This document shows, piece by piece, positions 1 to 64,000 of a stretch of 64,000 bases of DNA; within the stretch, counting starts at the first letter, position 1; each line of letters begins with the position of its first letter. The stretch is taken from the NCBI GenBank assembly GCA_002384055.1, contig DGAU01000003.1, positions 5,931-69,930 on the forward strand, given 5' to 3'. The position numbers were made by a program, and so were the translations under genes. The notes under the pieces are model-generated. The model did no database searches. It saw only the letters and a list, made by a program, of their open reading frames with translations, and was not told the DNA's origin. The stretch comes from Flavobacteriaceae bacterium UBA4022. GTDB taxonomy: Bacteria; Bacteroidota; Bacteroidia; Flavobacteriales; Flavobacteriaceae.

Positions 1-3000
1 ATGGTCCTGTTCCCGGAGTAAACGTTGTCGTAGATGGCACCTCTATTGGAGCACAAACAGATTTCGATGGTAACTATTCTGTTGGTAATGTCGCTAACGA
101 CGCTACCTTAGTATTTAGTTACATTGGTTACGCCACACAAGAAGCTGCCGTTAATGGTCAATCGACTATCAACGTTACCCTTCAAGAAGATGCGCAAGCA
201 TTAGCAGAAGTTATTGTTATTGGTTACGGTACAACTACCGTACAAGATGCAACAGGATCTGTAACCGCGGTAACCTCAGAAGACTTCAACCAAGGGGTGA
301 TCACTTCACCAGAGCAGTTGATTCAAGGAAAAACTGCAGGGGTTCAAATTTCACAAAGTAGTGGAGAACCTGGAGCTGGAATTGACATCCGTATTCGTGG
401 TGCAAGTTCAGTACGTTCGAACAATAATCCATTATTTGTAGTTGATGGTGTGCCACTTTCGGGAGGAAGCACTTCTGCAGAAACAGCCAACACTGGTATT
501 GGTTCTGGAGCAGCTAAAAACCCACTTTCTTTTATCAATCCAAATGATATCGAAAGCATTAGTATCTTGAAAGATGCTTCTGCTGCTGCTATCTATGGGT
601 CGCGTGGTGCAAATGGAGTTGTTTTCATTACCACTAAATCAGGAAAAGGTGCTAAGGGGAGTTCTTGGGACTACTCTTCATCTATGAGTGTTGCTTCTGT
701 GGCAAAGACGTTTGATCTTTTATCTGCAGACAAATACTTAAGTAGATCAGCTGATTTTGATTTTAACGTTGCTGAAAGAGATTTCGGTTCCAACACAAAC
801 TGGCAAGATTATATCTTCCGTACGTCGACGTCAACCAACAATGACATCGCCTACTCTAACAACTACGGATCTGGTAATTTAAGAGCTACTTTTGGTTACA
901 ATAAGAACTTTGGTGTTGTAGAGAATTCTTCTCTTGAGCGCATCACAGGTCGTTTGAACTGGAACCAACGGTTCTTAAATGATAAACTAAAAATCGGTGT
1001 TCAGTCTTCTTTCTCTCGTATAAACGATGAAGGAGCTGCTACTGCAGCAAGTGCTGGATTCCGAGGTGATTTATTAGGAGCCGCATACTCTGCGAATCCA
1101 ACTTGGCCAACTGGTCCTGACTTTGATGGGACTGGTGGTTTATTAAGTCCCGCTACAATGTTGGATTATTACCAAAACACAGCAAATACAAACCGCATGT
1201 TGGTTAATGTTTCTGCTGAATATGATTTAACATCTGACTTATCCGCTAAAGTAAATATTGGTCTTGATCAATCTGAATCTACGCGTATCGGTGTTTCATC
1301 TCCTAAGGCCCGTAACTTCGGTGCTGGCTCATTTGGTAATGGTCGTGGAGTTCTTAGTGACTTAAATACCAATAGTGAACTTTTAGAAGTTACCTTAAAC
1401 TATAATAAAGAGTTTGGCAATTCTAAATTGGACCTATTAGCAGGTTACTCATACCAAAGCTTCCAAAGAGATGGTCGTAATGTTAACGGATGGGGATTCT
1501 TCACCGAAAACATGGACGAAATGGGTGATGCATTGGAAAACTCTGCTAATGCTGTTCAAGCAAAAATTACAGGTGACTACCAACAGTATGGTTTCGCAGG
1601 TAACACAGGTGGTATCTTTGTAAATCGTTTGTTTCCTGATGTAACAACTGACCTTATTACTGATCTTAACAACTTAAGCGTTAAGTCTCTTTTTGCTGAC
1701 ACTTATGACAATACAGATGAATTACAGTCTGCATTTGGACGTGCTAACTATTCTTTAGCGGATAAGTACCTATTTACGGCTACAGTACGTATGGACGGTT
1801 CTTCAAAATTTGGTGAAGATAGCCAATACGGTACATTCCCTTCTGGAGCTTTTGCTTGGAAAATGCACAACGAAGATTTCGTAGGTGACAACATTTCAAC
1901 TTTAAAACTTCGTGTAGGTGCTGGTATCACTGGTAACCAAGAAGGTTTAGGTTACGGTAACTTTACGCAAAGACAGCGTTACGCTGGCGGTGGTCCAGAT
2001 GATGGTGGAAACATCAACATACCTGGTATCGTTGACGTATCTTATCCAAACCCAGCACTTAAGTGGGAAGAAACATTACAACTGGCTGCTGGTTTAGATT
2101 TTGGATTTAACGATGATCGTTTGAATGGTAGTATCGATGTTTACCGAAAGGAAACTTCTGACCTTTTATTCAATGTATTGGCGGCACAACCCTCAGTACA
2201 ACCATTTTTATTCCTTAACCTTCCTGATTCAAAGATCGTTAACGAAGGAGTTGAATTGAGTTTAGGTTATGACTTGATTTCAAGTGATGACTTAACTTGG
2301 AATGCTACGTTTAACGTTGCCTACAACAAGAACATGGTTGAAGAATTATCTGGAGAATTTGATGCAGGTACGATTCGTGGACAAGGTCTTTCATTGGCCT
2401 TTGCTCAAAAGCTTAAAGCTGGTGAGCCATTGTTCTCTTATTTCTTGCGTGAATTTGAAGGGTTTGATCCTGCTACAGGCCAACCAATACAAACGGACGT
2501 TCAAGATTTCGTAGGAAAGAGTGCACTTCCAAATTTGACTGGTGGTCTATCTACTTCTATGAACTATAAGAACTGGACAGTATCAACTTATTTTGCTGGT
2601 CAATTCGGTCACTATATTTACAACAACACTGCTAATGCCTTCTTTACTGCAGGTGCTTTCCGTGGTGGTCGTAACGTGACTTCTGATGTACTTACAGCTG
2701 GCGAATCATTTGATGCTGCTGCTGATGTTTCAACACGTTTCTTAGAAAGTGGTGATTTCATCCGTATGCAAAATGCTACTGTGAGCTACAACTGGCCAGT
2801 AACTGGAGAAGCTTTCTTCTCTTCATTGGTCTTGTCTGTTACAGGTCAAAACTTATTCGTGATCACCGATTATTCTGGTTTAGATCCTGAAGTAAGTAGT
2901 TCTCCTGCTGGTGGTGATTTACTCAATGGTCTTCCAGTATTTGGTATTGACTATGCGGGTTACCCACGACCAAGAACATTCACATTTGGTTTTAATGCAA

Positions 3001-3008
3001 AATTCTAA
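1..3008 (+). CDS. SusC/RagA-family TonB-dependent outer-membrane receptor (5' end cut by window edge)
   Basis: Frame 3 is open from nt 3 with no stop, so the 297 start in the track is an internal GTG. Upstream residues read ...FSYIGYATQEAAVNGQSTINVTLQEDAQALAEVIVIGYGT (carboxypeptidase-regulatory-like domain). Plug motifs follow (GKTAGVQI, IRIRG, PLFVVDGVP, ILKDASAAAIYGSRGANGVV), then a long beta-barrel ending RTFTFGFNAKF. A SusD-like gene starts 10 nt downstream. Confidence 0.9.
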   Translation, partial: GPVPGVNVVVDGTSIGAQTDFDGNYSVGNVANDATLVFSYIGYATQEAAVNGQSTINVTLQEDAQALAEVIVIGYGTTTVQDATGSVTAVTSEDFNQGVITSPEQLIQGKTAGVQISQSSGEPGAGIDIRIRGASSVRSNNNPLFVVDGVPLSGGSTSAETANTGIGSGAAKNPLSFINPNDIESISILKDASAAAIYGSRGANGVVFITTKSGKGAKGSSWDYSSSMSVASVAKTFDLLSADKYLSRSADFDFNVAERDFGSNTNWQDYIFRTSTSTNNDIAYSNNYGSGNLRATFGYNKNFGVVENSSLERITGRLNWNQRFLNDKLKIGVQSSFSRINDEGAATAASAGFRGDLLGAAYSANPTWPTGPDFDGTGGLLSPATMLDYYQNTANTNRMLVNVSAEYDLTSDLSAKVNIGLDQSESTRIGVSSPKARNFGAGSFGNGRGVLSDLNTNSELLEVTLNYNKEFGNSKLDLLAGYSYQSFQRDGRNVNGWGFFTENMDEMGDALENSANAVQAKITGDYQQYGFAGNTGGIFVNRLFPDVTTDLITDLNNLSVKSLFADTYDNTDELQSAFGRANYSLADKYLFTATVRMDGSSKFGEDSQYGTFPSGAFAWKMHNEDFVGDNISTLKLRVGAGITGNQEGLGYGNFTQRQRYAGGGPDDGGNINIPGIVDVSYPNPALKWEETLQLAAGLDFGFNDDRLNGSIDVYRKETSDLLFNVLAAQPSVQPFLFLNLPDSKIVNEGVELSLGYDLISSDDLTWNATFNVAYNKNMVEELSGEFDAGTIRGQGLSLAFAQKLKAGEPLFSYFLREFEGFDPATGQPIQTDVQDFVGKSALPNLTGGLSTSMNYKNWTVSTYFAGQFGHYIYNNTANAFFTAGAFRGGRNVTSDVLTAGESFDAAADVSTRFLESGDFIRMQNATVSYNWPVTGEAFFSSLVLSVTGQNLFVITDYSGLDPEVSSSPAGGDLLNGLPVFGIDYAGYPRPRTFTFGFNAKF

Positions 3009-3018
3009 AAAATTAATT

Positions 3019-4578
3019 ATGAAAAGAACCTTAATAAAATTGATGAAGCCTGTTCTAGCAACGGCGTTTCTATCCTTATTGACCGTTTCCTGTACTGATC
3101 TAGCCATTGAAGAGTCTGACTCTATTATCGCAGAAGGATCTACAGTATTCGAAGGCGTGGCTGATGTTGATGCATCAATCACTAACCTATACAACGACAC
3201 CTATGGACAACTTGGTGACCAAGGAAATTTCTTTGCCCTTAACGAAGTGTCCACAGACGAAACCTTAGTGCCTACTCGTGGGACTGACTGGGGGGATAAT
3301 GGTATCTGGCGTACGCTTCATGCGCACACCTGGAGTCCAACACACTCATTTGTCTTAGGTACTTGGAATAACTTAAATCAAAATGTTTTGAGAGCTTCTC
3401 AAATCATCGATCCTTTAAGTGCCCCAAGTGCAGAACAAGAAGCTCAAGCCCGTTTTTTACGTGCCTTCAGTATGTTCTTCGTTCTTGATATGTGGGGTGT
3501 AGCTCCATACCGTAATCCTACAGATGGATCAGATGTTAACCCATCTGTCTTGTCTTCTCTCGAGGCTTATGACTTTATCATCAATGACCTAACTGCAGCA
3601 CTACCTAACCTTCCTGTTGCAGGTCCTGGACCTACAGAAGAAGGTCATTCAAGAGCTAACCGCGCCGCGGGTAACTTCCTATTGGCCAAAGTTATGTTGA
3701 ATGCACAACGTTATACCGGTAGCGAGCCTAATTACCAAGGTGTTATCGATGCAGTTGATGCGATCAGTGCCGAAGGTTATGCTGCTCAAGCTGGTTATTT
3801 CGATATCTTCAAGCAAGATATTCCTGACACAGAAACGATTTGGTACGCCAAAGCTGGTGTTGGCAACCGTATCTGGAATGGTCTGCACTACAACCAAAAC
3901 TCTCCTGATAACTCAGGTGGAGGTTGGAATGGTTTCACAACCTTAGCTGAGTTTTATGACAGCTTCGAAGGTGGTGAAGACAATAGTGCCGGTGCTGGTC
4001 AAGAAGAGCGTCGTGGATATGTGCCAGGTGCTTCTGATTCAAACTCGGCAAACTTAGGTATCGGTTATGGTTTCTTGGTTGGACAACAGTACGAAGAGGA
4101 TGGAACAATCCTTAAAGACCGTACCGGTAATCCATTAGTATTCTCTAAGGAACTTCCAGGTTTATCTGGAAATGGTGAAAGCACTGGAATCCGTATCATC
4201 AAATATCACCCTGGTGATGATGGTGGATCTTTCCGTTCGCATGAAATCGTTTTCCGTTATGCTGATGCCCACTTGATGAAAGCTGAGGCCATGATGCGTA
4301 TGGGTGGTAATGCCACTCCTATGGTTAACACCCTTAGAACACTTCGCGGAGCTTCTCCACTTGGAAGTGTATCTGAAGCGGATATGTTAGCTGAGCGGGG
4401 ACGTGAGCTTTACGTTGAGTTCTGGAGAAGAAACGATATGGTTCGTTTTGGTCAATTTACTAGTGATTGGGAATTTAAAAACCCAGCTTCTGTAGGGGAC
4501 ACTAAATGGAACTTATTTCCAATTCCAGTTAACGCATTACTTTCAAATCCTAATTTGGTCCAAAACGCTGGTTACTAA
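3019..4578 (+). CDS. SusD/RagB-family nutrient-binding outer-membrane lipoprotein
   Basis: The ATG at 3019 gives MKRTLIKLMKPVLATAFLSLLTVSC (lipobox Cys). It lies directly downstream of SusC. The C-terminal region is SusD-like (EIVFRYADAHLMKAEA...RGRELYVEFWRRNDMVRFG...FPIP). The track start at 2911 overlaps SusC and lacks a signal peptide. Confidence 0.9.
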   Translation: MKRTLIKLMKPVLATAFLSLLTVSCTDLAIEESDSIIAEGSTVFEGVADVDASITNLYNDTYGQLGDQGNFFALNEVSTDETLVPTRGTDWGDNGIWRTLHAHTWSPTHSFVLGTWNNLNQNVLRASQIIDPLSAPSAEQEAQARFLRAFSMFFVLDMWGVAPYRNPTDGSDVNPSVLSSLEAYDFIINDLTAALPNLPVAGPGPTEEGHSRANRAAGNFLLAKVMLNAQRYTGSEPNYQGVIDAVDAISAEGYAAQAGYFDIFKQDIPDTETIWYAKAGVGNRIWNGLHYNQNSPDNSGGGWNGFTTLAEFYDSFEGGEDNSAGAGQEERRGYVPGASDSNSANLGIGYGFLVGQQYEEDGTILKDRTGNPLVFSKELPGLSGNGESTGIRIIKYHPGDDGGSFRSHEIVFRYADAHLMKAEAMMRMGGNATPMVNTLRTLRGASPLGSVSEADMLAERGRELYVEFWRRNDMVRFGQFTSDWEFKNPASVGDTKWNLFPIPVNALLSNPNLVQNAGY

Positions 4579-4600
4579 TCAGCTTTATGTGATAAATATA

Positions 4601-4634
4601 AAAGCCACCTCCTTTCGGAGGTGGCTTTTTTTTT
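4601..4634 (+). terminator. Rho-independent terminator after susD-like gene
   Basis: Perfect 9-bp stem gccacctcc (4604-4612) / ggaggtggc (4617-4625) with loop tttc, followed by a run of 9 T (4626-4634). Confidence 0.75.
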
Positions 4635-4726
4635 AACCTATTGTTAATCTTTTTAATTTATCAGTAAGGCTATTTAACGCGCTTTACCTCTATCTTCCCC
4701 TTACGGACAAACCTGTCTATTGGCCT

Positions 4727-7700
4727 ATGAATTTTCAAAATAAACCAACCACAATACACCTGATATGGCTGCTGCTCATATTATCAATGGGTTGTAAGCC
4801 AGACATCAAGCCATTTGCCTTACTGACATCCGAAAAAACAGGTATTAGTTTCACTAATACCCTCAGGACAGCACCCGAGCTTAACATACTCAACTACATC
4901 TATTATTACAACGGTGGTGGCGTTGCCACCGCAGACTTTAACAATGATGGACGACTTGACATTATATTCACCGCGAATCAAGCTCATCCAGAACTCTATC
5001 TGAACTTAGGGAAAATGCAGTTTTCTTCAGTGGCATTGAATCTCAATACAGATTTCTCCACGGGCTGGACAAATGGGGTAAGTATTGTAGATATCAATAA
5101 TGACGGATGGATGGACATCTATTTGTGCCGTGTAGGGGCTCATCCCCGACTCACCGGCCAGAACATGCTACTGGTTCATCAAGGACTAGACGCATCCGGT
5201 GACCCCATTTTTGAAGAAAAAGCCAAGGACTACGGGCTCGATTTCAAAGGCTACGGGACACAAGCTGCATTTTTTGATTATGACCTGGATGGTGATTTGG
5301 ATGTTTATTTATTGAATCACAGCATCAACCCAAATCAGAATTACGGCAAAGGCACTAAGCGCGAAACAGCCGACCACGTTTCAGGCGACAAACTATATGA
5401 AAATATCCAAGGGATCTTTGTCGATGTGACCCAAGCAATGGGCATCTTTCAAGGCAGTATTGGTTATGGCCTCGGTTTGAGTATCAGTGATTATAACCAC
5501 GATGGCTATCCTGATCTTTATATTGGCAATGACTTCTTCGAAAACGATTACCTCTACATCAACCAACAAGGGAATTCATTTAAGGAAGTAATTCACCAAA
5601 AGAACGAAAGTATCAGCCATACCACGCACTATTCTATGGGAAATGATAGTGGTGACATCAACAACGATGGGCACACAGATATTATTTCGGTTGATATGCT
5701 ACCAGAAGACCTGAGCACCTACAAGACTTCGGGAACCGAGTTTAACTACCAAATTTATGACCAATTCATTAAGAATGGTTATGGTTATCAATTCATGCAA
5801 AACACCTTGCAGCTCAATACCGGTCATGGCGCTTTTAGTGAGATTGGTTTTGCTGCTGGGGTTGCCGCGACAGAGTGGTCCTGGAGTCCATTGCTGGCCG
5901 ACTTTGATCAAGACGGGTATCAAGACCTCTATGTAACTAACGGGATTGTTGGGGCAACCAATGACATGGACTTCATCAATTTCGTGGCTAACGAAGAAAT
6001 TCAGAAACAACTCGGCGCTAACATGACAGGACAATCGATGAGCTTCATTGACCAAATTCCGACCAAACACTCCGCCAATTACATATTTCAAAATCATCAA
6101 GGACACTCCTTTGTAGATCGTGTTGGGCAATGGATACCTGAAACACCCAGTTATAGTAACGGTGCAGCCTATGGCGATTTTGACAATGATGGTGATTTAG
6201 ATTTGGTGGTCAACAATGTGAATGAACCCGCATTTATCTTAGAAAATCATATCGATCAAAGCCCCTCTGGCGCTCACTTCCTGAAGATTCGTTTCCAAGG
6301 CAGTACAAATAACATAAATGGAATCGGCACCCGAGTAACCGCTTACAACAAAGACGCTCAGTACACCAGAGAAAACTATACCTCGCGCGGCTATTTATCT
6401 GCTGTTGCCCCGGAACTGCACTTTGGTCTTGACACGATCAATAGCCTCGATTCTTTGGTCATCCAGTGGCCGGGCAACCGAGTTCAAACACTCTATAACG
6501 TGGCGGCCAACCAGTCCATTACCCTTTCATACGACGCATCCCAACCGCAATTAAGTGTGGCACCTAAGCCGTCATACTTGTTAGGGGTGCAGAAGGACCT
6601 AACGACTTACAAGCACAAAGAACAAGGTAGTCTCGATTTTAATCGTAATCCCCTCCTGCCCTATGCTTTAACGCACGAAGGGCCAGATCTCTGTGTGGCC
6701 GATCTTAATCAAGATCAATTGGCGGATATTATTTTCACTGGCGGCAAAGGCCAGGCATCCCAGATATGGCTTCAGCAGTCAGATGGTCAATTTACGTCAT
6801 CTTGGGCCGAATTAATGGCAGAACATGCCCTAAACGAAGACACAGCACTGGCGGCACTAGACGCAAACTTAGATGGGTTAATGGACCTGGTCATTGCCAG
6901 TGGTGGCAATGAATTTACTCAGGGGGATCCGCTCAAACCAAGACTTTACCTCAATAACGGAAATGGATTACAAAGTGCTTTTTGGGCTTTTGGAGATCTA
7001 GAATTGAGTGCGTCAAAAGTCACCGCGATTGATCTGAATCAGGACGGTGCCGAAGACCTCATTTTTACAGCAAAATATCACGCACAAGATTTTGGGCGGG
7101 ATCCACAACACTATATATTCTTTAATGATGCAAAAGGTAACTTTAGCGATGTAAGCCACACTTTTGGAAAAGGATTTATTCATTCTGGTGCCATCAGCGA
7201 CCTTATTGCCATAGACATCAATAACGACGATCAGATAGATTTGGTCACTTGTGGTCCTTGGAACACCATCAACATCTGGTTACAAAAAGACCAATCATTA
7301 GTGCGTGCTACCGATACAGGGCTCGAAATGGATTCCGGTCTATGGAATGCCTTGGCCGTTGCCGATTTCGACCTAGATGGCGATTTGGATTTAATGGCAG
7401 GGAACTGGGGGATTAATAGCCGCTGGACTGCCGATCAAAACACACCTCTTCGTCTTTATAAATACGACTTTGATCAAAATAAAACCGAAGAAACTTTAGT
7501 CACCTATGTCTATCAAGGCAAGGAAACCCCTATGGCTTCAAAAGAGGAATTGGCCAAGCAGATGCCCAAGATCAATAAGCAATTTTTGTCTTTTAAGGAT
7601 TTTGCCAATGCCACAGTAGATGTTATTTTTGGAGCGAAAAACCTAGAAAAAGGGCTGGTCAAAGAGGTGACCGAATTACGGTCTTGTTATTTTGAAAACA

Positions 7701-8044
7701 CCGGTGGCTTGGTCTACAAAAAACAAATTCTACCCCAAGAAATGCAATATTCGAGTATCAATGATCTTTTTGTAACTGACCTCAACGGCGATGGACTGCT
7801 CGATGTTTTACCCAGTGGTAATACTTACGAAATCAGCACACAATTGGGACGACTCGATGCCTTTAAGGGCGGTGTCTTACTCAATAGGGGGGGGCAATTC
7901 ATATTTGATTATGCCCTAGACCAGCCTCTTCTGGGTGCCGGCCGAAAAATTGCGGTCATGCCCCAGCCGCAAGACAGTACATGGATCATGACCAGAAACA
8001 ATAACACACCCATTTATTTAAAAAAATTAATTCCGCAACCATGA
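4727..8044 (+). CDS. FG-GAP/VCBS repeat + ASPIC/UnbV (CRTAC1-like) lipoprotein, paralog 1
   Basis: Lipoprotein signal LLLILSMGC. Repeated Ca-binding FG-GAP loops (DFNNDGRLD, DINNDGWMD, DYDLDGDLD, DINNDGHTD, DFDQDGYQD, DFDNDGDLD). Central ASPIC/UnbV-like segment (GIGTRVTAY...RGYLSAVAPELHFGL...LVIQWPGN), then a second FG-GAP half (DLNQDQLAD, DFDLDGDLD, DLNGDGLLD). Confidence 0.85.
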   Translation: MNFQNKPTTIHLIWLLLILSMGCKPDIKPFALLTSEKTGISFTNTLRTAPELNILNYIYYYNGGGVATADFNNDGRLDIIFTANQAHPELYLNLGKMQFSSVALNLNTDFSTGWTNGVSIVDINNDGWMDIYLCRVGAHPRLTGQNMLLVHQGLDASGDPIFEEKAKDYGLDFKGYGTQAAFFDYDLDGDLDVYLLNHSINPNQNYGKGTKRETADHVSGDKLYENIQGIFVDVTQAMGIFQGSIGYGLGLSISDYNHDGYPDLYIGNDFFENDYLYINQQGNSFKEVIHQKNESISHTTHYSMGNDSGDINNDGHTDIISVDMLPEDLSTYKTSGTEFNYQIYDQFIKNGYGYQFMQNTLQLNTGHGAFSEIGFAAGVAATEWSWSPLLADFDQDGYQDLYVTNGIVGATNDMDFINFVANEEIQKQLGANMTGQSMSFIDQIPTKHSANYIFQNHQGHSFVDRVGQWIPETPSYSNGAAYGDFDNDGDLDLVVNNVNEPAFILENHIDQSPSGAHFLKIRFQGSTNNINGIGTRVTAYNKDAQYTRENYTSRGYLSAVAPELHFGLDTINSLDSLVIQWPGNRVQTLYNVAANQSITLSYDASQPQLSVAPKPSYLLGVQKDLTTYKHKEQGSLDFNRNPLLPYALTHEGPDLCVADLNQDQLADIIFTGGKGQASQIWLQQSDGQFTSSWAELMAEHALNEDTALAALDANLDGLMDLVIASGGNEFTQGDPLKPRLYLNNGNGLQSAFWAFGDLELSASKVTAIDLNQDGAEDLIFTAKYHAQDFGRDPQHYIFFNDAKGNFSDVSHTFGKGFIHSGAISDLIAIDINNDDQIDLVTCGPWNTINIWLQKDQSLVRATDTGLEMDSGLWNALAVADFDLDGDLDLMAGNWGINSRWTADQNTPLRLYKYDFDQNKTEETLVTYVYQGKETPMASKEELAKQMPKINKQFLSFKDFANATVDVIFGAKNLEKGLVKEVTELRSCYFENTGGLVYKKQILPQEMQYSSINDLFVTDLNGDGLLDVLPSGNTYEISTQLGRLDAFKGGVLLNRGGQFIFDYALDQPLLGAGRKIAVMPQPQDSTWIMTRNNNTPIYLKKLIPQP

Positions 8045-11000
8045 AGCATTATATCAGCAGACTTTTGCTATTGACCCTTTTGCTATTGATCGGGTGTCAA
8101 ACCCCAGAACCCAAACAAGACCAGGGGCCTAAACGTTTTAGCCTGGTGGCATCGGAGCAATCCAATATCACCTTCAGTAATCGGGTTGAAAATCAAAAGG
8201 ATTTTAATATTTTCAAGTACCGGAATTTTTATAACGGGGGGGGCGTCGCTATTGGTGATATCAATAATGACGGCCTCTCTGACGTCTATCTCACGGCCAA
8301 TATGGGGCCCAATAAACTCTATTTAAATAAAGGAAATATGGTTTTCGAAGATATCTCCGAGTCTGCTGGTATCGAGGGGAATAAGCCATGGTCCACCGGT
8401 GTATTAATGGTCGATGTCAATCAAGATGGGCTCCTGGATATTTATGTCAGTAATGCCGGTAATATGGATGGAGAAAACCACAATAATGATCTCTACATCA
8501 ACAATGGAGACTTGACCTTTAGCGAACAGGCCAAAGCATTTAATTTGGCTGAAACTGGTTTTTCTACCCATGCCAGTTTTTTTGACTATGACAAAGACGG
8601 TGATTTAGATGCCTATATCTTAAACAACAGTAATATACCCGTAAGTAGCCTGGGATTTGCCCACCAGCGCGATGTTCGGGCACAAGACTGGAATGTCCCA
8701 AAAATGTTTCGTGGTGTTGGTGATATGCTTTTGCGCAATGACAACGGCGTCTATACCGAAGTCAGTGAAGAAGCTGGAATATATGGCAGTCTTATAGGTT
8801 TCGGTCTCGGCGTAATGGTCAGCGATATCAACCAAGACACCTATCCAGACATTTATGTCTCTAATGACTTTTATGAGCGTGATTACCTCTATATCAATAA
8901 CCAAGATGGGACCTTTACCGAAGACATTAAGCGCTGGACCTCGCATCTCTGTCTTTCCGCTATGGGTGTGGACATGGCCGACATCAACAACGATGGCTTA
9001 GCCGATATTTTCATTACGGACATGTTGCCCGAAGAGGACCAACGCGTCAAATCGGTCATGGAATTTGAAGGATACAACGTCTTTAAACTCAAGCAAAGCA
9101 AGGATTTTTTCCAACAGTATATTCAGAATACCCTACAACTCAATAATGGCAACGGAAGCTTTTCAGAAATCGCTTATTTCAGTGGTGTTTCAGCGACAGA
9201 CTGGAGCTGGTCTGGACTCATTTTTGATATGGACAACGATGGATTTCGAGACATTTATGTCACCAATGGTATCAATCACGATTTGACAGATTTAGACTTC
9301 GTTAACTTTTTTGCCAATGAGATCATCCAAGACATGGCCCTCACCGGCAAGAAGGAAGCAATCGACTCAATCATCAATAAAATGCCGGTCCACCCTTTGC
9401 CCAATTATGCGTTTCACAACCAAAAAGACTTGACCTTTGACAACCGATCCGAAGATTGGGGCCTAGCGGTGCCGAGTCTCTCAAATGGCGCTGCATACGG
9501 TGATTTGGACAATGATGGTGATCTTGACTTGGTGGTAAACAACGTCAATATGCAGGCGTTTTTGTATGAAAACCACACCAACGAAATGGATGACCATCAT
9601 TACATCAAGTTGTATTTCGAAGGCCAAAAAGAAAATCATTTTGCCATCGGCACCAGTGTTCGCCTATACATGAAGGACAGCGAACTTTTTCAGGAACTCA
9701 TGCCTTCACGTGGATTTCAATCCTCTATGGAGTATGCCATGACCATTGGTTTAGGTGCGCATACCGAAATCGACTCCATTCATGTCTTGTGGCCAGACAA
9801 CAGCACAACACAATTGGTTTCAGTACCCGTAAATCAATCCCTTTATTTGAAACAAGCCGACGCCACAAAGGCATCGAAGCCTTTTCAAGCAAAAAAAACC
9901 AAAGAGCCCTTATTAAAAGCGCTGGAGTCTTCCGAATTTCTGGCACATAACGAAAACCCATACAATGACTTTGACTACGAAGGACTTTTGGGTAAGATGA
10001 TTTCCCAAGAAGGACCTTGTGTCGCCGTTGGAGATGTAAATGGTGATGGAAACGAAGATGTCTTTTTGGGTGGGGCCAAAAACCAACCCGGACAGCTGAT
10101 GCTTCATCAAGGTAAAGGAAAATTAAGCACCACGACACAACCTGAGCTTGCTAGTGACCAAGCCTTCGAAGACACCGCCGCCGCATTCTTTGACGCCGAT
10201 CAAGACGGCGATTTGGACCTCATTGTCGGATCTGGAGGCAATCAAGTGGATGAGGCCCAAAGAACCTCTTTACGTCTTTACCTCAATGATGGTCGCGGTC
10301 AATTTGTTAAGGGAACGCCTATAAACATCAGTAATATTTATAATATTTCTGCCATTGCTCCCGAAGATGTAGACCTTGATGGTGACATAGATCTTGTAGC
10401 GACAGCCAGAAGTATTGTGGGTGTTTACGGCATGAATCCCCAACATTTTTTCTTGGAAAATGATGGCCAAGGCGGCTGGATCGACCACTCCAGAACAAAA
10501 GCTCAGGTCCTTGCTAACAGCGGTATGATTACCGATGCCCAGTGGATCGATTTGGACCAAAAGCGTACCCTGGTGGTGGTATCTGACTGGGGAACGCCCG
10601 CATTCTATCGCTTCGTGGCCGATCAATTCGTGGCTGTTAAGTCCACACTTGATCACTTCAGCGGGTGGTGGAACACCATTACGCCTGCGGATATGGACGG
10701 AGATGGCGATCTTGATTTTGTCATAGGTAATCAAGGTAGTAATCTGCATTACAAACCACAACCAGGGCAACCCATGAAGCTGTGGGTCAATGATTTTGAT
10801 AACAATGGGACCTATGAGCAAATCATCACCCAACAACTCGGTGGCAAAGACATGCCCATCCACCAAAAAAGTGAAATGACAACACAAATGGTGTCGCTCA
10901 AAAAACAAAACCTCAAAGCCTCTGAATACGCCAAAAAATCCATGCCAGAATTGTTTGCTCCTTCGGTACTCAAGAACACCACAGTAAGAGAAGCCAGTAG

Positions 11001-11370
11001 TTCAGAATCCGTCATCGCGATAAACAATGGAAACATGAATTTTACCGTGAGGCCTCTACCCATGCGCAGTCAGCTCTCTTGCGTGTGTGGGATCGCATGT
11101 GTTGATATCAATAACGATGGGGCGGTGGATATCATCGCTGGTGGAAATAATCATGCATTTCGCCCGCAATTCTCAAGACTGGATGCCGACTTTGGGAGTG
11201 TGCTGCTCAATGATGGCGCCATGAATTTTGACTGGAAAAACTATGAAGAAAGCGGCTTTTTTATCAAAGACGAAATCAAGCACATTAGCCCCATAAAAGA
11301 TGCCCAAGGACGCACTTATATTTTTGTTGCCATAAACGATCAAAAACCACAAATTTTTGCCTTACAATAG
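8041..11370 (+). CDS. FG-GAP/VCBS repeat + ASPIC/UnbV (CRTAC1-like) lipoprotein, paralog 2
   Basis: ATGA start/stop overlap with paralog 1. Lipobox LLLIGC. Same architecture (DINNDGLSD, DVNQDGLLD, DYDKDGDLD, DINNDGLAD, DMDNDGFRD, DLDNDGDLD; GTSVRLY...RGFQSSMEY...HVLWPDN; second half DVNGDGNED, DADQDGDLD, DMDGDGDLD, DINNDGAVD). Confidence 0.85.
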   Translation: MKHYISRLLLLTLLLLIGCQTPEPKQDQGPKRFSLVASEQSNITFSNRVENQKDFNIFKYRNFYNGGGVAIGDINNDGLSDVYLTANMGPNKLYLNKGNMVFEDISESAGIEGNKPWSTGVLMVDVNQDGLLDIYVSNAGNMDGENHNNDLYINNGDLTFSEQAKAFNLAETGFSTHASFFDYDKDGDLDAYILNNSNIPVSSLGFAHQRDVRAQDWNVPKMFRGVGDMLLRNDNGVYTEVSEEAGIYGSLIGFGLGVMVSDINQDTYPDIYVSNDFYERDYLYINNQDGTFTEDIKRWTSHLCLSAMGVDMADINNDGLADIFITDMLPEEDQRVKSVMEFEGYNVFKLKQSKDFFQQYIQNTLQLNNGNGSFSEIAYFSGVSATDWSWSGLIFDMDNDGFRDIYVTNGINHDLTDLDFVNFFANEIIQDMALTGKKEAIDSIINKMPVHPLPNYAFHNQKDLTFDNRSEDWGLAVPSLSNGAAYGDLDNDGDLDLVVNNVNMQAFLYENHTNEMDDHHYIKLYFEGQKENHFAIGTSVRLYMKDSELFQELMPSRGFQSSMEYAMTIGLGAHTEIDSIHVLWPDNSTTQLVSVPVNQSLYLKQADATKASKPFQAKKTKEPLLKALESSEFLAHNENPYNDFDYEGLLGKMISQEGPCVAVGDVNGDGNEDVFLGGAKNQPGQLMLHQGKGKLSTTTQPELASDQAFEDTAAAFFDADQDGDLDLIVGSGGNQVDEAQRTSLRLYLNDGRGQFVKGTPINISNIYNISAIAPEDVDLDGDIDLVATARSIVGVYGMNPQHFFLENDGQGGWIDHSRTKAQVLANSGMITDAQWIDLDQKRTLVVVSDWGTPAFYRFVADQFVAVKSTLDHFSGWWNTITPADMDGDGDLDFVIGNQGSNLHYKPQPGQPMKLWVNDFDNNGTYEQIITQQLGGKDMPIHQKSEMTTQMVSLKKQNLKASEYAKKSMPELFAPSVLKNTTVREASSSESVIAINNGNMNFTVRPLPMRSQLSCVCGIACVDINNDGAVDIIAGGNNHAFRPQFSRLDADFGSVLLNDGAMNFDWKNYEESGFFIKDEIKHISPIKDAQGRTYIFVAINDQKPQIFALQ

Positions 11371-14300
11371 CCCCATCATACGTGTCGGGCTTACATGCCT
11401 GAGCTTGCTTATTTTTGCTTGTCAAAAACCAGTTGAGGCGCTTTTTGTGATGCCCAGACCTGCCGATAGCGGTCTGGTTTTTAGCAATGACCTGCACCCT
11501 ACGGACTCATTAAACATCTTAGACTATTTATACTTTTATAATGGCGGAGGTATCGCCGTTGGAGATCTCAACAATGACGGATGGCCAGATATTTATGCCA
11601 CCGCTAATCAAGGTCCCAACGCCGTTTACCTCAATCAAGGGGATTTGACCTTTACTGATGTCACTAAATCTGCAGGACTTGTCGGGCAAAGCAGTTGGCA
11701 AACCGGCTGTTTGCTTTTCGATGCTAATAACGATGGCTGGTTAGATATTTATGTCAGTGCCGTGGTCGGACTTAATGGCTTTACCGGCCATAACGAGTTA
11801 TACATCAACAACCATGATATGACCTTTACGGAGGCTTCTGCAGCCTATGGATTGGATTTACAAGACTATGGCACCATGTCTGCGGCCCTAGACTACGATC
11901 TGGATGGCGACTTGGATCTCTATATCCTGAATCATGCCATCCACACACAAGAATCCTTTGGCCGGTCAGAAATACGACAGAAAAGACACCCCAAAACGGG
12001 CGATCGCCTCATGCGCAATGATGGCGGGGTCTTCACCGACGTGAGTGAACAGGCCGGTATTTATGGTGGGGTCAATGCCTATGGCCTAGGAATCAGCGTG
12101 GCAGATTTTAATCAAGATGGCGCACCAGATCTCTACATCGGTAATGATTTTCATGAGGATGATTACTTCTATATCAACAACCAAGATGGCACCTTTACCG
12201 AGTCCTTGAAGGACTATTTTAGCCACACCTCTCGCTTTTCTATGGGTAATGATGCAGCAGACATCAACAATGATGGATGGCCCGACCTCATCTCTTTGGA
12301 CATGTTGCCCCAAGAAGAATCCGTGATCAAATCTAGTGAAGGCGACGACCCCGTTCAAACCCTCAAAATGCGCACCGAGCAATACGGTTATCATTACCAA
12401 TACAGCCGCAATATGCTTTTTGTGAGTCAACCAGGTTTTCCTTATTTGGAAACCGCTCTGTACAGTGATGTCGCCGCTACTGATTGGAGCTGGAGTGCCT
12501 TATTTGGCGACTACGACCTTGACGGGCAACAGGATCTGTTCATCTCCAATGGCATCATGCGCCGACCAAACAATTTGGATTATATCAAATTCATTTCCAA
12601 TCAAGAAATTCAGCGGCAGCTCAACGATTCGCGCTTGGTCGACCAGCAAGCCATTGAAATGATGCCTTCGGGGGCCGCGATTAATTACTTTTTTAGAGGC
12701 AACGCGAACCTAAAGTTTAGTGATATGAGCCAAAAATGGGTTCAGGGGGTTCCTTCCATTTCGGGTGCTAGTGCCGTTGCCGATTTCGATCAAGATGGTG
12801 ATCTGGATTTGGTGACAAACAACACCAACGCACCTCTGGGGCTCTATGTCAATCAAAGTACTGAAACCACTGGACATTATGGGCTATCTATCGCTTTACG
12901 GTATTTGGGAAAAAACCCATTTGGAATTGGCACTAAAGCCTATGCATACCTAGATGGCAAAAGACAATACAGAGAACTCAATCCCACACGAGGGTTTCAG
13001 GCCAGTTCCGAACCCCTACTTCATTTTGGACTCGGACCCAAGGCACAACTAGATTCTCTTAAACTCATTTGGCCCAACGGGATGCGTCAGACCATGATTA
13101 CGCCCCAAGGGAACCAGGTTTTGACCGTACAATACCAGCCAAATGACACCCAAAACCTTAATCTTCCAAAAGAAGAATTACCGACTATGTTTGCCAAAGT
13201 AAGCGACAACTTAGGCATTGATTTCGTACATAAAGAAGATGCCCATACCGACTTTAATAGTCAAAAATTGATTCCCTATGAGGTTTCTGATCGGGGACCA
13301 GCAGTCGCCTTGGCCGATTTTAATCAAGACGGACGCACCGATATTTTTGTGGGCAACAGTAAATACCATCGTTCTGCCTTATACCTCCAAGAGCCATCGG
13401 GATTCACCAAATCAGAACCATTGGCGGCCCTTCAAGATTCCATCAGCGAATATGTCACCGCTGTGGTACAGACCATTGGTGGGGTTCCTTCACTGCTTTT
13501 GGGGGCAGGCGGCAGTGCAGTAGCACCATCTGCTGCTGTGTTTTCCAACAATATCCTCCCGCTTAATGGGCTTTCTTACAAACCCGCAACTTTACCCGGA
13601 GCTTTGGCCAATACTAGTGTCCTTCGGGCCCACGACAACCTTACTTTTATCGGCAACCATACCGTGCCAAATGACTTTGGGGCTGCTCCCGATAGCTACA
13701 TCCTCAAAGACGGTGCAATTTATCAAACCTTGGAGGGGTTGGGCATGGTGACCGATGCACAATGGGTCGATTTGAATCAAGATGAATTGATGGATCTCGT
13801 AATTGTGGGCGAATGGATGGCGCCGCACTTTTTGGAACAAACCCGAGATGGATTTCGCGCCATAGCGCCTTTTAACGAACCCCTGAGCGGACTTTGGCAA
13901 AGTGTTTTGCCTTTTGACATCGATCAGGATGGCGATGAAGATCTTTTATTAGGCAACTGGGGGCTCAATAGCAAGTTTAAAGCCAGTCCCGAAGCACCCA
14001 TGCAGCTATTCCATCAAGATTTTGATCAAAATGGCAGCACGGAGACCATCATTGCCATAGAAAAAAACGGCCAATACTATCCCCTTTTGGGACTTGATGA
14101 TTTGGCCAGTCAAATGGTCTTCTTGCGCAAAGCTTATACCCAATATGCAGATTTTGCAGGACAGCCCTTGGACGCTATATTTGGCTCTAGACTGGAACAA
14201 AGCCACCGACTTCAAGTCGATGTGCTGGCCAGTGGCTATCTCAAAAACACAGCCGGACAATATCATTTCGTGCCCTTTGATCCCATCGCTCAATGGGCTC

Positions 14301-14581
14301 CAATTATGGATTTTGTCTCTTTTGACTTTGACCGAGACGGCATAAACGAGGTCTTGGCTGGTGGCAATTATTTTGGTGTTATCCCCTTTCACGGGCGCTA
14401 TGATGCATTCCCTGGGGTGCTTATCGACAGTGATGGCACCTATACCCAAGCCAGTAAGCTCGGCCTAAATATGACCCAAAAATCCATCCGGCATATGGCC
14501 GTTTTGACTTACAACAAACTACCTTACCTAATTCTATTTTATAATGATGAAAAAACTGAAGTCTACCGTATCAATCAATAG
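11357..14581 (+). CDS. FG-GAP/VCBS repeat + ASPIC/UnbV (CRTAC1-like) lipoprotein, paralog 3
   Basis: The track start is a TTG overlapping paralog 2 by 14 nt, so the exact start is uncertain. Lipobox LLIFAC. Motifs DLNNDGWPD, DANNDGWLD, DYDLDGDLD, DINNDGWPD, DYDLDGQQD, DFDQDGDLD; GIGTKAYAY...RGFQASSEPLLHFGL...LIWPNG; second half DFNQDGRTD, DIDQDGDED, DFDRDGINE. Confidence 0.8.
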   Translation: MPYNSPIIRVGLTCLSLLIFACQKPVEALFVMPRPADSGLVFSNDLHPTDSLNILDYLYFYNGGGIAVGDLNNDGWPDIYATANQGPNAVYLNQGDLTFTDVTKSAGLVGQSSWQTGCLLFDANNDGWLDIYVSAVVGLNGFTGHNELYINNHDMTFTEASAAYGLDLQDYGTMSAALDYDLDGDLDLYILNHAIHTQESFGRSEIRQKRHPKTGDRLMRNDGGVFTDVSEQAGIYGGVNAYGLGISVADFNQDGAPDLYIGNDFHEDDYFYINNQDGTFTESLKDYFSHTSRFSMGNDAADINNDGWPDLISLDMLPQEESVIKSSEGDDPVQTLKMRTEQYGYHYQYSRNMLFVSQPGFPYLETALYSDVAATDWSWSALFGDYDLDGQQDLFISNGIMRRPNNLDYIKFISNQEIQRQLNDSRLVDQQAIEMMPSGAAINYFFRGNANLKFSDMSQKWVQGVPSISGASAVADFDQDGDLDLVTNNTNAPLGLYVNQSTETTGHYGLSIALRYLGKNPFGIGTKAYAYLDGKRQYRELNPTRGFQASSEPLLHFGLGPKAQLDSLKLIWPNGMRQTMITPQGNQVLTVQYQPNDTQNLNLPKEELPTMFAKVSDNLGIDFVHKEDAHTDFNSQKLIPYEVSDRGPAVALADFNQDGRTDIFVGNSKYHRSALYLQEPSGFTKSEPLAALQDSISEYVTAVVQTIGGVPSLLLGAGGSAVAPSAAVFSNNILPLNGLSYKPATLPGALANTSVLRAHDNLTFIGNHTVPNDFGAAPDSYILKDGAIYQTLEGLGMVTDAQWVDLNQDELMDLVIVGEWMAPHFLEQTRDGFRAIAPFNEPLSGLWQSVLPFDIDQDGDEDLLLGNWGLNSKFKASPEAPMQLFHQDFDQNGSTETIIAIEKNGQYYPLLGLDDLASQMVFLRKAYTQYADFAGQPLDAIFGSRLEQSHRLQVDVLASGYLKNTAGQYHFVPFDPIAQWAPIMDFVSFDFDRDGINEVLAGGNYFGVIPFHGRYDAFPGVLIDSDGTYTQASKLGLNMTQKSIRHMAVLTYNKLPYLILFYNDEKTEVYRINQ

Positions 14582-15896
14582 CCTTGCCCTATTGAGTCTT
14601 TTGGCACTCACCCTGCATTCGTGCAAAGAACCACAATGGATCGTTGTCTCGCCGCAAGATTATCAAAATGGCGTAGACCATATCACGGCGATCATGGTTC
14701 ATGATATTTTTTCGCCTCCCGTAGCGAGCCGTATTTATGCCTACCCCAATATTGCCGCCCACGAAATACTGGCACAGCAAGACAGCAGCCTCGGTTCCCT
14801 ATCTAAGTCAATAAAGCATCTTCCTCCGTTACCAAAAAGCCAAGACCCAGCGATTAATTATCCGCTCGCAGCCCTAATCGCCCATATGGATATCAGCAAA
14901 GCCTTGGTTTTTTCAGAAGAACGTGTTGAGACCTACCGAGACAGTCTTTATGCCCTCTGGAGCCATCAAAACAAGTCCAGTTTTAATGCCTCAAAATCTT
15001 ATGGATTGGCTGTAGCCCAGCATATCAAAGATTGGATGAATCAAGACAATTATAGCGCGACACGGACCATGCCAAAGTTTACCGTCATTACGGAGGATCC
15101 CGCACGTTGGCAACCAACACCTCCGGCCTATATGGATGGAATTGAGCCGCATTGGAACAAAATACGACCCATGATTATGGATTCGGCAAATCAATTCAAA
15201 CCCATACCGCCACCAACTTTCTCTATGGACCCCAAAAGTGACTTTTATAAAGAGCTGATGGATGTTTACCAAACCAGCAAACGCATCGAGGCCATTGGCG
15301 ACAGCTCTGATGAAATAAAAATGGCTCAATTTTGGGATTGTAATCCTTATGTCTCTGTGACCCGAGGACACCTGATGTTTGCGACCAAAAAAATCACCCC
15401 TGGAGCCCACTGGATTGGGATTACCAAGATTGCTGCCAACCAAGCTCAATTGGATTTTAACCAGACCGTATCGGCGTATACCAAAACATCCTTAGCTATA
15501 TTTGACGCCTTCATCAGCTGCTGGGACGAAAAATACCGCAGCAATCTCATCCGCCCCGAAACTGTAATCAACCAATACATCGACGAGAGTTGGAAGCCCG
15601 TGCTCCAGACCCCGCCTTTTCCTGAATACAGCAGTGGACATTCGGTGGTTTCTGGGGCCTCAGCGCAAATATTGACTGATATATTCGGTCCTAATTTTAG
15701 TTTTGATGACACAACGGAAGTTCCCTTTGGCCTTCCTGTTCGCCATTTCGATTCCTTTGAGCAAGCCGCTCAGGAAGCCGCAATCTCTAGAATGTATGGT
15801 GGAATTCATTACAAAAAAGCCATAGTAGAAGGCCTTAAACAAGGCATTTCTGTGGGGCAACTCGTCCGTGATCAACTAAACACAAATCATGAATAA
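14544..15896 (+). CDS. PAP2-superfamily / vanadium-dependent haloperoxidase-like lipoprotein
   Basis: Lipoprotein signal LALTLHSC. All three PAP2/vanadate-site motifs are present in order: KYRSNLIRP (KX6RP), EYSSGHS (SGH) and SRMYGGIH (SRX5H). The final Asp of the acid-phosphatase motif is Ala (HYKKA). Overlaps the preceding gene by 38 nt. Confidence 0.8.
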   Translation: MMKKLKSTVSINSLALLSLLALTLHSCKEPQWIVVSPQDYQNGVDHITAIMVHDIFSPPVASRIYAYPNIAAHEILAQQDSSLGSLSKSIKHLPPLPKSQDPAINYPLAALIAHMDISKALVFSEERVETYRDSLYALWSHQNKSSFNASKSYGLAVAQHIKDWMNQDNYSATRTMPKFTVITEDPARWQPTPPAYMDGIEPHWNKIRPMIMDSANQFKPIPPPTFSMDPKSDFYKELMDVYQTSKRIEAIGDSSDEIKMAQFWDCNPYVSVTRGHLMFATKKITPGAHWIGITKIAANQAQLDFNQTVSAYTKTSLAIFDAFISCWDEKYRSNLIRPETVINQYIDESWKPVLQTPPFPEYSSGHSVVSGASAQILTDIFGPNFSFDDTTEVPFGLPVRHFDSFEQAAQEAAISRMYGGIHYKKAIVEGLKQGISVGQLVRDQLNTNHE

Positions 15897-16803
15897 AAAT
15901 CATCTATATAGATGGCTGCTTACTGCGGCTCTAATTACTGGCGGTCTTTGGTACTTTATTGGTCAAGACCATCATTATCAAATCACTTTCAAAACCAAAC
16001 AACCCCCAGGAGTCGTTTTTGATCACGTGCGTGCCTGGCCCATTTTTGGCAAGGCCCAGGGGCTCCAAGTCACTAATAAAGACATGAAAGCCTTTTCGGC
16101 TTTAACACAAGAGCTGCTGGTCAATGACTCCATAATAAAAATCAATTGGCAATTCAAGCGCCTCAATGATAGTGTGACCAAAGTCACGAGTTATTACGAA
16201 GATGTCGCCCATCCCCTAAAGCAAAAATTTCTAGCACCTTTCGGGCGTAATGATTTTGTAAAGCGGGCACTCAACAGTACCTCGAGCGTTGCGCAACAAT
16301 TGATCAAAAAGAGCGAGAACTTTCGTGTTCAAAGCATTTCTGACACCATTTTACCCGAAAAATTTTGTGCCTATGTTCCGGTTACGGTCAGAAGTGCACA
16401 AAAAGCCCAGGGCATGATGGCCCAAATTGCTACAGTCATGGATTATATCAACACCCATGAACTCCCCTTGAAGGGAGATCCCTTCATTACAGTCACGCAC
16501 TGGGACCAACAAAATCAAGTTCTACAATTTGACTTTTGTTTCCCCATTGATCCATCAGAAAACTATCCACAAGACCCCAACGTGCTTTTTAAGAAGGTTC
16601 CGTCTCAGAAATACCTCATGACGACCTTCAAGGGTAACTATAGAATTTCGCAACAAGGATGGTTCTATCTTTTGGATTACGCCCAAAATCATGATCTTGA
16701 ATTAGCGCCCTATCCGACAGAAGTTTACCTTAACGATCCTCATTCGGGCGGTGAAAGTCTTGATTGGTCTTCTCTTATTTTGTTCCCTATAATGACCCCT
16801 TAA
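15889..16803 (+). CDS. GyrI-like (small-molecule-binding) domain protein with N-terminal TM/SRPBCC-like region
   Basis: 8-nt overlap with the upstream gene. N-terminal hydrophobic helix. The C-terminal half resembles the GyrI-like effector-binding fold (ATVMDYINTHELPLKGDPFITVTHWD...YLMTTFKGNYRISQQGWFYLLDYAQNHDLELAPYPTEVYLNDP). Family call is from motif memory only. Confidence 0.55.
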   Translation: MNKNHLYRWLLTAALITGGLWYFIGQDHHYQITFKTKQPPGVVFDHVRAWPIFGKAQGLQVTNKDMKAFSALTQELLVNDSIIKINWQFKRLNDSVTKVTSYYEDVAHPLKQKFLAPFGRNDFVKRALNSTSSVAQQLIKKSENFRVQSISDTILPEKFCAYVPVTVRSAQKAQGMMAQIATVMDYINTHELPLKGDPFITVTHWDQQNQVLQFDFCFPIDPSENYPQDPNVLFKKVPSQKYLMTTFKGNYRISQQGWFYLLDYAQNHDLELAPYPTEVYLNDPHSGGESLDWSSLILFPIMTP

Positions 16804-16853
16804 CTTAGTTCCAGCCGTATTTTGATGCCTCCCTTGGGATTAAAATATTGTTT

Positions 16854-16867
16854 CGAAAACGATTTCG
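16854..16867. promoter_or_regulatory. Candidate LacI-type operator palindrome upstream of sugar-uptake genes
   Basis: cgaaaaCGatttcg: 6 of 7 positions are symmetric around a central CG. It lies about 120 nt upstream of the MFS gene start. No regulator gene is seen nearby. Confidence 0.2.
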
Positions 16868-16986
16868 GTATGGCTCAGCCCTATTGAAATTCAAAAATTG
16901 AGCTTTTTAGGGAATTTTTGCGGATATTAACTCAATGGTATTTATCAAAAGTAAAAGCCAGGCAACAACCGACCAAAAATTAAATT

Positions 16987-18285
16987 ATGACTACAAAACC
17001 ACGACTATCCTTTTGGGATATCTGGAATATGAATGTCGGATTCTTAGGGATCCAATTCAGTTTTGGATTACAGCAAACTGCCATTAACCCAATTTTTTCA
17101 TTCCTGGGTGCTTTACCCGAAGACCTTCCTTTGCTCAACCTTGCTGGACCGGTTACCGGATTAATTGTACAGCCCATTATTGGTGCCATGTCGGACAAAA
17201 CATGGTCACCACGTTGGGGCCGCAGAAAACCTTATTTCCTCATTGGGGCGCTCATAGGCAGCTTGTGTTTGTTTGCCTTTCCTTATAGCCCCAGTCTTTG
17301 GTTTGCGGTAGGGCTTTTATGGATCTTAGATGTCGGAAACAATATGGCAATGGAGCCTTATCGCGCATTTGTCGGAGATAAAGTTCCCGAAAAGCAACTC
17401 AATTTTGGTTACCAAATGCAGAGTTTATTCGTAGGCGCTGGAATTGTTTTGGCCAATGCTTCCATCTTTTTATTCCAAGATTGGTTTGGCGCAGGCGCCA
17501 TTGAAGGTGAAATCACCAGTATTCCAAAGTGGCTTTATTATTCCTTCTTCCTTGGGGCTTTTCTGTCTGTGGCCACCATTTTATGGTCCGTGCTCAAGAC
17601 ACCCGAAATACCGCCGACGGACCAAGAACGTGCCGTGATGAACGAAAATCGTGCGTTGCCTTTTGCTGGGCGTGTCAAGGCACCCTTTACCGAAATCGCC
17701 CGTGCCGTAAAGGACATGCCTAAATTTATGTGGAAGCTCTCGGGCGTTTACTTATTCCAATGGTATGCCTTGTTTATTTATTGGCAATACATTACGCCTT
17801 TGATCCAAGAAACCATGGGTTATAATGGCTCTGAAGCACTAAGTCAGGCAGCGAAAATGAGCACCACTTATAATATTTCGACCATTGTGGTTGCGCTCTT
17901 ACTGGTGCCCATATCGATCAAATTCGGCGGGAAAAAGACCTATGCCTTCAGTCTTTTAGGCACCGGTATCGCCTTGTTAGCTATCCCTTATATCACAGAT
18001 CCTATCACTATTTTATTTCCGATGATTCTCTTTGGTGTCGGCTGGGCGGCTATGATGGGCATCCCTTACAGTATGGTATCCAAAATTGTTCCGCAAGAAC
18101 GTCGGGGTGTTTATATGGGCATACTCAATATGATGATTGTGATTCCTATGGGAATCGAAACCATCACCTTTGGTCCGATCATGAAACATCTGTTGGGCGG
18201 AAGTGCGGTTAACGCTATTTTATTTGGCGGGGTCTTTTTTATCATTTCAGCGGTGCTGGCCCTCAGACTCAATACCCAGAAATAA
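16987..18285 (+). CDS. MFS sugar:cation symporter (GPH/SLC45 sucrose-transporter-like)
   Basis: About 12 predicted TM helices. The loop MSDKTWSPRWGRRKPYFLIGA is typical of GPH/SLC45-type glycoside symporters. Confidence 0.8.
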   Translation: MTTKPRLSFWDIWNMNVGFLGIQFSFGLQQTAINPIFSFLGALPEDLPLLNLAGPVTGLIVQPIIGAMSDKTWSPRWGRRKPYFLIGALIGSLCLFAFPYSPSLWFAVGLLWILDVGNNMAMEPYRAFVGDKVPEKQLNFGYQMQSLFVGAGIVLANASIFLFQDWFGAGAIEGEITSIPKWLYYSFFLGAFLSVATILWSVLKTPEIPPTDQERAVMNENRALPFAGRVKAPFTEIARAVKDMPKFMWKLSGVYLFQWYALFIYWQYITPLIQETMGYNGSEALSQAAKMSTTYNISTIVVALLLVPISIKFGGKKTYAFSLLGTGIALLAIPYITDPITILFPMILFGVGWAAMMGIPYSMVSKIVPQERRGVYMGILNMMIVIPMGIETITFGPIMKHLLGGSAVNAILFGGVFFIISAVLALRLNTQK

Positions 18286-18326
18286 TTGGAACAAAATCTT
18301 TATAAAAGCATCTATTAGCAGCGCAT

Positions 18327-19262
18327 ATGACCAAAGATATCGACATCCTTTGTGCTGGGGAAACCCTTATTGATTTTATTGGAACCCAAACCGAGGCACC
18401 CCTCAGCGAAACTAAAGATTACCACCGTTACCTTGGAGGCTCACCAACCAATGTAGCCATGAATATGGCCCGATTGGGAGCCTCGGTAGAAATGGTGGCC
18501 ACCGTGGGGGATGATGGTTTTGGTCAGTATATAGTTGGGCGCTTGGAAGAAGCGGGGGTAGGTCAAAGGCATCTAAAAACCTGCAAGCATTTACCCAGTA
18601 CAACTATTTTTATCAACCAAACCGAACACACGCCAGAATTTATTGCCTATCGCGGGGCCGATGCGGAAATTACCGAAGACCAATTCCCAGATAAGCTTCT
18701 AGAACGGGTAAAAATTTTTCACACCACTTGTTTTGCCTTAAGCCGACAACCCGCCAGAGACACCATTGTCAAAAAAGCTAAAAAAGCGTCGGAGCTCGGC
18801 GCATTATTAAGTATCGACGTCAATTTTTCCGAAAAAATATGGCCCGATAAGAAGGGTGCCCAAGACACTTTGGCCGAATATTGTAAGTACGGTGCGCTGG
18901 TCAAAATCAGTCAGGACGATGTGGATCGATTATTAGGTCCGGGGATTAGTCATGAAGCGGTATTTTCCTATCTTCATGGGCTAGGAGCATCCAAAATCTG
19001 CTTTACGCTAGGCAAAGATGGCGCCAAGTTGAGTCAGATGGGCGCTACCGTGCTCGAGGTTTCGGCCTTTGAAGTGGAAAAAATCATGGATGCCACAGGA
19101 GCTGGCGATGCCTTTTGGAGTGGATTTCTGTTTGCTTATCTCAAGGATAAATCGCCTCAAAAATGCTTAGAATCTGCCCTAAAAATGGCGGCCATTAAAT
19201 TGCAAAATGTAGGGCGTATCCCTGATTACGCACATGTTATTGCTGATATTATGAACCAATAA
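18327..19262 (+). CDS. PfkB-family carbohydrate kinase (fructokinase-like)
   Basis: N-terminal ILCAGETLIDF and GGSPTNVA. C-terminal PfkB signature DATGAGDAFWSGF. Confidence 0.85.
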   Translation: MTKDIDILCAGETLIDFIGTQTEAPLSETKDYHRYLGGSPTNVAMNMARLGASVEMVATVGDDGFGQYIVGRLEEAGVGQRHLKTCKHLPSTTIFINQTEHTPEFIAYRGADAEITEDQFPDKLLERVKIFHTTCFALSRQPARDTIVKKAKKASELGALLSIDVNFSEKIWPDKKGAQDTLAEYCKYGALVKISQDDVDRLLGPGISHEAVFSYLHGLGASKICFTLGKDGAKLSQMGATVLEVSAFEVEKIMDATGAGDAFWSGFLFAYLKDKSPQKCLESALKMAAIKLQNVGRIPDYAHVIADIMNQ

Positions 19263-19272
19263 AATTAATGCT

Positions 19273-20922
19273 ATGACCCTTATTTCATTTTTAGGCTTCA
19301 CCATTCTGGTTGCCATAATCGCGTACCTTTCTGCTCGCAAAACCAACGAAAAAACTGCCGATGGGTATTTTCTTGGTGGCCGGAGTCTTACGGCGGGAGT
19401 CATTGCTGGATCGCTGCTCTTAACCAACTTATCCACCGAACAAATCGTTGGCCTGAACGGTTCTGCCTACGAAAGCGGTTTGTCTGTTATGGCCTGGGAA
19501 ACTTTAGCCGCAATTGCCATGGTCGTCACTGCTTTGTTTTTATTGCCACGCTATCTTAAGGGAGGCATCACCACGGTACCTCAGTTTTTGGCCAAGCGCT
19601 TCGACACATCTACAAGGACCATTACCTCAGCCTTGTTTTTGACCGGCTATGTCGTGGTATTACTGCCTGTTATACTTTATTCCGGTTCGGTCGCCATCAG
19701 CGGTATGTTTGGCATCCCAGAGGCATTTGGCATAACAGAATCTCAATCAATTTATTTGTGCGTATGGGGTATCGGCCTCATTGGCTCGGTATATGCTGTC
19801 TTTGGTGGGCTTAAAGCTGTAGCGGTGTCCGATAGCATCAATGCCATTGGGTTACTTATAGGCGGAATCCTTATCCCTGTATTTGGGCTTATGGCCATCG
19901 GTGATGGTAGCCTGATGGATGGGCTTATGGTTCTTGGCTCAGAACATCCCGAAAAACTAAAATCCATGGGAGAGCGCACAGACCCTGTTCCGTTCTATAC
20001 CTTATTTACAGGAATGATGCTCGTCCAGTTGTTTTATTGGGGAACCAATCAGCAAATTATCCAACGGGCCCTTGGGGCGAAGAACCTTCAAGAAGGCCAA
20101 AAAGGACTGCTTCTAGGTTCGTTCATTAAAATATTAGGGCCAATCATCGTAGTCCTTCCAGGAATTATTGCCTATCATATGTTTCCCAATTTATCTTCGG
20201 TAGATCAGGCCTATCCCAAACTGGTTGCGGCCGTCTTACCCCCTGCTCTATTAGGCTTTTTCGCAGCCGTGATCTTTGGCGCCATATTGAGCTCGTTCAA
20301 TAGTGTCCTAAATAGTTCTGTGACTTTGTTCGGTGTTGATATTTACAAGCAGCACATTAATCCAGAAGCCGACGAGGCAAAGGTGGTACATCAAGGGAAG
20401 CGTTTTGGTATTGTGTTGGCCATAGGGGCCATGTTTATAGCTCCAATGATTGCCAATGCCGGAAGTCTTTTTGACTACCTCCAAGAAATTAATGGGATCT
20501 ATTCCATTCCAATCTTGACCATTATTGTGGTGGGCTACACGACCAAAAGGGTTCCTGCCATTGCTGCCAAAATAGGCTTGCTTTCGGGATCCATTCTTTA
20601 TATCATCAGTCAATTCATCATGAAGCCACACTTTGTGGGCCAAGCACTAGACCAAGCCAAAGCTAATGGCATTACAGATCCAGCAGCCTTATCCATTATT
20701 GAATCACAAGGGTATTTTGGTCTTCACTTTTTGGATGTTATGGCGATTTTGTTTGTCCTGAATGTGTTGATCATGTTATTGATTGGACGCCTATACCCCA
20801 GAGCAGAAGCATTTGAGCAAGTGTATACCAAACAGGTCGACATCACCCCTTGGCAGCCCGCCAAATTTGTTGGGTCATTAATTGTGCTTATTGTGGTGAT
20901 GATCTATATTTATTTTAGTTAG
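19273..20922 (+). CDS. Sodium:solute symporter family (SGLT-like) transporter
   Basis: 549 aa and multi-TM. SSS-family motifs GLKAVAVSDSINA and FYWGTNQQIIQRALGAK. Confidence 0.85.
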   Translation: MTLISFLGFTILVAIIAYLSARKTNEKTADGYFLGGRSLTAGVIAGSLLLTNLSTEQIVGLNGSAYESGLSVMAWETLAAIAMVVTALFLLPRYLKGGITTVPQFLAKRFDTSTRTITSALFLTGYVVVLLPVILYSGSVAISGMFGIPEAFGITESQSIYLCVWGIGLIGSVYAVFGGLKAVAVSDSINAIGLLIGGILIPVFGLMAIGDGSLMDGLMVLGSEHPEKLKSMGERTDPVPFYTLFTGMMLVQLFYWGTNQQIIQRALGAKNLQEGQKGLLLGSFIKILGPIIVVLPGIIAYHMFPNLSSVDQAYPKLVAAVLPPALLGFFAAVIFGAILSSFNSVLNSSVTLFGVDIYKQHINPEADEAKVVHQGKRFGIVLAIGAMFIAPMIANAGSLFDYLQEINGIYSIPILTIIVVGYTTKRVPAIAAKIGLLSGSILYIISQFIMKPHFVGQALDQAKANGITDPAALSIIESQGYFGLHFLDVMAILFVLNVLIMLLIGRLYPRAEAFEQVYTKQVDITPWQPAKFVGSLIVLIVVMIYIYFS

Positions 20923-21062
20923 TCACAATCCCCCAGCCTCGTAAAGACCTCCGTGCATCATGGGGGTTTTTTCATTGGGCCTACTTGGTGTTTTGGCACT
21001 GATGTTGCTATCTTTATCCAGAAGGAGTGCCGATGCTCCCAGAGTAAAATTTTATCTTTATT

Positions 21063-21392
21063 ATGTCTTACTACGACCCAAAAGACCTGCGTAAATTCAA
21101 GGACATCACCCAATGGAGTGAGGCGCTTGGTCATAAGTTTTTTGATTATTACAATGCTGTTTTTCAAGAAGGCGCATTGACCCCGCGCGAAAAATCACTC
21201 ATCGCCCTGGCCGTGGCCCACACCGAAATGTGCCCTTATTGTATCGATGCCTATACAGAAGACGGTCTCAAGCGGGGTATTACTAAAGATGAAATGATGG
21301 AAGCCGTGCATGTGGGCGCCGCAATCAAAAGTGGGGCATCACTGGTTCATAGTGTCATGATGATGAACAAAGTCAACAAACTAGACGCCTAG
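21063..21392 (+). CDS. AhpD/carboxymuconolactone-decarboxylase-like protein (arsenosugar-associated peroxidase-like)
   Basis: 109 aa with the AhpD-type CxxC motif (ALAVAHTEMCPYCIDAY). Lies immediately upstream of the ArsS-like radical SAM gene. Confidence 0.8.
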   Translation: MSYYDPKDLRKFKDITQWSEALGHKFFDYYNAVFQEGALTPREKSLIALAVAHTEMCPYCIDAYTEDGLKRGITKDEMMEAVHVGAAIKSGASLVHSVMMMNKVNKLDA

Positions 21393-21397
21393 AGAGA

Positions 21398-22462
21398 ATG
21401 ACCAAAGTAAAAGGACAATCGCTACACAAACAATCCAATCCCCTAGCTGATGCCACGCATCAGCTAAAGATACTGGCCGAAGGCCCATTCAAAAATGGGG
21501 ACTTACCGCTTTTTAAGGAGCGTATTCATCAGAGTTTAGGACAACCCCTTGTCGCCAAGAAACTAGAGATTCTGCAGATTAATGTGGGGTATATGTGCAA
21601 CCAAGTTTGTGACCACTGTCATGTCGATGCTGGGCCCGACCGCAAAGAAATCATGACCCGAGCGACGATGGAGCAATGCCTAGAAGTCATCAAGACCACC
21701 AAGGCCCAAACACTCGATCTCACCGGTGGTGCGCCAGAAATGAATCCTAATTTTCGTTGGTTTGTGGTGGCCGCGCGCAAAGCCGGTATCCAAGAAATCA
21801 TTGTGCGCAGTAATCTGACCATCATCAGAGCGCATAAGAAATACCACGACCTTCCTGATTTTTTTAAACAACACAATATCCATGTCGTGAGCAGCATGCC
21901 CCACTGGACTAAGGACAAAACAGACAAACAGCGTGGTAGCGGTGTTTTTGAGGCCTCTATTGAAGCCCTTAAACAACTCAATGCCGTGGGCTACGGACAG
22001 CCCAATAGCGGCCTGCAATTGGATTTGGTGTACAATCCAAGTGGTGCTTTTTTGCCCGCAGATCAAAACGATTTGGAAGCTGACTTCAAGCAAAGACTGC
22101 GCAGCGACTTTGGTATTGAATTCGGTCAACTCTTTGCCATCACGAATTTGCCGATATCTAGATTCTTGGATTTTCTCATTGCCAGTGATAATTACCAAGA
22201 CTATATGTATCGCTTGGTCGATGCTTATAATCCCGCTGCTGCCCAAAGTGTTATGTGCACCAACACCCTCTCCGTTTCTTGGGACGGCGCATTATATGAT
22301 TGTGATTTTAATCAAATGCTGCAATTGCCCGTTGCTGGGTCTGTACGGCATATTGCGCATTACCAAGAGTCCCTTATGGAAGGACGTAAAATCAAGGTCT
22401 CACAACACTGCTATGGCTGTACCGCCGGAGCAGGAAGCAGCTGCCAAGGTAGCGTGGCTTAA
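21398..22462 (+). CDS. arsS: Radical SAM protein, ArsS-like (arsenosugar biosynthesis)
   Basis: CX3CX2C cluster CNQVCDHC after INVGYM. Cys-rich C-terminal tail HCYGCTAGAGSSCQGS, where the position that is Sec in some homologs is a TGC Cys codon here. Lies in a cluster with an ArsM-like gene. Confidence 0.8.
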   Translation: MTKVKGQSLHKQSNPLADATHQLKILAEGPFKNGDLPLFKERIHQSLGQPLVAKKLEILQINVGYMCNQVCDHCHVDAGPDRKEIMTRATMEQCLEVIKTTKAQTLDLTGGAPEMNPNFRWFVVAARKAGIQEIIVRSNLTIIRAHKKYHDLPDFFKQHNIHVVSSMPHWTKDKTDKQRGSGVFEASIEALKQLNAVGYGQPNSGLQLDLVYNPSGAFLPADQNDLEADFKQRLRSDFGIEFGQLFAITNLPISRFLDFLIASDNYQDYMYRLVDAYNPAAAQSVMCTNTLSVSWDGALYDCDFNQMLQLPVAGSVRHIAHYQESLMEGRKIKVSQHCYGCTAGAGSSCQGSVA

Positions 22463-22472
22463 CAAAAAAAAT

Positions 22473-22973
22473 ATGAAGTATCTCCTAATTTTTATGATTC
22501 TATTGACGGGTCAAAGTATTTGGTCTCAAGAACCCTTTGCCCCTGTTTTGGAACGCTATAACAGAAACTTGATTCCCTATATTTCTGTCACAGAAGCCGC
22601 TGTGTTTCAAAATACGCAAATGGCCTATTTTTTGGATGCGCGATCTCGCGAGGAATTCGACGTCAGTCATATTTCTGGGGCTTATTTTATTGGAGAAAAG
22701 CCTCTTGCTCAAAGTGAATTGGACAAGATCATCACTGATCCCGATCGGCCGATTGTTGTTTACTGTTCTATTGGTGTGCGTTCCGAAACCAGTGGCGCCC
22801 AAATTAAAGCCCTTGGCTTCCCGCACGTACTTAACCTTTATGGGGGTATTTTTGAGTGGAAAAACACACAACATCCTGTCGTAAACACCCATCAAAACCA
22901 AACCGATAGCATACACACCTACAACAAGCGCTGGAGTGTATACCTCGGGCAAGGCATCAAAATATATGAGTAA
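22473..22973 (+). CDS. Secreted rhodanese-domain protein
   Basis: The ATG at 22473 gives signal peptide MKYLLIFMILLTGQSIWSQ. Rhodanese active-site loop VVYCSIGVRSE (CX4R). The longer track ORF from 21933 overlaps arsS out of frame. Confidence 0.8.
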   Translation: MKYLLIFMILLTGQSIWSQEPFAPVLERYNRNLIPYISVTEAAVFQNTQMAYFLDARSREEFDVSHISGAYFIGEKPLAQSELDKIITDPDRPIVVYCSIGVRSETSGAQIKALGFPHVLNLYGGIFEWKNTQHPVVNTHQNQTDSIHTYNKRWSVYLGQGIKIYE

Positions 22974-23625
22974 CCGCAACGCGCCTTTTGACCCCGATTT
23001 TGTGCGACCCATTGCTGAGGCCAGCAATAAACAACTGCTGATTATTTTTTGTAAAAACCCAGTCATTGGTCAGTGCAAGACACGCCTAGGGGCTACTCTC
23101 GGGGATGAGTCCGCCCTAGCCATTTACCATTTTTTATTGCAACACACGGCAAATGTCTGCAGGTTAGTTCCGGTCCAAAGAAGGGTTCTTTATAGCCACA
23201 AGGTAGCCGGGCAAGATTGTTGGCCTGAAGACATTTTCGAAAAAAATATACAACAAGGAGAAGACCTTGGCCAACGAATGGCCCAAGCCTTTGCCGATGG
23301 ATTTACCCAAGGCTACACCAATATTGTATTGATCGGCACAGACTTATATGATATAGATGCCCCGCTCATCGGCCAGGCCTTTGAGGCTTTGAAAACAAAA
23401 GACATGGTTGTCGGCCCAGCAGAAGATGGGGGCTATTACCTGATGGGGCTCAACCATTTAAATTCAGAATTATTTAACAATAAAAACTGGGGAACCGCTT
23501 CGGTTTTGCGAGATACTTTGAGTAATTTACATCCTGAAAGTTACCATTTGTTACCCCTACGCAACGATATAGATACCGAAGCAGATTTACACCCAATAGA
23601 TATATTTAAACCCTTCTTAAAATGA
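22966..23625 (+). CDS. DUF2064 / TIGR04282-type transferase-like protein (rSAM/arsenosugar-associated)
   Basis: Motifs CKTRLG, VLIGTDLYDI and GPAEDGGYYLMG. The ATG at 22966 overlaps the rhodanese stop by 8 nt; the track start at 22936 is a GTG. Confidence 0.7.
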   Translation: MSNRNAPFDPDFVRPIAEASNKQLLIIFCKNPVIGQCKTRLGATLGDESALAIYHFLLQHTANVCRLVPVQRRVLYSHKVAGQDCWPEDIFEKNIQQGEDLGQRMAQAFADGFTQGYTNIVLIGTDLYDIDAPLIGQAFEALKTKDMVVGPAEDGGYYLMGLNHLNSELFNNKNWGTASVLRDTLSNLHPESYHLLPLRNDIDTEADLHPIDIFKPFLK

Positions 23626-24446
23626 AACCACAACTCATAAAGCTCGTTCAAGAAGCGACTGATTTTCTCAAAGAACGCGGTTTTGATCAGCCAGAAGTCG
23701 GTATTATTTTGGGTACCGGCTTGGGACATCTCATTGATTCGGTAGAGGTCATTAAAGAAGTGCATTACAACCTCATTCCGTACTTCCCAACCGCTACTGT
23801 CGAATTTCATAAAGGCAAGCTGATATTTGGCGTTTTAGGCGGAAAAAAGGTAGTGGTCATGCAGGGACGATTTCATCTTTATGAGGGCTATAGCCAAGAA
23901 GATGTTACTTTTCCGGTTCGGGTCATGCACCAGCTCGGAATCAAAAAATTATTGGTCAGCAATGCCTCAGGCGCCTTGAATTTAGCCTTCAAAAAAGGAG
24001 AAATGATGCTTATCGACGACCATTTGAATCTACAGGGGTCTTCTCCGTTGGCTTTTCACGGTGTCGAACATATGGGCGAGCGATTTGTTGATATGAATAG
24101 GCCTTATGACCCCGCCATGAACCAACAAATCACTCAGATTGCCGAGCAACTCAATATTCGATTACATCGCGGGGTCTATGTCGGAGTCCTGGGCCCTCAA
24201 TTAGAAACACGGGCCGAATACCGATTTTTGCGTCTGGTGGGCGGCGATGCCGTCGGCATGAGTACCATCCCTGAAGTGATCGTTGCCAACCATCTGTCAT
24301 TGCCGGTTGCTGCAATATCTGTCCTGACAGACGAATGCGATCCAGATCATTTGGCACCTGTCGACATTAATGATATCATTGCCCAGGCCAAAAAAGCAGA
24401 ACCGGACATGGTTCAGCTGTTTTCTAAATTAATTGAACAGCTTTAA
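23622..24446 (+). CDS. Purine nucleoside phosphorylase (PNP/MTAP family I)
   Basis: ATGA overlap with the preceding gene. Motifs ILGTGLG, GRFHLYEGY, SNASGALN and GGDAVGMSTIPEV. Confidence 0.85.
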   Translation: MKPQLIKLVQEATDFLKERGFDQPEVGIILGTGLGHLIDSVEVIKEVHYNLIPYFPTATVEFHKGKLIFGVLGGKKVVVMQGRFHLYEGYSQEDVTFPVRVMHQLGIKKLLVSNASGALNLAFKKGEMMLIDDHLNLQGSSPLAFHGVEHMGERFVDMNRPYDPAMNQQITQIAEQLNIRLHRGVYVGVLGPQLETRAEYRFLRLVGGDAVGMSTIPEVIVANHLSLPVAAISVLTDECDPDHLAPVDINDIIAQAKKAEPDMVQLFSKLIEQL

Positions 24447-24456
24447 ATTCTCTTAT

Positions 24457-25425
24457 ATGAGCTATTTGGACACCACACACGACGTTTATAAAGAGGCTGC
24501 ACTTACGCCCAATGTTGGCTTGTGCTGCACAACCAATCCCGTTTGGGAGTTGCCAGGGTTAAAGATCCCCACGATCATGCAAGAGATGAATTATGGTTGT
24601 GGCTCTACGGTGCATCCGCGCGACTTGGCCCACCAACCCAAAATACTCTATGTCGGTGTAGGTGGCGGGATGGAATTACTTCAGTTTGCCTATTTCTCAC
24701 GTCAAAAAGGGGGCGTCATTGGCATTGATGTGGTCGATGAAATGCTCGAAGCTTCAAAAAAGAACTTTGTTGCTGCCCAGGCCATGAATCCATGGTTCCA
24801 AAGTGACTTTGTCACCCTAAAAAAAGGGGACGCATTAAACTTACCTCTAGCGGATCAAAGCGTAGACGTCGCCGCACAAAATTGCTTGTTCAATATTTTT
24901 AAAGATCAAGACCTGAAAAAAGCCGTTGAAGAAATGTACCGCGTTTTGAAGCCGCACGGACGTCTGGTGATGAGCGACCCGACTTGCGAACAACCGATGA
25001 GTCAAAATTTACGCAATGACGCGCGGCTCAGAGCACTATGTTTGAGTGGCAGCTTACCGATTGCGACCTACGTCAAAGCATTGACCGATGTCGGCTTTGG
25101 CACCATTGAAATTCGCGCACGAAAGCCCTACCGTATTTTGGACCCCGCGCACTACGAAACAGATGAATTACTTTATATTGAGTCCATTGAAGTCGCTGCG
25201 ATAAAGGACCCAATGCCCGAAGACGGGCCCTGTATTTTTACCGGAAAAGCAGCCATTTATTATGGCCTAGAAGATTATTTTGACGACAAGAAAGGCCACA
25301 TATTAGTGCAAAATCAACCGCTGGCCATTTGCGATAAAACCGCTGCAGCGTTAGAAGAATTAAACCGAAATGATATTTTTATAAGTCCTTCTACCTTTCA
25401 TTACGATGGAGGAGGCTGTTGTTAA
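24457..25425 (+). CDS. arsM: ArsM-like SAM-dependent arsenite methyltransferase
   Basis: SAM-binding loop LYVGVGGGMEL. Conserved Cys motifs GLCCTT and NYGCGS. C-terminal GGGCC. The first ATG is at 24457; the track start at 24433 is a TTG. Confidence 0.8.
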   Translation: MSYLDTTHDVYKEAALTPNVGLCCTTNPVWELPGLKIPTIMQEMNYGCGSTVHPRDLAHQPKILYVGVGGGMELLQFAYFSRQKGGVIGIDVVDEMLEASKKNFVAAQAMNPWFQSDFVTLKKGDALNLPLADQSVDVAAQNCLFNIFKDQDLKKAVEEMYRVLKPHGRLVMSDPTCEQPMSQNLRNDARLRALCLSGSLPIATYVKALTDVGFGTIEIRARKPYRILDPAHYETDELLYIESIEVAAIKDPMPEDGPCIFTGKAAIYYGLEDYFDDKKGHILVQNQPLAICDKTAAALEELNRNDIFISPSTFHYDGGGCC

Positions 25426-25427
25426 TT

Positions 25428-26312
25428 ATGGAATCGTACCTCGAGCTGATCATCGCCTCCTATCAGGGTTATTTTAATTACCTGACCAAAGAAATTACCC
25501 AATGGTATTGGGGCAATTATTTTTATGGCCTGATCATTATCTCTTTGGTGGTTTGGGGCTTGGAAGTTATTTTTCCATGGCGTAAGGACCAATCCATTTT
25601 TCGCAAAGACTTTTGGCTTGACACTTTTTATATGTTCTTTAACTTCTTTTTGCTCAATTTGATTGTACTCATTGCCCTGTCAGAGGCAACCGCCCGGGTT
25701 TTTGATGACCTTCTTGGAATGTTTGGTTTGGGGATGGTTAATATTGAGCTTTTTGATTTAGAAGCGCTGCCTTACGGACTCGGTTTATTGGTGTTTTTCT
25801 TGGTTAGTGATTTCGTTCAATGGAACACCCACAAACTGCTCCACCGCATTCCGCGCCTTTGGCAAATTCATAAGCTGCATCATAGCGTCAAGGAGATGGG
25901 GTTTGCCGCCCATTTGCGTTACCATTGGTTGGAGCCTGTGGTTTATAAAGCATTGCTCTACATACCCATTGCGCTGATTGGTGGCCTGGACGCCAAAAAT
26001 GTGGCTTTAGTTCATTTTTTCGCCATCACTGTAGGCCATTTGAATCACGCCAATTTGGGTTGGGACTATGGCCGTCTTAAATACATATTTAACAACCCCA
26101 AAATGCACATTTGGCATCATGCCAAAAACTTGCCCGATCATGCCCCTTATGGGGTCAATTTTGGGTTAACACTGAGTCTATGGGATTATCTTTTTGGGTC
26201 CGCTCATGTCCCTAAAGAGGGCCGAGACATCGAATTAGGCTTTCACGGAGATGAAGACTTTCCGAAAACCTTTATCCAGCAAGAATTTCACCATTGGCAT
26301 CGCAAGTCATGA
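25428..26312 (+). CDS. Fatty acid hydroxylase / sterol desaturase family membrane protein
   Basis: Multi-TM with three His boxes: HKLLH, HKLHHS and HIWHH. Confidence 0.8.
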   Translation: MESYLELIIASYQGYFNYLTKEITQWYWGNYFYGLIIISLVVWGLEVIFPWRKDQSIFRKDFWLDTFYMFFNFFLLNLIVLIALSEATARVFDDLLGMFGLGMVNIELFDLEALPYGLGLLVFFLVSDFVQWNTHKLLHRIPRLWQIHKLHHSVKEMGFAAHLRYHWLEPVVYKALLYIPIALIGGLDAKNVALVHFFAITVGHLNHANLGWDYGRLKYIFNNPKMHIWHHAKNLPDHAPYGVNFGLTLSLWDYLFGSAHVPKEGRDIELGFHGDEDFPKTFIQQEFHHWHRKS

Positions 26313-27010
26313 AAATACTGTCGGCTCTTGCAATCTTATTCCATTGCTTCCTAGGCCAAGCCCAGGCCATTGACCACAGCCTATGGGATGATTTATTGCA
26401 AGAGCATGTGACCTCAGAAGGGCAGGTAGACTATACAGGATTCCGTCAAGACTACGCCATATTAGCCCAGTACGTGGACCACCTAGAGCGCCTATTACCT
26501 CAAGTACAAAAGAGCGATAAAAATGAGCAATTGGCATTTTGGATCAACGCCTACAATGCCTGTACAGTCCGCCTGATCTGCGATCATATGCCGATTTCCA
26601 GTATCAAAGATATTTCTCGACCATGGAAAAAAGTGGTGATGACTGCTGCTGACCGCTCCTATACCCTTGATGATATCGAACACAATATACTGCGCAAAAT
26701 GAATGAACCACGCATGCATTTCGCTATCAACTGTGCTTCGATGTCTTGCCCCCAGCTGGCAAACCAAGCCTATCTAGGGCGCAAAATTGACAGGCAACTC
26801 GAAACTGCTGCCCAAGGTTTTTTACGGGACACCTCAAAGAATATAATCGCGCCCAGCCAAATATTCTTGTCCAAAATATTTCTTTGGTTTCGAACGGATT
26901 TTGGTACGACAACCGACCTGATACAGATGATCAACCAGCACACGGGATCCAGAGTGCCCGATAATGTTTCTATAACCTATTTGTCTTATGACTGGGCGCT
27001 CAACAACTAA
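26309..27010 (+). CDS. DUF547 domain protein (secreted)
   Basis: The ATG at 26309 (ATGA overlap) gives signal peptide MKILSALAILFHCFLGQAQA. DUF547-like motifs AFWINAYNACTV and HFAINCASMSCP. Confidence 0.7.
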   Translation: MKILSALAILFHCFLGQAQAIDHSLWDDLLQEHVTSEGQVDYTGFRQDYAILAQYVDHLERLLPQVQKSDKNEQLAFWINAYNACTVRLICDHMPISSIKDISRPWKKVVMTAADRSYTLDDIEHNILRKMNEPRMHFAINCASMSCPQLANQAYLGRKIDRQLETAAQGFLRDTSKNIIAPSQIFLSKIFLWFRTDFGTTTDLIQMINQHTGSRVPDNVSITYLSYDWALNN

Positions 27011-27019
27011 AATTTAGCC

Positions 27020-27721
27020 ATGGCCATTGAGATTTCGGTAATCATTCCCACCTTCAACGAGGCCCCGAATATTGTCCAAACCATAACGGCTCTGCGCCAT
27101 CGAGCAGCAAAAATAACCACTTTAGAAATTATCGTAGTGGATGGCGGCAGCACAGACGGCACTCAGGGTCTTCTCCAACAATTCGATGGTGTTCGCTGTC
27201 TCGCTGCCCCAAAAAAAGGCCGTGCCGCGCAAATGAATTTTGGGGCGCAAAACGCATTGGGCAACGTATTATATTTCCTTCACGCAGACACCATTACGCC
27301 GCACGATTTCGATCTTTATATTATGAACTATATCGCGCCAGGGAAACAGGCTGGTTGTTTTCGGATGAAATTTGACACGGGTCATTGGTGGTTGCAGCTT
27401 GCTGGTTGGGGGACTCGTTTTCGCAAGAAAATTTGCCGTGGCGGCGATCAGAGTTTGTTTGTAACCAAAGCCCTTTTTCGCGACATTAATGGATATGATG
27501 AGGCCTTCATTATCTGTGAAGACTTGGAAATCATCGATCGCCTGTGGACGGCAACCCATTTTGGTGTGCTCCCCAAATCGGTCATAACCTCGGCCCGAAA
27601 ATATCAGCAAAAAGGCATCTGGACTTTGCAATACCACTTTTGGGTCATTCAATATTTATACCGCCGTGGGGCAAGTCCGGAAAGACTCTACGGCTATTAC
27701 CAGAGTAAGATCAAGTCGTAA
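27020..27721 (+). CDS. GT2-family glycosyltransferase (TIGR04283-type, rSAM/arsenosugar-associated)
   Basis: ISVIIPTFNE, VVDGGSTDGT and FLHADT motifs of a GT-A fold, at the end of the ars-type cluster. Confidence 0.75.
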   Translation: MAIEISVIIPTFNEAPNIVQTITALRHRAAKITTLEIIVVDGGSTDGTQGLLQQFDGVRCLAAPKKGRAAQMNFGAQNALGNVLYFLHADTITPHDFDLYIMNYIAPGKQAGCFRMKFDTGHWWLQLAGWGTRFRKKICRGGDQSLFVTKALFRDINGYDEAFIICEDLEIIDRLWTATHFGVLPKSVITSARKYQQKGIWTLQYHFWVIQYLYRRGASPERLYGYYQSKIKS

Positions 27722-27764
27722 TAAGGTCAAAATTCGTACCTTTGATCAAGTCAAATAATACCTT

Positions 27765-28175
27765 ATGAAGACACCAAGCATCTACAAATGGACCCTAAAA
27801 TATGGCCTGATGTCTGCCATGGCAGCCATCGTCTGTTGCGTGGCACCCGCCGTATTATTTATGCTGGGGCTCATGGGTGGCGTCGTGGCGATTTCATTTG
27901 CTGACTTTTTCTATCAGGCAGACGGTTCCCTGGGTACCGGAGCGATTGTGCTACGCGTTGTCGCTATAGGTATTGGCGCCTATGGCATTTACCGTTACAA
28001 AACCACTCAAGACCAATGTTCTATTGACCCCAAAAGAAAACGGCTCAATACCATTATCGTGGGGGCCTTGATCATTATTGTTGGTGTCCTATTGTTTATC
28101 GGTCTAGAAAAATTTTCTGCGTGGTATTTCGATGCTTACATCGTTCCACAGCAACAAATCGAACTAAGTAAGTAA
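27765..28175 (+). CDS. Small integral membrane protein with vicinal Cys pair in TM1
   Basis: 136 aa with about 4 hydrophobic helices. A CC pair sits in the first helix (MAAIVCCVAPAVLF). No family recognised. Confidence 0.55.
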   Translation: MKTPSIYKWTLKYGLMSAMAAIVCCVAPAVLFMLGLMGGVVAISFADFFYQADGSLGTGAIVLRVVAIGIGAYGIYRYKTTQDQCSIDPKRKRLNTIIVGALIIIVGVLLFIGLEKFSAWYFDAYIVPQQQIELSK

Positions 28176-28182
28176 TGCCCCC

Positions 28183-28896
28183 GTGACAAAGCCCAAAATT
28201 GTCGTCATTATTCCTGCCAAAAACGAAGCGCAAGCCATCGGCCATGTTTTGGATGAAATTCCGAAAGAGGTCAATCAAATTATTGTGGTGGACAACGCTT
28301 CCAGTGATCAGACGGCAGCAATAGCCCAAAATCATGGGGCTCTTGTCTTGACAGAATCGCGTTCGGGCTATGGATATGCCTGCAAGAGAGCCTTAAATCA
28401 CCTCAAAAAACAAGAGCAACTCAACCCGCAAGAGCGCCCAGACATTATTGTATTTCTGGACGGTGATTACAGCGATTATCCTGAGTATCTCAGTGCGCTG
28501 GTAGCACCTATTTCAGCCAAGGAATGCGACCTGGTTATTGGTGCTCGTGTTCCTGAACTCATGGAAAAGGGAGCGATGACCCCGCCGCAGCGTTTTGGCA
28601 ATTGGCTGGCCACCTTTTTGATGCGCCATTTGTTCCAGGCCAACTATAGCGATCTTGGGCCCTTTCGCGCCATCGCCTATGATCAACTATTGGCGCTCAA
28701 CATGACGGATAACACCTATGGATGGACCGTCGAAATGCAGTTGAAAGCTTTGAAACATAAGCTACGTTACACAGAGATTCCTGTTCCATACAGAAACCGT
28801 ATCGGGGTGTCCAAAGTCTCAGGAACGGTTAAAGGCGTTGTTTTTGCCGGATTCAAAATACTTGGTTGGATATTTAAATACACGCTAAAATCATGA
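28183..28896 (+). CDS. GT2-family glycosyltransferase (polyprenol-phosphate sugar transferase-like)
   Basis: GTG start. Motifs VVIIPAKNE, VVDNASSD and FLDGDYSD. Confidence 0.8.
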   Translation: MTKPKIVVIIPAKNEAQAIGHVLDEIPKEVNQIIVVDNASSDQTAAIAQNHGALVLTESRSGYGYACKRALNHLKKQEQLNPQERPDIIVFLDGDYSDYPEYLSALVAPISAKECDLVIGARVPELMEKGAMTPPQRFGNWLATFLMRHLFQANYSDLGPFRAIAYDQLLALNMTDNTYGWTVEMQLKALKHKLRYTEIPVPYRNRIGVSKVSGTVKGVVFAGFKILGWIFKYTLKS

Positions 28897-30377
28897 GCTG
28901 GGAGATCTTGCTGATCGTTGGTTATGTGACTGCCTTGACTATTATTTTCGTCTTTGCACTGACACAGATCCACCTATTACGGTATTACCTCAAGGCCTCT
29001 AAAACTGCTGCCAATGTACCGCAATGGGACCTCTCACAGGAGCGCGACTGTCCGAAAGTGACCGTGCAACTACCCCTATACAATGAGGCCAATGTGGTAG
29101 AGCGACTTCTGGCCTGCATCATGCAATTGGATTACCCCAAAGAGGCATTAGATATTCAGATTTTAGATGACTCCACAGACGAAACCTCATCGCTCATCGA
29201 AGCCCTACTGCCTCAATATCTAGAGAGGGGACACAACATAAAGCACATCACTCGAGCGCAGCGTACGGGTTACAAAGCAGGGGCTTTAAAAGAAGGGCTC
29301 GTGTCGGCTCAAGGGGCATTCATTGCTATTTTTGATGCAGATTTTTTGCCCGATCCATTATGGCTCAAACGCACCATCCCATTTTTTAAAAACCCAGAAA
29401 TCAGTACCGTTCAAACCCGATGGGCCCATATCAATCATAATGCCTCGCTACTGACCAAGATTCAGGCGTTTGCTCTAGACATTCATTTTACCCTTGAGCA
29501 ATTGGGCAGAAATACTTTGGGTTATTTCATTAACTTCAATGGGACGGCAGGTGTCTGGCGCAAAACGGCCATCCGCGACGCCGGAAACTGGCAAGGAGAC
29601 ACCCTAACCGAAGATTTGGACCTGAGTTATCGTGCACAGCTGCGCTCCTGGAAAATCCTCTACTTACCGCACATCAGCACACCTGCGGAGTTGCCCATGA
29701 CCATTGAAGCCGCGCGTGCACAACAATTCAGATGGAACAAGGGCGGTGCTGAAAACTTTCAAAAGTCCATCAGAAAGGTGTTGCATCATCCTGGGCTCAC
29801 AAGGGGGCAAAAATTTCATGGGGCAGTTCATCTACTGAGCAGCACACTGTTCTTGCAGGTATTTGTGCTGGCCCTGCTGAGTGTACCCTTGCTGGTTGTC
29901 AAACAAAGGCACCCAGAACTGGTTGGGCTATTTTGGGTGATGAATGCCTTTGGCATGACCACCTTGATGTTGTTCCTCACTTATGGCACACTACATCAAA
30001 GCCTCTACGGTCGATCCTTAAAAACATGGCTAAACTTTATACCCCTATTTTTTAGCTTTTTTTCCATTGCCCTGGGCTTCTCACTGAATAACTCCAGAGC
30101 CGTACTTGAAGGCCACTGGGGTAAAAAATCGGGATTCGTGCGCACACCAAAATTCAATATCGTCTCATCTGAGACAAGTCAAGCTAAGAAAAACTACAGC
30201 AGAAAAATCCCATGGATACCCGTGTTACTCGAAGGACTCATGATGACTTACTTCGGCTGGGGGCTATATTTGGCCTTTCATATGGGTGATCAAGGCGATT
30301 TTGGTTTGTTCGCATTTCACCTTATGGCGGCATTTGGTTTCGGATATCTCTTTTTTAAAAGTATTTTTACCCCATAA
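28893..30377 (+). CDS. Membrane GT2 processive beta-glycosyltransferase (cellulose-synthase-like / glycolipid-synthase-like)
   Basis: ATGA overlap with the upstream GT2. D,D,D,QxxRW signature: VQLPLYNE, ILDDSTD, FDADF, TEDLDLSYRA, RAQQFRWNKG. Has N- and C-terminal TM helices. Confidence 0.8.
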   Translation: MSWEILLIVGYVTALTIIFVFALTQIHLLRYYLKASKTAANVPQWDLSQERDCPKVTVQLPLYNEANVVERLLACIMQLDYPKEALDIQILDDSTDETSSLIEALLPQYLERGHNIKHITRAQRTGYKAGALKEGLVSAQGAFIAIFDADFLPDPLWLKRTIPFFKNPEISTVQTRWAHINHNASLLTKIQAFALDIHFTLEQLGRNTLGYFINFNGTAGVWRKTAIRDAGNWQGDTLTEDLDLSYRAQLRSWKILYLPHISTPAELPMTIEAARAQQFRWNKGGAENFQKSIRKVLHHPGLTRGQKFHGAVHLLSSTLFLQVFVLALLSVPLLVVKQRHPELVGLFWVMNAFGMTTLMLFLTYGTLHQSLYGRSLKTWLNFIPLFFSFFSIALGFSLNNSRAVLEGHWGKKSGFVRTPKFNIVSSETSQAKKNYSRKIPWIPVLLEGLMMTYFGWGLYLAFHMGDQGDFGLFAFHLMAAFGFGYLFFKSIFTP

Positions 30378-30424
30378 ACCTGACGACCATTATCCTTTTT
30401 AACAGGCATCTTACTTGTACCCTA

Positions 30425-31351
30425 ATGCTATGGCTATGGAGCAGCGCCGCCCTATGGAGTCAAGACACTATACCCAAAGCTCACGTTATAGATCAAGGGC
30501 CTTTGTACGAGAACCTGTTTGAACTCCGTGAGGATAATGACTTTTTACATTTCACAGACCGTTATTACAGCACAGGAACCTTTCTTGGTTTGCGCCGCTG
30601 GTTACCGCCAAGCCAGGATAGCCTGACCACCAAGCAATACTCAATGTTCTTGTACCAAGAAATCTATACCCCAACCGATTTGTTGACCGACAAACCCAAA
30701 TTTATGGACCGGCCTTACGGAGGATTTTTGGGACTCTCTAACGAATTACTTTTGGCAAAAGCCGACAGGGCGCATGATATCAAATGGGTCATGGGCATAG
30801 CTGGACCATGGTCGGGCTCAGAAACAGTACAGAGTGCTTTTCATAACTCGGCGACCGTCGATTCAAAAATTGCTACCTGGGGCGCGCAGATCGACAATAG
30901 TTTTCATCTCAATTTATATTATCACTATACGCGGGAATGGCAGTGGAATGGAGATCCATTTCGGGTTTATTTTGCCTGGAATCCGATCACGGCACTCGGC
31001 AGCAAAGACACCTATTTAGAAAATGACTTGGTGTTTTATTTTGGGAGACGCCAACCGCTTCAAAAATCGATGGCCTACAAACAACTTTTAGGGCGCAAAA
31101 ACGAGTTGTTTTTCGCGACACGGTTTGGCCACCGTTATGTCCTTCATGATGGCATGCTCCAAGGCAATTTGTTCGGAGACCAGTCAGAATATACGGTACG
31201 CCCTTACCCGATGCTATATTTTTTTAGTGTAGGATTCTTTGCACGCTTCGAGCGCCATGACCTGCAGTTGAACTACCATTATGAATCGGCAAGAAATAGA
31301 GCCGCTGACCCGCATCTTTATGTCTCGCTATCCTATAGCAAACGTTACTAA
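30425..31351 (+). CDS. LpxR-like (DUF2219) outer-membrane protein, possible lipid A deacylase
   Basis: FTDRYYSTGTFLG motif and a beta-barrel-like alternating pattern. The frame is open upstream to about 30371, so the true (non-ATG) start may be earlier. Confidence 0.6.
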   Translation: MLWLWSSAALWSQDTIPKAHVIDQGPLYENLFELREDNDFLHFTDRYYSTGTFLGLRRWLPPSQDSLTTKQYSMFLYQEIYTPTDLLTDKPKFMDRPYGGFLGLSNELLLAKADRAHDIKWVMGIAGPWSGSETVQSAFHNSATVDSKIATWGAQIDNSFHLNLYYHYTREWQWNGDPFRVYFAWNPITALGSKDTYLENDLVFYFGRRQPLQKSMAYKQLLGRKNELFFATRFGHRYVLHDGMLQGNLFGDQSEYTVRPYPMLYFFSVGFFARFERHDLQLNYHYESARNRAADPHLYVSLSYSKRY

Positions 31352-32583
31352 AATTCTATCTGAACTTTGAGCGTTTGGTCATCGCGTTCAATAACTGCTT
31401 GCGTCTTGTCCCCTCCAGAAAAACTAGAAAGCGCGCGCATATAGCTCATCATGTCGGTCACCGTACTGTCGCCCAAACGCACTACGACATCGCCCTTCTG
31501 CAACCCTGCCTTTTGGGCTGGCTTGTCTTGGCTAACGCCGTCGATACGCATCCCTGACCCTGTAAACAAGTAATCAGGTACCACGCCAAGACCGACTTTA
31601 AAACGAGGCGTTTCTTCGCTCTCGTTTTTGGTTTTTCTGAAGGTCAATTTGGGATCATCGTCTAGGTCATTAATGACCGCCAAAATATAGGTCCCAATTT
31701 TTTCCATTCCAGCATAATTTATTTTTTCCGCATCATCTGAAGGCTTGTGGTAATCTTCGTGTTGACCCGTAAAAAAGTGCAAAACAGGAAGATCCACAAG
31801 ATAAAAAGAAGTGTGGTCACTGGGCCCCACACCGCTTTCATGTTCGGCGATAGTCAAGCCTTGGTCGTTGTTGGCAAATAGAACTTGCTTAAATATAGGT
31901 GAGGTACCCACCCCGTGTACCGCCACTGTCTCTTCTTGATTCAGGCGGCCGACCATGTCCATATTAATCATGAAATTCACTTCAGCCAAATCAATCGTCG
32001 GGTTCTTGGCAAAATAATTGGACCCCAACAAGCCTTTTTCTTCACCCGCAAATCCAATAAAAAGATAGTTGGTTTGGCTCGTTGGCTCATCCTTTAAAGC
32101 CTGTGCTAAATACAGCATCAAGGCAACACCACTGGCGTTATCGTCTGCACCATTGTGGATACTGGGTATGGTGTCACGAAATAAAGAGCCTTCGCCACCA
32201 TAGCCGAGGTGGTCCAAATGAGCACCTATAACGACCGTTTTATCTGCATTACGGTCTAAGTAACCTATGACGTTAATGCCTTGCCCTGTAGCCGAAGTTA
32301 CCGAGTCAACAATTTGGTTGGTCTGGTGCGGATTGCTCCCTTGCTTAAAGTTAAAAGTTTGAAAATACCCCGAATCTCCTTTTTGTTCTAGCCCAATAGC
32401 CGCAAAACGCTCTGCTAGATACGCAGTAGCCATTTTCTCTCCTTTGGTTCCCGATTCACGCCCCTCCAAAGCATCTGAAGCAAGGTAATAAACATCATCT
32501 TGAAGGGTCACCTTGGGTCCATTTTGCGGACTTTGGCAAGAAACTAAAATCAGAATCGAAAAAAGAGGGAAAATTGCACGCAT
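31348..32583 (-). CDS. M28-family aminopeptidase lipoprotein with C-terminal PDZ domain
   Basis: The ATG at 32583 gives MRAIFPLFSILILVSC. M28 metal-ligand regions GAHLDHLGYG, GADDNASG, GFAGEEKGLLGS and MINMDMVG. PDZ segment GVSQDKPAQKAGLQKGDVVVRLG. Confidence 0.85.
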   Translation of the reverse strand: MRAIFPLFSILILVSCQSPQNGPKVTLQDDVYYLASDALEGRESGTKGEKMATAYLAERFAAIGLEQKGDSGYFQTFNFKQGSNPHQTNQIVDSVTSATGQGINVIGYLDRNADKTVVIGAHLDHLGYGGEGSLFRDTIPSIHNGADDNASGVALMLYLAQALKDEPTSQTNYLFIGFAGEEKGLLGSNYFAKNPTIDLAEVNFMINMDMVGRLNQEETVAVHGVGTSPIFKQVLFANNDQGLTIAEHESGVGPSDHTSFYLVDLPVLHFFTGQHEDYHKPSDDAEKINYAGMEKIGTYILAVINDLDDDPKLTFRKTKNESEETPRFKVGLGVVPDYLFTGSGMRIDGVSQDKPAQKAGLQKGDVVVRLGDSTVTDMMSYMRALSSFSGGDKTQAVIERDDQTLKVQIEF

Positions 32584-32588
32584 ATCTT

Positions 32589-32606
32589 TATTTTTGCACA
32601 AAAATA
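32589..32606. promoter_or_regulatory. Back-to-back Bacteroidetes -7 boxes (TAnnTTTG) forming an 18-bp palindrome
   Basis: TATTTTTGcaCAAAAATA. The plus-strand box (32589-32596) lies 19 nt before the ATG at 32615. The minus-strand box (32606-32599) lies 16 nt before the ATG at 32583. Confidence 0.4.
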
Positions 32607-32614
32607 GCTTAAAA

Positions 32615-33718
32615 ATGAGAAAATTTCTACCCCTACTCCTTCTTTCTCTTATTTGGAGTTGCAAAAATAATCCAGAACAGCAAACTCCTGTGAATGTGGC
32701 GCAAGAAGATGCCGTTACGATGTCTGGACTCATCTACCCCGAAGAGACGCATTTCAAATCTTTACGTCAAGTTACTTTTGGCGGTGATAATGCAGAGGCA
32801 TACTGGAGTTTTGATGACCAGCAGATTGTCTTTCAATCCAATTACAGCGAATGGGGCGTTGGTTGTGACCAGATGTTCTTGATGGATGCTACACAAGAAT
32901 TTTCAGCCACACAACCACCTATGATCAGTACCGGTAAAGGACGTACCACCTGTGCTTATTTCTTGCCAGATAACCAACATTTTGTTTATGCCTCCACGCA
33001 TTTGGCTGATGAGAATTGTCCTGAAGTTCCCTTGCGCAAAAACGGTAATTACGTTTGGCCAGTCTACGACAGCTTTGATATTTTTGTGGCGGATCTAGAA
33101 GGAAACATTACGGGACAGCTCACCAATGAGCCCGGTTACGACGCCGAAGCCACCGTATCACCAAAAGGCGATAAAATTGTTTTCACCTCCACCAGAAGTG
33201 GAGATTTGGAACTGTACACCATGAATATTGACGGCTCTGAAGTGACCCAAATTACTGATGAATTGGGATATGATGGCGGCGCCTTTTTCTCCCCAGATGG
33301 GACCCAGCTTATTTTTCGCTCTTCCCGTCCAAAAACACCACAGGCTATCAAAAAATACAAGGATCTTTTGGCCCAAGGACTCGTGGAGCCTACCGAAATG
33401 GAACTATACATCTGTGATGCTGACGGAAGTAATCTCAGACAGTTGACCCGATTAGGAAACGCGAACTGGAGCCCATTTTTCCATCCCAGCGGCGATAAAA
33501 TTTTGTTCTCGAGCAATTTTGAAGCGGAACGCGGTTTCCCATTCAATCTGTACTTGATCGATACCGACGGGAAAAATCTCAAACGCATTACCCATGGAGA
33601 AACCTTTGATGCCTTCCCTGTATTTAGCAATGATGGACGCTACCTGGTTTTCTCTTCGAACCGAAACAACGGCGGGACACGCGACACTAATTTATTCATT
33701 GCCGAATGGCAAGACTAA
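32615..33718 (+). CDS. TolB-like PD40 beta-propeller lipoprotein
   Basis: The ATG at 32615 gives MRKFLPLLLLSLIWSC. Repeated PD40 motifs (VSPKGDKIVFTSTRSGDLELY, FFSPDGTQLIFRSSR, FHPSGDKILFSSN, VFSNDGRYLVFSSNRN). Confidence 0.8.
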   Translation: MRKFLPLLLLSLIWSCKNNPEQQTPVNVAQEDAVTMSGLIYPEETHFKSLRQVTFGGDNAEAYWSFDDQQIVFQSNYSEWGVGCDQMFLMDATQEFSATQPPMISTGKGRTTCAYFLPDNQHFVYASTHLADENCPEVPLRKNGNYVWPVYDSFDIFVADLEGNITGQLTNEPGYDAEATVSPKGDKIVFTSTRSGDLELYTMNIDGSEVTQITDELGYDGGAFFSPDGTQLIFRSSRPKTPQAIKKYKDLLAQGLVEPTEMELYICDADGSNLRQLTRLGNANWSPFFHPSGDKILFSSNFEAERGFPFNLYLIDTDGKNLKRITHGETFDAFPVFSNDGRYLVFSSNRNNGGTRDTNLFIAEWQD

Positions 33719-33727
33719 ACTAGCAAC

Positions 33728-35107
33728 ATGAACCACAAGAAACAACCCCTGATGCTGCATTATGGGGTTGTTTTTGTTTTGTGTCTGATCTACGGCTACT
33801 TTGCCTATTTCTTAGAACGGGCGCAGACCACTTATCTGTTGCTGGGCTTTTGTTCCCTTTGGGGCCTGAGCGCCTATATCATCGCACGCTCCCCAAGAAA
33901 TTGGCGCTGGGACCTCAGTATTGGTTTGCTCTTTAGACTGACCATGCTGGCCGCCCTTCCCAATCTTTCCCAGGATTTTTACCGTTTTATTTGGGATGGT
34001 TACCTCACCGCGCATGGACTGAATCCATACCTATATGCCCCCGTAGAAATACTTCGCGACCCCTCCCTTATTGACCTAGTGGTGCCCAATGGCAATGCAC
34101 TGGTTACCGGCATGGGATCCTTGAATGCTGGTCATTTTACCAATTATCCTCCCATCATGCAGTGGCTTTTTGCTGTACCGCATTGGCTGGGTATCAAGGC
34201 ACTTTTAAGTCAGGTCATCTCTCTTAGAATACTGCTTATTGCAGCAGACATCGTTGTGTTTTTTGCTGGAAGAGGTTTGCTCAAACAGCTTGACCTGCCA
34301 CAGCACAGAATCAACTGGTATTTCTTGAATCCCTTTATTATTATTGAACTCAGCGGGAATCTACATTTTGAAGGCGTCATGCTTTGTGCCCTTACGTTGG
34401 GCCTATTGGCCCTGTCTTACCAACGCTACTCATGGGCTGGGTGGAGCATTGGCGCATCCGTCCTGATCAAGCTCATTCCCTTAATGTTCTTGCCCCTACT
34501 GTTGCGACATATCGCTCATCCTTTAAAATCCTTTCGGTCATACGCTAAGGGGATTTCTCTATTTATGGCCAGTATCACCCTTGTTTTTCTTATTGCTGTT
34601 TTGCCTTACGCCTCTGGCTATGGTTGGCAACACTATACCCAGACAACTGCTTTGTGGTTCACCAATTTTGAATTTAACGCCAGTGTGTATTATCTGATCC
34701 GTTGGGTCGGCTATCAGTGGGTTGGCTATAACCTCATTGGTCTGGTGGGTCCCGCATTATCACTCATGGTCTTTGCTGGGATTCTGACGCTCGCCTGGGC
34801 AAACGATCTATCCAAAATAAGCGGACTGATCAAGGTCATGCTCTGGTCAATAGCACTTTATCTGCTGCTGGCTACAACGGTTCACCCCTGGTATTGGGCC
34901 ACCCCCTTATTATTGAGTCTCTTCACAAGCTACCGCTTCGCCATACTAGGATCCTTGCTGATCATGTTGAGTTATACCGGCTATCATGAATCAGGAGTTC
35001 AGGAGCATGCGGTTTGGCTCACGCTTGAGTATCTTGGGATTTTTGGACTGGCCTTTTATGAAATTCTTAAAAAATCTAAACCAAGAACACCTCACCTGGC
35101 TCCTTGA
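33728..35107 (+). CDS. GT-C-fold integral membrane glycosyl(mannosyl)transferase-like protein (PIG-M/DUF2029-like)
   Basis: 459 aa with more than 10 TM helices. The first-loop acidic motif QDFYRFIWDGYLTAHGLNPY resembles GT-C mannosyltransferases. Confidence 0.6.
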   Translation: MNHKKQPLMLHYGVVFVLCLIYGYFAYFLERAQTTYLLLGFCSLWGLSAYIIARSPRNWRWDLSIGLLFRLTMLAALPNLSQDFYRFIWDGYLTAHGLNPYLYAPVEILRDPSLIDLVVPNGNALVTGMGSLNAGHFTNYPPIMQWLFAVPHWLGIKALLSQVISLRILLIAADIVVFFAGRGLLKQLDLPQHRINWYFLNPFIIIELSGNLHFEGVMLCALTLGLLALSYQRYSWAGWSIGASVLIKLIPLMFLPLLLRHIAHPLKSFRSYAKGISLFMASITLVFLIAVLPYASGYGWQHYTQTTALWFTNFEFNASVYYLIRWVGYQWVGYNLIGLVGPALSLMVFAGILTLAWANDLSKISGLIKVMLWSIALYLLLATTVHPWYWATPLLLSLFTSYRFAILGSLLIMLSYTGYHESGVQEHAVWLTLEYLGIFGLAFYEILKKSKPRTPHLAP

Positions 35108-35489
35108 AGACCTTAAATTCGATGACATAGCCATTAGGGTCTTTGATAAAAAAAGATTTATGCGCACCGATACGACCGGTCAAAAATTCTGCCGTATCGA
35201 TGAATAAAAAATCCTCATTACTGAGCCTCTGATATAAGACATCATATTGTTCTAAGGGCAAAACCACACCAAAATGAAAAGAGGGGAGTACCGTCTTTTC
35301 AAAGCTATAGTTCGGGTAGTCAAAACGATACGCACCACATTTAGTAAAGGTGATTTGATGGCCAAATAAATCAATGTCCATCCAAAGGTTAGATTTTCGG
35401 CCTACAGAAGCACCTATTATTTTGGTGTAAAAATTGCGCGTGGCCTCCAAATGGCGACATGGCAAAGAGACATGGAACTGATGCATCAC
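35076..35489 (-). CDS. VOC (glyoxalase/bleomycin-resistance/dioxygenase) family protein
   Basis: 137 aa. The N-terminus FHVSLPCRHLEATRNFYTKIIG and C-terminus FFIKDPNGYVIEFK are typical of the VOC beta-alpha-beta-beta-beta module. Confidence 0.7.
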   Translation of the reverse strand: MMHQFHVSLPCRHLEATRNFYTKIIGASVGRKSNLWMDIDLFGHQITFTKCGAYRFDYPNYSFEKTVLPSFHFGVVLPLEQYDVLYQRLSNEDFLFIDTAEFLTGRIGAHKSFFIKDPNGYVIEFKVFKEPGEVFLV

Positions 35490-35575
35490 GATAAAGGGTT
35501 AATAAGTTAAATTCTCAAAGAAAATTAAGGTAATTTTCGATTTGATAAATGCGGCCAAACCAACATTTATGAACA

Positions 35576-35611
35576 TAAAAAAGTTGGTAACCTTAGATTA
35601 CCAACTTTTTT
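35576..35611 (-). terminator. Terminator of the polyamine operon (bidirectional shape)
   Basis: 8-bp stem gttggtaa (35583-35590) / ttaccaac (35598-35605), flanked by an A-run on one side and a T-run on the other. Lies 23 nt downstream of the stop at 35634 on the minus strand. Confidence 0.7.
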
Positions 35612-35633
35612 ATATTCCATCATCAACTACGCT

Positions 35634-35939
35634 CTAGTAATCTTCGGATTCATCGGATGACTCATCCGCTACCTCGGGCGTTTCCGTCTCATTTTCGTCG
35701 CTATCGTCGCAGTCGCTATCGTCTTCTTGAAAAAGTTCCATGGTGTCCAACAAGCGCTTACTGACTTTAACCAAATAAATGGTGTCTTCAGTTCTCACCT
35801 CAACCGCTTCTATCGTTTCATTTTGTGCATTCTTGAAGGCAATGATGTCTTCTGAATCATAACCATAGGGGAACTTTTGGACCAATAGATCCAATATTTC
35901 CTTATTGAGTTTTTTATAATCTACAATAACGCGTCTCAT
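35634..35939 (-). CDS. Hypothetical protein with strongly acidic C-terminal tail
   Basis: 101 aa. Its start lies 2 nt after the stop of the deoxyhypusine-synthase-like gene. Tail sequence EDDSDCDDSDENETETPEVADESSDESEDY. Confidence 0.6.
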   Translation of the reverse strand: MRRVIVDYKKLNKEILDLLVQKFPYGYDSEDIIAFKNAQNETIEAVEVRTEDTIYLVKVSKRLLDTMELFQEDDSDCDDSDENETETPEVADESSDESEDY

Positions 35940-35941
35940 GA

Positions 35942-36916
35942 TTAATCGTTTAAAAGGTAAGCAAAAATGAGTGGGGCAACAATGGTTGCATCGCTTTCAA
36001 TGATGTACTTAGGCGTGTCAATATCGAGCTTGCCCCAAGTTATTTTTTCGTTAGGGACCGCCCCTGAATAACTACCATAACTGGTTGTTGAGTCACTGAT
36101 TTGACAGAAATAACTCCAAAAAGGAGTGTCGGTACGTTCCATATCTTGATATAACATGGGCACGACACAAATTGGGAAATCACCAGCGATACCACCACCG
36201 ATTTGAAAAAATCCAATCCCTTTGTCCGAGTTATGCGTGTACCAATCGGCCAGGAAGGTCATGTATTCAATCCCTGATTTCATGGTTGAGGCATGAAGCG
36301 TTCCTTTGAGTACATAGCTGGCAAAAATATTCCCCATCGTACTGTCTTCCCATCCCGGAACTACCATCGGCAAGTTCTTCTGTGCTGCGGCATACATCCA
36401 AGAATCCTTCAAATCAATTTCATAATACTCCTCCAATACCCCACTGAGCAAGAGCTGGTACATAAATTCGTGCGGAAAATAACGTTCGCCCTTATCTTCA
36501 GCCGACTTCCACAAATCAAAAATATGGGTCTGCAAACGGCGGAAAGCTTCTTCCTCAGGAATACAAGTGTCGGTAACACGGTTGAGGCCACGCTCGAGTA
36601 AATCCCACTCTTGCTGTGGGGTAAGATCTCGGTAATTCGGCACGCGCTCATAATGTGAATGCGCCACAAGATTCATCACGTCCTCTTCAAGGTTTGCCCC
36701 GGTGGAAGAGATGATATGTACTTTGTCTTGGCGAATAATCTCAGCAAAACTCTTGCCTAATTCGGCGGTACTCATGGCTCCAGCCAAGGACACCAACATC
36801 TTGGATCCAGCGGCTAATTGCGCTTCGTATCCCTTAGCAGCATCAACCAAAGCAGCTGCATTAAAATGCAGATAGTGTTTTTGAATGAACTGAGAAATTG
36901 GTCCTTTATGCATCAT
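35942..36916 (-). CDS. Deoxyhypusine synthase-like protein (probable homospermidine synthase-type enzyme)
   Basis: 324 aa with DHS-family look (LAGAMSTAELG, IISSTGANLEEDV, FFQIGGGIAGDFPI). Overlaps speB by 11 nt. Confidence 0.8.
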   Translation of the reverse strand: MMHKGPISQFIQKHYLHFNAAALVDAAKGYEAQLAAGSKMLVSLAGAMSTAELGKSFAEIIRQDKVHIISSTGANLEEDVMNLVAHSHYERVPNYRDLTPQQEWDLLERGLNRVTDTCIPEEEAFRRLQTHIFDLWKSAEDKGERYFPHEFMYQLLLSGVLEEYYEIDLKDSWMYAAAQKNLPMVVPGWEDSTMGNIFASYVLKGTLHASTMKSGIEYMTFLADWYTHNSDKGIGFFQIGGGIAGDFPICVVPMLYQDMERTDTPFWSYFCQISDSTTSYGSYSGAVPNEKITWGKLDIDTPKYIIESDATIVAPLIFAYLLND

Positions 36917-37841
36917 TTTCTTGGTTATTAAATTTGGCTAATGGCTTTTTGGGCTCATTAAAATTACTTTCAAAAACCTGCTCAGAAGTCACGCCTTCGA
37001 ACTTATAGCTCAACATTTTATAATACAGCTTTGCCGCTAAAAAGTCCGAAGATTTTTCTTCAGGACGCGGGCACAATTCGACGATGTCGAAGCCTACTAC
37101 ATTTCTCTCTTTGAAGACCTGTCGCAAAAAGGCAAGGGTTTCATACCAAAGCATCCCTCCTGGTTCCGGCGTCCCTGTTGAGGGCATGATAGAAGGATCT
37201 AAGGCATCTAGATCGAAGGTAATAAAAACGTTATCACCCAAAGCCTCTATGACACTGTCCATCCAATACTCATCGGTTGCCATTTCGTGGGCAAACCAAG
37301 TCTTTTCTGGATCAAGCACCCTGGTTTCAGCCACATCCATACTGCGGATCCCTACTTGAATCAAATTGGTTTCTTGACTCGCCTGATAAAGCGCACAGGC
37401 ATGATTGCAGGCAGAACCTTCGTATGTAGCGCGAAGGTCGGCATGAGCATCAATGTGCAGCACAGTGAGATCATCAAAGCACTCATTAAATGCTCTAATG
37501 GTCCCGATGGAAATACTATGCTCTCCACCAAAAATCGTCACAAATTTATTGCGCAAAATATATTCTTTTACGCGCTTATGCACCTGATAAACCACATCCT
37601 CAGGCTCTGTAAAACCTTCTATGGGCGGGCTCAAATAAATTCCTTGCTTGTATACCTCGGACCCGGTTTCAATATCGTACAATTCCATGTTTTCTGAAGC
37701 GCTTAAAAAGGCCTCTGGCCCCTTATCAGCCCCCTTTTGCCAAGTACTTGTCCCGTCGTAAGGAACGGGAATCAAAACGATTTTACTGGTTTCGATAACG
37801 GCATGCACTGCTGGTATTCCAGCATAAGTTTTAATGTTCAT
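36906..37841 (-). CDS. speB: Agmatinase (ureohydrolase family)
   Basis: Mn-ligand motifs GGEHS, HIDAHADL, TFDLDALDP and DIVEL. Confidence 0.85.
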   Translation of the reverse strand: MNIKTYAGIPAVHAVIETSKIVLIPVPYDGTSTWQKGADKGPEAFLSASENMELYDIETGSEVYKQGIYLSPPIEGFTEPEDVVYQVHKRVKEYILRNKFVTIFGGEHSISIGTIRAFNECFDDLTVLHIDAHADLRATYEGSACNHACALYQASQETNLIQVGIRSMDVAETRVLDPEKTWFAHEMATDEYWMDSVIEALGDNVFITFDLDALDPSIMPSTGTPEPGGMLWYETLAFLRQVFKERNVVGFDIVELCPRPEEKSSDFLAAKLYYKMLSYKFEGVTSEQVFESNFNEPKKPLAKFNNQENDA

Positions 37842-39228
37842 AACCCAAAATTGATAATAATTGTTGACTGGTTTGTTGCGGGGCGAATACAGAGGTTTGG
37901 AGTTTACCGTCTTGATCGCGATCGATTAAAATATGTTTGGGCGCAGGGATCAAGCAATGCTGCAACCCGCCAAATCCACCAATTGACTCTTGATATGCAC
38001 CGGTATTAAAAAATCCGATATAGAGTGGTTTGTCCTTTCTAAACTTAGGCAGGTATATCGCGTTCACATGCTGCTCACTATTGTAGTAATCATCACTATC
38101 ACAGGTAAGCCCACCCAACAGAACCCGCTCATATTCATCAAACCAGCGGTTGACGGCCAACATAATGAACCGTTTATTGATCGCCCAGGTATCGGGCAAG
38201 GTTGTGATGAATGAAGAGTTGATCATGTTCCATTTCTCACGATCATTTTGTTGCTTCTGGTGTAACACTTCATAAATCGTTCCGCCACTTTCACCCACTG
38301 TAAAACTCCCAAATTCGGTAAAAATATGTGGAACAGGCACCCCTTCACTGGCACAAGTAATGTTGATTTGATTGATGATTTCATCGACCATATAAGGGTA
38401 ATCATAATCAAAGGCCAAAGAGTTCTTGATGGGAAATCCACCCCCGATATTTAAACTGTCGAGACTCGGACATATTTTTTTGAGTCGGGTATAGACCTTG
38501 AGACACTTGACCAACTCGTTCCAATAATAGGCATTGTCTTTGATTCCCGTATTGATGAAAAAGTGCAACATCTTGAGCTCTACTTTATCATTATACTTAA
38601 CCTGGTCTTCATAAAAAGGAACAATATTTTTATAACCAATCCCCAATCGAGAAGTGTAAAACTCAAATTTCGGCTCTTCCTCCGAGGCAATACGGATGCC
38701 AATACTAAAGTCACCATCAATAGCATTTGACAGCATATCTAATTCTTCATAATTGTCTATGATCGGAATACATTTCTTGTGTCCCCCGTTGATCAAACGA
38801 CCGATATTGGCGATGTACTCTTCGCGCTTAAATCCATTACAGATGACATAACTATCGTCACTGATGCGTCCTTCAGCCTTTAAATTTTCGACAATATTAA
38901 TATCATAGGCCGAAGACGTTTCTATATGGATGTCATTCTTAAGGGCTTCGACCAAAACATGCTTGAAATGTGCACTTTTGGTGCAGTAACTATAATTATA
39001 AGTCCCTTTGTAATTCTGCTTTTGAATGGCCTGATCAAACCATTGCTTGGCGCGATTTATATTTTCGGATATTTTTGGCAGATAAGTAAACTTAAGCGGA
39101 GCGCCATAGGTCTCCACCAAATCCATTAATGGAATCCCGTGAAAGACGAGATTATCCTCAGCCAAACAAAATTCAGCTTGGGGGAAGTCGTAGGTTTGAT
39201 CAATAAGATCGATGTATTTTGTGTTCAT
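37831..39228 (-). CDS. speA: Arginine decarboxylase-like fold-III PLP decarboxylase
   Basis: 465 aa with motifs YCTKS, NIGGGFPI, EFGSFTVGESG and GGLTCDSDD. First gene of the operon with speB. Confidence 0.8.
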   Translation of the reverse strand: MNTKYIDLIDQTYDFPQAEFCLAEDNLVFHGIPLMDLVETYGAPLKFTYLPKISENINRAKQWFDQAIQKQNYKGTYNYSYCTKSAHFKHVLVEALKNDIHIETSSAYDINIVENLKAEGRISDDSYVICNGFKREEYIANIGRLINGGHKKCIPIIDNYEELDMLSNAIDGDFSIGIRIASEEEPKFEFYTSRLGIGYKNIVPFYEDQVKYNDKVELKMLHFFINTGIKDNAYYWNELVKCLKVYTRLKKICPSLDSLNIGGGFPIKNSLAFDYDYPYMVDEIINQINITCASEGVPVPHIFTEFGSFTVGESGGTIYEVLHQKQQNDREKWNMINSSFITTLPDTWAINKRFIMLAVNRWFDEYERVLLGGLTCDSDDYYNSEQHVNAIYLPKFRKDKPLYIGFFNTGAYQESIGGFGGLQHCLIPAPKHILIDRDQDGKLQTSVFAPQQTSQQLLSILGYEH

Positions 39229-39561
39229 TTTGAGAGATACTGCGCATCATTAAAGCGCTGATTATTATGTAGACAATAGGTTTAAGGTTTCAATTCAAAC
39301 GCAAATCATACAATAATAGGAAGCATTGCCCAGACCTTTTTGCGCAGCAAAATGGTGAGATGTGGTGCAGATAATACGGAAGTTAGCTTTAAAGTTCGGT
39401 GCCTTACCTTGTAAGCTATTTTTGAATATGACTTCCTGATCTTCAAAAACCCGAATGTAAAAACCTGTTTCACTAATTTCGCTAATAACGGGGTAAATGT
39501 AATTTTTTTTTTGAATAAAAAGCGTGAAGTAAAAAAAAATCAAAAAATATTTTTTATACCG

Positions 39562-40443
39562 CTAAAGCATTGAAAATAAGTCGATTTCTTCTGTTGTAAG
39601 GGTGCGCCAGCGGCCCCTAGGCAGGTCCTTTTTGGTCAAATGGGCTAGGGTGACACAATCTACTTTAACCACCTGGTAACCCAGGTGTTCAAATAATTCG
39701 CGGATCACACTATTGCCGAGGTTCTTGATTTTGAGACCGACCTCTTTTTTGGGTTTATTCGCGACATAACTGATCTCTTCCACTTGAATGGTCTTTTCGC
39801 CCAAGGTGAATCCTTCTTTAATTTTTTGGATATCTGCGGCCTTTAAGTTCTTGTCCAACTCAATATGGAAAAGCCTTGGCATGCCTTTCTTGTGCAGTTT
39901 ATTCATTAACTGATCGTCGTTGGTAAAGAGAAACAATCCCGTGGCATTGCGTCCCAATCGTCCGACAGGTTTTAGATTGGCTGAACTCGCATTGGCAATT
40001 AAATCCATCACGGTAAGACCCTTGGATTCACTATTGGTAGAGGCGACAGATTTGGGTTTATTAAGGAGCACGTAAGTTGGTGGATCTGGCTGTAGTCTGC
40101 GCCCATCAAATTTGACTTCTTCTCCAGGCTGTACCATATAGCCCATAACATTGACGACCTTACCATTGACCGTCACCAGGCCTGATGCGATATAGGTATC
40201 TGCTTCTCTGCGAGAACAAATGCCACTATTGGCTACGTATTTATTCAATCGAATGCCGTCTTTTTTTGGTGCACTGGGCTTTGCCCCAACTTTTAGGTTG
40301 GATTTTTTTATGCGGTCCTGCCGAAATGAGGTCGGCTTATTTATCGGCTTTTTGGCCCCTATTGGACTCTGGGATTTTGGCCCTTTTGGGGATTTAGGTC
40401 CCGACTTGGAAGTTTCTTTTTTTGCCATAACACAAAACACCAT
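39562..40443 (-). CDS. RsuA/RluB-family pseudouridine synthase homolog with S4 domain, Gly at the catalytic-Asp position
   Basis: Lys/Pro-rich N-terminus and S4 domain (IRLNKYVANSGICSRREADTYIASGLVTVNG). The family motif reads PVGRLGRNATGLFLFTND where GRLDxxTxGL is expected. C-terminal LPRGRWRTLTTEEI. An alternative ATG lies at 40428. Confidence 0.8.
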   Translation of the reverse strand: MVFCVMAKKETSKSGPKSPKGPKSQSPIGAKKPINKPTSFRQDRIKKSNLKVGAKPSAPKKDGIRLNKYVANSGICSRREADTYIASGLVTVNGKVVNVMGYMVQPGEEVKFDGRRLQPDPPTYVLLNKPKSVASTNSESKGLTVMDLIANASSANLKPVGRLGRNATGLFLFTNDDQLMNKLHKKGMPRLFHIELDKNLKAADIQKIKEGFTLGEKTIQVEEISYVANKPKKEVGLKIKNLGNSVIRELFEHLGYQVVKVDCVTLAHLTKKDLPRGRWRTLTTEEIDLFSML

Positions 40444-40462
40444 CAGGTGATTCTATTTTGCG

Positions 40463-40470
40463 CAAAGATA
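40463..40470 (-). promoter_or_regulatory. Candidate -7 box TATCTTTG for the RluB-like gene
   Basis: The minus-strand sequence tatctttg matches TAnnTTTG and ends 19 nt upstream of the ATG at 40443. Confidence 0.35.
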
Positions 40471-40536
40471 ATCATTAAATTAGGTCTCCGTTTTTTATCC
40501 GGTATTTATTCCATATTCGTGTGTTCACAAACCAAT

Positions 40537-41430
40537 CTACTGAAAATGAGCGCTATCCAACAAGATGATGCTGCCCACTCCTAGCACAATGGCCAAACGC
40601 AGCAAGGCATGAAGCATTAAGTAGTGCTTTTTGTCCTCAGCACGCCAAAGCAGCAGCAGGAACAACGCCAAAAGCACTATTGTGGCATAAAAATAGTACC
40701 GCATATCTCCGATAGGATAATTCGTCAGCAGAATTATTGTCGGCACATAGGTTAATCCTACAACCAGAGAGGCCCAATATTTAGCCTCACGCTCTCCATA
40801 AACCACGGGAATAGTTCGGTAATTTTGTGCCAAATCACCCTTCAAATTTTCAAGGTCTTTGATGATTTCACGCAACACCAATAGCAATAGCAAAAAACTT
40901 GCATGCACCAAGATGATCGCGTCAAAATTCCTGTAATACACCACCAGAACAAATAGCGGCATGACCGATAAAAGGGCCGCTGAAATATTGCCAACAAAAA
41001 GATGCTTTTTGAGTCGATGTGAGTAATACCACAATAAGAAGATAAAGCCCGTGAAAAATAAAACCGCATTAAAGGACACGGCACTCGCCAATAATACAAC
41101 AGCAAAGTTAAGCAGAAAATAGCCTGTGAGTTGCGTTTGCTGTCTGACCTGTCGATCCAGGATGGTCCTTCTGGGTCGATTGATCAAGTCTTTCTCTTTA
41201 TCGTAAAAGTTATTAATGATGTACCCGGCAGCAATGGCCAAGGAAGAAGCCCCAATGAGCAACCACAAATCCAAGACCCCTAAAACCGATTTGACGGGAC
41301 GATCTGGCGACAAAATAAAGACAGCCGTAAGGACTTGAGCCAAAACCAAAACTGCGATAGCATAGCCCCGCACCACAGAAAAAAGGCCAAGGAGTTTAAG
41401 CAACATATATTTTTGATTGCGGGTCAGCAT
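40537..41430 (-). CDS. UbiA-family prenyltransferase
   Basis: About 9 TM helices. NxxxDxxxD motif NNFYDKEKDLINRP. Lies directly downstream of the mevalonate genes. Confidence 0.8.
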   Translation of the reverse strand: MLTRNQKYMLLKLLGLFSVVRGYAIAVLVLAQVLTAVFILSPDRPVKSVLGVLDLWLLIGASSLAIAAGYIINNFYDKEKDLINRPRRTILDRQVRQQTQLTGYFLLNFAVVLLASAVSFNAVLFFTGFIFLLWYYSHRLKKHLFVGNISAALLSVMPLFVLVVYYRNFDAIILVHASFLLLLLVLREIIKDLENLKGDLAQNYRTIPVVYGEREAKYWASLVVGLTYVPTIILLTNYPIGDMRYYFYATIVLLALFLLLLWRAEDKKHYLMLHALLRLAIVLGVGSIILLDSAHFQ

Positions 41431-41451
41431 ACGCGCAAGGTTTAAATGGCT

Positions 41452-42390
41452 CTAGAATTGATAGACCACTTCAAGTTTATGCCCTTTTAGGGCGGTTTGT
41501 GCCGCAGCCAAGTCTTGGGTAAAACCCAGCATATAACCACCACCACCTGAGCCACAGAGTTTGAGATAATAAGCATTACTCTCCAAACCTTTTTGCCAGA
41601 GGCCATGAAATTTCTTTGGGATCATTGGCTGAAAATGATCCAAAACAACTTTTGAGAGCTGCTTGATGTTCCCAAATAAAGAGGTAACATCGCCCTTCAA
41701 AAAGTCGTCAACACAAGAATCGGTATGCCTGACAAACTCATTTTTGAGCATGTTCCTGAATCCCTCATGCTTCATTTTTTCCATAAAGATCTCAACCATC
41801 GGTGCCGTTTCGCCAGTAATGCCACTATCTAATAGAAAGACCGCTCCGCCACTTTTGTTCGTTTGAGAAGGAATGCCAGCAGGCTCAATATGGTCTTGAG
41901 AATTGATCAAAATCGGCAAACTGAGGTAACTGTTCAAAGGATCTAAGCCCGAGGATTTACCATGAAAAAAGGACTCCATTTGTGCAAAAATCACCTTCAG
42001 TTCGAGCAGTTTTTCGCGGGTAAGGTTTTCGAGTACGGTAATTTTTTGATGGGCATAGCCGTCATAAATTGCGGCAACTAATGCGCCACTACTCCCCACG
42101 CCATAACCTTGTGGAATACTCGAGTCAAAATACATTCCACCAGAGAGATCCGAATCCAAACGGTCTAAGTCAAAGGTTACAGATATTTCATCCTGAACAA
42201 CTAACCCACGTAGATAGCCAGAAAATCGGACTAAATGGGCTGTGGAAGCCTCTGTTAGCGGCGTTTTCTCTTCAGGCGTTTTGAGGGCCCCATTATAAAA
42301 ATTGTAAGGTATCGAAAGGCCTTTCGAATCTTTGATGATTCCATATTCGCCAAACAGCAGAATTTTCGAATAAAACAACGGGCCTCTCAT
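41452..42390 (-). CDS. GHMP kinase (mevalonate kinase-like)
   Basis: GHMP motif PQGYGVGSSGALVAA and C-terminal CGSGGGGYMLGF. Adjacent to the decarboxylase gene. Confidence 0.75.
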   Translation of the reverse strand: MRGPLFYSKILLFGEYGIIKDSKGLSIPYNFYNGALKTPEEKTPLTEASTAHLVRFSGYLRGLVVQDEISVTFDLDRLDSDLSGGMYFDSSIPQGYGVGSSGALVAAIYDGYAHQKITVLENLTREKLLELKVIFAQMESFFHGKSSGLDPLNSYLSLPILINSQDHIEPAGIPSQTNKSGGAVFLLDSGITGETAPMVEIFMEKMKHEGFRNMLKNEFVRHTDSCVDDFLKGDVTSLFGNIKQLSKVVLDHFQPMIPKKFHGLWQKGLESNAYYLKLCGSGGGGYMLGFTQDLAAAQTALKGHKLEVVYQF

Positions 42391-42411
42391 GTGGATTTGT
42401 TTGATGTAAAA

Positions 42412-43494
42412 TTACAGTTTTTTTAGTCCACGACCAACTCGGTCGATGATATATCGCCCGAGACTGCAATACGGCTTTAATTCGCGATCAATAAACTCCA
42501 AAACGGCAGTTTTGATATGCTCAGGATACAACACATGGACATTAGCACCGGCATCTAAGGTAAAACAGACCGGATACTCCGTATGGGCCCTAAACTTTCG
42601 TATGGCTTCAATGATGCTGAGGGTGTTGGGTTTCATCAGGATAAAACTAGGATCTGAAGTGAGCATCATCGCATGCAAAGCCAGTGCTTCCCGCTCTACC
42701 AAATCGCTAAAGGACATCAAATCACCGCTGGCCAATATCGGCATCAAGTCGGACAAATGCTTTTGGGCTTGATCAAAACGCGCTGCCGCATAAGGATGAT
42801 CGTGCATCAGGCCATGGCCCACGGTACTACTGACGACTTTTTCGCCTTCATCTACCAACAATATAGTGTCCTGATAGGTCGTAAAGACCGGGTCTAGAGG
42901 CTGCTCATAAACGGTTCCGTACAAATTATTGGCCTGTGGTATTTGGGGATGATCACCCCAAACCACCATGGGTCCTTGAATACTGCGCGCGGCACTTCCA
43001 CTGCCTAAACGGGCCAAAAAAGACGCCTTTTGATCAAAATCAGCTGGGGACATGGGCTGCATTAAACAGGTGTTTTCTAGAGCCAATAAAGCTCCGGCTA
43101 AAGCCGCCATACCACTAGCCGAGGAGGCAATTCCGCTGCTATGAGGGAAAGTATTGGTCGTCTTGATGTCAAAATGATAATCTTCGAGCAGCGGTAAAAA
43201 GTTCAAGATACGTTCAAAAAACTGTTCAATCTTAGGAACAAAAGAAGGTTGTGGCACACCATCAAATACTACCGCTAGCGAAAACCCTTTGCTATGTTTC
43301 TTCTTGAAGTGCAGATCAGTTTGGGTCACGCAAGCATCTAGGGTAAAACTGATGCTGGCATTTTTGGGCAATTGTACCCCGTATTTCCCCCAATACTTGA
43401 CCAAAGCAATGTTACTTGGCGCCTGATAACCGATCAGTCCAGAATCTGGTGTTTGGCCATAAGCTTTTGATAAAAAGTGGTCTTCTGAATTCAT
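42412..43494 (-). CDS. Diphosphomevalonate decarboxylase family protein
   Basis: Motifs PSNIALVKYWGK, SSGIASSASG, RLGSGSAARS and FTLDAGANVH. Confidence 0.85.
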   Translation of the reverse strand: MNSEDHFLSKAYGQTPDSGLIGYQAPSNIALVKYWGKYGVQLPKNASISFTLDACVTQTDLHFKKKHSKGFSLAVVFDGVPQPSFVPKIEQFFERILNFLPLLEDYHFDIKTTNTFPHSSGIASSASGMAALAGALLALENTCLMQPMSPADFDQKASFLARLGSGSAARSIQGPMVVWGDHPQIPQANNLYGTVYEQPLDPVFTTYQDTILLVDEGEKVVSSTVGHGLMHDHPYAAARFDQAQKHLSDLMPILASGDLMSFSDLVEREALALHAMMLTSDPSFILMKPNTLSIIEAIRKFRAHTEYPVCFTLDAGANVHVLYPEHIKTAVLEFIDRELKPYCSLGRYIIDRVGRGLKKL

Positions 43495-43549
43495 GGCAAC
43501 TGCTTTTGAAGGGCAAATATAACCAAAAGCTTGCAGTCATCGGCCGGGG

Positions 43550-43906
43550 TTAATACATAAGATGCCTCTGGGTGCTTTTGCGCCAAAGGGCCTGATGCTG
43601 CTGGGCCACAAAATAAATTTTGAGGTCGGCTTGATGCGCGTAGTCCACAAAATAAATGGTTTGATCGGCTTGATGGGCATGGTCGGTAAAATACCAAAGC
43701 CCCTCATTGCCTTTTGCCTGATGACCATGAGCAACCTTATGCACCAAAAGATCTGCTTGATGGGCTTGGTCGGTGACAAAAACCTTGACCTTGGCTTGAT
43801 GGGCATGATCCACACTAAATACCTTTTGTGCCATAGCCATCGACGGCACAAGCCATAAAAAAGCGATAAATAAACGAGTGCGAAATGAATGTGGTCTTGT
43901 TTTCAT
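43550..43906 (-). CDS. Secreted His-rich repeat protein (resembles the DUF6150-type repeat family)
   Basis: 27-aa signal peptide ending AMAQ. Six degenerate repeats are built on xAHQA(D/K) followed by a short hydrophobic strand (DHAHQAKVKVFV, DQAHQADLLV, AHGHQAK, DHAHQADQTIYFV, DYAHQADLKIYFV, QQHQAL). Confidence 0.65.
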   Translation of the reverse strand: MKTRPHSFRTRLFIAFLWLVPSMAMAQKVFSVDHAHQAKVKVFVTDQAHQADLLVHKVAHGHQAKGNEGLWYFTDHAHQADQTIYFVDYAHQADLKIYFVAQQHQALWRKSTQRHLMY

Positions 43907-43940
43907 CTCTCTAAGTTAGGCATTTTGATTTTATCTCATA

Positions 43941-43970
43941 AAAAAACCCAGGCCAAAGGCCCGGGTTTTT
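43941..43970 (-). terminator. Terminator downstream of tRNA-Leu
   Basis: On the minus strand, cccgggcc-uuu-ggccuggg forms 8 bp including one G-U, followed by a U-run. On the plus strand the same position would be an A-C mismatch. Confidence 0.6.
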
Positions 43971-43971
43971 G

Positions 43972-44053
43972 TGCGGCTGAAGGGAGTCGAACCCCCACGC
44001 CTTGCGGCACTAGATCCTAAGTCTAGCATGTCTACCAATTCCATCACAGCCGC
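43972..44053 (-). tRNA. tRNA-Leu (anticodon TAG)
   Basis: The reverse complement folds as a class II tRNA. Acceptor GCGGCTG/CAGCCGC plus discriminator A, anticodon stem CTAGA/TCTAG with loop CT-TAG-GA, long variable arm, and T-loop TTCGACT. 82 nt, no encoded CCA. Confidence 0.9.
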
Positions 44054-44166
44054 AATGGATTTTCTTACTTAGGACGGCAAATATACATAAGTTTTAGAAT
44101 TAACAAATCGACCTATTTAAAAATTATGACTTTTCGTAACTTCGGCTCCACCAAAGAAAAAACATC

Positions 44167-45573
44167 ATGAAAAGTGCTTTAGCCTATATCGAAACGCATA
44201 AGGACCGATTTTTAAATGAACTCATTGATCTTCTAAAAATCCCTTCGATAAGTGCAGACCCCAAATTCAAGCCAGAAATTGTCCAAACGGCCAACCAGGT
44301 CAAAGCGGCCTTAAGCGCGGCTGGCTGCGACCACGTAGCCATTCACCAAACACCGGGCAACCCCATCGTCTATGGCGAAAAAATACTCGGACCGGACTAC
44401 CCCACTATTTTGGTTTATGGTCATTATGACGTGCAGCCACCAGACCCGATTGGTCTGTGGGACAGTCCGCCATTTGAACCCGTGATCAAATCCACGGAGC
44501 TGCATCCCGAGGGGGCTATTTTTGCCCGTGGTGCTTGTGACGACAAGGGACAAATGTACATGCATGTCAAAGCCCTTGAATACATGACAGCCACCAATCA
44601 ATTGCCTTGTAATGTCAAATTCATGATCGAAGGCGAAGAAGAAGTCGGTAGTAAAAACCTCACAGATTTTGTCTTGGCAAACAAAGAAAAATTGGCCAAC
44701 GATATCATCCTCATTAGCGATACTGGGATGATTGCCAACGACATTCCCTCAATAACGACTGGTCTGCGCGGCTTATCTTATGTCGAAGTTGAGGTCACTG
44801 GGCCAAACCGTGATCTACACAGCGGACTTTATGGCGGTGCGGTGGCCAACCCTATCAACATCCTGACCAAAATGATTGCCTCCCTGCATGACCAACAAAA
44901 CCACATCACTATTCCTGGGTTTTATGACGATGTCGAAGAACTCTCCAGTATAGAGCGCGCTGAGATGGCCAAGGCTCCTTTTGATATCCACGCTTACCGC
45001 AAGGCTTTGAACATCGAAGAAGTATTTGGCGAGCACGGATACACCACCAACGAACGCAATGCCATACGCCCAACCTTAGATGTGAACGGAATCTGGGGCG
45101 GATATACCGGCGAAGGTGCCAAAACCGTCATTGCCAGCAAGGCCTACGCCAAAATAAGTATGCGTTTGGTCCCGAACCAGAACTGGCATACAATTTCTGA
45201 TTTGTTTGCAGCGCATTTCAAGTCAATTGCGCCCAAAGGTGTCACGGTAGGAGTGACCATTCATCATGGCGGGCAGGGCTATGTTACCCCGACCAATCAT
45301 ATCGGCTATCAAGCGGCGTCCAATGCTTACCAGACTACTTTTGGGACCAAACCTGTTCCGCAACGCAGTGGAGGCAGTATCCCTATCGTCTCATTGTTCG
45401 AATCGGCTTTAGGACAAAAAACCATATTAATGGGCTTTGGCCTGGATAGTGATGCCATTCATTCGCCCAACGAACATTTCGGGCTATGGAATTATTTTAA
45501 AGGCATAGAAACCATTCCACAATTCTATCATGAATTCGTGGCCCTTCATCGCCAAAGCAGAAAAGATAATTAG
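44167..45573 (+). CDS. M20/M25/M40-family dipeptidase-like metallohydrolase
   Basis: 468 aa with motifs LVYGHYDVQP, ARGACDDKGQ, MIEGEEEVGS and HSPNEH. Confidence 0.85.
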   Translation: MKSALAYIETHKDRFLNELIDLLKIPSISADPKFKPEIVQTANQVKAALSAAGCDHVAIHQTPGNPIVYGEKILGPDYPTILVYGHYDVQPPDPIGLWDSPPFEPVIKSTELHPEGAIFARGACDDKGQMYMHVKALEYMTATNQLPCNVKFMIEGEEEVGSKNLTDFVLANKEKLANDIILISDTGMIANDIPSITTGLRGLSYVEVEVTGPNRDLHSGLYGGAVANPINILTKMIASLHDQQNHITIPGFYDDVEELSSIERAEMAKAPFDIHAYRKALNIEEVFGEHGYTTNERNAIRPTLDVNGIWGGYTGEGAKTVIASKAYAKISMRLVPNQNWHTISDLFAAHFKSIAPKGVTVGVTIHHGGQGYVTPTNHIGYQAASNAYQTTFGTKPVPQRSGGSIPIVSLFESALGQKTILMGFGLDSDAIHSPNEHFGLWNYFKGIETIPQFYHEFVALHRQSRKDN

Positions 45574-46142
45574 GTCTTTTTGACGTATTGAGTGACCAAT
45601 ACAATCGTTTGGCCATCGACCTTTCCTTCAATATAGGCTTCATTTTCGGGATCAAGAGAGATACGGCGCACTGCGGTCCCTTGTTTGGCGACCATATTAC
45701 TGCCCTTAACCTTGAGGTCTTTGATCAATACCACAGAATCCCCTGCCGACAAAGGCACACCATTGACATCGCGGTGCTGCAATTTGGGTTGTGCTTCTTG
45801 ACCATCACCAGAGGCTGCTGCCCATTGAGCCATTTCTGGTTCTAGGTACATCATATCGATCAAGTCTTGTGGCCAGCCCTGGTCTTTGATGCGTTGCAAC
45901 ATCCGCCAAGCCAAGACCTGGATGACCGGTTCGGGATGCCAAATAGCGTCATTCAGACAACGCCAATGGTGCACATCGTGCTCTGGAGCCTCTATATCTG
46001 TCCGGCACTTAGCGCACAACAAAGCATGTGCAGAAACATCCGAAGTGGGTGAATCTGGCACCGTATAGGTTTGTAACTTTTGGTCACTCTGGCAAAGCTC
46101 ACACTGACTTGAACGTTCATAAAGTAATTTTTCGATGGTCAT
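45570..46142 (-). CDS. phnA: PhnA-family protein (zinc ribbon + PhnA domain)
   Basis: N-terminal CxxC...CxxC (CELCQS...CAKC). C-terminal PhnA domain DVNGVPLSAGDSVVLIKDLKVKGS...GTAVRRI...IEGKVDGQTIVL. Confidence 0.8.
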   Translation of the reverse strand: MTIEKLLYERSSQCELCQSDQKLQTYTVPDSPTSDVSAHALLCAKCRTDIEAPEHDVHHWRCLNDAIWHPEPVIQVLAWRMLQRIKDQGWPQDLIDMMYLEPEMAQWAAASGDGQEAQPKLQHRDVNGVPLSAGDSVVLIKDLKVKGSNMVAKQGTAVRRISLDPENEAYIEGKVDGQTIVLVTQYVKKT

Positions 46143-46200
46143 AATTATATTTTTAGCGCCGAGGGGATATGAAGGGCAAGGTCAAAAACCGCAACATTAA

Positions 46201-47103
46201 TTAAACTTTATCACTAAGGTAACGCGCGATTCCACGCGCCAAAAAAACTGCCGATTCGGGACACGCCCGCACCCATAATTCGGGCTCAATAATTTCGAGT
46301 TCGGACACCATCGGCTGATCAAGATCATCCCAAACAACATCTACGCGTCCGTAAGCCGGTGTTGGCTGGCATAAAGCCATGACTTTTTCGGCCAAAGCCA
46401 CTTCTTGAGTACTGGCTTGATAAGGATGCACCGTGCCGCCAAAATCATCTTGAACACGAAAATCGCCAGGCTTTGCTTTTTTGAGAACAGCATGGGTAAA
46501 AGTGCCGTCAAAAACCATAAGCGAAATCTCCCCTTTGGTGGTGATGCGCTCAATATATCCTTGTACCAGCATATCGCGCTGACCCACCAAATCATCAAAT
46601 AATTCCTGGGCCTTAAGCAGTCCTTCTGCCTCAATTTTGTAGGTCAAAAAGCCGCCGCCTGCAATGGCCGGTTTAATTACCACTGTACCCCAGCCTTGTC
46701 CCTGAGCAATAGCCGCAAGGGATTCAGGCTTGTTCTTGTCCACAAATACAGTCGGCACTACTGGGACACCCCATTGGGCCAAATCTTTGAGGTAATGCTT
46801 GTCAATATTCCATTGAATGAGCTCCATTGGATTAATGAGTTTGGTCTGGGTTTGAACCTTTTGAAGCCAAGGCCAAAAGGTGTCAAAGCGTTCAAAATAA
46901 TCCCATATCGTTCGAAAAACAACCGCTTTGGTTTGGGTCCAATCATAGCTTGGATCGTCCCAATAGGTGCGTGCCACACTTAACCCCCTGGCTTGCAAAG
47001 CCTCCTTGAGGTATTGATACTCCAATAGTATGTTGTCGGTGTAGGCACTGGCCTCTTTGGGCTGGTAATAGGCCTTACACGTCAGAATAGTAACATCGAC
47101 CAT
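46201..47103 (-). CDS. ATP-grasp domain protein (RimK/glutathione-synthetase-like)
   Basis: 300 aa. Motifs VVIKPAIAGGG, MLVQGYIERI and EISLMVFDG are typical of the ATP-grasp fold. Confidence 0.65.
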   Translation of the reverse strand: MVDVTILTCKAYYQPKEASAYTDNILLEYQYLKEALQARGLSVARTYWDDPSYDWTQTKAVVFRTIWDYFERFDTFWPWLQKVQTQTKLINPMELIQWNIDKHYLKDLAQWGVPVVPTVFVDKNKPESLAAIAQGQGWGTVVIKPAIAGGGFLTYKIEAEGLLKAQELFDDLVGQRDMLVQGYIERITTKGEISLMVFDGTFTHAVLKKAKPGDFRVQDDFGGTVHPYQASTQEVALAEKVMALCQPTPAYGRVDVVWDDLDQPMVSELEIIEPELWVRACPESAVFLARGIARYLSDKV

Positions 47104-47187
47104 CTTAACTTTATTAAGTCTTCGAAGTTATTTTTATTTTTTCATATGGACTAAAAAAGCCTGTATCTTTATATAAATCTTTTTGAT

Positions 47188-47619
47188 ATGAAACCACTAT
47201 TTTTTGGGCTCTTTTGTTTGCTATCGACCATGAGTTGGGGGCAAAATGACCCGGAGGCCGTTGCCGCCATCAAACAAGTCATGCAGCAACAAGAAGAGGC
47301 TTGGAGCCAACATGATATAGACGGCTTTATGGCCGGCTATTGGCAGAGTGATTCATTGAAATTCTTTGGCAGTAACGGTGTGACCACAGGCTGGCAAAAC
47401 ACGCGAGACAATTACAAGAAATCGTACCCAACACCTCAAGACACAGGGATTCTTTCATTTACCTTTGAAGACATCAGCGCGATCAATCCTGAGGCCTATT
47501 GGGTCATGGGGCGCTATCATCTGGCTCGAGATCAAGGTGAGGCAGAAGGCACCTTTATGATTATTTTCAAAAAAATAAAAGGAGAATGGCGGATTGTTGC
47601 CGACATGAGTTGTGGATAA
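47188..47619 (+). CDS. Secreted SnoaL-like / DUF4440 (NTF2-fold) protein
   Basis: Signal peptide, then an EEAWSQHDIDGFMAGYW...FKKIKGEWRIV pattern typical of the NTF2-like fold. Confidence 0.6.
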   Translation: MKPLFFGLFCLLSTMSWGQNDPEAVAAIKQVMQQQEEAWSQHDIDGFMAGYWQSDSLKFFGSNGVTTGWQNTRDNYKKSYPTPQDTGILSFTFEDISAINPEAYWVMGRYHLARDQGEAEGTFMIIFKKIKGEWRIVADMSCG

Positions 47620-47632
47620 AATCTGAGTCCTG

Positions 47633-48001
47633 TTACTCCGCGTCGCCCCTTAAAAGCAGTCGTTGTTTTTTGGTCAAACTTTGGGCCACCAAATCATAAG
47701 AATCGTCAATCCACTGGAACAGATATTTGGGCTTGAGCGGAGACATAACCACAATGGTATTCCAATGATTTTTGTTCATGTGATAGCCAGGCAAAACCAA
47801 ACCATTGTATTGATCTCTTAGTTCCAAAGCGATTTCGGGTGCACACTTTAAGTTAATGCGCAAGGGTTGTGCCTCTAAAGAAAATAAAGCAAACATTTTA
47901 CCAGCCACCTTAAAAACTAAAGTATCTGCGTCAAAAGGGAAGGATTCGGTCACGGCTTTTTTTGCCAGACAATAGGTTCTTATTTGTTCTACATCAACCA
48001 T
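47633..48001 (-). CDS. MmcQ/YjbR-family protein
   Basis: 122 aa: YCLAKKAVTESFPFDADTLVFKVAGKMFA...PGYHMNKNHWNT. Confidence 0.7.
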   Translation of the reverse strand: MVDVEQIRTYCLAKKAVTESFPFDADTLVFKVAGKMFALFSLEAQPLRINLKCAPEIALELRDQYNGLVLPGYHMNKNHWNTIVVMSPLKPKYLFQWIDDSYDLVAQSLTKKQRLLLRGDAE

Positions 48002-48007
48002 AAAACA

Positions 48008-48766
48008 TCACTGTTTTGGATGCAAAGCGTATAGCAACGGGCGGGACAATGTCGCATCATTCTCGATTGCTGCTGTCTGTAATTCGAGTAGATAGCGCCC
48101 ATCGACTACAGTGTCGGGTACATAAATAAATTCTGTGATTGTGGCCCCGTAACGTGGGGCATCAGGGATTTGCCAAAAAGCGCGGTGGGCCAATAGGGCG
48201 CCTTGATCCTCTTCGGGATCGACCGAAGGCAAATCGATCAGTAGGTGCATTACTCCCAGTTCGGCCAATGCTTTTGCGGCACTAGGTTCCAAAAAAGGCC
48301 AATGGGTATGATCGTAATTGGTCGTGAGTTTTTCTGGTGTATTGGGTCGTGTTCTGATCACCAGTGCCTGAGGAACTTCATCTCCTAACTCCCTGAGTAG
48401 GTCTTTTGTAGTGAGCAGCTGGTCCTTTCCGACTTTGGTGGGCGTCAGACTGATGAGTTGCGCCATAAAAAACGATTCCCTGAGGACTCCTTCAACTGAA
48501 TGAAAGGCTTCTGTAATATGCCCCAAGCACTCGGTATGGGTCCCATGGGCATGGGGATTGAACATTAAATCATTAAAATTGACCGAGCCGCCTTTAGCCA
48601 CGCTGCCCATCCAATCACCAAGAGCGACTGGTTTGCTGGTCGGCTTGTCGATGTACCAAGCCGAAGCTTGAGCCTGACCTTGGGTCTTGATCGCAATAGA
48701 AAGGTCAATGGCTTGGCTCGTTTCGATCCAATAAGCGTTTTCTCCTAAGTGCAGTCCTAACTTCAT
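48008..48766 (-). CDS. Cyclase-family (kynurenine-formamidase-like) protein
   Basis: His-rich metal motif NPHAHGTHTECLGH. Size and neighbouring residues are compatible with the putative cyclase family. Moderate confidence. Confidence 0.55.
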   Translation of the reverse strand: MKLGLHLGENAYWIETSQAIDLSIAIKTQGQAQASAWYIDKPTSKPVALGDWMGSVAKGGSVNFNDLMFNPHAHGTHTECLGHITEAFHSVEGVLRESFFMAQLISLTPTKVGKDQLLTTKDLLRELGDEVPQALVIRTRPNTPEKLTTNYDHTHWPFLEPSAAKALAELGVMHLLIDLPSVDPEEDQGALLAHRAFWQIPDAPRYGATITEFIYVPDTVVDGRYLLELQTAAIENDATLSRPLLYALHPKQ

Positions 48767-49896
48767 CTCTCTAAATTTAGTAAGAATAGATCACTTGCAA
48801 TTCCATCCGACAAAAATTTTCCCTTTCGGGTCACCACCAAATGCGTCCCTTTTTCGACCAACACACCAGATTTAAGGTGCTTTAGGGCATTATTATATAG
48901 CTTCGTGCGGACACTATGACCGAATTTCTGAGCAATTTCGTCTAATTGGACCCCTGCCGCTGTACGCAATCGGGTCATGATATATTCATTAAAATGATCC
49001 GCTGGGGATAACACTTCAAACTGAGAAGGCAATTCGTTTTTTGTGATGTCTCTGATGTAATGCAAATTATGTGCTTTATTCCAGCTTCTTTTCTTTTGAT
49101 CGTAACTGTGCGCCGAAGGACCGATGCCTAAATAAGGATGACCCGACCAATACGCCGTATTATTTCTGGAGTTAAAACCTGGCTTTCCAAAATTTGAAAA
49201 CTCATAGTTGCTGTAATTGTGCTGCTGGGCCCAATCCAAAAGGGCATAATAATGGGCTTGCGCTTGAACTTCGTCCAGAGGCGCTAGCTGGCCTTTTTTA
49301 ATAAAGGCGTCAAGAGCAGTTTTGGGCTCTTGTGTAAGGGCATAACAAGACAAGTGAGGTACATCAAACTTCTGGGCAACTCGCAAGTTTTGTGCCCAAT
49401 CGGCATCGCTTTGCCCCGGCAGGCCATAAATAAGATCCACACTATAGTTTTGAAACAATTCCGCTACATCTTCCAAAGCCTGTAGGGCCTGATCTGGGTT
49501 ATGGGCCCGATTCATCAAGGTTAGATCCTCTGCTTTAAACGACTGAATACCTAAGCTCAGACGATTAATTCCTGCTTCTTTTAAGGCCTGTAATTTTAGT
49601 GGAGTAATATCGTCTGGGTTGGCTTCCAGGGTGATCTCCGCATCAGGCGCTACTGCGTAATGATTGCGGGCTACCGTTAGCAAATCAATGATCTCCCTTG
49701 CCGAAAGTAAGGATGGCGTACCACCACCAAAATAAATGGTTTGGACCGGGAGCGAAAGCTCGTTGGCCCGCAAAATTAACTCGCGCTGCATCGCCGAGAT
49801 CATTTGGTCCTTATATTTAATAGAGGTCGAAAAGTGAAAGTCACAATAATGACAAGCCTGTTTACAAAAAGGAATATGAAAATAGAGCCCAGCCAT
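48763..49896 (-). CDS. hemW: Radical SAM heme chaperone HemW (HemN-like)
   Basis: YFHIPFCKQACHYCDFH (CX3CX2C), then IYFGGGTPS and GINRLSLGIQS. Confidence 0.85.
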   Translation of the reverse strand: MAGLYFHIPFCKQACHYCDFHFSTSIKYKDQMISAMQRELILRANELSLPVQTIYFGGGTPSLLSAREIIDLLTVARNHYAVAPDAEITLEANPDDITPLKLQALKEAGINRLSLGIQSFKAEDLTLMNRAHNPDQALQALEDVAELFQNYSVDLIYGLPGQSDADWAQNLRVAQKFDVPHLSCYALTQEPKTALDAFIKKGQLAPLDEVQAQAHYYALLDWAQQHNYSNYEFSNFGKPGFNSRNNTAYWSGHPYLGIGPSAHSYDQKKRSWNKAHNLHYIRDITKNELPSQFEVLSPADHFNEYIMTRLRTAAGVQLDEIAQKFGHSVRTKLYNNALKHLKSGVLVEKGTHLVVTRKGKFLSDGIASDLFLLNLER

Positions 49897-49907
49897 ATAT
49901 GCAGACC

Positions 49908-50468
49908 CTAACCGAGTCGGTCTTCGTTTTGTTTGATAAAGGCAGACCAGCCGGTATAAGCTGATGTTGTTTTGATGGATCCTGAATTATAAAAATGACA
50001 CACCGCCGCGGCCAATCCATCCGTACTATCAAGATTTTTGGGCAGTTCTTTGAGCTGTAACAAACTCTGCAGCATTTTCGCCACTTGTTCTTTGGACGCA
50101 TTACCATTTCCAGTAATGGCCATTTTAATTTTTTTGGGGGAATATTCTGTGATCGGCACTTCGCGACTCAAACCTGCGGCCATAGCAACACCTTGTGCTC
50201 TTCCTAATTTGAGCATCGACTGTACATTCTTGCCAAAAAAAGGAGCTTCAATAGCAATCTCATCGGGGTGATAAGTGTCTATAAGGGATATCGTCCGTTC
50301 AAAGATGTGCTTGAGTTTCACATAGTGATCGTCGTACTTGGACAACTTCAATTCGTTCAGTTGCATAAACTCCATAGACTTACCAACCACCTTAATAAGG
50401 CCAAATCCCATAATAGTGGTCCCCGGATCAATCCCTAATATGATGCGTTCGCTGGTCATGACGATCAA
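49908..50468 (-). CDS. ruvC: Crossover junction endodeoxyribonuclease RuvC
   Basis: RIILGIDPGTTIMGFG, IEAPFFGKN and LGRAQG motifs. The start could be the internal Met four codons in. Confidence 0.9.
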   Translation of the reverse strand: MIVMTSERIILGIDPGTTIMGFGLIKVVGKSMEFMQLNELKLSKYDDHYVKLKHIFERTISLIDTYHPDEIAIEAPFFGKNVQSMLKLGRAQGVAMAAGLSREVPITEYSPKKIKMAITGNGNASKEQVAKMLQSLLQLKELPKNLDSTDGLAAAVCHFYNSGSIKTTSAYTGWSAFIKQNEDRLG

Positions 50469-50490
50469 ATGTTTCTTAATTTAGCCAAGT

Positions 50491-51438
50491 ATGAATTACC
50501 TGTCTCACAAACTTAATGAATATGGCTGGTTTGCCCTAAAGGTTTCGGCCTTGATTGCGGCTGTGGTCATTGTGGTTCTAAAATGGCGTGCTACAACATC
50601 TGAGGTGATCCAAATGAGTTTAAATGTCTTTACTCTTGAGGCGCTTCCATGGGGGTTGCTTATCGTTATTTTAGCAAGCTTCAATTGGATTCTGATCATT
50701 ATTCAATGGCAATACAGCACCAAAGACTTAGCGCCCTTAAATTTTGTGGCTGCGGCCAAACAATGCTTCATTGCTTTTAACTGGGCCTTTATTACGCCCA
50801 GCCGCATTGGAGAATACGGGGCAAAAGCCGCCTTTTACCCATCAGAGCAGCGGCCACAAATTATAGCGCTTCAGGCCTGTATCCATGGGACCCAGCTTAT
50901 CGCCACAATAATATTTGGGGGGGTTGGTGTTTTGATCAATTCAGCGGTATTTCCTGGGGTCAACTTGGACATAACGCCTTGGTCCATTGGCCTGTGTGCT
51001 GCTGGCTTTATGAGCCTGTTTTTCCTTTTTTTATGGGTCAAACAAAAGCAACATCTCCAGGTGCTTTTCCTTAAATCCTTGAGGGCACTCCCCAGGAGAA
51101 AAGTAGCTCATATAATGGGCCTCTCACTTTTGCGCTACATCATCTTTAGCTTCATGTTCTTAATGATTTTTCGCTTCCTTGGCGCTGAAATTTCTCTGCT
51201 TATGGGTCTTTCGACAATTGCCTGTATTTATTTGTTCCAGGCCATCATTCCTGTTTTCAGCATGTTTGACGTAGTCATTAGAGGAAGCATTGCCTTGGTT
51301 CTTTTTACCCCATACGGACTAGATTCGGTATTGATATTATCGGCCATTTGTCTACAATGGACACTGAGCGCCCTTTGGCCTTTAGCCTTGGGTAGTATTT
51401 GGCAGATGACCACTTTAAACAAGCGCACATGGGCCTGA
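50491..51438 (+). CDS. Flippase-like / LPG-synthase-TM-domain membrane protein
   Basis: 315 aa with about 8 TM helices. The SRIGEYGAKA motif resembles the lysylphosphatidylglycerol-synthase TM region family. Confidence 0.55.
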   Translation: MNYLSHKLNEYGWFALKVSALIAAVVIVVLKWRATTSEVIQMSLNVFTLEALPWGLLIVILASFNWILIIIQWQYSTKDLAPLNFVAAAKQCFIAFNWAFITPSRIGEYGAKAAFYPSEQRPQIIALQACIHGTQLIATIIFGGVGVLINSAVFPGVNLDITPWSIGLCAAGFMSLFFLFLWVKQKQHLQVLFLKSLRALPRRKVAHIMGLSLLRYIIFSFMFLMIFRFLGAEISLLMGLSTIACIYLFQAIIPVFSMFDVVIRGSIALVLFTPYGLDSVLILSAICLQWTLSALWPLALGSIWQMTTLNKRTWA

Positions 51439-51540
51439 TGAGTCTCTTAATGTTACTGCCATTTATCATGACTCTCGCTCTATTGAGTCCTTGGGGGCGC
51501 TATGTTTGGAAAGCAAGGCGCTTTTAATCGCCCCTTGATC

Positions 51541-52011
51541 TTACTTCAGGGCCAATTGAAACGCATAACTTATTTGAATGGGCAAGCCCCGTTTATACGC
51601 GGGACTCAGCTCCAAATTTTGCAAGTCCTTTTGACTATTTTGTTGAATGACGACAAAGGCAGGATGACGCTCTAATAATTCTGGGGCAAAGGCCAAAACA
51701 AGTTCCCCCTGGTTTGAGACCTCAATGGTTACAGCTATTGTATCCGGCCGCTCATTTTTAGAGAAAACAGCCCCCTGGTCTATTGCCTTTTGAACGGCCT
51801 GAGTGATTGTAGACAAAAAACAATGCTCCTGATTTTCTTTAATCAAAATAGAGGTGCAGGCATTAAATGAAGGGTAAGTATCTACCGTACGCCAATTAAT
51901 TTCTGCAAGCTCCAAAGCCAGTATATCTTGCGGATCAACACGTTCATTAATTAGATGATTACAGCCGTACACCACCATTAAAAACATCACCATGACTACA
52001 AAACGGAACAT
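51541..52011 (-). CDS. Hypothetical lipoprotein
   Basis: N-terminal MFRFVVMVMFLMVVYGC lipobox. No family recognised. Confidence 0.5.
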   Translation of the reverse strand: MFRFVVMVMFLMVVYGCNHLINERVDPQDILALELAEINWRTVDTYPSFNACTSILIKENQEHCFLSTITQAVQKAIDQGAVFSKNERPDTIAVTIEVSNQGELVLAFAPELLERHPAFVVIQQNSQKDLQNLELSPAYKRGLPIQISYAFQLALK

Positions 52012-52159
52012 ACCCCAAATATTTTTTGATAAAAAACTATTTTTTTTCAGATTCTATTATAATAGTCTTATTAATGACTATTTTTAAGGCTTATGTATAA
52101 ACGATATATTTATTTTTATTTTCGAGATAAAGTATACATGTCGACAAAAAAACTAAATT

Positions 52160-52354
52160 ATGAAGATTTTGGTGATTGAGGAAGATAAAATCGCACAATT
52201 ACCGAAATCCAATCAGGGTGCTTTTCTGAGCCAAAATGAATCCACTTTCCTTCAAAATCCTTGGTATGCAAATGGACAAATTAGCTTAGAGAGAATTTAC
52301 AAAGATGGGAAAGAGTTTTCGAAATCTTGGGATGAGGTAGGTAATGAAATTTAA
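52160..52354 (+). CDS. Short MORN-variant (YwqK-like) repeat fragment
   Basis: 64 aa. WYANGQISLERIYKDGKEFSKSWDEVGN matches about 1.5 MORN-variant repeats. It is far shorter than typical family members and lies in AT-rich sequence, so it is probably a remnant. Confidence 0.35.
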   Translation: MKILVIEEDKIAQLPKSNQGAFLSQNESTFLQNPWYANGQISLERIYKDGKEFSKSWDEVGNEI

Positions 52355-52435
52355 ATACATGCAATTATTTTTTATTCGGCCCCTTTTTAGGTCCAAAAAC
52401 TTGGCAACTTGACGAACTTGAGAAGAAACAACTTT

Positions 52436-52557
52436 AAACAAAAAAAGCCCATCCAAATGGATAAGCTTCTCATTGGTCTATTTCTAAACCACATCTCTGT
52501 TCTCACAGAGACAACACAACACTTTTGTTGCGGTCTGGACGAGACTCGAACTCGCGA
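52436..52557 (-). repeat. Direct repeat copy A: displaced tRNA-Asp 3' fragment (27 nt) plus 95-nt terminator region
   Basis: Manual alignment gives 122/122 identity to 57980-58101. Nt 52531-52557 equal the T-arm/acceptor 3' end of tRNA-Asp, and identity stops abruptly at 52558. Confidence 0.85.
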
Positions 52558-52584
52558 AATTAACTTGCTTTACGCCTACATGCA

Positions 52585-52797
52585 TTACCCTAGTATAATG
52601 GTAAGTGACATCCCTAGTACAAGAAAGCCAATAATAGCATCTGATATTTCATTTTCAGTGGAATTTTTATAATTCCAAACTTCCTTAAAGTAAGTTCTTT
52701 TCCTATTTTTAAGAAGGTTGTATATATTTAAATATATAAATCTTACTCCAGCTCCAATTAAGCAAAAAATATAATGCCTTAAAATTATTGATACCAT
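52585..52797 (-). CDS. Small two-TM membrane protein (islet cargo)
   Basis: 70 aa with hydrophobic segments at both ends (IFCLIGAGVRFIYL, AIIGFLVLGMSLTIILG). Very AT-rich. Lies downstream of the 151-aa gene on the same strand. Confidence 0.4.
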   Translation of the reverse strand: MVSIILRHYIFCLIGAGVRFIYLNIYNLLKNRKRTYFKEVWNYKNSTENEISDAIIGFLVLGMSLTIILG

Positions 52798-52842
52798 TAG
52801 TCCGATTTGCTAAAAAGTTCGGTTTTAAGGGAAGCTTACATA

Positions 52843-53298
52843 CTACCAATTAATAGAAAAAAACTGCTTTTTTTTTATCTTCTTTCTAATCTTTATAAAA
52901 CCAATAAGAATAAATAACGGAGTTGTAAAACAAAAGTTAAAAAAGTAGAGCAAAATACAATCAAATAGAATACCTGACAGTATATATTTTACTATATCCA
53001 ATCTAGTTCTAAATTCTTTTTTCTTAATTAAGTATTGCCCAACAGGGAGTAAATAATTTTTATACAAAGACAAACTTGTTTCAAGTGTAATTAAACCATT
53101 TATACTTTTAACAGATGTAAAATACTCAAGAATATATCTTTTAAAAAGCTCCGTTTCAGAGTTGTTTAAGGACAATAGGCCATTTGTTAAATTTATAGTA
53201 GAGCGATAATGATACAACCTTCTTTCTCTTGAACTCAGCTTATTTAAATTAAAAATAAATTTTTCAAGTTCGTTTTTAATGTTGTTATTCGTTTCCAT
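52843..53298 (-). CDS. Hypothetical protein: about 100-aa soluble N-domain plus two C-terminal TM helices (islet cargo)
   Basis: 151 aa. C-terminus YILSGILFDCILLYFFNFCFTTPLFILIGFIKIRKKIKKK. No family recognised. Confidence 0.5.
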   Translation of the reverse strand: METNNNIKNELEKFIFNLNKLSSRERRLYHYRSTINLTNGLLSLNNSETELFKRYILEYFTSVKSINGLITLETSLSLYKNYLLPVGQYLIKKKEFRTRLDIVKYILSGILFDCILLYFFNFCFTTPLFILIGFIKIRKKIKKKQFFSINW

Positions 53299-53485
53299 AT
53301 AATTTCATATTTAGAATTTTGAAAGAATATCATCATAGAATTCATAAATCATTATTAAAGTTTTTCCTGGATCAACATTAATACTAGTTGGAGGAGGAAA
53401 CTGGAAATTCATCAAAGAATTTTGATTCTTGGTAAAATAATAATGAACTTGATTACCATATCTATAATTTAATGTTGAAACCCCC

Positions 53486-53511
53486 CGCTGCCGCGCGATT
53501 GTATCGCGTGG
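53486..53511. repeat. REP-like hairpin, left inverted repeat
   Basis: cgctgccgcgcgattgtatcgcgtgg. The internal palindrome is gcgcgat-tgt-atcgcg(t). Confidence 0.7.
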
Positions 53512-53581
53512 CTATTATTTTAGTAACTTCACCTTAAATATCTCCCCTCTAAAATAGCAAAATTAAAGCTACTGATAGAGT

Positions 53582-53686
53582 ATGAGTCGCAATTACAAAT
53601 TCCACAACCCTGAAGGTCTCTATTTCGTTAGCTTTGCCGTAGTGGAATGGCTGGATGGGATTATGGTGTTTCAGTACTTGGGGTGA
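53582..53686 (+). pseudogene. Truncated REP-associated tyrosine transposase (RAYT / IS200-like Y1) N-terminal remnant
   Basis: MSRNYKFHNPEGLYFVSFAVVEWLD matches the characteristic N-terminus of Bacteroidetes RAYT-type transposases (from memory: MSRxYKFHxxxGxYFVSFAxxxWIDVFTR...). After WLD it reads GIMVFQYLG-stop, so the HUH and Tyr motifs are absent. Confidence 0.6.
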
Positions 53687-53702
53687 TTCGGCAAAACTGT
53701 TA

Positions 53703-53728
53703 CCACGCGATGCAATCGCGCGGGAGCG
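53703..53728. repeat. REP-like hairpin, right inverted repeat
   Basis: ccacgcgatgcaatcgcgcgggagcg. This is the reverse complement of the left repeat with 2 mismatches. Confidence 0.7.
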
Positions 53729-53796
53729 TATGTAGACATCAAGAATGTCTACGCCTCACTGCTCACGCCTCACCCTTCACTGCGCCGAAGGCGCAT

Positions 53797-53925
53797 CCCC
53801 AAACAAAAAAAGCCCTTCCATCAGGAAAAGCTTCTCATTGGTCTATTACTAAACCACTTGCAGCATTTAAGCTGCCAACACAACATCTTTGTTGCGGTCT
53901 GGACGAGACTCTAGAACTGCGCCCA
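53797..53925 (-). repeat. Direct repeat copy B: diverged tRNA-Asp 3' fragment plus terminator region
   Basis: Aligns to 57976-58106. It has blocks of identity (ccccaaacaaaaaaagccc, aagcttctcattggtctatt, gttgcggtctggacgagactc) and roughly 80 percent identity overall by eye. Hairpin changes are compensatory, and the tRNA part is degenerate (ctctagaactgcgccc). Confidence 0.75.
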
Positions 53926-53948
53926 AACCCTTTATTTATAAGTGTTTA

Positions 53949-55313
53949 TTATTGCTTTACAAGCTTCTTAACTACCTGATGGTTCTCTATTTGTATCTCT
54001 ACAAGGTATATTCCTGACTGAAAGTTTTTGATTGGGATTTGGTCAAAGTCTTCCTCAACTTGCATTAAAATTTTACCTGACGCTCCCATTATTTTTACAT
54101 GACTGATTGGATAGATTGATTCAATCCTAAAGCTATCTTCCACAGGATTTGGAACAAGCTTAACTTTTTCAGTAATATAGGTATCTACATTTAGAATGGT
54201 TAGATTTTCATACCATGCAACTTTATCGTCATTTTGAGACCCTGAAATAACATCAAGATCGCCATCATTATCCAAGTCCCCAACTTTCACATCGTAAGGT
54301 GTTATTGAGCTCGTGGATATTATTTTTTGACTTGAAAATGTGCCATTACCATCTAAATTCTCATACCAAGCAACTTTACTATCTCCTACTGACACAGAAA
54401 GCACATCCATATCTAAGTCATTATCAAGGTCAGCCGCAATAACTGCAAGAGCAAATTCAGCCTCTAATGTAATAACCTGTTCAGAACCAAAGTTACCTTT
54501 ACCGTCCAAGTTCTCAAACCATGCAATTTTATTTGGGCCATTAGATGCTGTCAACACATCATAATCAAGATCCCCATCCAAGTCTACACTATATACCTTT
54601 GCCACTGTAGATGCACTCCCAGCTATAATCTGCCTTGCTCCAAAGTTACCTAACCCATCCAAGTTCTTATACCAGGCAACCGTAAAGTTCCCTGAAGAGG
54701 AAGCTACAATATCCAAGAAATCATCTCCATCAAGATCTACAGCCACAACCGAACGGTTATTGGTGGCTTGTGTTTCAATAAGTCTTGCAGGCCCAAAATT
54801 CCCTTGCCCATCTATGTTTTCAAACCATGACAAACCTGAAAAGTCCGCAGCGCAAACTATATCCATGTCATCATCCCCGTCAAGGTCTTCAACATACAAA
54901 CCAAGTGCCCCGTCAATTTGTGTGGCAATAGTAATTTTAGGCAAAAAGTTTCCAGTACCATCATTTTCGAACCAAACGATTCTATCATCAGCATAATTTG
55001 ACGAAACAATGTCTATGTCGTCATCTTCATCCATATCACCACCTGTGATAAAATAAGTTTGATTTACTTCACCTATGAATTGAGGGCTTGAGAAATTACC
55101 ATCACCTAGGTTACGACACCATGTCACAGAACTGGATAGCCTGTTTGCAGTTGCCACATCCAACAAATCATCCCCATCCAAATCAGCAACAAAAACCTGT
55201 CGGCATCCATTTGCTTCTGTAGTGATTATTTGTTCTACTCCAAACTGTGACCATAATGGAAAAGCAACCAAAAGGAATAAGATTTTTACAATATAACAAT
55301 ACATTTTACTCAT
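53949..55313 (-). CDS. Seven-bladed FG-GAP/VCBS beta-propeller protein with T9SS C-terminal sorting domain
   Basis: Signal peptide. Seven repeats of DLDGDxxxDhh...W(F/Y)EN(L)DGxGNF. C-terminal Por-secretion tail LVPNPVEDSFRIES...IKNFQSGIYLVEIQIENHQVVKKLVKQ. Confidence 0.85.
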   Translation of the reverse strand: MSKMYCYIVKILFLLVAFPLWSQFGVEQIITTEANGCRQVFVADLDGDDLLDVATANRLSSSVTWCRNLGDGNFSSPQFIGEVNQTYFITGGDMDEDDDIDIVSSNYADDRIVWFENDGTGNFLPKITIATQIDGALGLYVEDLDGDDDMDIVCAADFSGLSWFENIDGQGNFGPARLIETQATNNRSVVAVDLDGDDFLDIVASSSGNFTVAWYKNLDGLGNFGARQIIAGSASTVAKVYSVDLDGDLDYDVLTASNGPNKIAWFENLDGKGNFGSEQVITLEAEFALAVIAADLDNDLDMDVLSVSVGDSKVAWYENLDGNGTFSSQKIISTSSITPYDVKVGDLDNDGDLDVISGSQNDDKVAWYENLTILNVDTYITEKVKLVPNPVEDSFRIESIYPISHVKIMGASGKILMQVEEDFDQIPIKNFQSGIYLVEIQIENHQVVKKLVKQ

Positions 55314-55639
55314 TAATTCCCATTTTTTTGAATCACACTTTGTTGCTGTGTCCCGTCCTCAAAATTTTTATCAATAACATATAATCCAGGATTCAGATCG
55401 TCAATTAGGTTTGGATTGTTAATCTGTGTTGAATCTTGTGACAAGATAGTAACATTTGTATTGAAAACGCCATCGTTAAACTGTGTTATACTTCCAAATG
55501 AAGCAGATTTATTAAAATTATCATAGCACATTCGATTACCTATGTCATCCAATTGAGCAATGTATATGGAGGAAGGAAGCACTGCAGGAAGGAAAATAAT
55601 ATTCCAATGTTCAATAGAAATTAAAGGCCTGTAGTTATA
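55313..55639 (-). pseudogene. Orphan C-terminal gene fragment (possible T9SS-tail remnant), no ATG
   Basis: The stop-to-stop frame is open from 55639 and contains only a GTG start at 55582. It ends ...LNPGLYVIDKNFEDGTQQQSVIQKNGN, loosely like a T9SS C-terminal domain. It abuts the divergent acyltransferase gene. Confidence 0.35.
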
Positions 55640-55671
55640 TTAGCAAATTCTATAATATAGAGACATATATT

Positions 55672-57588
55672 ATGTTGAATTTTCAAGTGGAATCCAAAGA
55701 ATATCGTCCTGAGCTAAATGGTCTGAGAGCTTTAGCTGTATTACTTGTATTATTATATCACTTAGATTTTTATTGGATACAAGGTGGGTTTTTGGGAGTT
55801 GATGTGTTTTTGGTTATTTCGGGTTATTTTATAAGTAGAAATATTCTTTTTGATTTACAACATAATGAATTTTTTATAAAAGAATTTTATACCAAGCGGC
55901 TTAGAAGGCTTTTTCCTGCATTAATTACCACCGTTTTTTTGGTTCTAATTGCTGGGTATTTTATGCTCACTCCATTCTCTTATGAAAGGTTAGGTTTGTC
56001 ATCTCTTTATTCTGCAATATCTGGGTCAAACTTTTTCTTTTGGAGTGAAGCAGGTTATTTCGATGAAGAGGTTTATTACAAGCCATTACTTCATATGTGG
56101 TCTCTTTCTATTGAGGAACAGTTCTATTTGATTTGGCCATTTCTGTTAGTTTTTATTTTTAAAAAAATTAAAAAATCAATAGGTATAGTTGTCCTAATAG
56201 GAATTGTCGCCTCAGTTTTAACTGCTGAATTCTTCTATACATTGGATCCGTCGGCAGTATTTTTCCTATTGCCTTTTAGAATGTTCGAGTTTTGGCTAGG
56301 AACGTTATGTATAGGACTTGAAAATATCAAACTTTTTAATCAAACTAGATTTAGGGAAGTTTTCTTCAGTTTAGGCTTATTCTTAATAATTACGTCTTCA
56401 TTTTTATTCGATGGTCAAAATAGAATGCCTGGGTTACTTTCTTTAATACCCTGTTTTGGAACAATACTCATAATTATAGGAGGTAAATCAAAATTAACAA
56501 GCTGGGCACTAAAGAATAAGTCAATGGAGTATATTGGAAAAGCTTCCTATTCAATTTACTTAATTCACTGGCCTTTGATAGTATATTTTAAGTACCAAAA
56601 TCTTAATGAGCTTCTGTTATTTGAGAAAGCCTATATAGCATTAGTATCTATATTACTAGGCTTCATAATGTGGAAGTCTATTGAGAATACATTTAGGAAT
56701 CCAAGGCAAAAGTATAAAAGATGGGACCCTGTATGGTTTGGTGTCCCAATTTTGATTTTGTTAGTTGGTGGAATTTCACTTTTTGTAAAAGTGAAAGATG
56801 GACTTCCATCAAGATTCCATGGAAATTTATACATGACAAGAGAGGAGATTTTGGAAATTCGTAAATCTTATTGGCAAGATTCTAATTCTGAAGACAAGAT
56901 ATTAAACGGGGAACATGGAAAGGGTCATATAATTATGTTAGGTAATTCACATGCAATTGATTTGATTTATGCACTTCGATTAAATGGATTTAAAGGTAAA
57001 ATAACATCGCTTCAAACAGGTGGAAAGTGCTACAATTTCGGTTCTGCGGAAAAGGTGGAAGATGTGGATTTTTGCAGTGAAAAGAAACAGTTAAATTTCT
57101 CTAATAAAAATTGGAATAAAGTAGATGCCATTTATATGCATGATGATTGGCCTAAATGGGAAGAGTATAGCTTTCGTAAAATTATTAAGGAAGTTAGGGA
57201 ATTATCCAAAGCCCCCATCTATGTATTTGGACCAAAAATTATTTTTAAGAAACCAATTCCAGATATTGTCCATCAAAGCAATTCCGCAATTCCTAAAATC
57301 ATCAATTCGAACGCTATGAGTTATTCTGAAATAGAATTGAAGAAAGAAATTAATTCTTTATTAAGAAACGAGTTTAAGGTCAATTCATACTATAAAGAAA
57401 ACAATATTCAGTATATAGATTTATTAAGTGTTCAGGGAGGTGCAAATTTTAATCAATTTGAAGTAGTATCCAAGGAGGGTCTAGAGTTCCTATATTTTGA
57501 TGCGGGGCATTTAACAAAGAGAGGGGCGAAAGAATTGGGTGTTAAACTCAAAGAAAAACATCCTGAGTTGTTCAAGGTAAAGGGTTAA
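55672..57588 (+). CDS. Acyltransferase-3 (OafA/YrhL-like) membrane O-acyltransferase with C-terminal SGNH-like domain
   Basis: N-terminus RPELNGLRALAVLLVLLYH plus FLGVDVFLVISGY, about 10 TM helices, then a soluble domain with GNSHAIDL and DAGHLT motifs. Confidence 0.85.
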   Translation: MLNFQVESKEYRPELNGLRALAVLLVLLYHLDFYWIQGGFLGVDVFLVISGYFISRNILFDLQHNEFFIKEFYTKRLRRLFPALITTVFLVLIAGYFMLTPFSYERLGLSSLYSAISGSNFFFWSEAGYFDEEVYYKPLLHMWSLSIEEQFYLIWPFLLVFIFKKIKKSIGIVVLIGIVASVLTAEFFYTLDPSAVFFLLPFRMFEFWLGTLCIGLENIKLFNQTRFREVFFSLGLFLIITSSFLFDGQNRMPGLLSLIPCFGTILIIIGGKSKLTSWALKNKSMEYIGKASYSIYLIHWPLIVYFKYQNLNELLLFEKAYIALVSILLGFIMWKSIENTFRNPRQKYKRWDPVWFGVPILILLVGGISLFVKVKDGLPSRFHGNLYMTREEILEIRKSYWQDSNSEDKILNGEHGKGHIIMLGNSHAIDLIYALRLNGFKGKITSLQTGGKCYNFGSAEKVEDVDFCSEKKQLNFSNKNWNKVDAIYMHDDWPKWEEYSFRKIIKEVRELSKAPIYVFGPKIIFKKPIPDIVHQSNSAIPKIINSNAMSYSEIELKKEINSLLRNEFKVNSYYKENNIQYIDLLSVQGGANFNQFEVVSKEGLEFLYFDAGHLTKRGAKELGVKLKEKHPELFKVKG

Positions 57589-57670
57589 GGTATTGTAGTC
57601 GAAAATTCGATGTTGAAATCAGTTGTTATATTGATTGGGTAAAATTGGAAGAAAATGAATTAAAGATATC

Positions 57671-57704
57671 AAAATTTTTGTCCAATTTAATGGACAATTT
57701 TATT
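57671..57704. terminator. Weak AT-rich hairpin between convergent islet genes
   Basis: 7-bp stem ttgtcca (57778 is not meant; coordinates are 57678-57684) / tggacaa (57691-57697), flanked by an A-run and a T-run. Confidence 0.3.
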
Positions 57705-57726
57705 ATCAATATTTGCTACTTAAACT

Positions 57727-57915
57727 TTAATTCTTAACAATTCTTAATGTGCGAAATTCATTTACAGGGGAAGATATAAAGTAAATGCCATTTGAAAAAC
57801 CTTCAAGATTTACGGAATTGCAGCAGTCTTTGGAAGAAAGTAATAGACGCAACAATATTCTACCATTAACATCGGTAATTAATATATTATTATTTTCTAA
57901 CTCATTTGTTGTCAC
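57727..57915 (-). pseudogene. Orphan T9SS C-terminal sorting-domain fragment
   Basis: The 62-aa ORF consists only of a Por-secretion-tail-like segment (ITDVNGRILLR...VNLEGFSNGIYFISSPVNEFRTLRIVKN), with no signal peptide or passenger domain upstream. Confidence 0.45.
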
Positions 57916-57979
57916 TAGGTAGAAGGAGAGCAGAATATGTCTTCCCTAAAACAGGGTATTTCGCAGTAGGAATTACCCC

Positions 57980-58101
57980 AAACAAAAAAAGCCCATCCAA
58001 ATGGATAAGCTTCTCATTGGTCTATTTCTAAACCACATCTCTGTTCTCACAGAGACAACACAACACTTTTGTTGCGGTCTGGACGAGACTCGAACTCGCG
58101 A
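57980..58101 (-). repeat. Direct repeat copy C: 3' 27 nt of intact tRNA-Asp plus its 95-nt terminator region
   Basis: Identical to 52436-52557. On the minus strand it contains the hairpins cucugu-gaga-acagag and gcuuaucc-auuu-ggaugggc (two G-U pairs), followed by a U7 run. Confidence 0.85.
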
Positions 58102-58148
58102 CCCCCTGCGTGACAGGCAGGTATTCTAACCAACTGAACTACCAGACC
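58075..58148 (-). tRNA. tRNA-Asp (anticodon GTC)
   Basis: Reverse complement GGTCTGGTAGTTCAGTTGGTTAGAATACCTGCCTGTCACGCAGGGGGTCGCGAGTTCGAGTCTCGTCCAGACCG. Acceptor GGTCTGG/CCAGACC, anticodon stem CCTGC/GCAGG with loop CT-GTC-AC, and T-loop TTCGAGT. 74 nt, no encoded CCA. Confidence 0.9.
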
Positions 58149-58275
58149 AATATACCAATCTACAAAATAGAGTTTCACGACAGTGAAAATTAAGGCTATT
58201 GTTACTCATTTGAGCGGTGGCAAATATACACCTCATTTTTATTTTCACAAACAAATTAACCAAAAAATGAACGCA

Positions 58276-59205
58276 TCAGGCAAACTTCTGTCGTGCGACC
58301 AAAAAACGCGTAAACACAGGGGCGAAACCCATGTTAATATCCGCCGGCACATACTGAATCTTGTACTGGGCACATGTTAATTCTATGGCCTTAAAATATT
58401 CAGTTATCGATTGATTATAGGCCTGTTTGATTTGATGCGGATAGACCTGTACGACTTGCCCCGTTTCTACATCCTTGAATTTTCTTGGCCGTTGATCAAA
58501 ATCGAAAGAGACCTCACTCACCCCATCGTAGACATGCATCAATATAACCTGATGATTTTTGAATTTCAAATGTTGTAAGGCATCAAATATGGCCTGAGAA
58601 TCGGGAGCATTTTGCAGCATATCACTAAAAACAACCACTAAAGAGCGTTTTGGTAGTTGTTGTGCCAGCTGATTAAGGTATTGGGCTGTTTGGGTCCTGT
58701 CAGCCACAGGCGTCGGGACTAAGGCGTCACTCAGATATTGCAAGAGCTGTTGATGATGGCGCTCGCTAGATTTATCTCGCGTATGTTGGTGAATTTTCGC
58801 CCCGTAAATGCTCAATCCAACCGCGTCACGCTGTTTTTTGGCCATATGCATTAAAGCCGCACAACCCAATACGGAAAATTCGATTTTATTGAGCTTATCC
58901 AAGCTCAATTTGCCCATGCTAGGATAATGCATGCTGCTGCTGGCATCCAAAACCAGGTGGCACCTGAGATTGGTTTCCTCCTCGAATCGTTTGGTGTATA
59001 ATTTTTCTGTTTTGGCAAATAACTTCCAATCAATAAACCGGGTACTCTCTCCCGAATTATAGCTTTTGTGTTCTGCGAATTCAGCAGAAAAACCATGAAA
59101 AGGACTTTTGTGCAATCCCGAGATAAAACCTTCCACGACTTGATGCGCCAAAAGCGCCAAGTTTTGGAATTGCTGGATATCGGATTTACTGCTCAGTAAA
59201 GACAT
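58276..59205 (-). CDS. DUF58 domain protein (vWA-like, MoxR-associated family)
   Basis: HGFSAEFAEHKSYNSGESTRFIDWKLFAKTEKLYTKRFEEETNL followed by VLDASSSM is the typical DUF58 core. Confidence 0.8.
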   Translation of the reverse strand: MSLLSSKSDIQQFQNLALLAHQVVEGFISGLHKSPFHGFSAEFAEHKSYNSGESTRFIDWKLFAKTEKLYTKRFEEETNLRCHLVLDASSSMHYPSMGKLSLDKLNKIEFSVLGCAALMHMAKKQRDAVGLSIYGAKIHQHTRDKSSERHHQQLLQYLSDALVPTPVADRTQTAQYLNQLAQQLPKRSLVVVFSDMLQNAPDSQAIFDALQHLKFKNHQVILMHVYDGVSEVSFDFDQRPRKFKDVETGQVVQVYPHQIKQAYNQSITEYFKAIELTCAQYKIQYVPADINMGFAPVFTRFLVARQKFA

Positions 59206-59260
59206 GGATTAGCTCTAGTAAAGTCAAGGGGAAAAGACCTTTATTGTATATCATATAGAC

Positions 59261-59290
59261 AAAAAAAGACCCTCATGTGAGCGTCTTCCT
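59261..59290 (-). terminator. Terminator downstream of trxA
   Basis: Minus-strand hairpin aagac-g-cuc-acau-gag-g-gucuu followed by a U7 run, 22 nt after the trxA stop. Confidence 0.6.
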
Positions 59291-59311
59291 TTTTTAAAAT
59301 CAATTGGGCTC

Positions 59312-59629
59312 CTACAAAAGGGCGTCTAAAGCCTCTGCATAAACATTCTTAGGCGCCACACCTACTTGGCGACCTACCAACTCTCCTTGATTGAAGATCA
59401 AAACTGTTGGGATGTTACGAACACCATATTTTGCAGCAAATTCCTGATTGGCATCGACATCTAATTTTCCGATGACTGCTTTGCCTTCATATTCATTACT
59501 CAAGTCATCGATAATCGGTCCCACCATACGGCAAGGGCCGCACCACGCTGCCCAAAAGTCAACCATAACTGGTTTGTCACTTTTGAGTACTGTTTCCTCG
59601 AAAGAGGCATCTGTAATTTCTAAAGCCAT
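59312..59629 (-). CDS. trxA: Thioredoxin
   Basis: 105 aa with FWAAWCGPCR active site and canonical thioredoxin length. Confidence 0.9.
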   Translation of the reverse strand: MALEITDASFEETVLKSDKPVMVDFWAAWCGPCRMVGPIIDDLSNEYEGKAVIGKLDVDANQEFAAKYGVRNIPTVLIFNQGELVGRQVGVAPKNVYAEALDALL

Positions 59630-59745
59630 TATATTAAATTTATTGGTTTGTTTCTGCTTTTATCAATCAAAGGTAGTCCTTTTGATTTAGTTAAAAAATC
59701 CTCGTCATCACTTTAATCAATAACGATATTGCTAGAGCCAATATT

Positions 59746-62700
59746 TTAATTCAATTTAAAATACACTTGTTCTTTGGTCAATGTTTCTATTAACGCTCTA
59801 TTTATTAGCACCTTAGACTTTCTGCTAGACATAGATAAATGGACACTCTCTTCTCGATCAAAAACAGATAAGTACACGCCCTTTGTTCCCTTGTGTTTTT
59901 TCACGACTTTTTTCAGGGTATCAATATAAGCTTGGTCAAGACCATCAATAGGCACCTTAAAAGTGATTTTTTTTGCCAAAGTTTCCAAGACATCATGGAG
60001 CAATTGAAAATGGTTGTATTGCAAGCGTGGTTCCCCCTTTTTGCCCGTATCGCGATTGACCCAGCCTTCTTTGACAAAGGCCTTGATATATAAAAATGCA
60101 TCTATTTTTAAAAAATGACGGAACTTCAAATACTCCTCACCAAAAATGCGGAATTCGTAACTATCGTCGTAGTCTTCTAATAGGAACAAGCCCCACTCTT
60201 TTCCTTGCCGAGTGACCCGATGCTCCACCCCAGAAATGATACCGCCGAAGGCAATCTCACGGTTTGTATATGGGAGTAGATCCTGACAATGGGCTACCTT
60301 TACATTACAGAATTCTGTCATCTCCGTTCTAAATTCATCCAAGGGATGGCCAGAAATGTATATCCCAACAACCTCCTTTTCTTGTTTGAGTTTTTTAATA
60401 GCGCCCCAGGGTTCCGCAAAAGGGAGATCCGGCTCGGGGATTTGTACCTCACTCGCCGACCCAAACAAACTCACTTGCGATGAATTCTGTGATTCTTGAT
60501 ATTTTGCGGCAAAACGCAGCACTTTTTCATAAAAACAGACCCCATCACCCTCATCTTGCATATACTGGGCACGATGGGTGTCAAAACTATCAAAGCCCCC
60601 TGCCAATATTAAATTCTCAAATGCCTTTTTGTTGGCCGAGCGTAAATCTATTCGCTTGGACAAGTCAAAAATACTCTTATAACGCTCTTTTTTTCGATTG
60701 GCTACAATGGTCTCTACGGCACTACTGCCCACGCCCTTGACCGCCCCCATACCAAAGCGGATGACCCCATTATCATTGACCGTGAATTTATAAAACGACT
60801 CATTCACATCAGGGCCTAAAACTTGCAAGCCCATCCGGCGACACTCCTCCATAAAAAAGGTGACCTGCTTCATGTCATTCATGTTATTGCTCAACACAGC
60901 AGCCATATATTCGGCAGGATAATTCGCCTTGAGATAAGCCGTTTGATAGGCAATCCAGGCATAACAGGTTGAATGACTTTTGTTGAAGGCGTAGCTGGCA
61001 AAAGCCTCCCAGTCTTTCCAAATTTTTTCTAAAATCTCTGCCGGGTGATTATTTTGCTCGGCTTGTTTAATAAATTTGGGCTTCATTTTATCCAAGACGG
61101 CCTTTTGCTTTTTACCCATGGCCTTACGCAAGACATCAGCCTCGCCTTTGGTAAAGCCCGCTAGCTTTTGGGATAACAACATCACCTGTTCTTGGTATAC
61201 TGTAATACCGTATGTCTCTTTGAGATATCCCTCCATCTCTGGCAGGTCATAGGAAATGTCTTCTTCTCCATGTTTTCGGCGCACAAACGACGGGATGTAT
61301 TCCATCGGCCCCGGACGATACAAGGCATTCATCGCAATTAAGTCGGCAAATACCGTTGGCTTTAGGTCCTTTAAATGCTTCTGCATTCCAGGAGATTCAT
61401 ACTGAAAAATCCCTACTGTATCGCCATTTTGAAACAGGGCATAGGTCTTATCGTCATCTAGAGGAAAGTCATCCGGGTCGAGCGTGATACCGTGCTTATG
61501 GTAAACAAGCTTGACTGTATCCTTTATTAAGGTCAGGGTTTTTAAGCCCAAGAAGTCCATTTTGAGCAGACCTGCATTTTCAACCACGGCATTGTCGAAC
61601 TGGGTCACATAAAGATCAGAATCTTTGGCCGTAGCAATCGGAACATAATTGGTAATATCATCTGGAGTAATGATCACCCCACAGGCATGAATACCAGTAT
61701 TGCGCACAGAGCCTTCGAGCACACGTGCCTGATTAATGGTTTGTGCGCCTAAATCTTCAGCCTCAGAAAGGGCAACCAATTCGGCAACTTTAGGCACGTC
61801 ATCCGCACGATATTTCGTACGCCACTCCTGCGGCGTACTCGAAAAAATATGCTTGAGCTTGCTCATGTTGGGGATCAACTTGGCAATTCGATCCGCTTCA
61901 TGGAGCGGCAGGTCGAGTACCCGTGCCGTATCGCGAATAGAACTTTTGGCCGCCATCGTTCCATAGGTGATGATTTGTGCCACTTGATTGGCGCCATATT
62001 TTTGGATGACATAATCCATGACGCGGCTCCGACCCTCATCATCAAAATCAATATCGATATCGGGTAAACTCACCCGATCAGGATTTAAAAAACGCTCAAA
62101 AAGCAGATCGTACTTGATGGGGTCAATATTGGTGATCCACAAACAGTAGGCAACGGCGCTTCCTGCCGCAGATCCGCGGCCAGGTCCCACAGAAACTTCC
62201 ATTTTTCGGGCTTCAGCAATAAAGTCTTGAACGATCAAGAAATAGCCGGGATAGCCGGTGTTTTCAATGACACTTAGCTCAAACTTAAGTCGGTCCTCGA
62301 TTTCTGGAGTAAGCTCAGGATAACGTTTTTTGGCCCCCTCAAAAGTCAGATGTTTTAAGTAGGCATTTTCTCCTCGCTTACCCTGGTCTTGTTCGTCTTG
62401 AGGATCTAAAAAATCTTCAGGAATCGCAAATTTTGGCAGCAAGACATCACGAAACAAAGTAAAAGGTTCGATCTTATTAATGATCTCAGAAATGTTTTCT
62501 ATGGCTTGTGGCTGATCGGCAAAAAGCGCCTTCATTTCATTTGAGGACTTGAAATAATATTCCTGATTCGGCAACCCATAACGGGTGCCGCGGCCCTTTC
62601 CAATAGGCGTCAGTTGTTTTTCACCATCCTTGACACATAACAAAATGTCATGCGCATTAGCATCTTCTTTGCTGATATAATAGGTGTTGTTTGTCGCCAC

Positions 62701-64000
62701 CAACGCCACATCATGTTTTTGTGCCAATTCAATGAGCACTTCATTAGCGCGCTCTTCGTCTTCTTGGCCATGTCGCATGACTTCGACATATAAATCACCG
62801 CCAAATTGTGATTTCCACCAAAGCAGAGCCTCTTCAGCCTGCAACGTGCCTATATTGAGTATTTTTGAGGGGACCTCGCCATAGAGGTTACCGGTCAATA
62901 CGATAAGATCATCCTTGTACTGCGAGACAATAGCCTTATCTATGCGCGGGACATAGTAAAATCCTTCGGTAAAGGCCATCGAAGACATCTTTGCCAAATT
63001 GTGGTAACCCTTTTTGTTCTTGGCCAAAAACACCACCTGATACCCATTGTCCTTAAATGACTTATTTTTGTGGTCCTCACAAACAAAAAATTCACATCCG
63101 ACAATAGCTTTAAGAGGCTGCTTGTCCGATTCTAATTCAATGGATTTATTGTATTGCCCCACTTGTTGCAAGAAATGAAACGCCCCCATCATATTCCCTG
63201 TATCAGTCAAGGCTACAGCGGGCATATCTGCAGATACAGCTGCCTTTATAAGATCTTGTGTCGATGAAGTAGACTGAAGAATCGAAAACTGTGAATGATT
63301 GTGTAAATGGGCAAAGGACCATTCTGCCATTGAGTCAATGTCTGGGACGTCGCCCATTTCGGGGGTGTCCTGGATGGTGTTTTCCGAGTCGAGATTTCTT
63401 AGATTTTTAGACGCATCCTTGAGATTGACATGCTTCAGACCAACAGGCGCGACTTCTTTTGGCTGTGCCTGGGTAAACCGACCAAAAAATTCGGGAGACT
63501 GCTTCTCAATATCTTCTCTAAAATAGCCCCGTCTTGTCAGCTCCAGAAAACAACGGGTTGTTGCCGCTACATCTGCCGTGGCGTTATGTGCCTCTGCAAA
63601 ACTTTGGTCAAATAAAAACTGGTGTAACTCGGTAAGGGTCGGCAATTTATAACGACCACCGCGACCCCCTGGAATCTGGCAGAGTTGTGCCGTAACTTCG
63701 GTACAGGTATCGAGAATTACTTTGTCTTTAAATTGGTCAAAAAATCCCGCACGGTAAAATTCGCAACCGACAATATTGAGGTCAAAATTTATGTTTTGGC
63801 CCACCACAAACACCGCCTGTTCCATCACGGTCTTGAAGCGACTGAGCACCTGCGCTAAAGGCAATCCTTGTTGCGCCGCCAATTCGGTGGAAATGCCATG
63901 GATACGCTCACTATCATAAGGAATGTCATAGCCTTCGGGCTGGATCAAATAATCTTGATGCTCGATAAGCACCCCATTGATATCGTGCAACTGCCAAGCA
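59746..64000 (-). CDS. dnaE: DNA polymerase III alpha subunit (DnaE) with N-terminal DnaQ-like 3'-5' exonuclease domain; 5' end beyond window
   Basis: The frame stays open to nt 64000, and the track start at 63990 is a TTG. Exo motifs GQNINFDLNIV and HNATADVAAT. Then a PHP domain (FAHLHNHSQFSILQS), polymerase core (GPGRGSAAGS, DIDIDF, GLLKMDFLGLKTL) and a C-terminal OB region. Confidence 0.9.
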   Translation of the reverse strand, partial: AWQLHDINGVLIEHQDYLIQPEGYDIPYDSERIHGISTELAAQQGLPLAQVLSRFKTVMEQAVFVVGQNINFDLNIVGCEFYRAGFFDQFKDKVILDTCTEVTAQLCQIPGGRGGRYKLPTLTELHQFLFDQSFAEAHNATADVAATTRCFLELTRRGYFREDIEKQSPEFFGRFTQAQPKEVAPVGLKHVNLKDASKNLRNLDSENTIQDTPEMGDVPDIDSMAEWSFAHLHNHSQFSILQSTSSTQDLIKAAVSADMPAVALTDTGNMMGAFHFLQQVGQYNKSIELESDKQPLKAIVGCEFFVCEDHKNKSFKDNGYQVVFLAKNKKGYHNLAKMSSMAFTEGFYYVPRIDKAIVSQYKDDLIVLTGNLYGEVPSKILNIGTLQAEEALLWWKSQFGGDLYVEVMRHGQEDEERANEVLIELAQKHDVALVATNNTYYISKEDANAHDILLCVKDGEKQLTPIGKGRGTRYGLPNQEYYFKSSNEMKALFADQPQAIENISEIINKIEPFTLFRDVLLPKFAIPEDFLDPQDEQDQGKRGENAYLKHLTFEGAKKRYPELTPEIEDRLKFELSVIENTGYPGYFLIVQDFIAEARKMEVSVGPGRGSAAGSAVAYCLWITNIDPIKYDLLFERFLNPDRVSLPDIDIDFDDEGRSRVMDYVIQKYGANQVAQIITYGTMAAKSSIRDTARVLDLPLHEADRIAKLIPNMSKLKHIFSSTPQEWRTKYRADDVPKVAELVALSEAEDLGAQTINQARVLEGSVRNTGIHACGVIITPDDITNYVPIATAKDSDLYVTQFDNAVVENAGLLKMDFLGLKTLTLIKDTVKLVYHKHGITLDPDDFPLDDDKTYALFQNGDTVGIFQYESPGMQKHLKDLKPTVFADLIAMNALYRPGPMEYIPSFVRRKHGEEDISYDLPEMEGYLKETYGITVYQEQVMLLSQKLAGFTKGEADVLRKAMGKKQKAVLDKMKPKFIKQAEQNNHPAEILEKIWKDWEAFASYAFNKSHSTCYAWIAYQTAYLKANYPAEYMAAVLSNNMNDMKQVTFFMEECRRMGLQVLGPDVNESFYKFTVNDNGVIRFGMGAVKGVGSSAVETIVANRKKERYKSIFDLSKRIDLRSANKKAFENLILAGGFDSFDTHRAQYMQDEGDGVCFYEKVLRFAAKYQESQNSSQVSLFGSASEVQIPEPDLPFAEPWGAIKKLKQEKEVVGIYISGHPLDEFRTEMTEFCNVKVAHCQDLLPYTNREIAFGGIISGVEHRVTRQGKEWGLFLLEDYDDSYEFRIFGEEYLKFRHFLKIDAFLYIKAFVKEGWVNRDTGKKGEPRLQYNHFQLLHDVLETLAKKITFKVPIDGLDQAYIDTLKKVVKKHKGTKGVYLSVFDREESVHLSMSSRKSKVLINRALIETLTKEQVYFKLN

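Follow-up and report, generated by a model that had tools for sequence, protein, structure and literature searches.

A strain-variable genomic islet behind tRNA-Asp in a marine flavobacterial population, probably two stacked remnants of integrative elements

Results

The 64-kb window of Flavobacteriaceae bacterium UBA4022 analysed here contains a tRNA-Asp integration hot spot occupied by a genomic islet that varies between strains. With moderate confidence, we interpret this islet as what remains of two integrative elements, decayed and stacked in tandem. In metagenome contigs whose flanks are >99.6% identical over 5 kb, the locus occurred in three states: with the islet (state A), as a precise empty site (state B) or with a histidine-kinase operon (state C). 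Only these states were found, and neither segment of the islet occurred alone. The features of the region are listed in Table 1.

Table 1. Features of the tRNA-Asp locus and its flanks, in window coordinates
Position	Strand	Feature	Evidence
51541..52011	(-)	156-aa gene, conserved distal-side flank	Identical protein in state A, B and C contigs
52160..52435	(+)	Older scar outside the islet: 64-aa chimeric ORF (52160-52354), then 80 nt of filler	Homology loss in state B/C contigs
52436..52557	(-)	Distal repeat copy: displaced tRNA-Asp 3' fragment and trailer, joined to the AAAG flank of empty sites	Identity to proximal copy; terminator 52471-52442
52585..52797	(-)	70-aa ORF, last of segment I, running on into the distal copy with its terminator	ORF list
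52843..53298	(-)	151-aa ORF, segment I, GC about 25%	ORF list
53486..53728	.	REP-like 26-nt inverted repeat pair around relic of IS200-like Y1 (RAYT-type) transposase	Inverted repeat I2, 92% complementary
53582-53683	+	33-codon transposase relic inside the REP-like repeats	Translation stop-terminated; 13/23 residues equal the Y1_Tnp transposase N-terminus
53801..53924	(-)	Middle, diverged copy: degenerate T-stem, tRNA 3' end, foreign-type trailer, then GGGG; relic att between segments II and I	93/113 aligned positions vs host copy; terminator 53836-53807
53949..55313	(-)	FG-GAP repeat surface protein with T9SS sorting domain, cargo	Pfam FG-GAP_3, E=6.7e-49; Por_Secre_tail, E=1.7e-9
55313..55582	(-)	Small ORF, 89 aa from GTG (72 aa as called in sibling contigs), directly upstream of FG-GAP gene	ORF list; sibling gene calls
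55672..57588	(+)	AT3-SGNH O-acetyltransferase (OafA / O-antigen-acetylase-like), cargo	Pfam Acyl_transf_3 and SGNH; PHROG 6705 'O-antigen acetylase', E=1.6e-127
57727..57915	(-)	5'-truncated T9SS C-terminal sorting domain fragment, tRNA-proximal end of segment II	Partial hit to Por_Secre_tail, E=4.5e-5; in-frame upstream stop codons
57980..58073	(-)	Native tRNA-Asp 3' trailer, conserved structured RNA: variable hairpin, invariant hairpin UGGUUUAGAAAUAGACCA, terminator	Found behind tRNA-Asp of lineages L011, L032, L034, L036 and of states B and C
57980..58101	(-)	tRNA-proximal repeat copy: tRNA 47-73 and 95-nt trailer with terminator, then GGGGTAAT	122/122 vs 52436-52557; terminator hairpin 58015-57986
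58074/58075-58148	(-)	Intact tRNA-Asp(GTC), integration target	ARAGORN; Rfam RF00005, 67.9 bits
58276..59205	(-)	DUF58 gene, conserved flank, two islet-linked SNPs (58908, 58880)	Pfam DUF58; SNP table

Repeat anatomy and the native tRNA-Asp trailer

The direct repeats bounding the islet match at all 122 positions in the same orientation, as a preliminary description of this DNA had reported, and cannot be extended by one base on either side. The right copy was correctly described there as the last 27 nt of tRNA-Asp(GTC) plus 95 nt: it holds two variable-loop bases, the T-arm, the 3' acceptor strand and the discriminator, with a 13-pair terminator hairpin plus T-run at the end of its trailer. 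The left copy is indeed a displaced tRNA 3' fragment with its terminator. The identity begins 2 nt 5' of the T-stem, and not exactly at the 5' side of the stem as had been stated.

The 95 nt beyond the tRNA represent its native trailer, a structured sequence that related lineages have conserved. In its variable hairpin, four of the five pairs showed changes on both sides; the trailer matched no Rfam family. Since this conserved trailer is part of the tRNA transcription unit, it accounts for the length of the repeat.

Within the 64-kb window, repeat 20-mers were confined to the two outer copies and a third, diverged copy. Every copy derives from tRNA-Asp, and thus they do not belong to a dispersed repeat family, as had been considered. 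The preliminary description had placed a single islet between two repeats; its outer bounds hold, whereas the third copy had been missed, and the islet consists of two segments (1.2 and 4.1 kb) parted by a relic att copy. This middle copy is about 82% identical to the host copy, the longest exact run being about 24 nt, with compensatory changes in the hairpins and a degenerate 5' half of the T-stem. The L034/L037/L038 lineage has a native tRNA-Asp trailer with 93% identity to that of the middle copy, which carries the hairpin of this type. Thus, the incoming DNA really bore chromosomal tRNA-trailer copies, which supports an earlier supposition.

Gene content of the islet

Gene fragments, a REP/RAYT relic and accessory genes had been noted in the islet, and we found a T9SS fragment, a Y1_Tnp relic, the AT3-SGNH gene and the FG-GAP/T9SS gene. 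The FG-GAP gene contains internal 153-nt repeats (families D2, D4 and D6). The closest non-self homologue of the AT3 enzyme is only 60% identical and lies in unrelated contexts, and a protein identical to that of the 151-aa ORF occurred only in islet-bearing contigs. Pfam and PHROGs scans gave no family match for the 70-aa, 151-aa and small ORFs; in agreement with the preliminary description, integrase, excisionase and intact transposase were all absent from the islet in these scans. The patchy low GC described before was also observed, being 0.25-0.33 across most of 52600-53400 and 55200-57800 vs 0.42-0.50 in the flanks. Segment II opens with a 5'-truncated gene 25-65 nt past the trailer, which fits loss of a proximal mobility module by deletion.

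Population states and diversity

Empty sites, the search for which had been proposed and served here as the decisive check, were found. Removal of exactly 5,544 nt from the window gives the empty-site contigs at the nucleotide level, and in L017-L021, L045 and L046 the full tRNA-Asp is followed by one trailer and then directly by the 52435-side flank. At positions 58908 and 58880 every islet-bearing contig carries T and A, every empty-site or operon-bearing contig C and G. This perfect linkage to the islet indicates true haplotypes rather than assembler collapse at the empty sites.

Among 12 islet-bearing genomes there were 3 SNP sites in the 5.67 kb islet; the 3.9 kb upstream flank of the same kind of genomes had about 10, and SNP density in the islet is about five-fold below that of the flanks. 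Most siblings lack the islet genes, as does L011, the representative of a related species, and these genes therefore are not conserved backbone, the other alternative raised earlier. The GC contrast, the few SNPs and the distant AT3 homologue mark the islet as recent foreign DNA.

The tRNA fragments might also be remnants of an ancestral tandem tRNA-Asp array with later insertions, or a MAG or assembly artefact, as tandem tRNA gene arrays with repeated spacers are present in many bacteria, the window stems from a metagenome-type assembly and the sibling contig L008 ends inside the repeat. This explanation is effectively refuted. The identical three-copy structure is present in at least 12 independent assemblies (ENA, JGI, NCBI), and the related lineages sampled never had more than one intact tRNA-Asp at the locus. 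Moreover, every fragment lacks exactly the 5' two-thirds of the tRNA, the middle copy has the trailer type of a different lineage, and the empty sites bear their own linked SNPs.

More weight has to be given to a purely homologous origin, in which circular or linear DNA with the host 122-nt segment entered at tRNA-Asp by RecA-dependent, Campbell-type insertion and no site-specific recombinase ever took part. The outer copies match over the entire 122 nt, including the 95 nt beyond the tRNA that a tyrosine integrase does not require; such identity is equally expected from RecA-mediated Campbell insertion or gene conversion and speaks against decayed elements. The same applies to the integrase, which was found neither in the islet nor in 20 further window ORFs or about 45 sibling contexts. 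Furthermore, the empty-site contig L018 is otherwise almost identical to islet-bearing haplotypes, suggesting recombinational exchange near the locus, and repeats of this length suffice for deletion by RecA, the product of which equals the empty site. We nevertheless hold this origin to be unlikely, since it leaves unexplained how foreign DNA first came to be joined to a tRNA fragment that starts at the T-stem, and why independent copies (window, L033, L032) share T-stem breaks, and the diverged middle copy is a poor RecA substrate. Homologous recombination is better viewed as the route by which the islet spreads or is lost than as its origin.

An older scar lies outside the islet. The chimeric ORF takes its first 14 codons from a response regulator, its N-terminus matching that of state C, fused to unrelated DNA. 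In state B and state C contigs homology is lost from the trailer T-run to window position 52202.

Related lineages and mobile elements at the same site

The same arrays of tRNA fragment plus trailer were found in related lineages. Breakpoints lie at the T-stem in independent displaced copies, namely the left and middle copies of the window, the L033 fragment and the decayed L032 copy. In L036 and L053, large mobile elements start exactly after the trailer GTTT and carry defence cargo along with a Rep-like gene and an excisionase-like gene of the HTH_17 type, with tandem GTGCGGTAAT repeats at the junction; in L049-L052 the same gene module adjoins a 435-aa tyrosine integrase. For the L036/L053 elements no distal copy was found within 21.5 kb, and their integrase end lies beyond the sequence reached. 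In sequence, the islet has nothing in common with them except the trailer and a possible GGGGTAAT motif. These observations weigh against the reading as element remnants.

Altogether five small units of 0.7-4 kb from three lineages (segments I and II of the window, one unit in L032, two in L033) all terminate in a T-arm/trailer copy. No integrase, excisionase or replication gene has left a relic in any of them, which is somewhat unexpected if they are all decayed large elements. Along with cargo genes that run into the trailer terminator, and large elements with excisionase-like genes that lie directly at this trailer boundary in L036 and L053, this would fit integrase-less gene cassettes, i.e. 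small circles of 1-3 genes plus one 'T-arm plus trailer' site, captured at tRNA-Asp by a recombinase in trans in a satellite- or integron-like manner, instead of decay of full elements. The recombinase could come from, e.g., large elements using the same site. We regard such cassettes as rather improbable: the sample is very small, the T-arm is wholly or partly missing in two of the five distal copies, the truncated gene at the start of segment II resembles a deletion scar, and circular forms, the recombinase and a conserved cassette-side motif were all not found.

Discussion

According to the interpretation as stacked element remnants, each element would have entered the T-arm of tRNA-Asp by site-specific recombination, supplying its own tRNA 3' end with the whole trailer and terminator, so that the tRNA-trailer transcription unit was rebuilt. 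The prior 3' end would each time have been displaced to the far side, giving the proximal, the middle (older, foreign-type trailer) and the distal (original host) copies. The mobility genes would since have been deleted, leaving surface-modifying cargo (the O-acetyltransferase and the T9SS-secreted FG-GAP protein), gene fragments and the transposase relic. The composite probably reached an empty-site genome of the population as a single 5,544-nt unit. Devoid of its own integrase, it may now be moved or lost by homologous recombination via the 122-nt repeats or flanking core genes, which would also hold the two outer copies identical. The interpretation is favoured by the clustering of breakpoints at the T-stem, the precise polymorphism with only three states, the recent foreign DNA, the trailer of another lineage in the middle copy and the mobile elements that use this boundary in related lineages.

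Two features had been singled out as unusual, the missing mobility genes and a repeat much longer than its tRNA part. Both are present, but they are less exceptional than had been claimed: att-flanked remnants without integrase and tandem arrays are already known, and the trailer explains the length.

Tyrosine-integrase genomic islands in tRNA genes are catalogued by Islander with an integrase gene as required filter, and attP falls there most often in the class of the T-stem region (1,836 of 3,919 islands; PMC4383910). Like these islands, the islet has a regenerated intact tRNA, a displaced 3' tRNA direct repeat at its far end, a breakpoint in the T-stem region, copies in tandem array, foreign composition, accessory-type cargo and a precise empty site in siblings. 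Unlike them, it has no integrase gene, its units are very small, and its repeat, 122 nt long against a typical length of about 40 nt, reaches to the end of the structured trailer.

The mechanism of cis-mobilizable elements (CIMEs) is reportedly derived from the ICESt3/CIME work on Streptococcus thermophilus. The term denotes att-flanked ICE/IME remnants without recombination and transfer genes (PMC5704250, PMC6323972). The islet shares with them att-type direct repeats on both sides, the missing integrase and excisionase, a site also used by related, larger mobile elements (L036, L053) and an internal relic att, as accretion predicts. In contrast to CIMEs, no cognate ICE/IME with a demonstrated integrase was found for its att site, and the host is a marine flavobacterium and not a Firmicute.

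In tycheposons, tandem tRNA integration with partial-tRNA separators and degenerate remnants has been described (10.1101/2020.12.28.424599). As in these and the tRNA-seeded islands of Prochlorococcus, sub-populations of a marine planktonic population differ by small gene sets, and successive integrations at one tRNA drive older elements inward; partial tRNAs as separators and degenerate remnants are common to both as well. What defines tycheposons, however, is a tyrosine recombinase of their own together with replication modules, and the islet has neither; it also belongs to a different phylum.

Tandem tRNA integration is further described for additive flexible genomic islands, e.g. of Alteromonas, where blocks of genes are inserted one after another at a particular site, for instance a tRNA gene (PMC3698932). 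The islet resembles these in content that varies in one clonal frame and in its cell-surface cargo. They are a descriptive class with no defined mechanism, to which the islet adds nucleotide-level att anatomy and population states. It is thus an ordinary kind of genomic islet, unusually well documented: a 5.4-kb block of foreign cell-surface genes that some members of a single marine flavobacterial population carry and others cleanly lack.

Three copies of the tRNA-Asp end divide the islet into two segments

The 5.4-kb islet behind tRNA-Asp(GTC) is bounded by two outer copies of a 122-nt direct repeat. The perfect match claimed for them in the preliminary description was reproduced (122 of 122 positions), and identity halted abruptly on both sides. 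Read in the orientation of the tRNA, the right copy ran from the T-arm through the 3' acceptor strand and the discriminator into 95 further bases, which terminated in a 13-pair hairpin and a T-run and are here called the trailer. The left copy comprised this segment too, but the 5' two-thirds of the tRNA are missing there; it is, as had been proposed, a displaced tRNA fragment. The edge of the repeat had been placed exactly at the T-stem; it does lie near the T-stem, but starts two bases before it, at tRNA position 47.

When 20-mers of the repeat were searched elsewhere in the 64-kb window, only one further place was found, a third, middle copy that the first reading had overlooked. This copy retained the exact tRNA 3' end (GAGTCTCGTCCAGACCGCA) and had a degenerate 5' half of the T-stem. 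Its trailer agreed with the host copy at 93 of 113 positions (~82%), and the differences were centred on two hairpins in which base pairing was kept. Because of this third copy the islet consists of two segments, I and II. The locus thus shows features expected of a tRNA island: a regenerated, intact tRNA gene with the islet following its trailer, and a distal direct repeat holding a displaced tRNA 3' fragment, with the middle copy as an additional relic.

Features and junctions of the tRNA-Asp locus (window coordinates)
Feature	Position	Strand	Content
tRNA-Asp(GTC)	58074/58075-58148	minus	intact tRNA gene
Right (proximal) copy	57980-58101		tRNA-Asp positions 47-73, trailer with terminator
tRNA-Asp trailer, ~94 nt	57980-58073	minus	conserved structured RNA; also in L011, L032-L038
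Segment II	53925-57979		truncated T9SS fragment, AT3-SGNH gene, small ORF, FG-GAP gene
FG-GAP gene	53949-55313		internal repeats
Middle copy	~53801-53924		diverged copy
Segment I	52558-53800		inverted-repeat pair with transposase relic; two small ORFs, function unassigned
RAYT-type relic	53486-53728		inverted repeats CGCTGCCGCGCGATTGTATCGCGTGG / CCACGCGATGCAATCGCGCGGGAGCG
Left (distal) copy	52436-52557		identical to right copy
64-aa ORF	52160-52354		fusion ORF
Proximal junction (attL)			tRNA, trailer, then GGGGTAATTCC
Distal junction (attR)			GCAAGTTAATT, TCGCGAG..., trailer, then AAAGTTG
Empty-site junction (attB)			tRNA, trailer, then AAAGTTG
Middle-type trailer			ACAAAGATG...GGCAGCTTAAATGCTGC, then GGGGATGCGCC

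Content of the islet

GC content was 0.25-0.33 across most of the islet versus ~0.45 outside, and was host-like in the part with the transposase relic and the middle copy. The T9SS sorting-domain fragment of segment II is truncated at its 5' end and lies 25-65 nt from the proximal trailer. The AT3-SGNH O-acetyltransferase matched the PHROG 'O-antigen acetylase' (E=1.6e-127), and the FG-GAP repeat protein bears a T9SS sorting domain. The gene of the latter contains at least 4-5 internal repeats of 153 nt (51 aa), mutually 65-75% identical. In a search for a donor of the AT3-SGNH gene the next-best homologue was 60% identical, and the two contexts inspected contained no tRNA-Asp or trailer. A G-to-T SNP at window 57386 (L001 and L027, two of the compared contigs) creates a premature stop in AT3-SGNH (571 versus 638 aa), which suggests that the cargo is starting to decay. 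Together, the O-antigen-acetylase-like enzyme and the secreted FG-GAP surface protein suggest that the islet alters the cell surface, the usual theme among strain-variable islands of marine bacteria.

In segment I, two GC-rich inverted repeats of 26 nt enclose a relic of 33 codons, which by alignment corresponds to the N-terminus of an IS200-like Y1 transposase. Its identity comes from tblastn against plasmids and pairwise alignment; Pfam and NCBIfam gave no match for this 33-34-aa relic because it is too short. GC-rich palindromic sequence continues from the relic to the middle copy, forming a local GC peak of ~0.45 within the AT-rich islet. The relic is cargo debris and did not create the 122-nt repeat. 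Over 17 nt the start of segment II resembles the native flank of contig L034 (CCTACTGC...); a histidine-kinase C-terminal remnant was sought there and found unconvincing.

Composition, Pfam and PHROGs scans and alignments were all in agreement with the earlier account of a low-GC islet with gene fragments, a REP/RAYT relic and accessory genes, and the scans of all islet ORFs likewise revealed no integrase, excisionase or intact transposase. No integrase was found among 20 other mid-size ORFs of the window or in ~45 sibling contexts either.

Occupied, empty and alternative states of the site

States of the site were found via public assemblies encoding identical copies of the flanking proteins. 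The look-up yielded many long marine and brackish metagenome contigs and one MAG (GCA_001438125.1); over 5 kb of flank these showed 1-18 mismatches to the window. State A, the arrangement of the window with all three copies present, occurred in at least 12 independent assemblies. The empty site whose search had been proposed was recovered as state B in seven contigs (L017-L021, L045, L046), where a full tRNA-Asp and a single trailer were directly followed by AAAGTTGTTTCTTCTCAA..., the sequence following the left copy in the window. State B equals the window minus exactly 5,544 nt. The islet is thus polymorphic (presence/absence), the empty attB being precise and its flanks >99.6% identical to the window. 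Samples such as JGI 3300002145, ENA ERZ887839 and ERZ23492397 contain both the occupied and the empty state.

In state C (L013-L016, L039-L042, L044, L047, L048) the trailer was followed by genes for a histidine kinase, an H-NOX-type (HNOB) protein and a response regulator; in many siblings these are a PAS/GAF histidine kinase of 826 aa, an HNOB protein of 181 aa and a response regulator of 135 aa. The related species representative L011 contained the state C operon plus a T9SS gene, with 82% amino-acid identity in DUF58.

Window positions 58908 and 58880 were T and A in every state A contig, and C and G in every state B or C contig. Since these SNPs are linked to the state, the empty sites are not an assembler collapse of the repeat, and state A, with its shared T/A, resembles one haplotype. 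An origin of the repeats from ancestral tandem tRNA genes, or as an assembly artefact, is effectively excluded. Contig L018, in state B, resembled state A in nearly all other respects, an indication either of recombination near the locus or of an immediate ancestor. In a set of 12 state A genomes there were 3 SNP sites in the 5.67-kb islet, one of them the premature acetyltransferase stop, versus ~10 in 3.9 kb of the upstream flank. As a rough measure of prevalence, a 151-aa islet protein occurred in 56 blocks of the collection, versus 252 for the distal flank protein. Intermediates carrying one segment, I or II, without the other were not seen among the 24 longest-contig blocks per look-up, a sample that rare states could escape; the composite therefore probably entered the population in one step.

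Between the trailer T-run and window 52202, state B contained 238 nt unrelated to state C, and in the 64-aa ORF the first 14 response-regulator codons are fused to other sequence. State B is thus itself a scar, and the site has been remodelled repeatedly. For the foreign sequence in this ORF, the label 'MORN-like' was abandoned because no family match supports it.

Further variation was observed among the siblings. A 372-aa GT2 glycosyltransferase gene, absent from the window, was present or absent among near-identical siblings independently of the tRNA-Asp state (L013-L016, L021, L039-L042); its position corresponds to window ~51440-51540, between genes of 315 and 156 aa, where L029 has a 58-aa ORF. 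The ribosomal protein S16 gene encoded 196, 209 or 235 aa (L001-L010, ~2900-3610), and one TARA contig (L047, 932-3146) carried a tandem duplication of the DUF6252 gene upstream of dnaE.

The trailer is a conserved structured part of the tRNA-Asp transcription unit

The trailer belongs to the native backbone: states B and C have it behind tRNA-Asp, as do L011 and the distant lineages L032 and L034-L038, which were recovered by a metagenome scan and whose neighbouring genes show ~70% DNA identity to the window. An alignment of eight variants revealed a variable hairpin, in which 4 of 5 pairs showed compensatory changes, followed by an invariant hairpin (UGGUUUAGAAAUAGACCA) and the terminator with one covarying pair. 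An Rfam scan of 51000-59500 (E<=1) matched the tRNA only; the trailer is therefore not a described RNA family and could be a so far undescribed small RNA that is transcribed together with tRNA-Asp.

As the trailer is native and carries the terminator, the repeat extends as far as the tRNA-Asp transcription unit itself. Its length, previously called unusual, is accounted for in this way: most simply, an element that integrates in the T-arm would have to supply anew all sequence downstream of the crossover. Immediately upstream of the displaced copies lie cargo genes of matching orientation, for which the copies can act as terminators.

Related lineages and mobile elements at the same boundary

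The trailer of the middle copy was 93% identical to the native trailer of L034, L037 and L038, including the same hairpin (GGCAGCTTAAATGCTGC), versus ~82% to that of the host. This match implies that the incoming DNA carried a copy of a tRNA end and trailer of chromosomal ancestry from another lineage; an imported chromosomal trailer had been guessed for the outer repeat and is supported by the middle copy.

Comparable arrangements were present in other lineages. In L033 a T9SS gene was followed by a tRNA fragment starting at GCGAGTTCGAG, in the T-stem, and a trailer, with a second partial trailer 850 nt further on; in L032, tRNA-Asp, trailer and one gene preceded a second copy with a decayed T-arm. 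In L036 (Ga0208013_1000016) and L053 (SRR17347030_1595061) a large mobile element starts immediately after the trailer GTTT, and its junction is marked by tandem GTGCGGTAAT repeats. Among its genes are an HTH_17 excisionase-like gene, defence genes and a 309-aa gene whose family is labelled replication initiation factor by one source. The element abutting the trailer (L036, oriented 2310-5630; L053; L058) exceeds 21 kb, and its defence cargo is either a 1992-aa DEAD/MZB helicase, an nSTAND3 helicase and two GmrSD genes, or a type I RM system and Fic. Followed over 21.5 kb in L053/L058, it showed defence genes only; neither an integrase nor a distal att lay within that span. The same gene module in L049-L052 adjoins a 435-aa tyrosine integrase, without a tRNA beside it.

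Sensitive blastn and tblastx comparisons of the islet with the elements of L036, L049 and L053 detected no homology beyond the trailer. Scans of viral contigs for the tRNA-end/trailer junction and the conserved trailer block gave no matches, so that a phage attP of this type finds no support.

Discussion

We favour the view that the islet consists of decayed integrative elements, which we consider probable because the fragment starts cluster at the T-stem, the tRNA is regenerated, the copies are arranged in tandem with the older, more diverged one inside, and the boundary is common to mobile elements of relatives. All four are hallmarks of integrase-made tRNA islands. The T-stem region is the commonest attP class in Islander (PMC4383910). 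In Prochlorococcus islands, newer elements push older ones inward and leave partial tRNAs and degenerate remnants (10.1101/2020.12.28.424599), and the same stacking of newer over older elements has been described for additive flexible islands (PMC3698932). The truncated gene close to the proximal trailer fits a lost mobility module, placed as in L036 and L053.

An integrase does not need 95 nt of identity beyond the tRNA. The identity of the outer copies across this stretch is best explained by homologous recombination, be it gene conversion or repeated RecA-mediated excision and reinsertion among siblings, either of which could have homogenised them. A purely RecA-based origin of the islet would account for the identity as well, but it leaves both the T-stem breakpoints and the 82%-identical middle copy unexplained, and we regard it as unlikely. 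For decayed integrative elements, present-day gain and loss would likely proceed by recombination via the repeats or the flanking core genes, without an integrase in cis.

The islet works like a tRNA-integrated genomic island, but lacks the own integrase of autonomous ones. It fits the definition of a cis-mobilizable element (CIME), being att-flanked and devoid of recombination and transfer genes. As candidate autonomous partners at the same att, the L036/L053 elements (HTH_17, Rep-like) abut the same trailer boundary, with no integrase or distal att in the span read; the L049-L052 relatives, as candidate integrase suppliers, have a tyrosine integrase and no tRNA nearby. Unlike a tycheposon, the islet has neither its own tyrosine recombinase nor a replication module. 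Unlike an integron cassette array, it has no integrase, and its repeated unit is the tRNA-Asp T-arm plus trailer instead of attC. A REP/RAYT system would comprise an intact Y1 transposase, REP palindromes and dispersed REP copies; here only the N-terminal relic between inverted repeats is left.

Mobilisation of the units as cassettes in trans is suggested by five small units, none with mobility-gene relics, but the sample is tiny and we consider it improbable. An extended form of this idea, which we offer as a long shot, is that the tRNA-Asp T-arm together with its structured trailer forms, in marine Flavobacteriaceae, a portable recombination-and-termination module; integrase-less cassettes ending in it would be captured and shuffled by a trans recombinase of large, defence-carrying elements at the same site, and the trailer would be the small RNA mentioned. 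If true, the arrangement would be the tRNA-based counterpart of integron or satellite systems.

Altogether, the islet belongs to a known kind. A little uncommon are the length of its repeat, the complete record of occupied, empty and alternative states and, as a hint, the recurrence of small integrase-less units. Island finders that require an integrase, e.g. Islander, would miss it. Two modest leads are the trailer RNA and the small integrase-less units that recur in several lineages; either could outrank the islet in interest. Since the repeat runs to the end of the conserved structured trailer, incoming DNA restores the whole tRNA transcription unit. All three states of this tRNA hot spot were recovered from public metagenomes, and the locus neatly illustrates how, in an uncultured marine flavobacterium, closely related cells (>99.6% identical around it) diverge in cell-surface genes.
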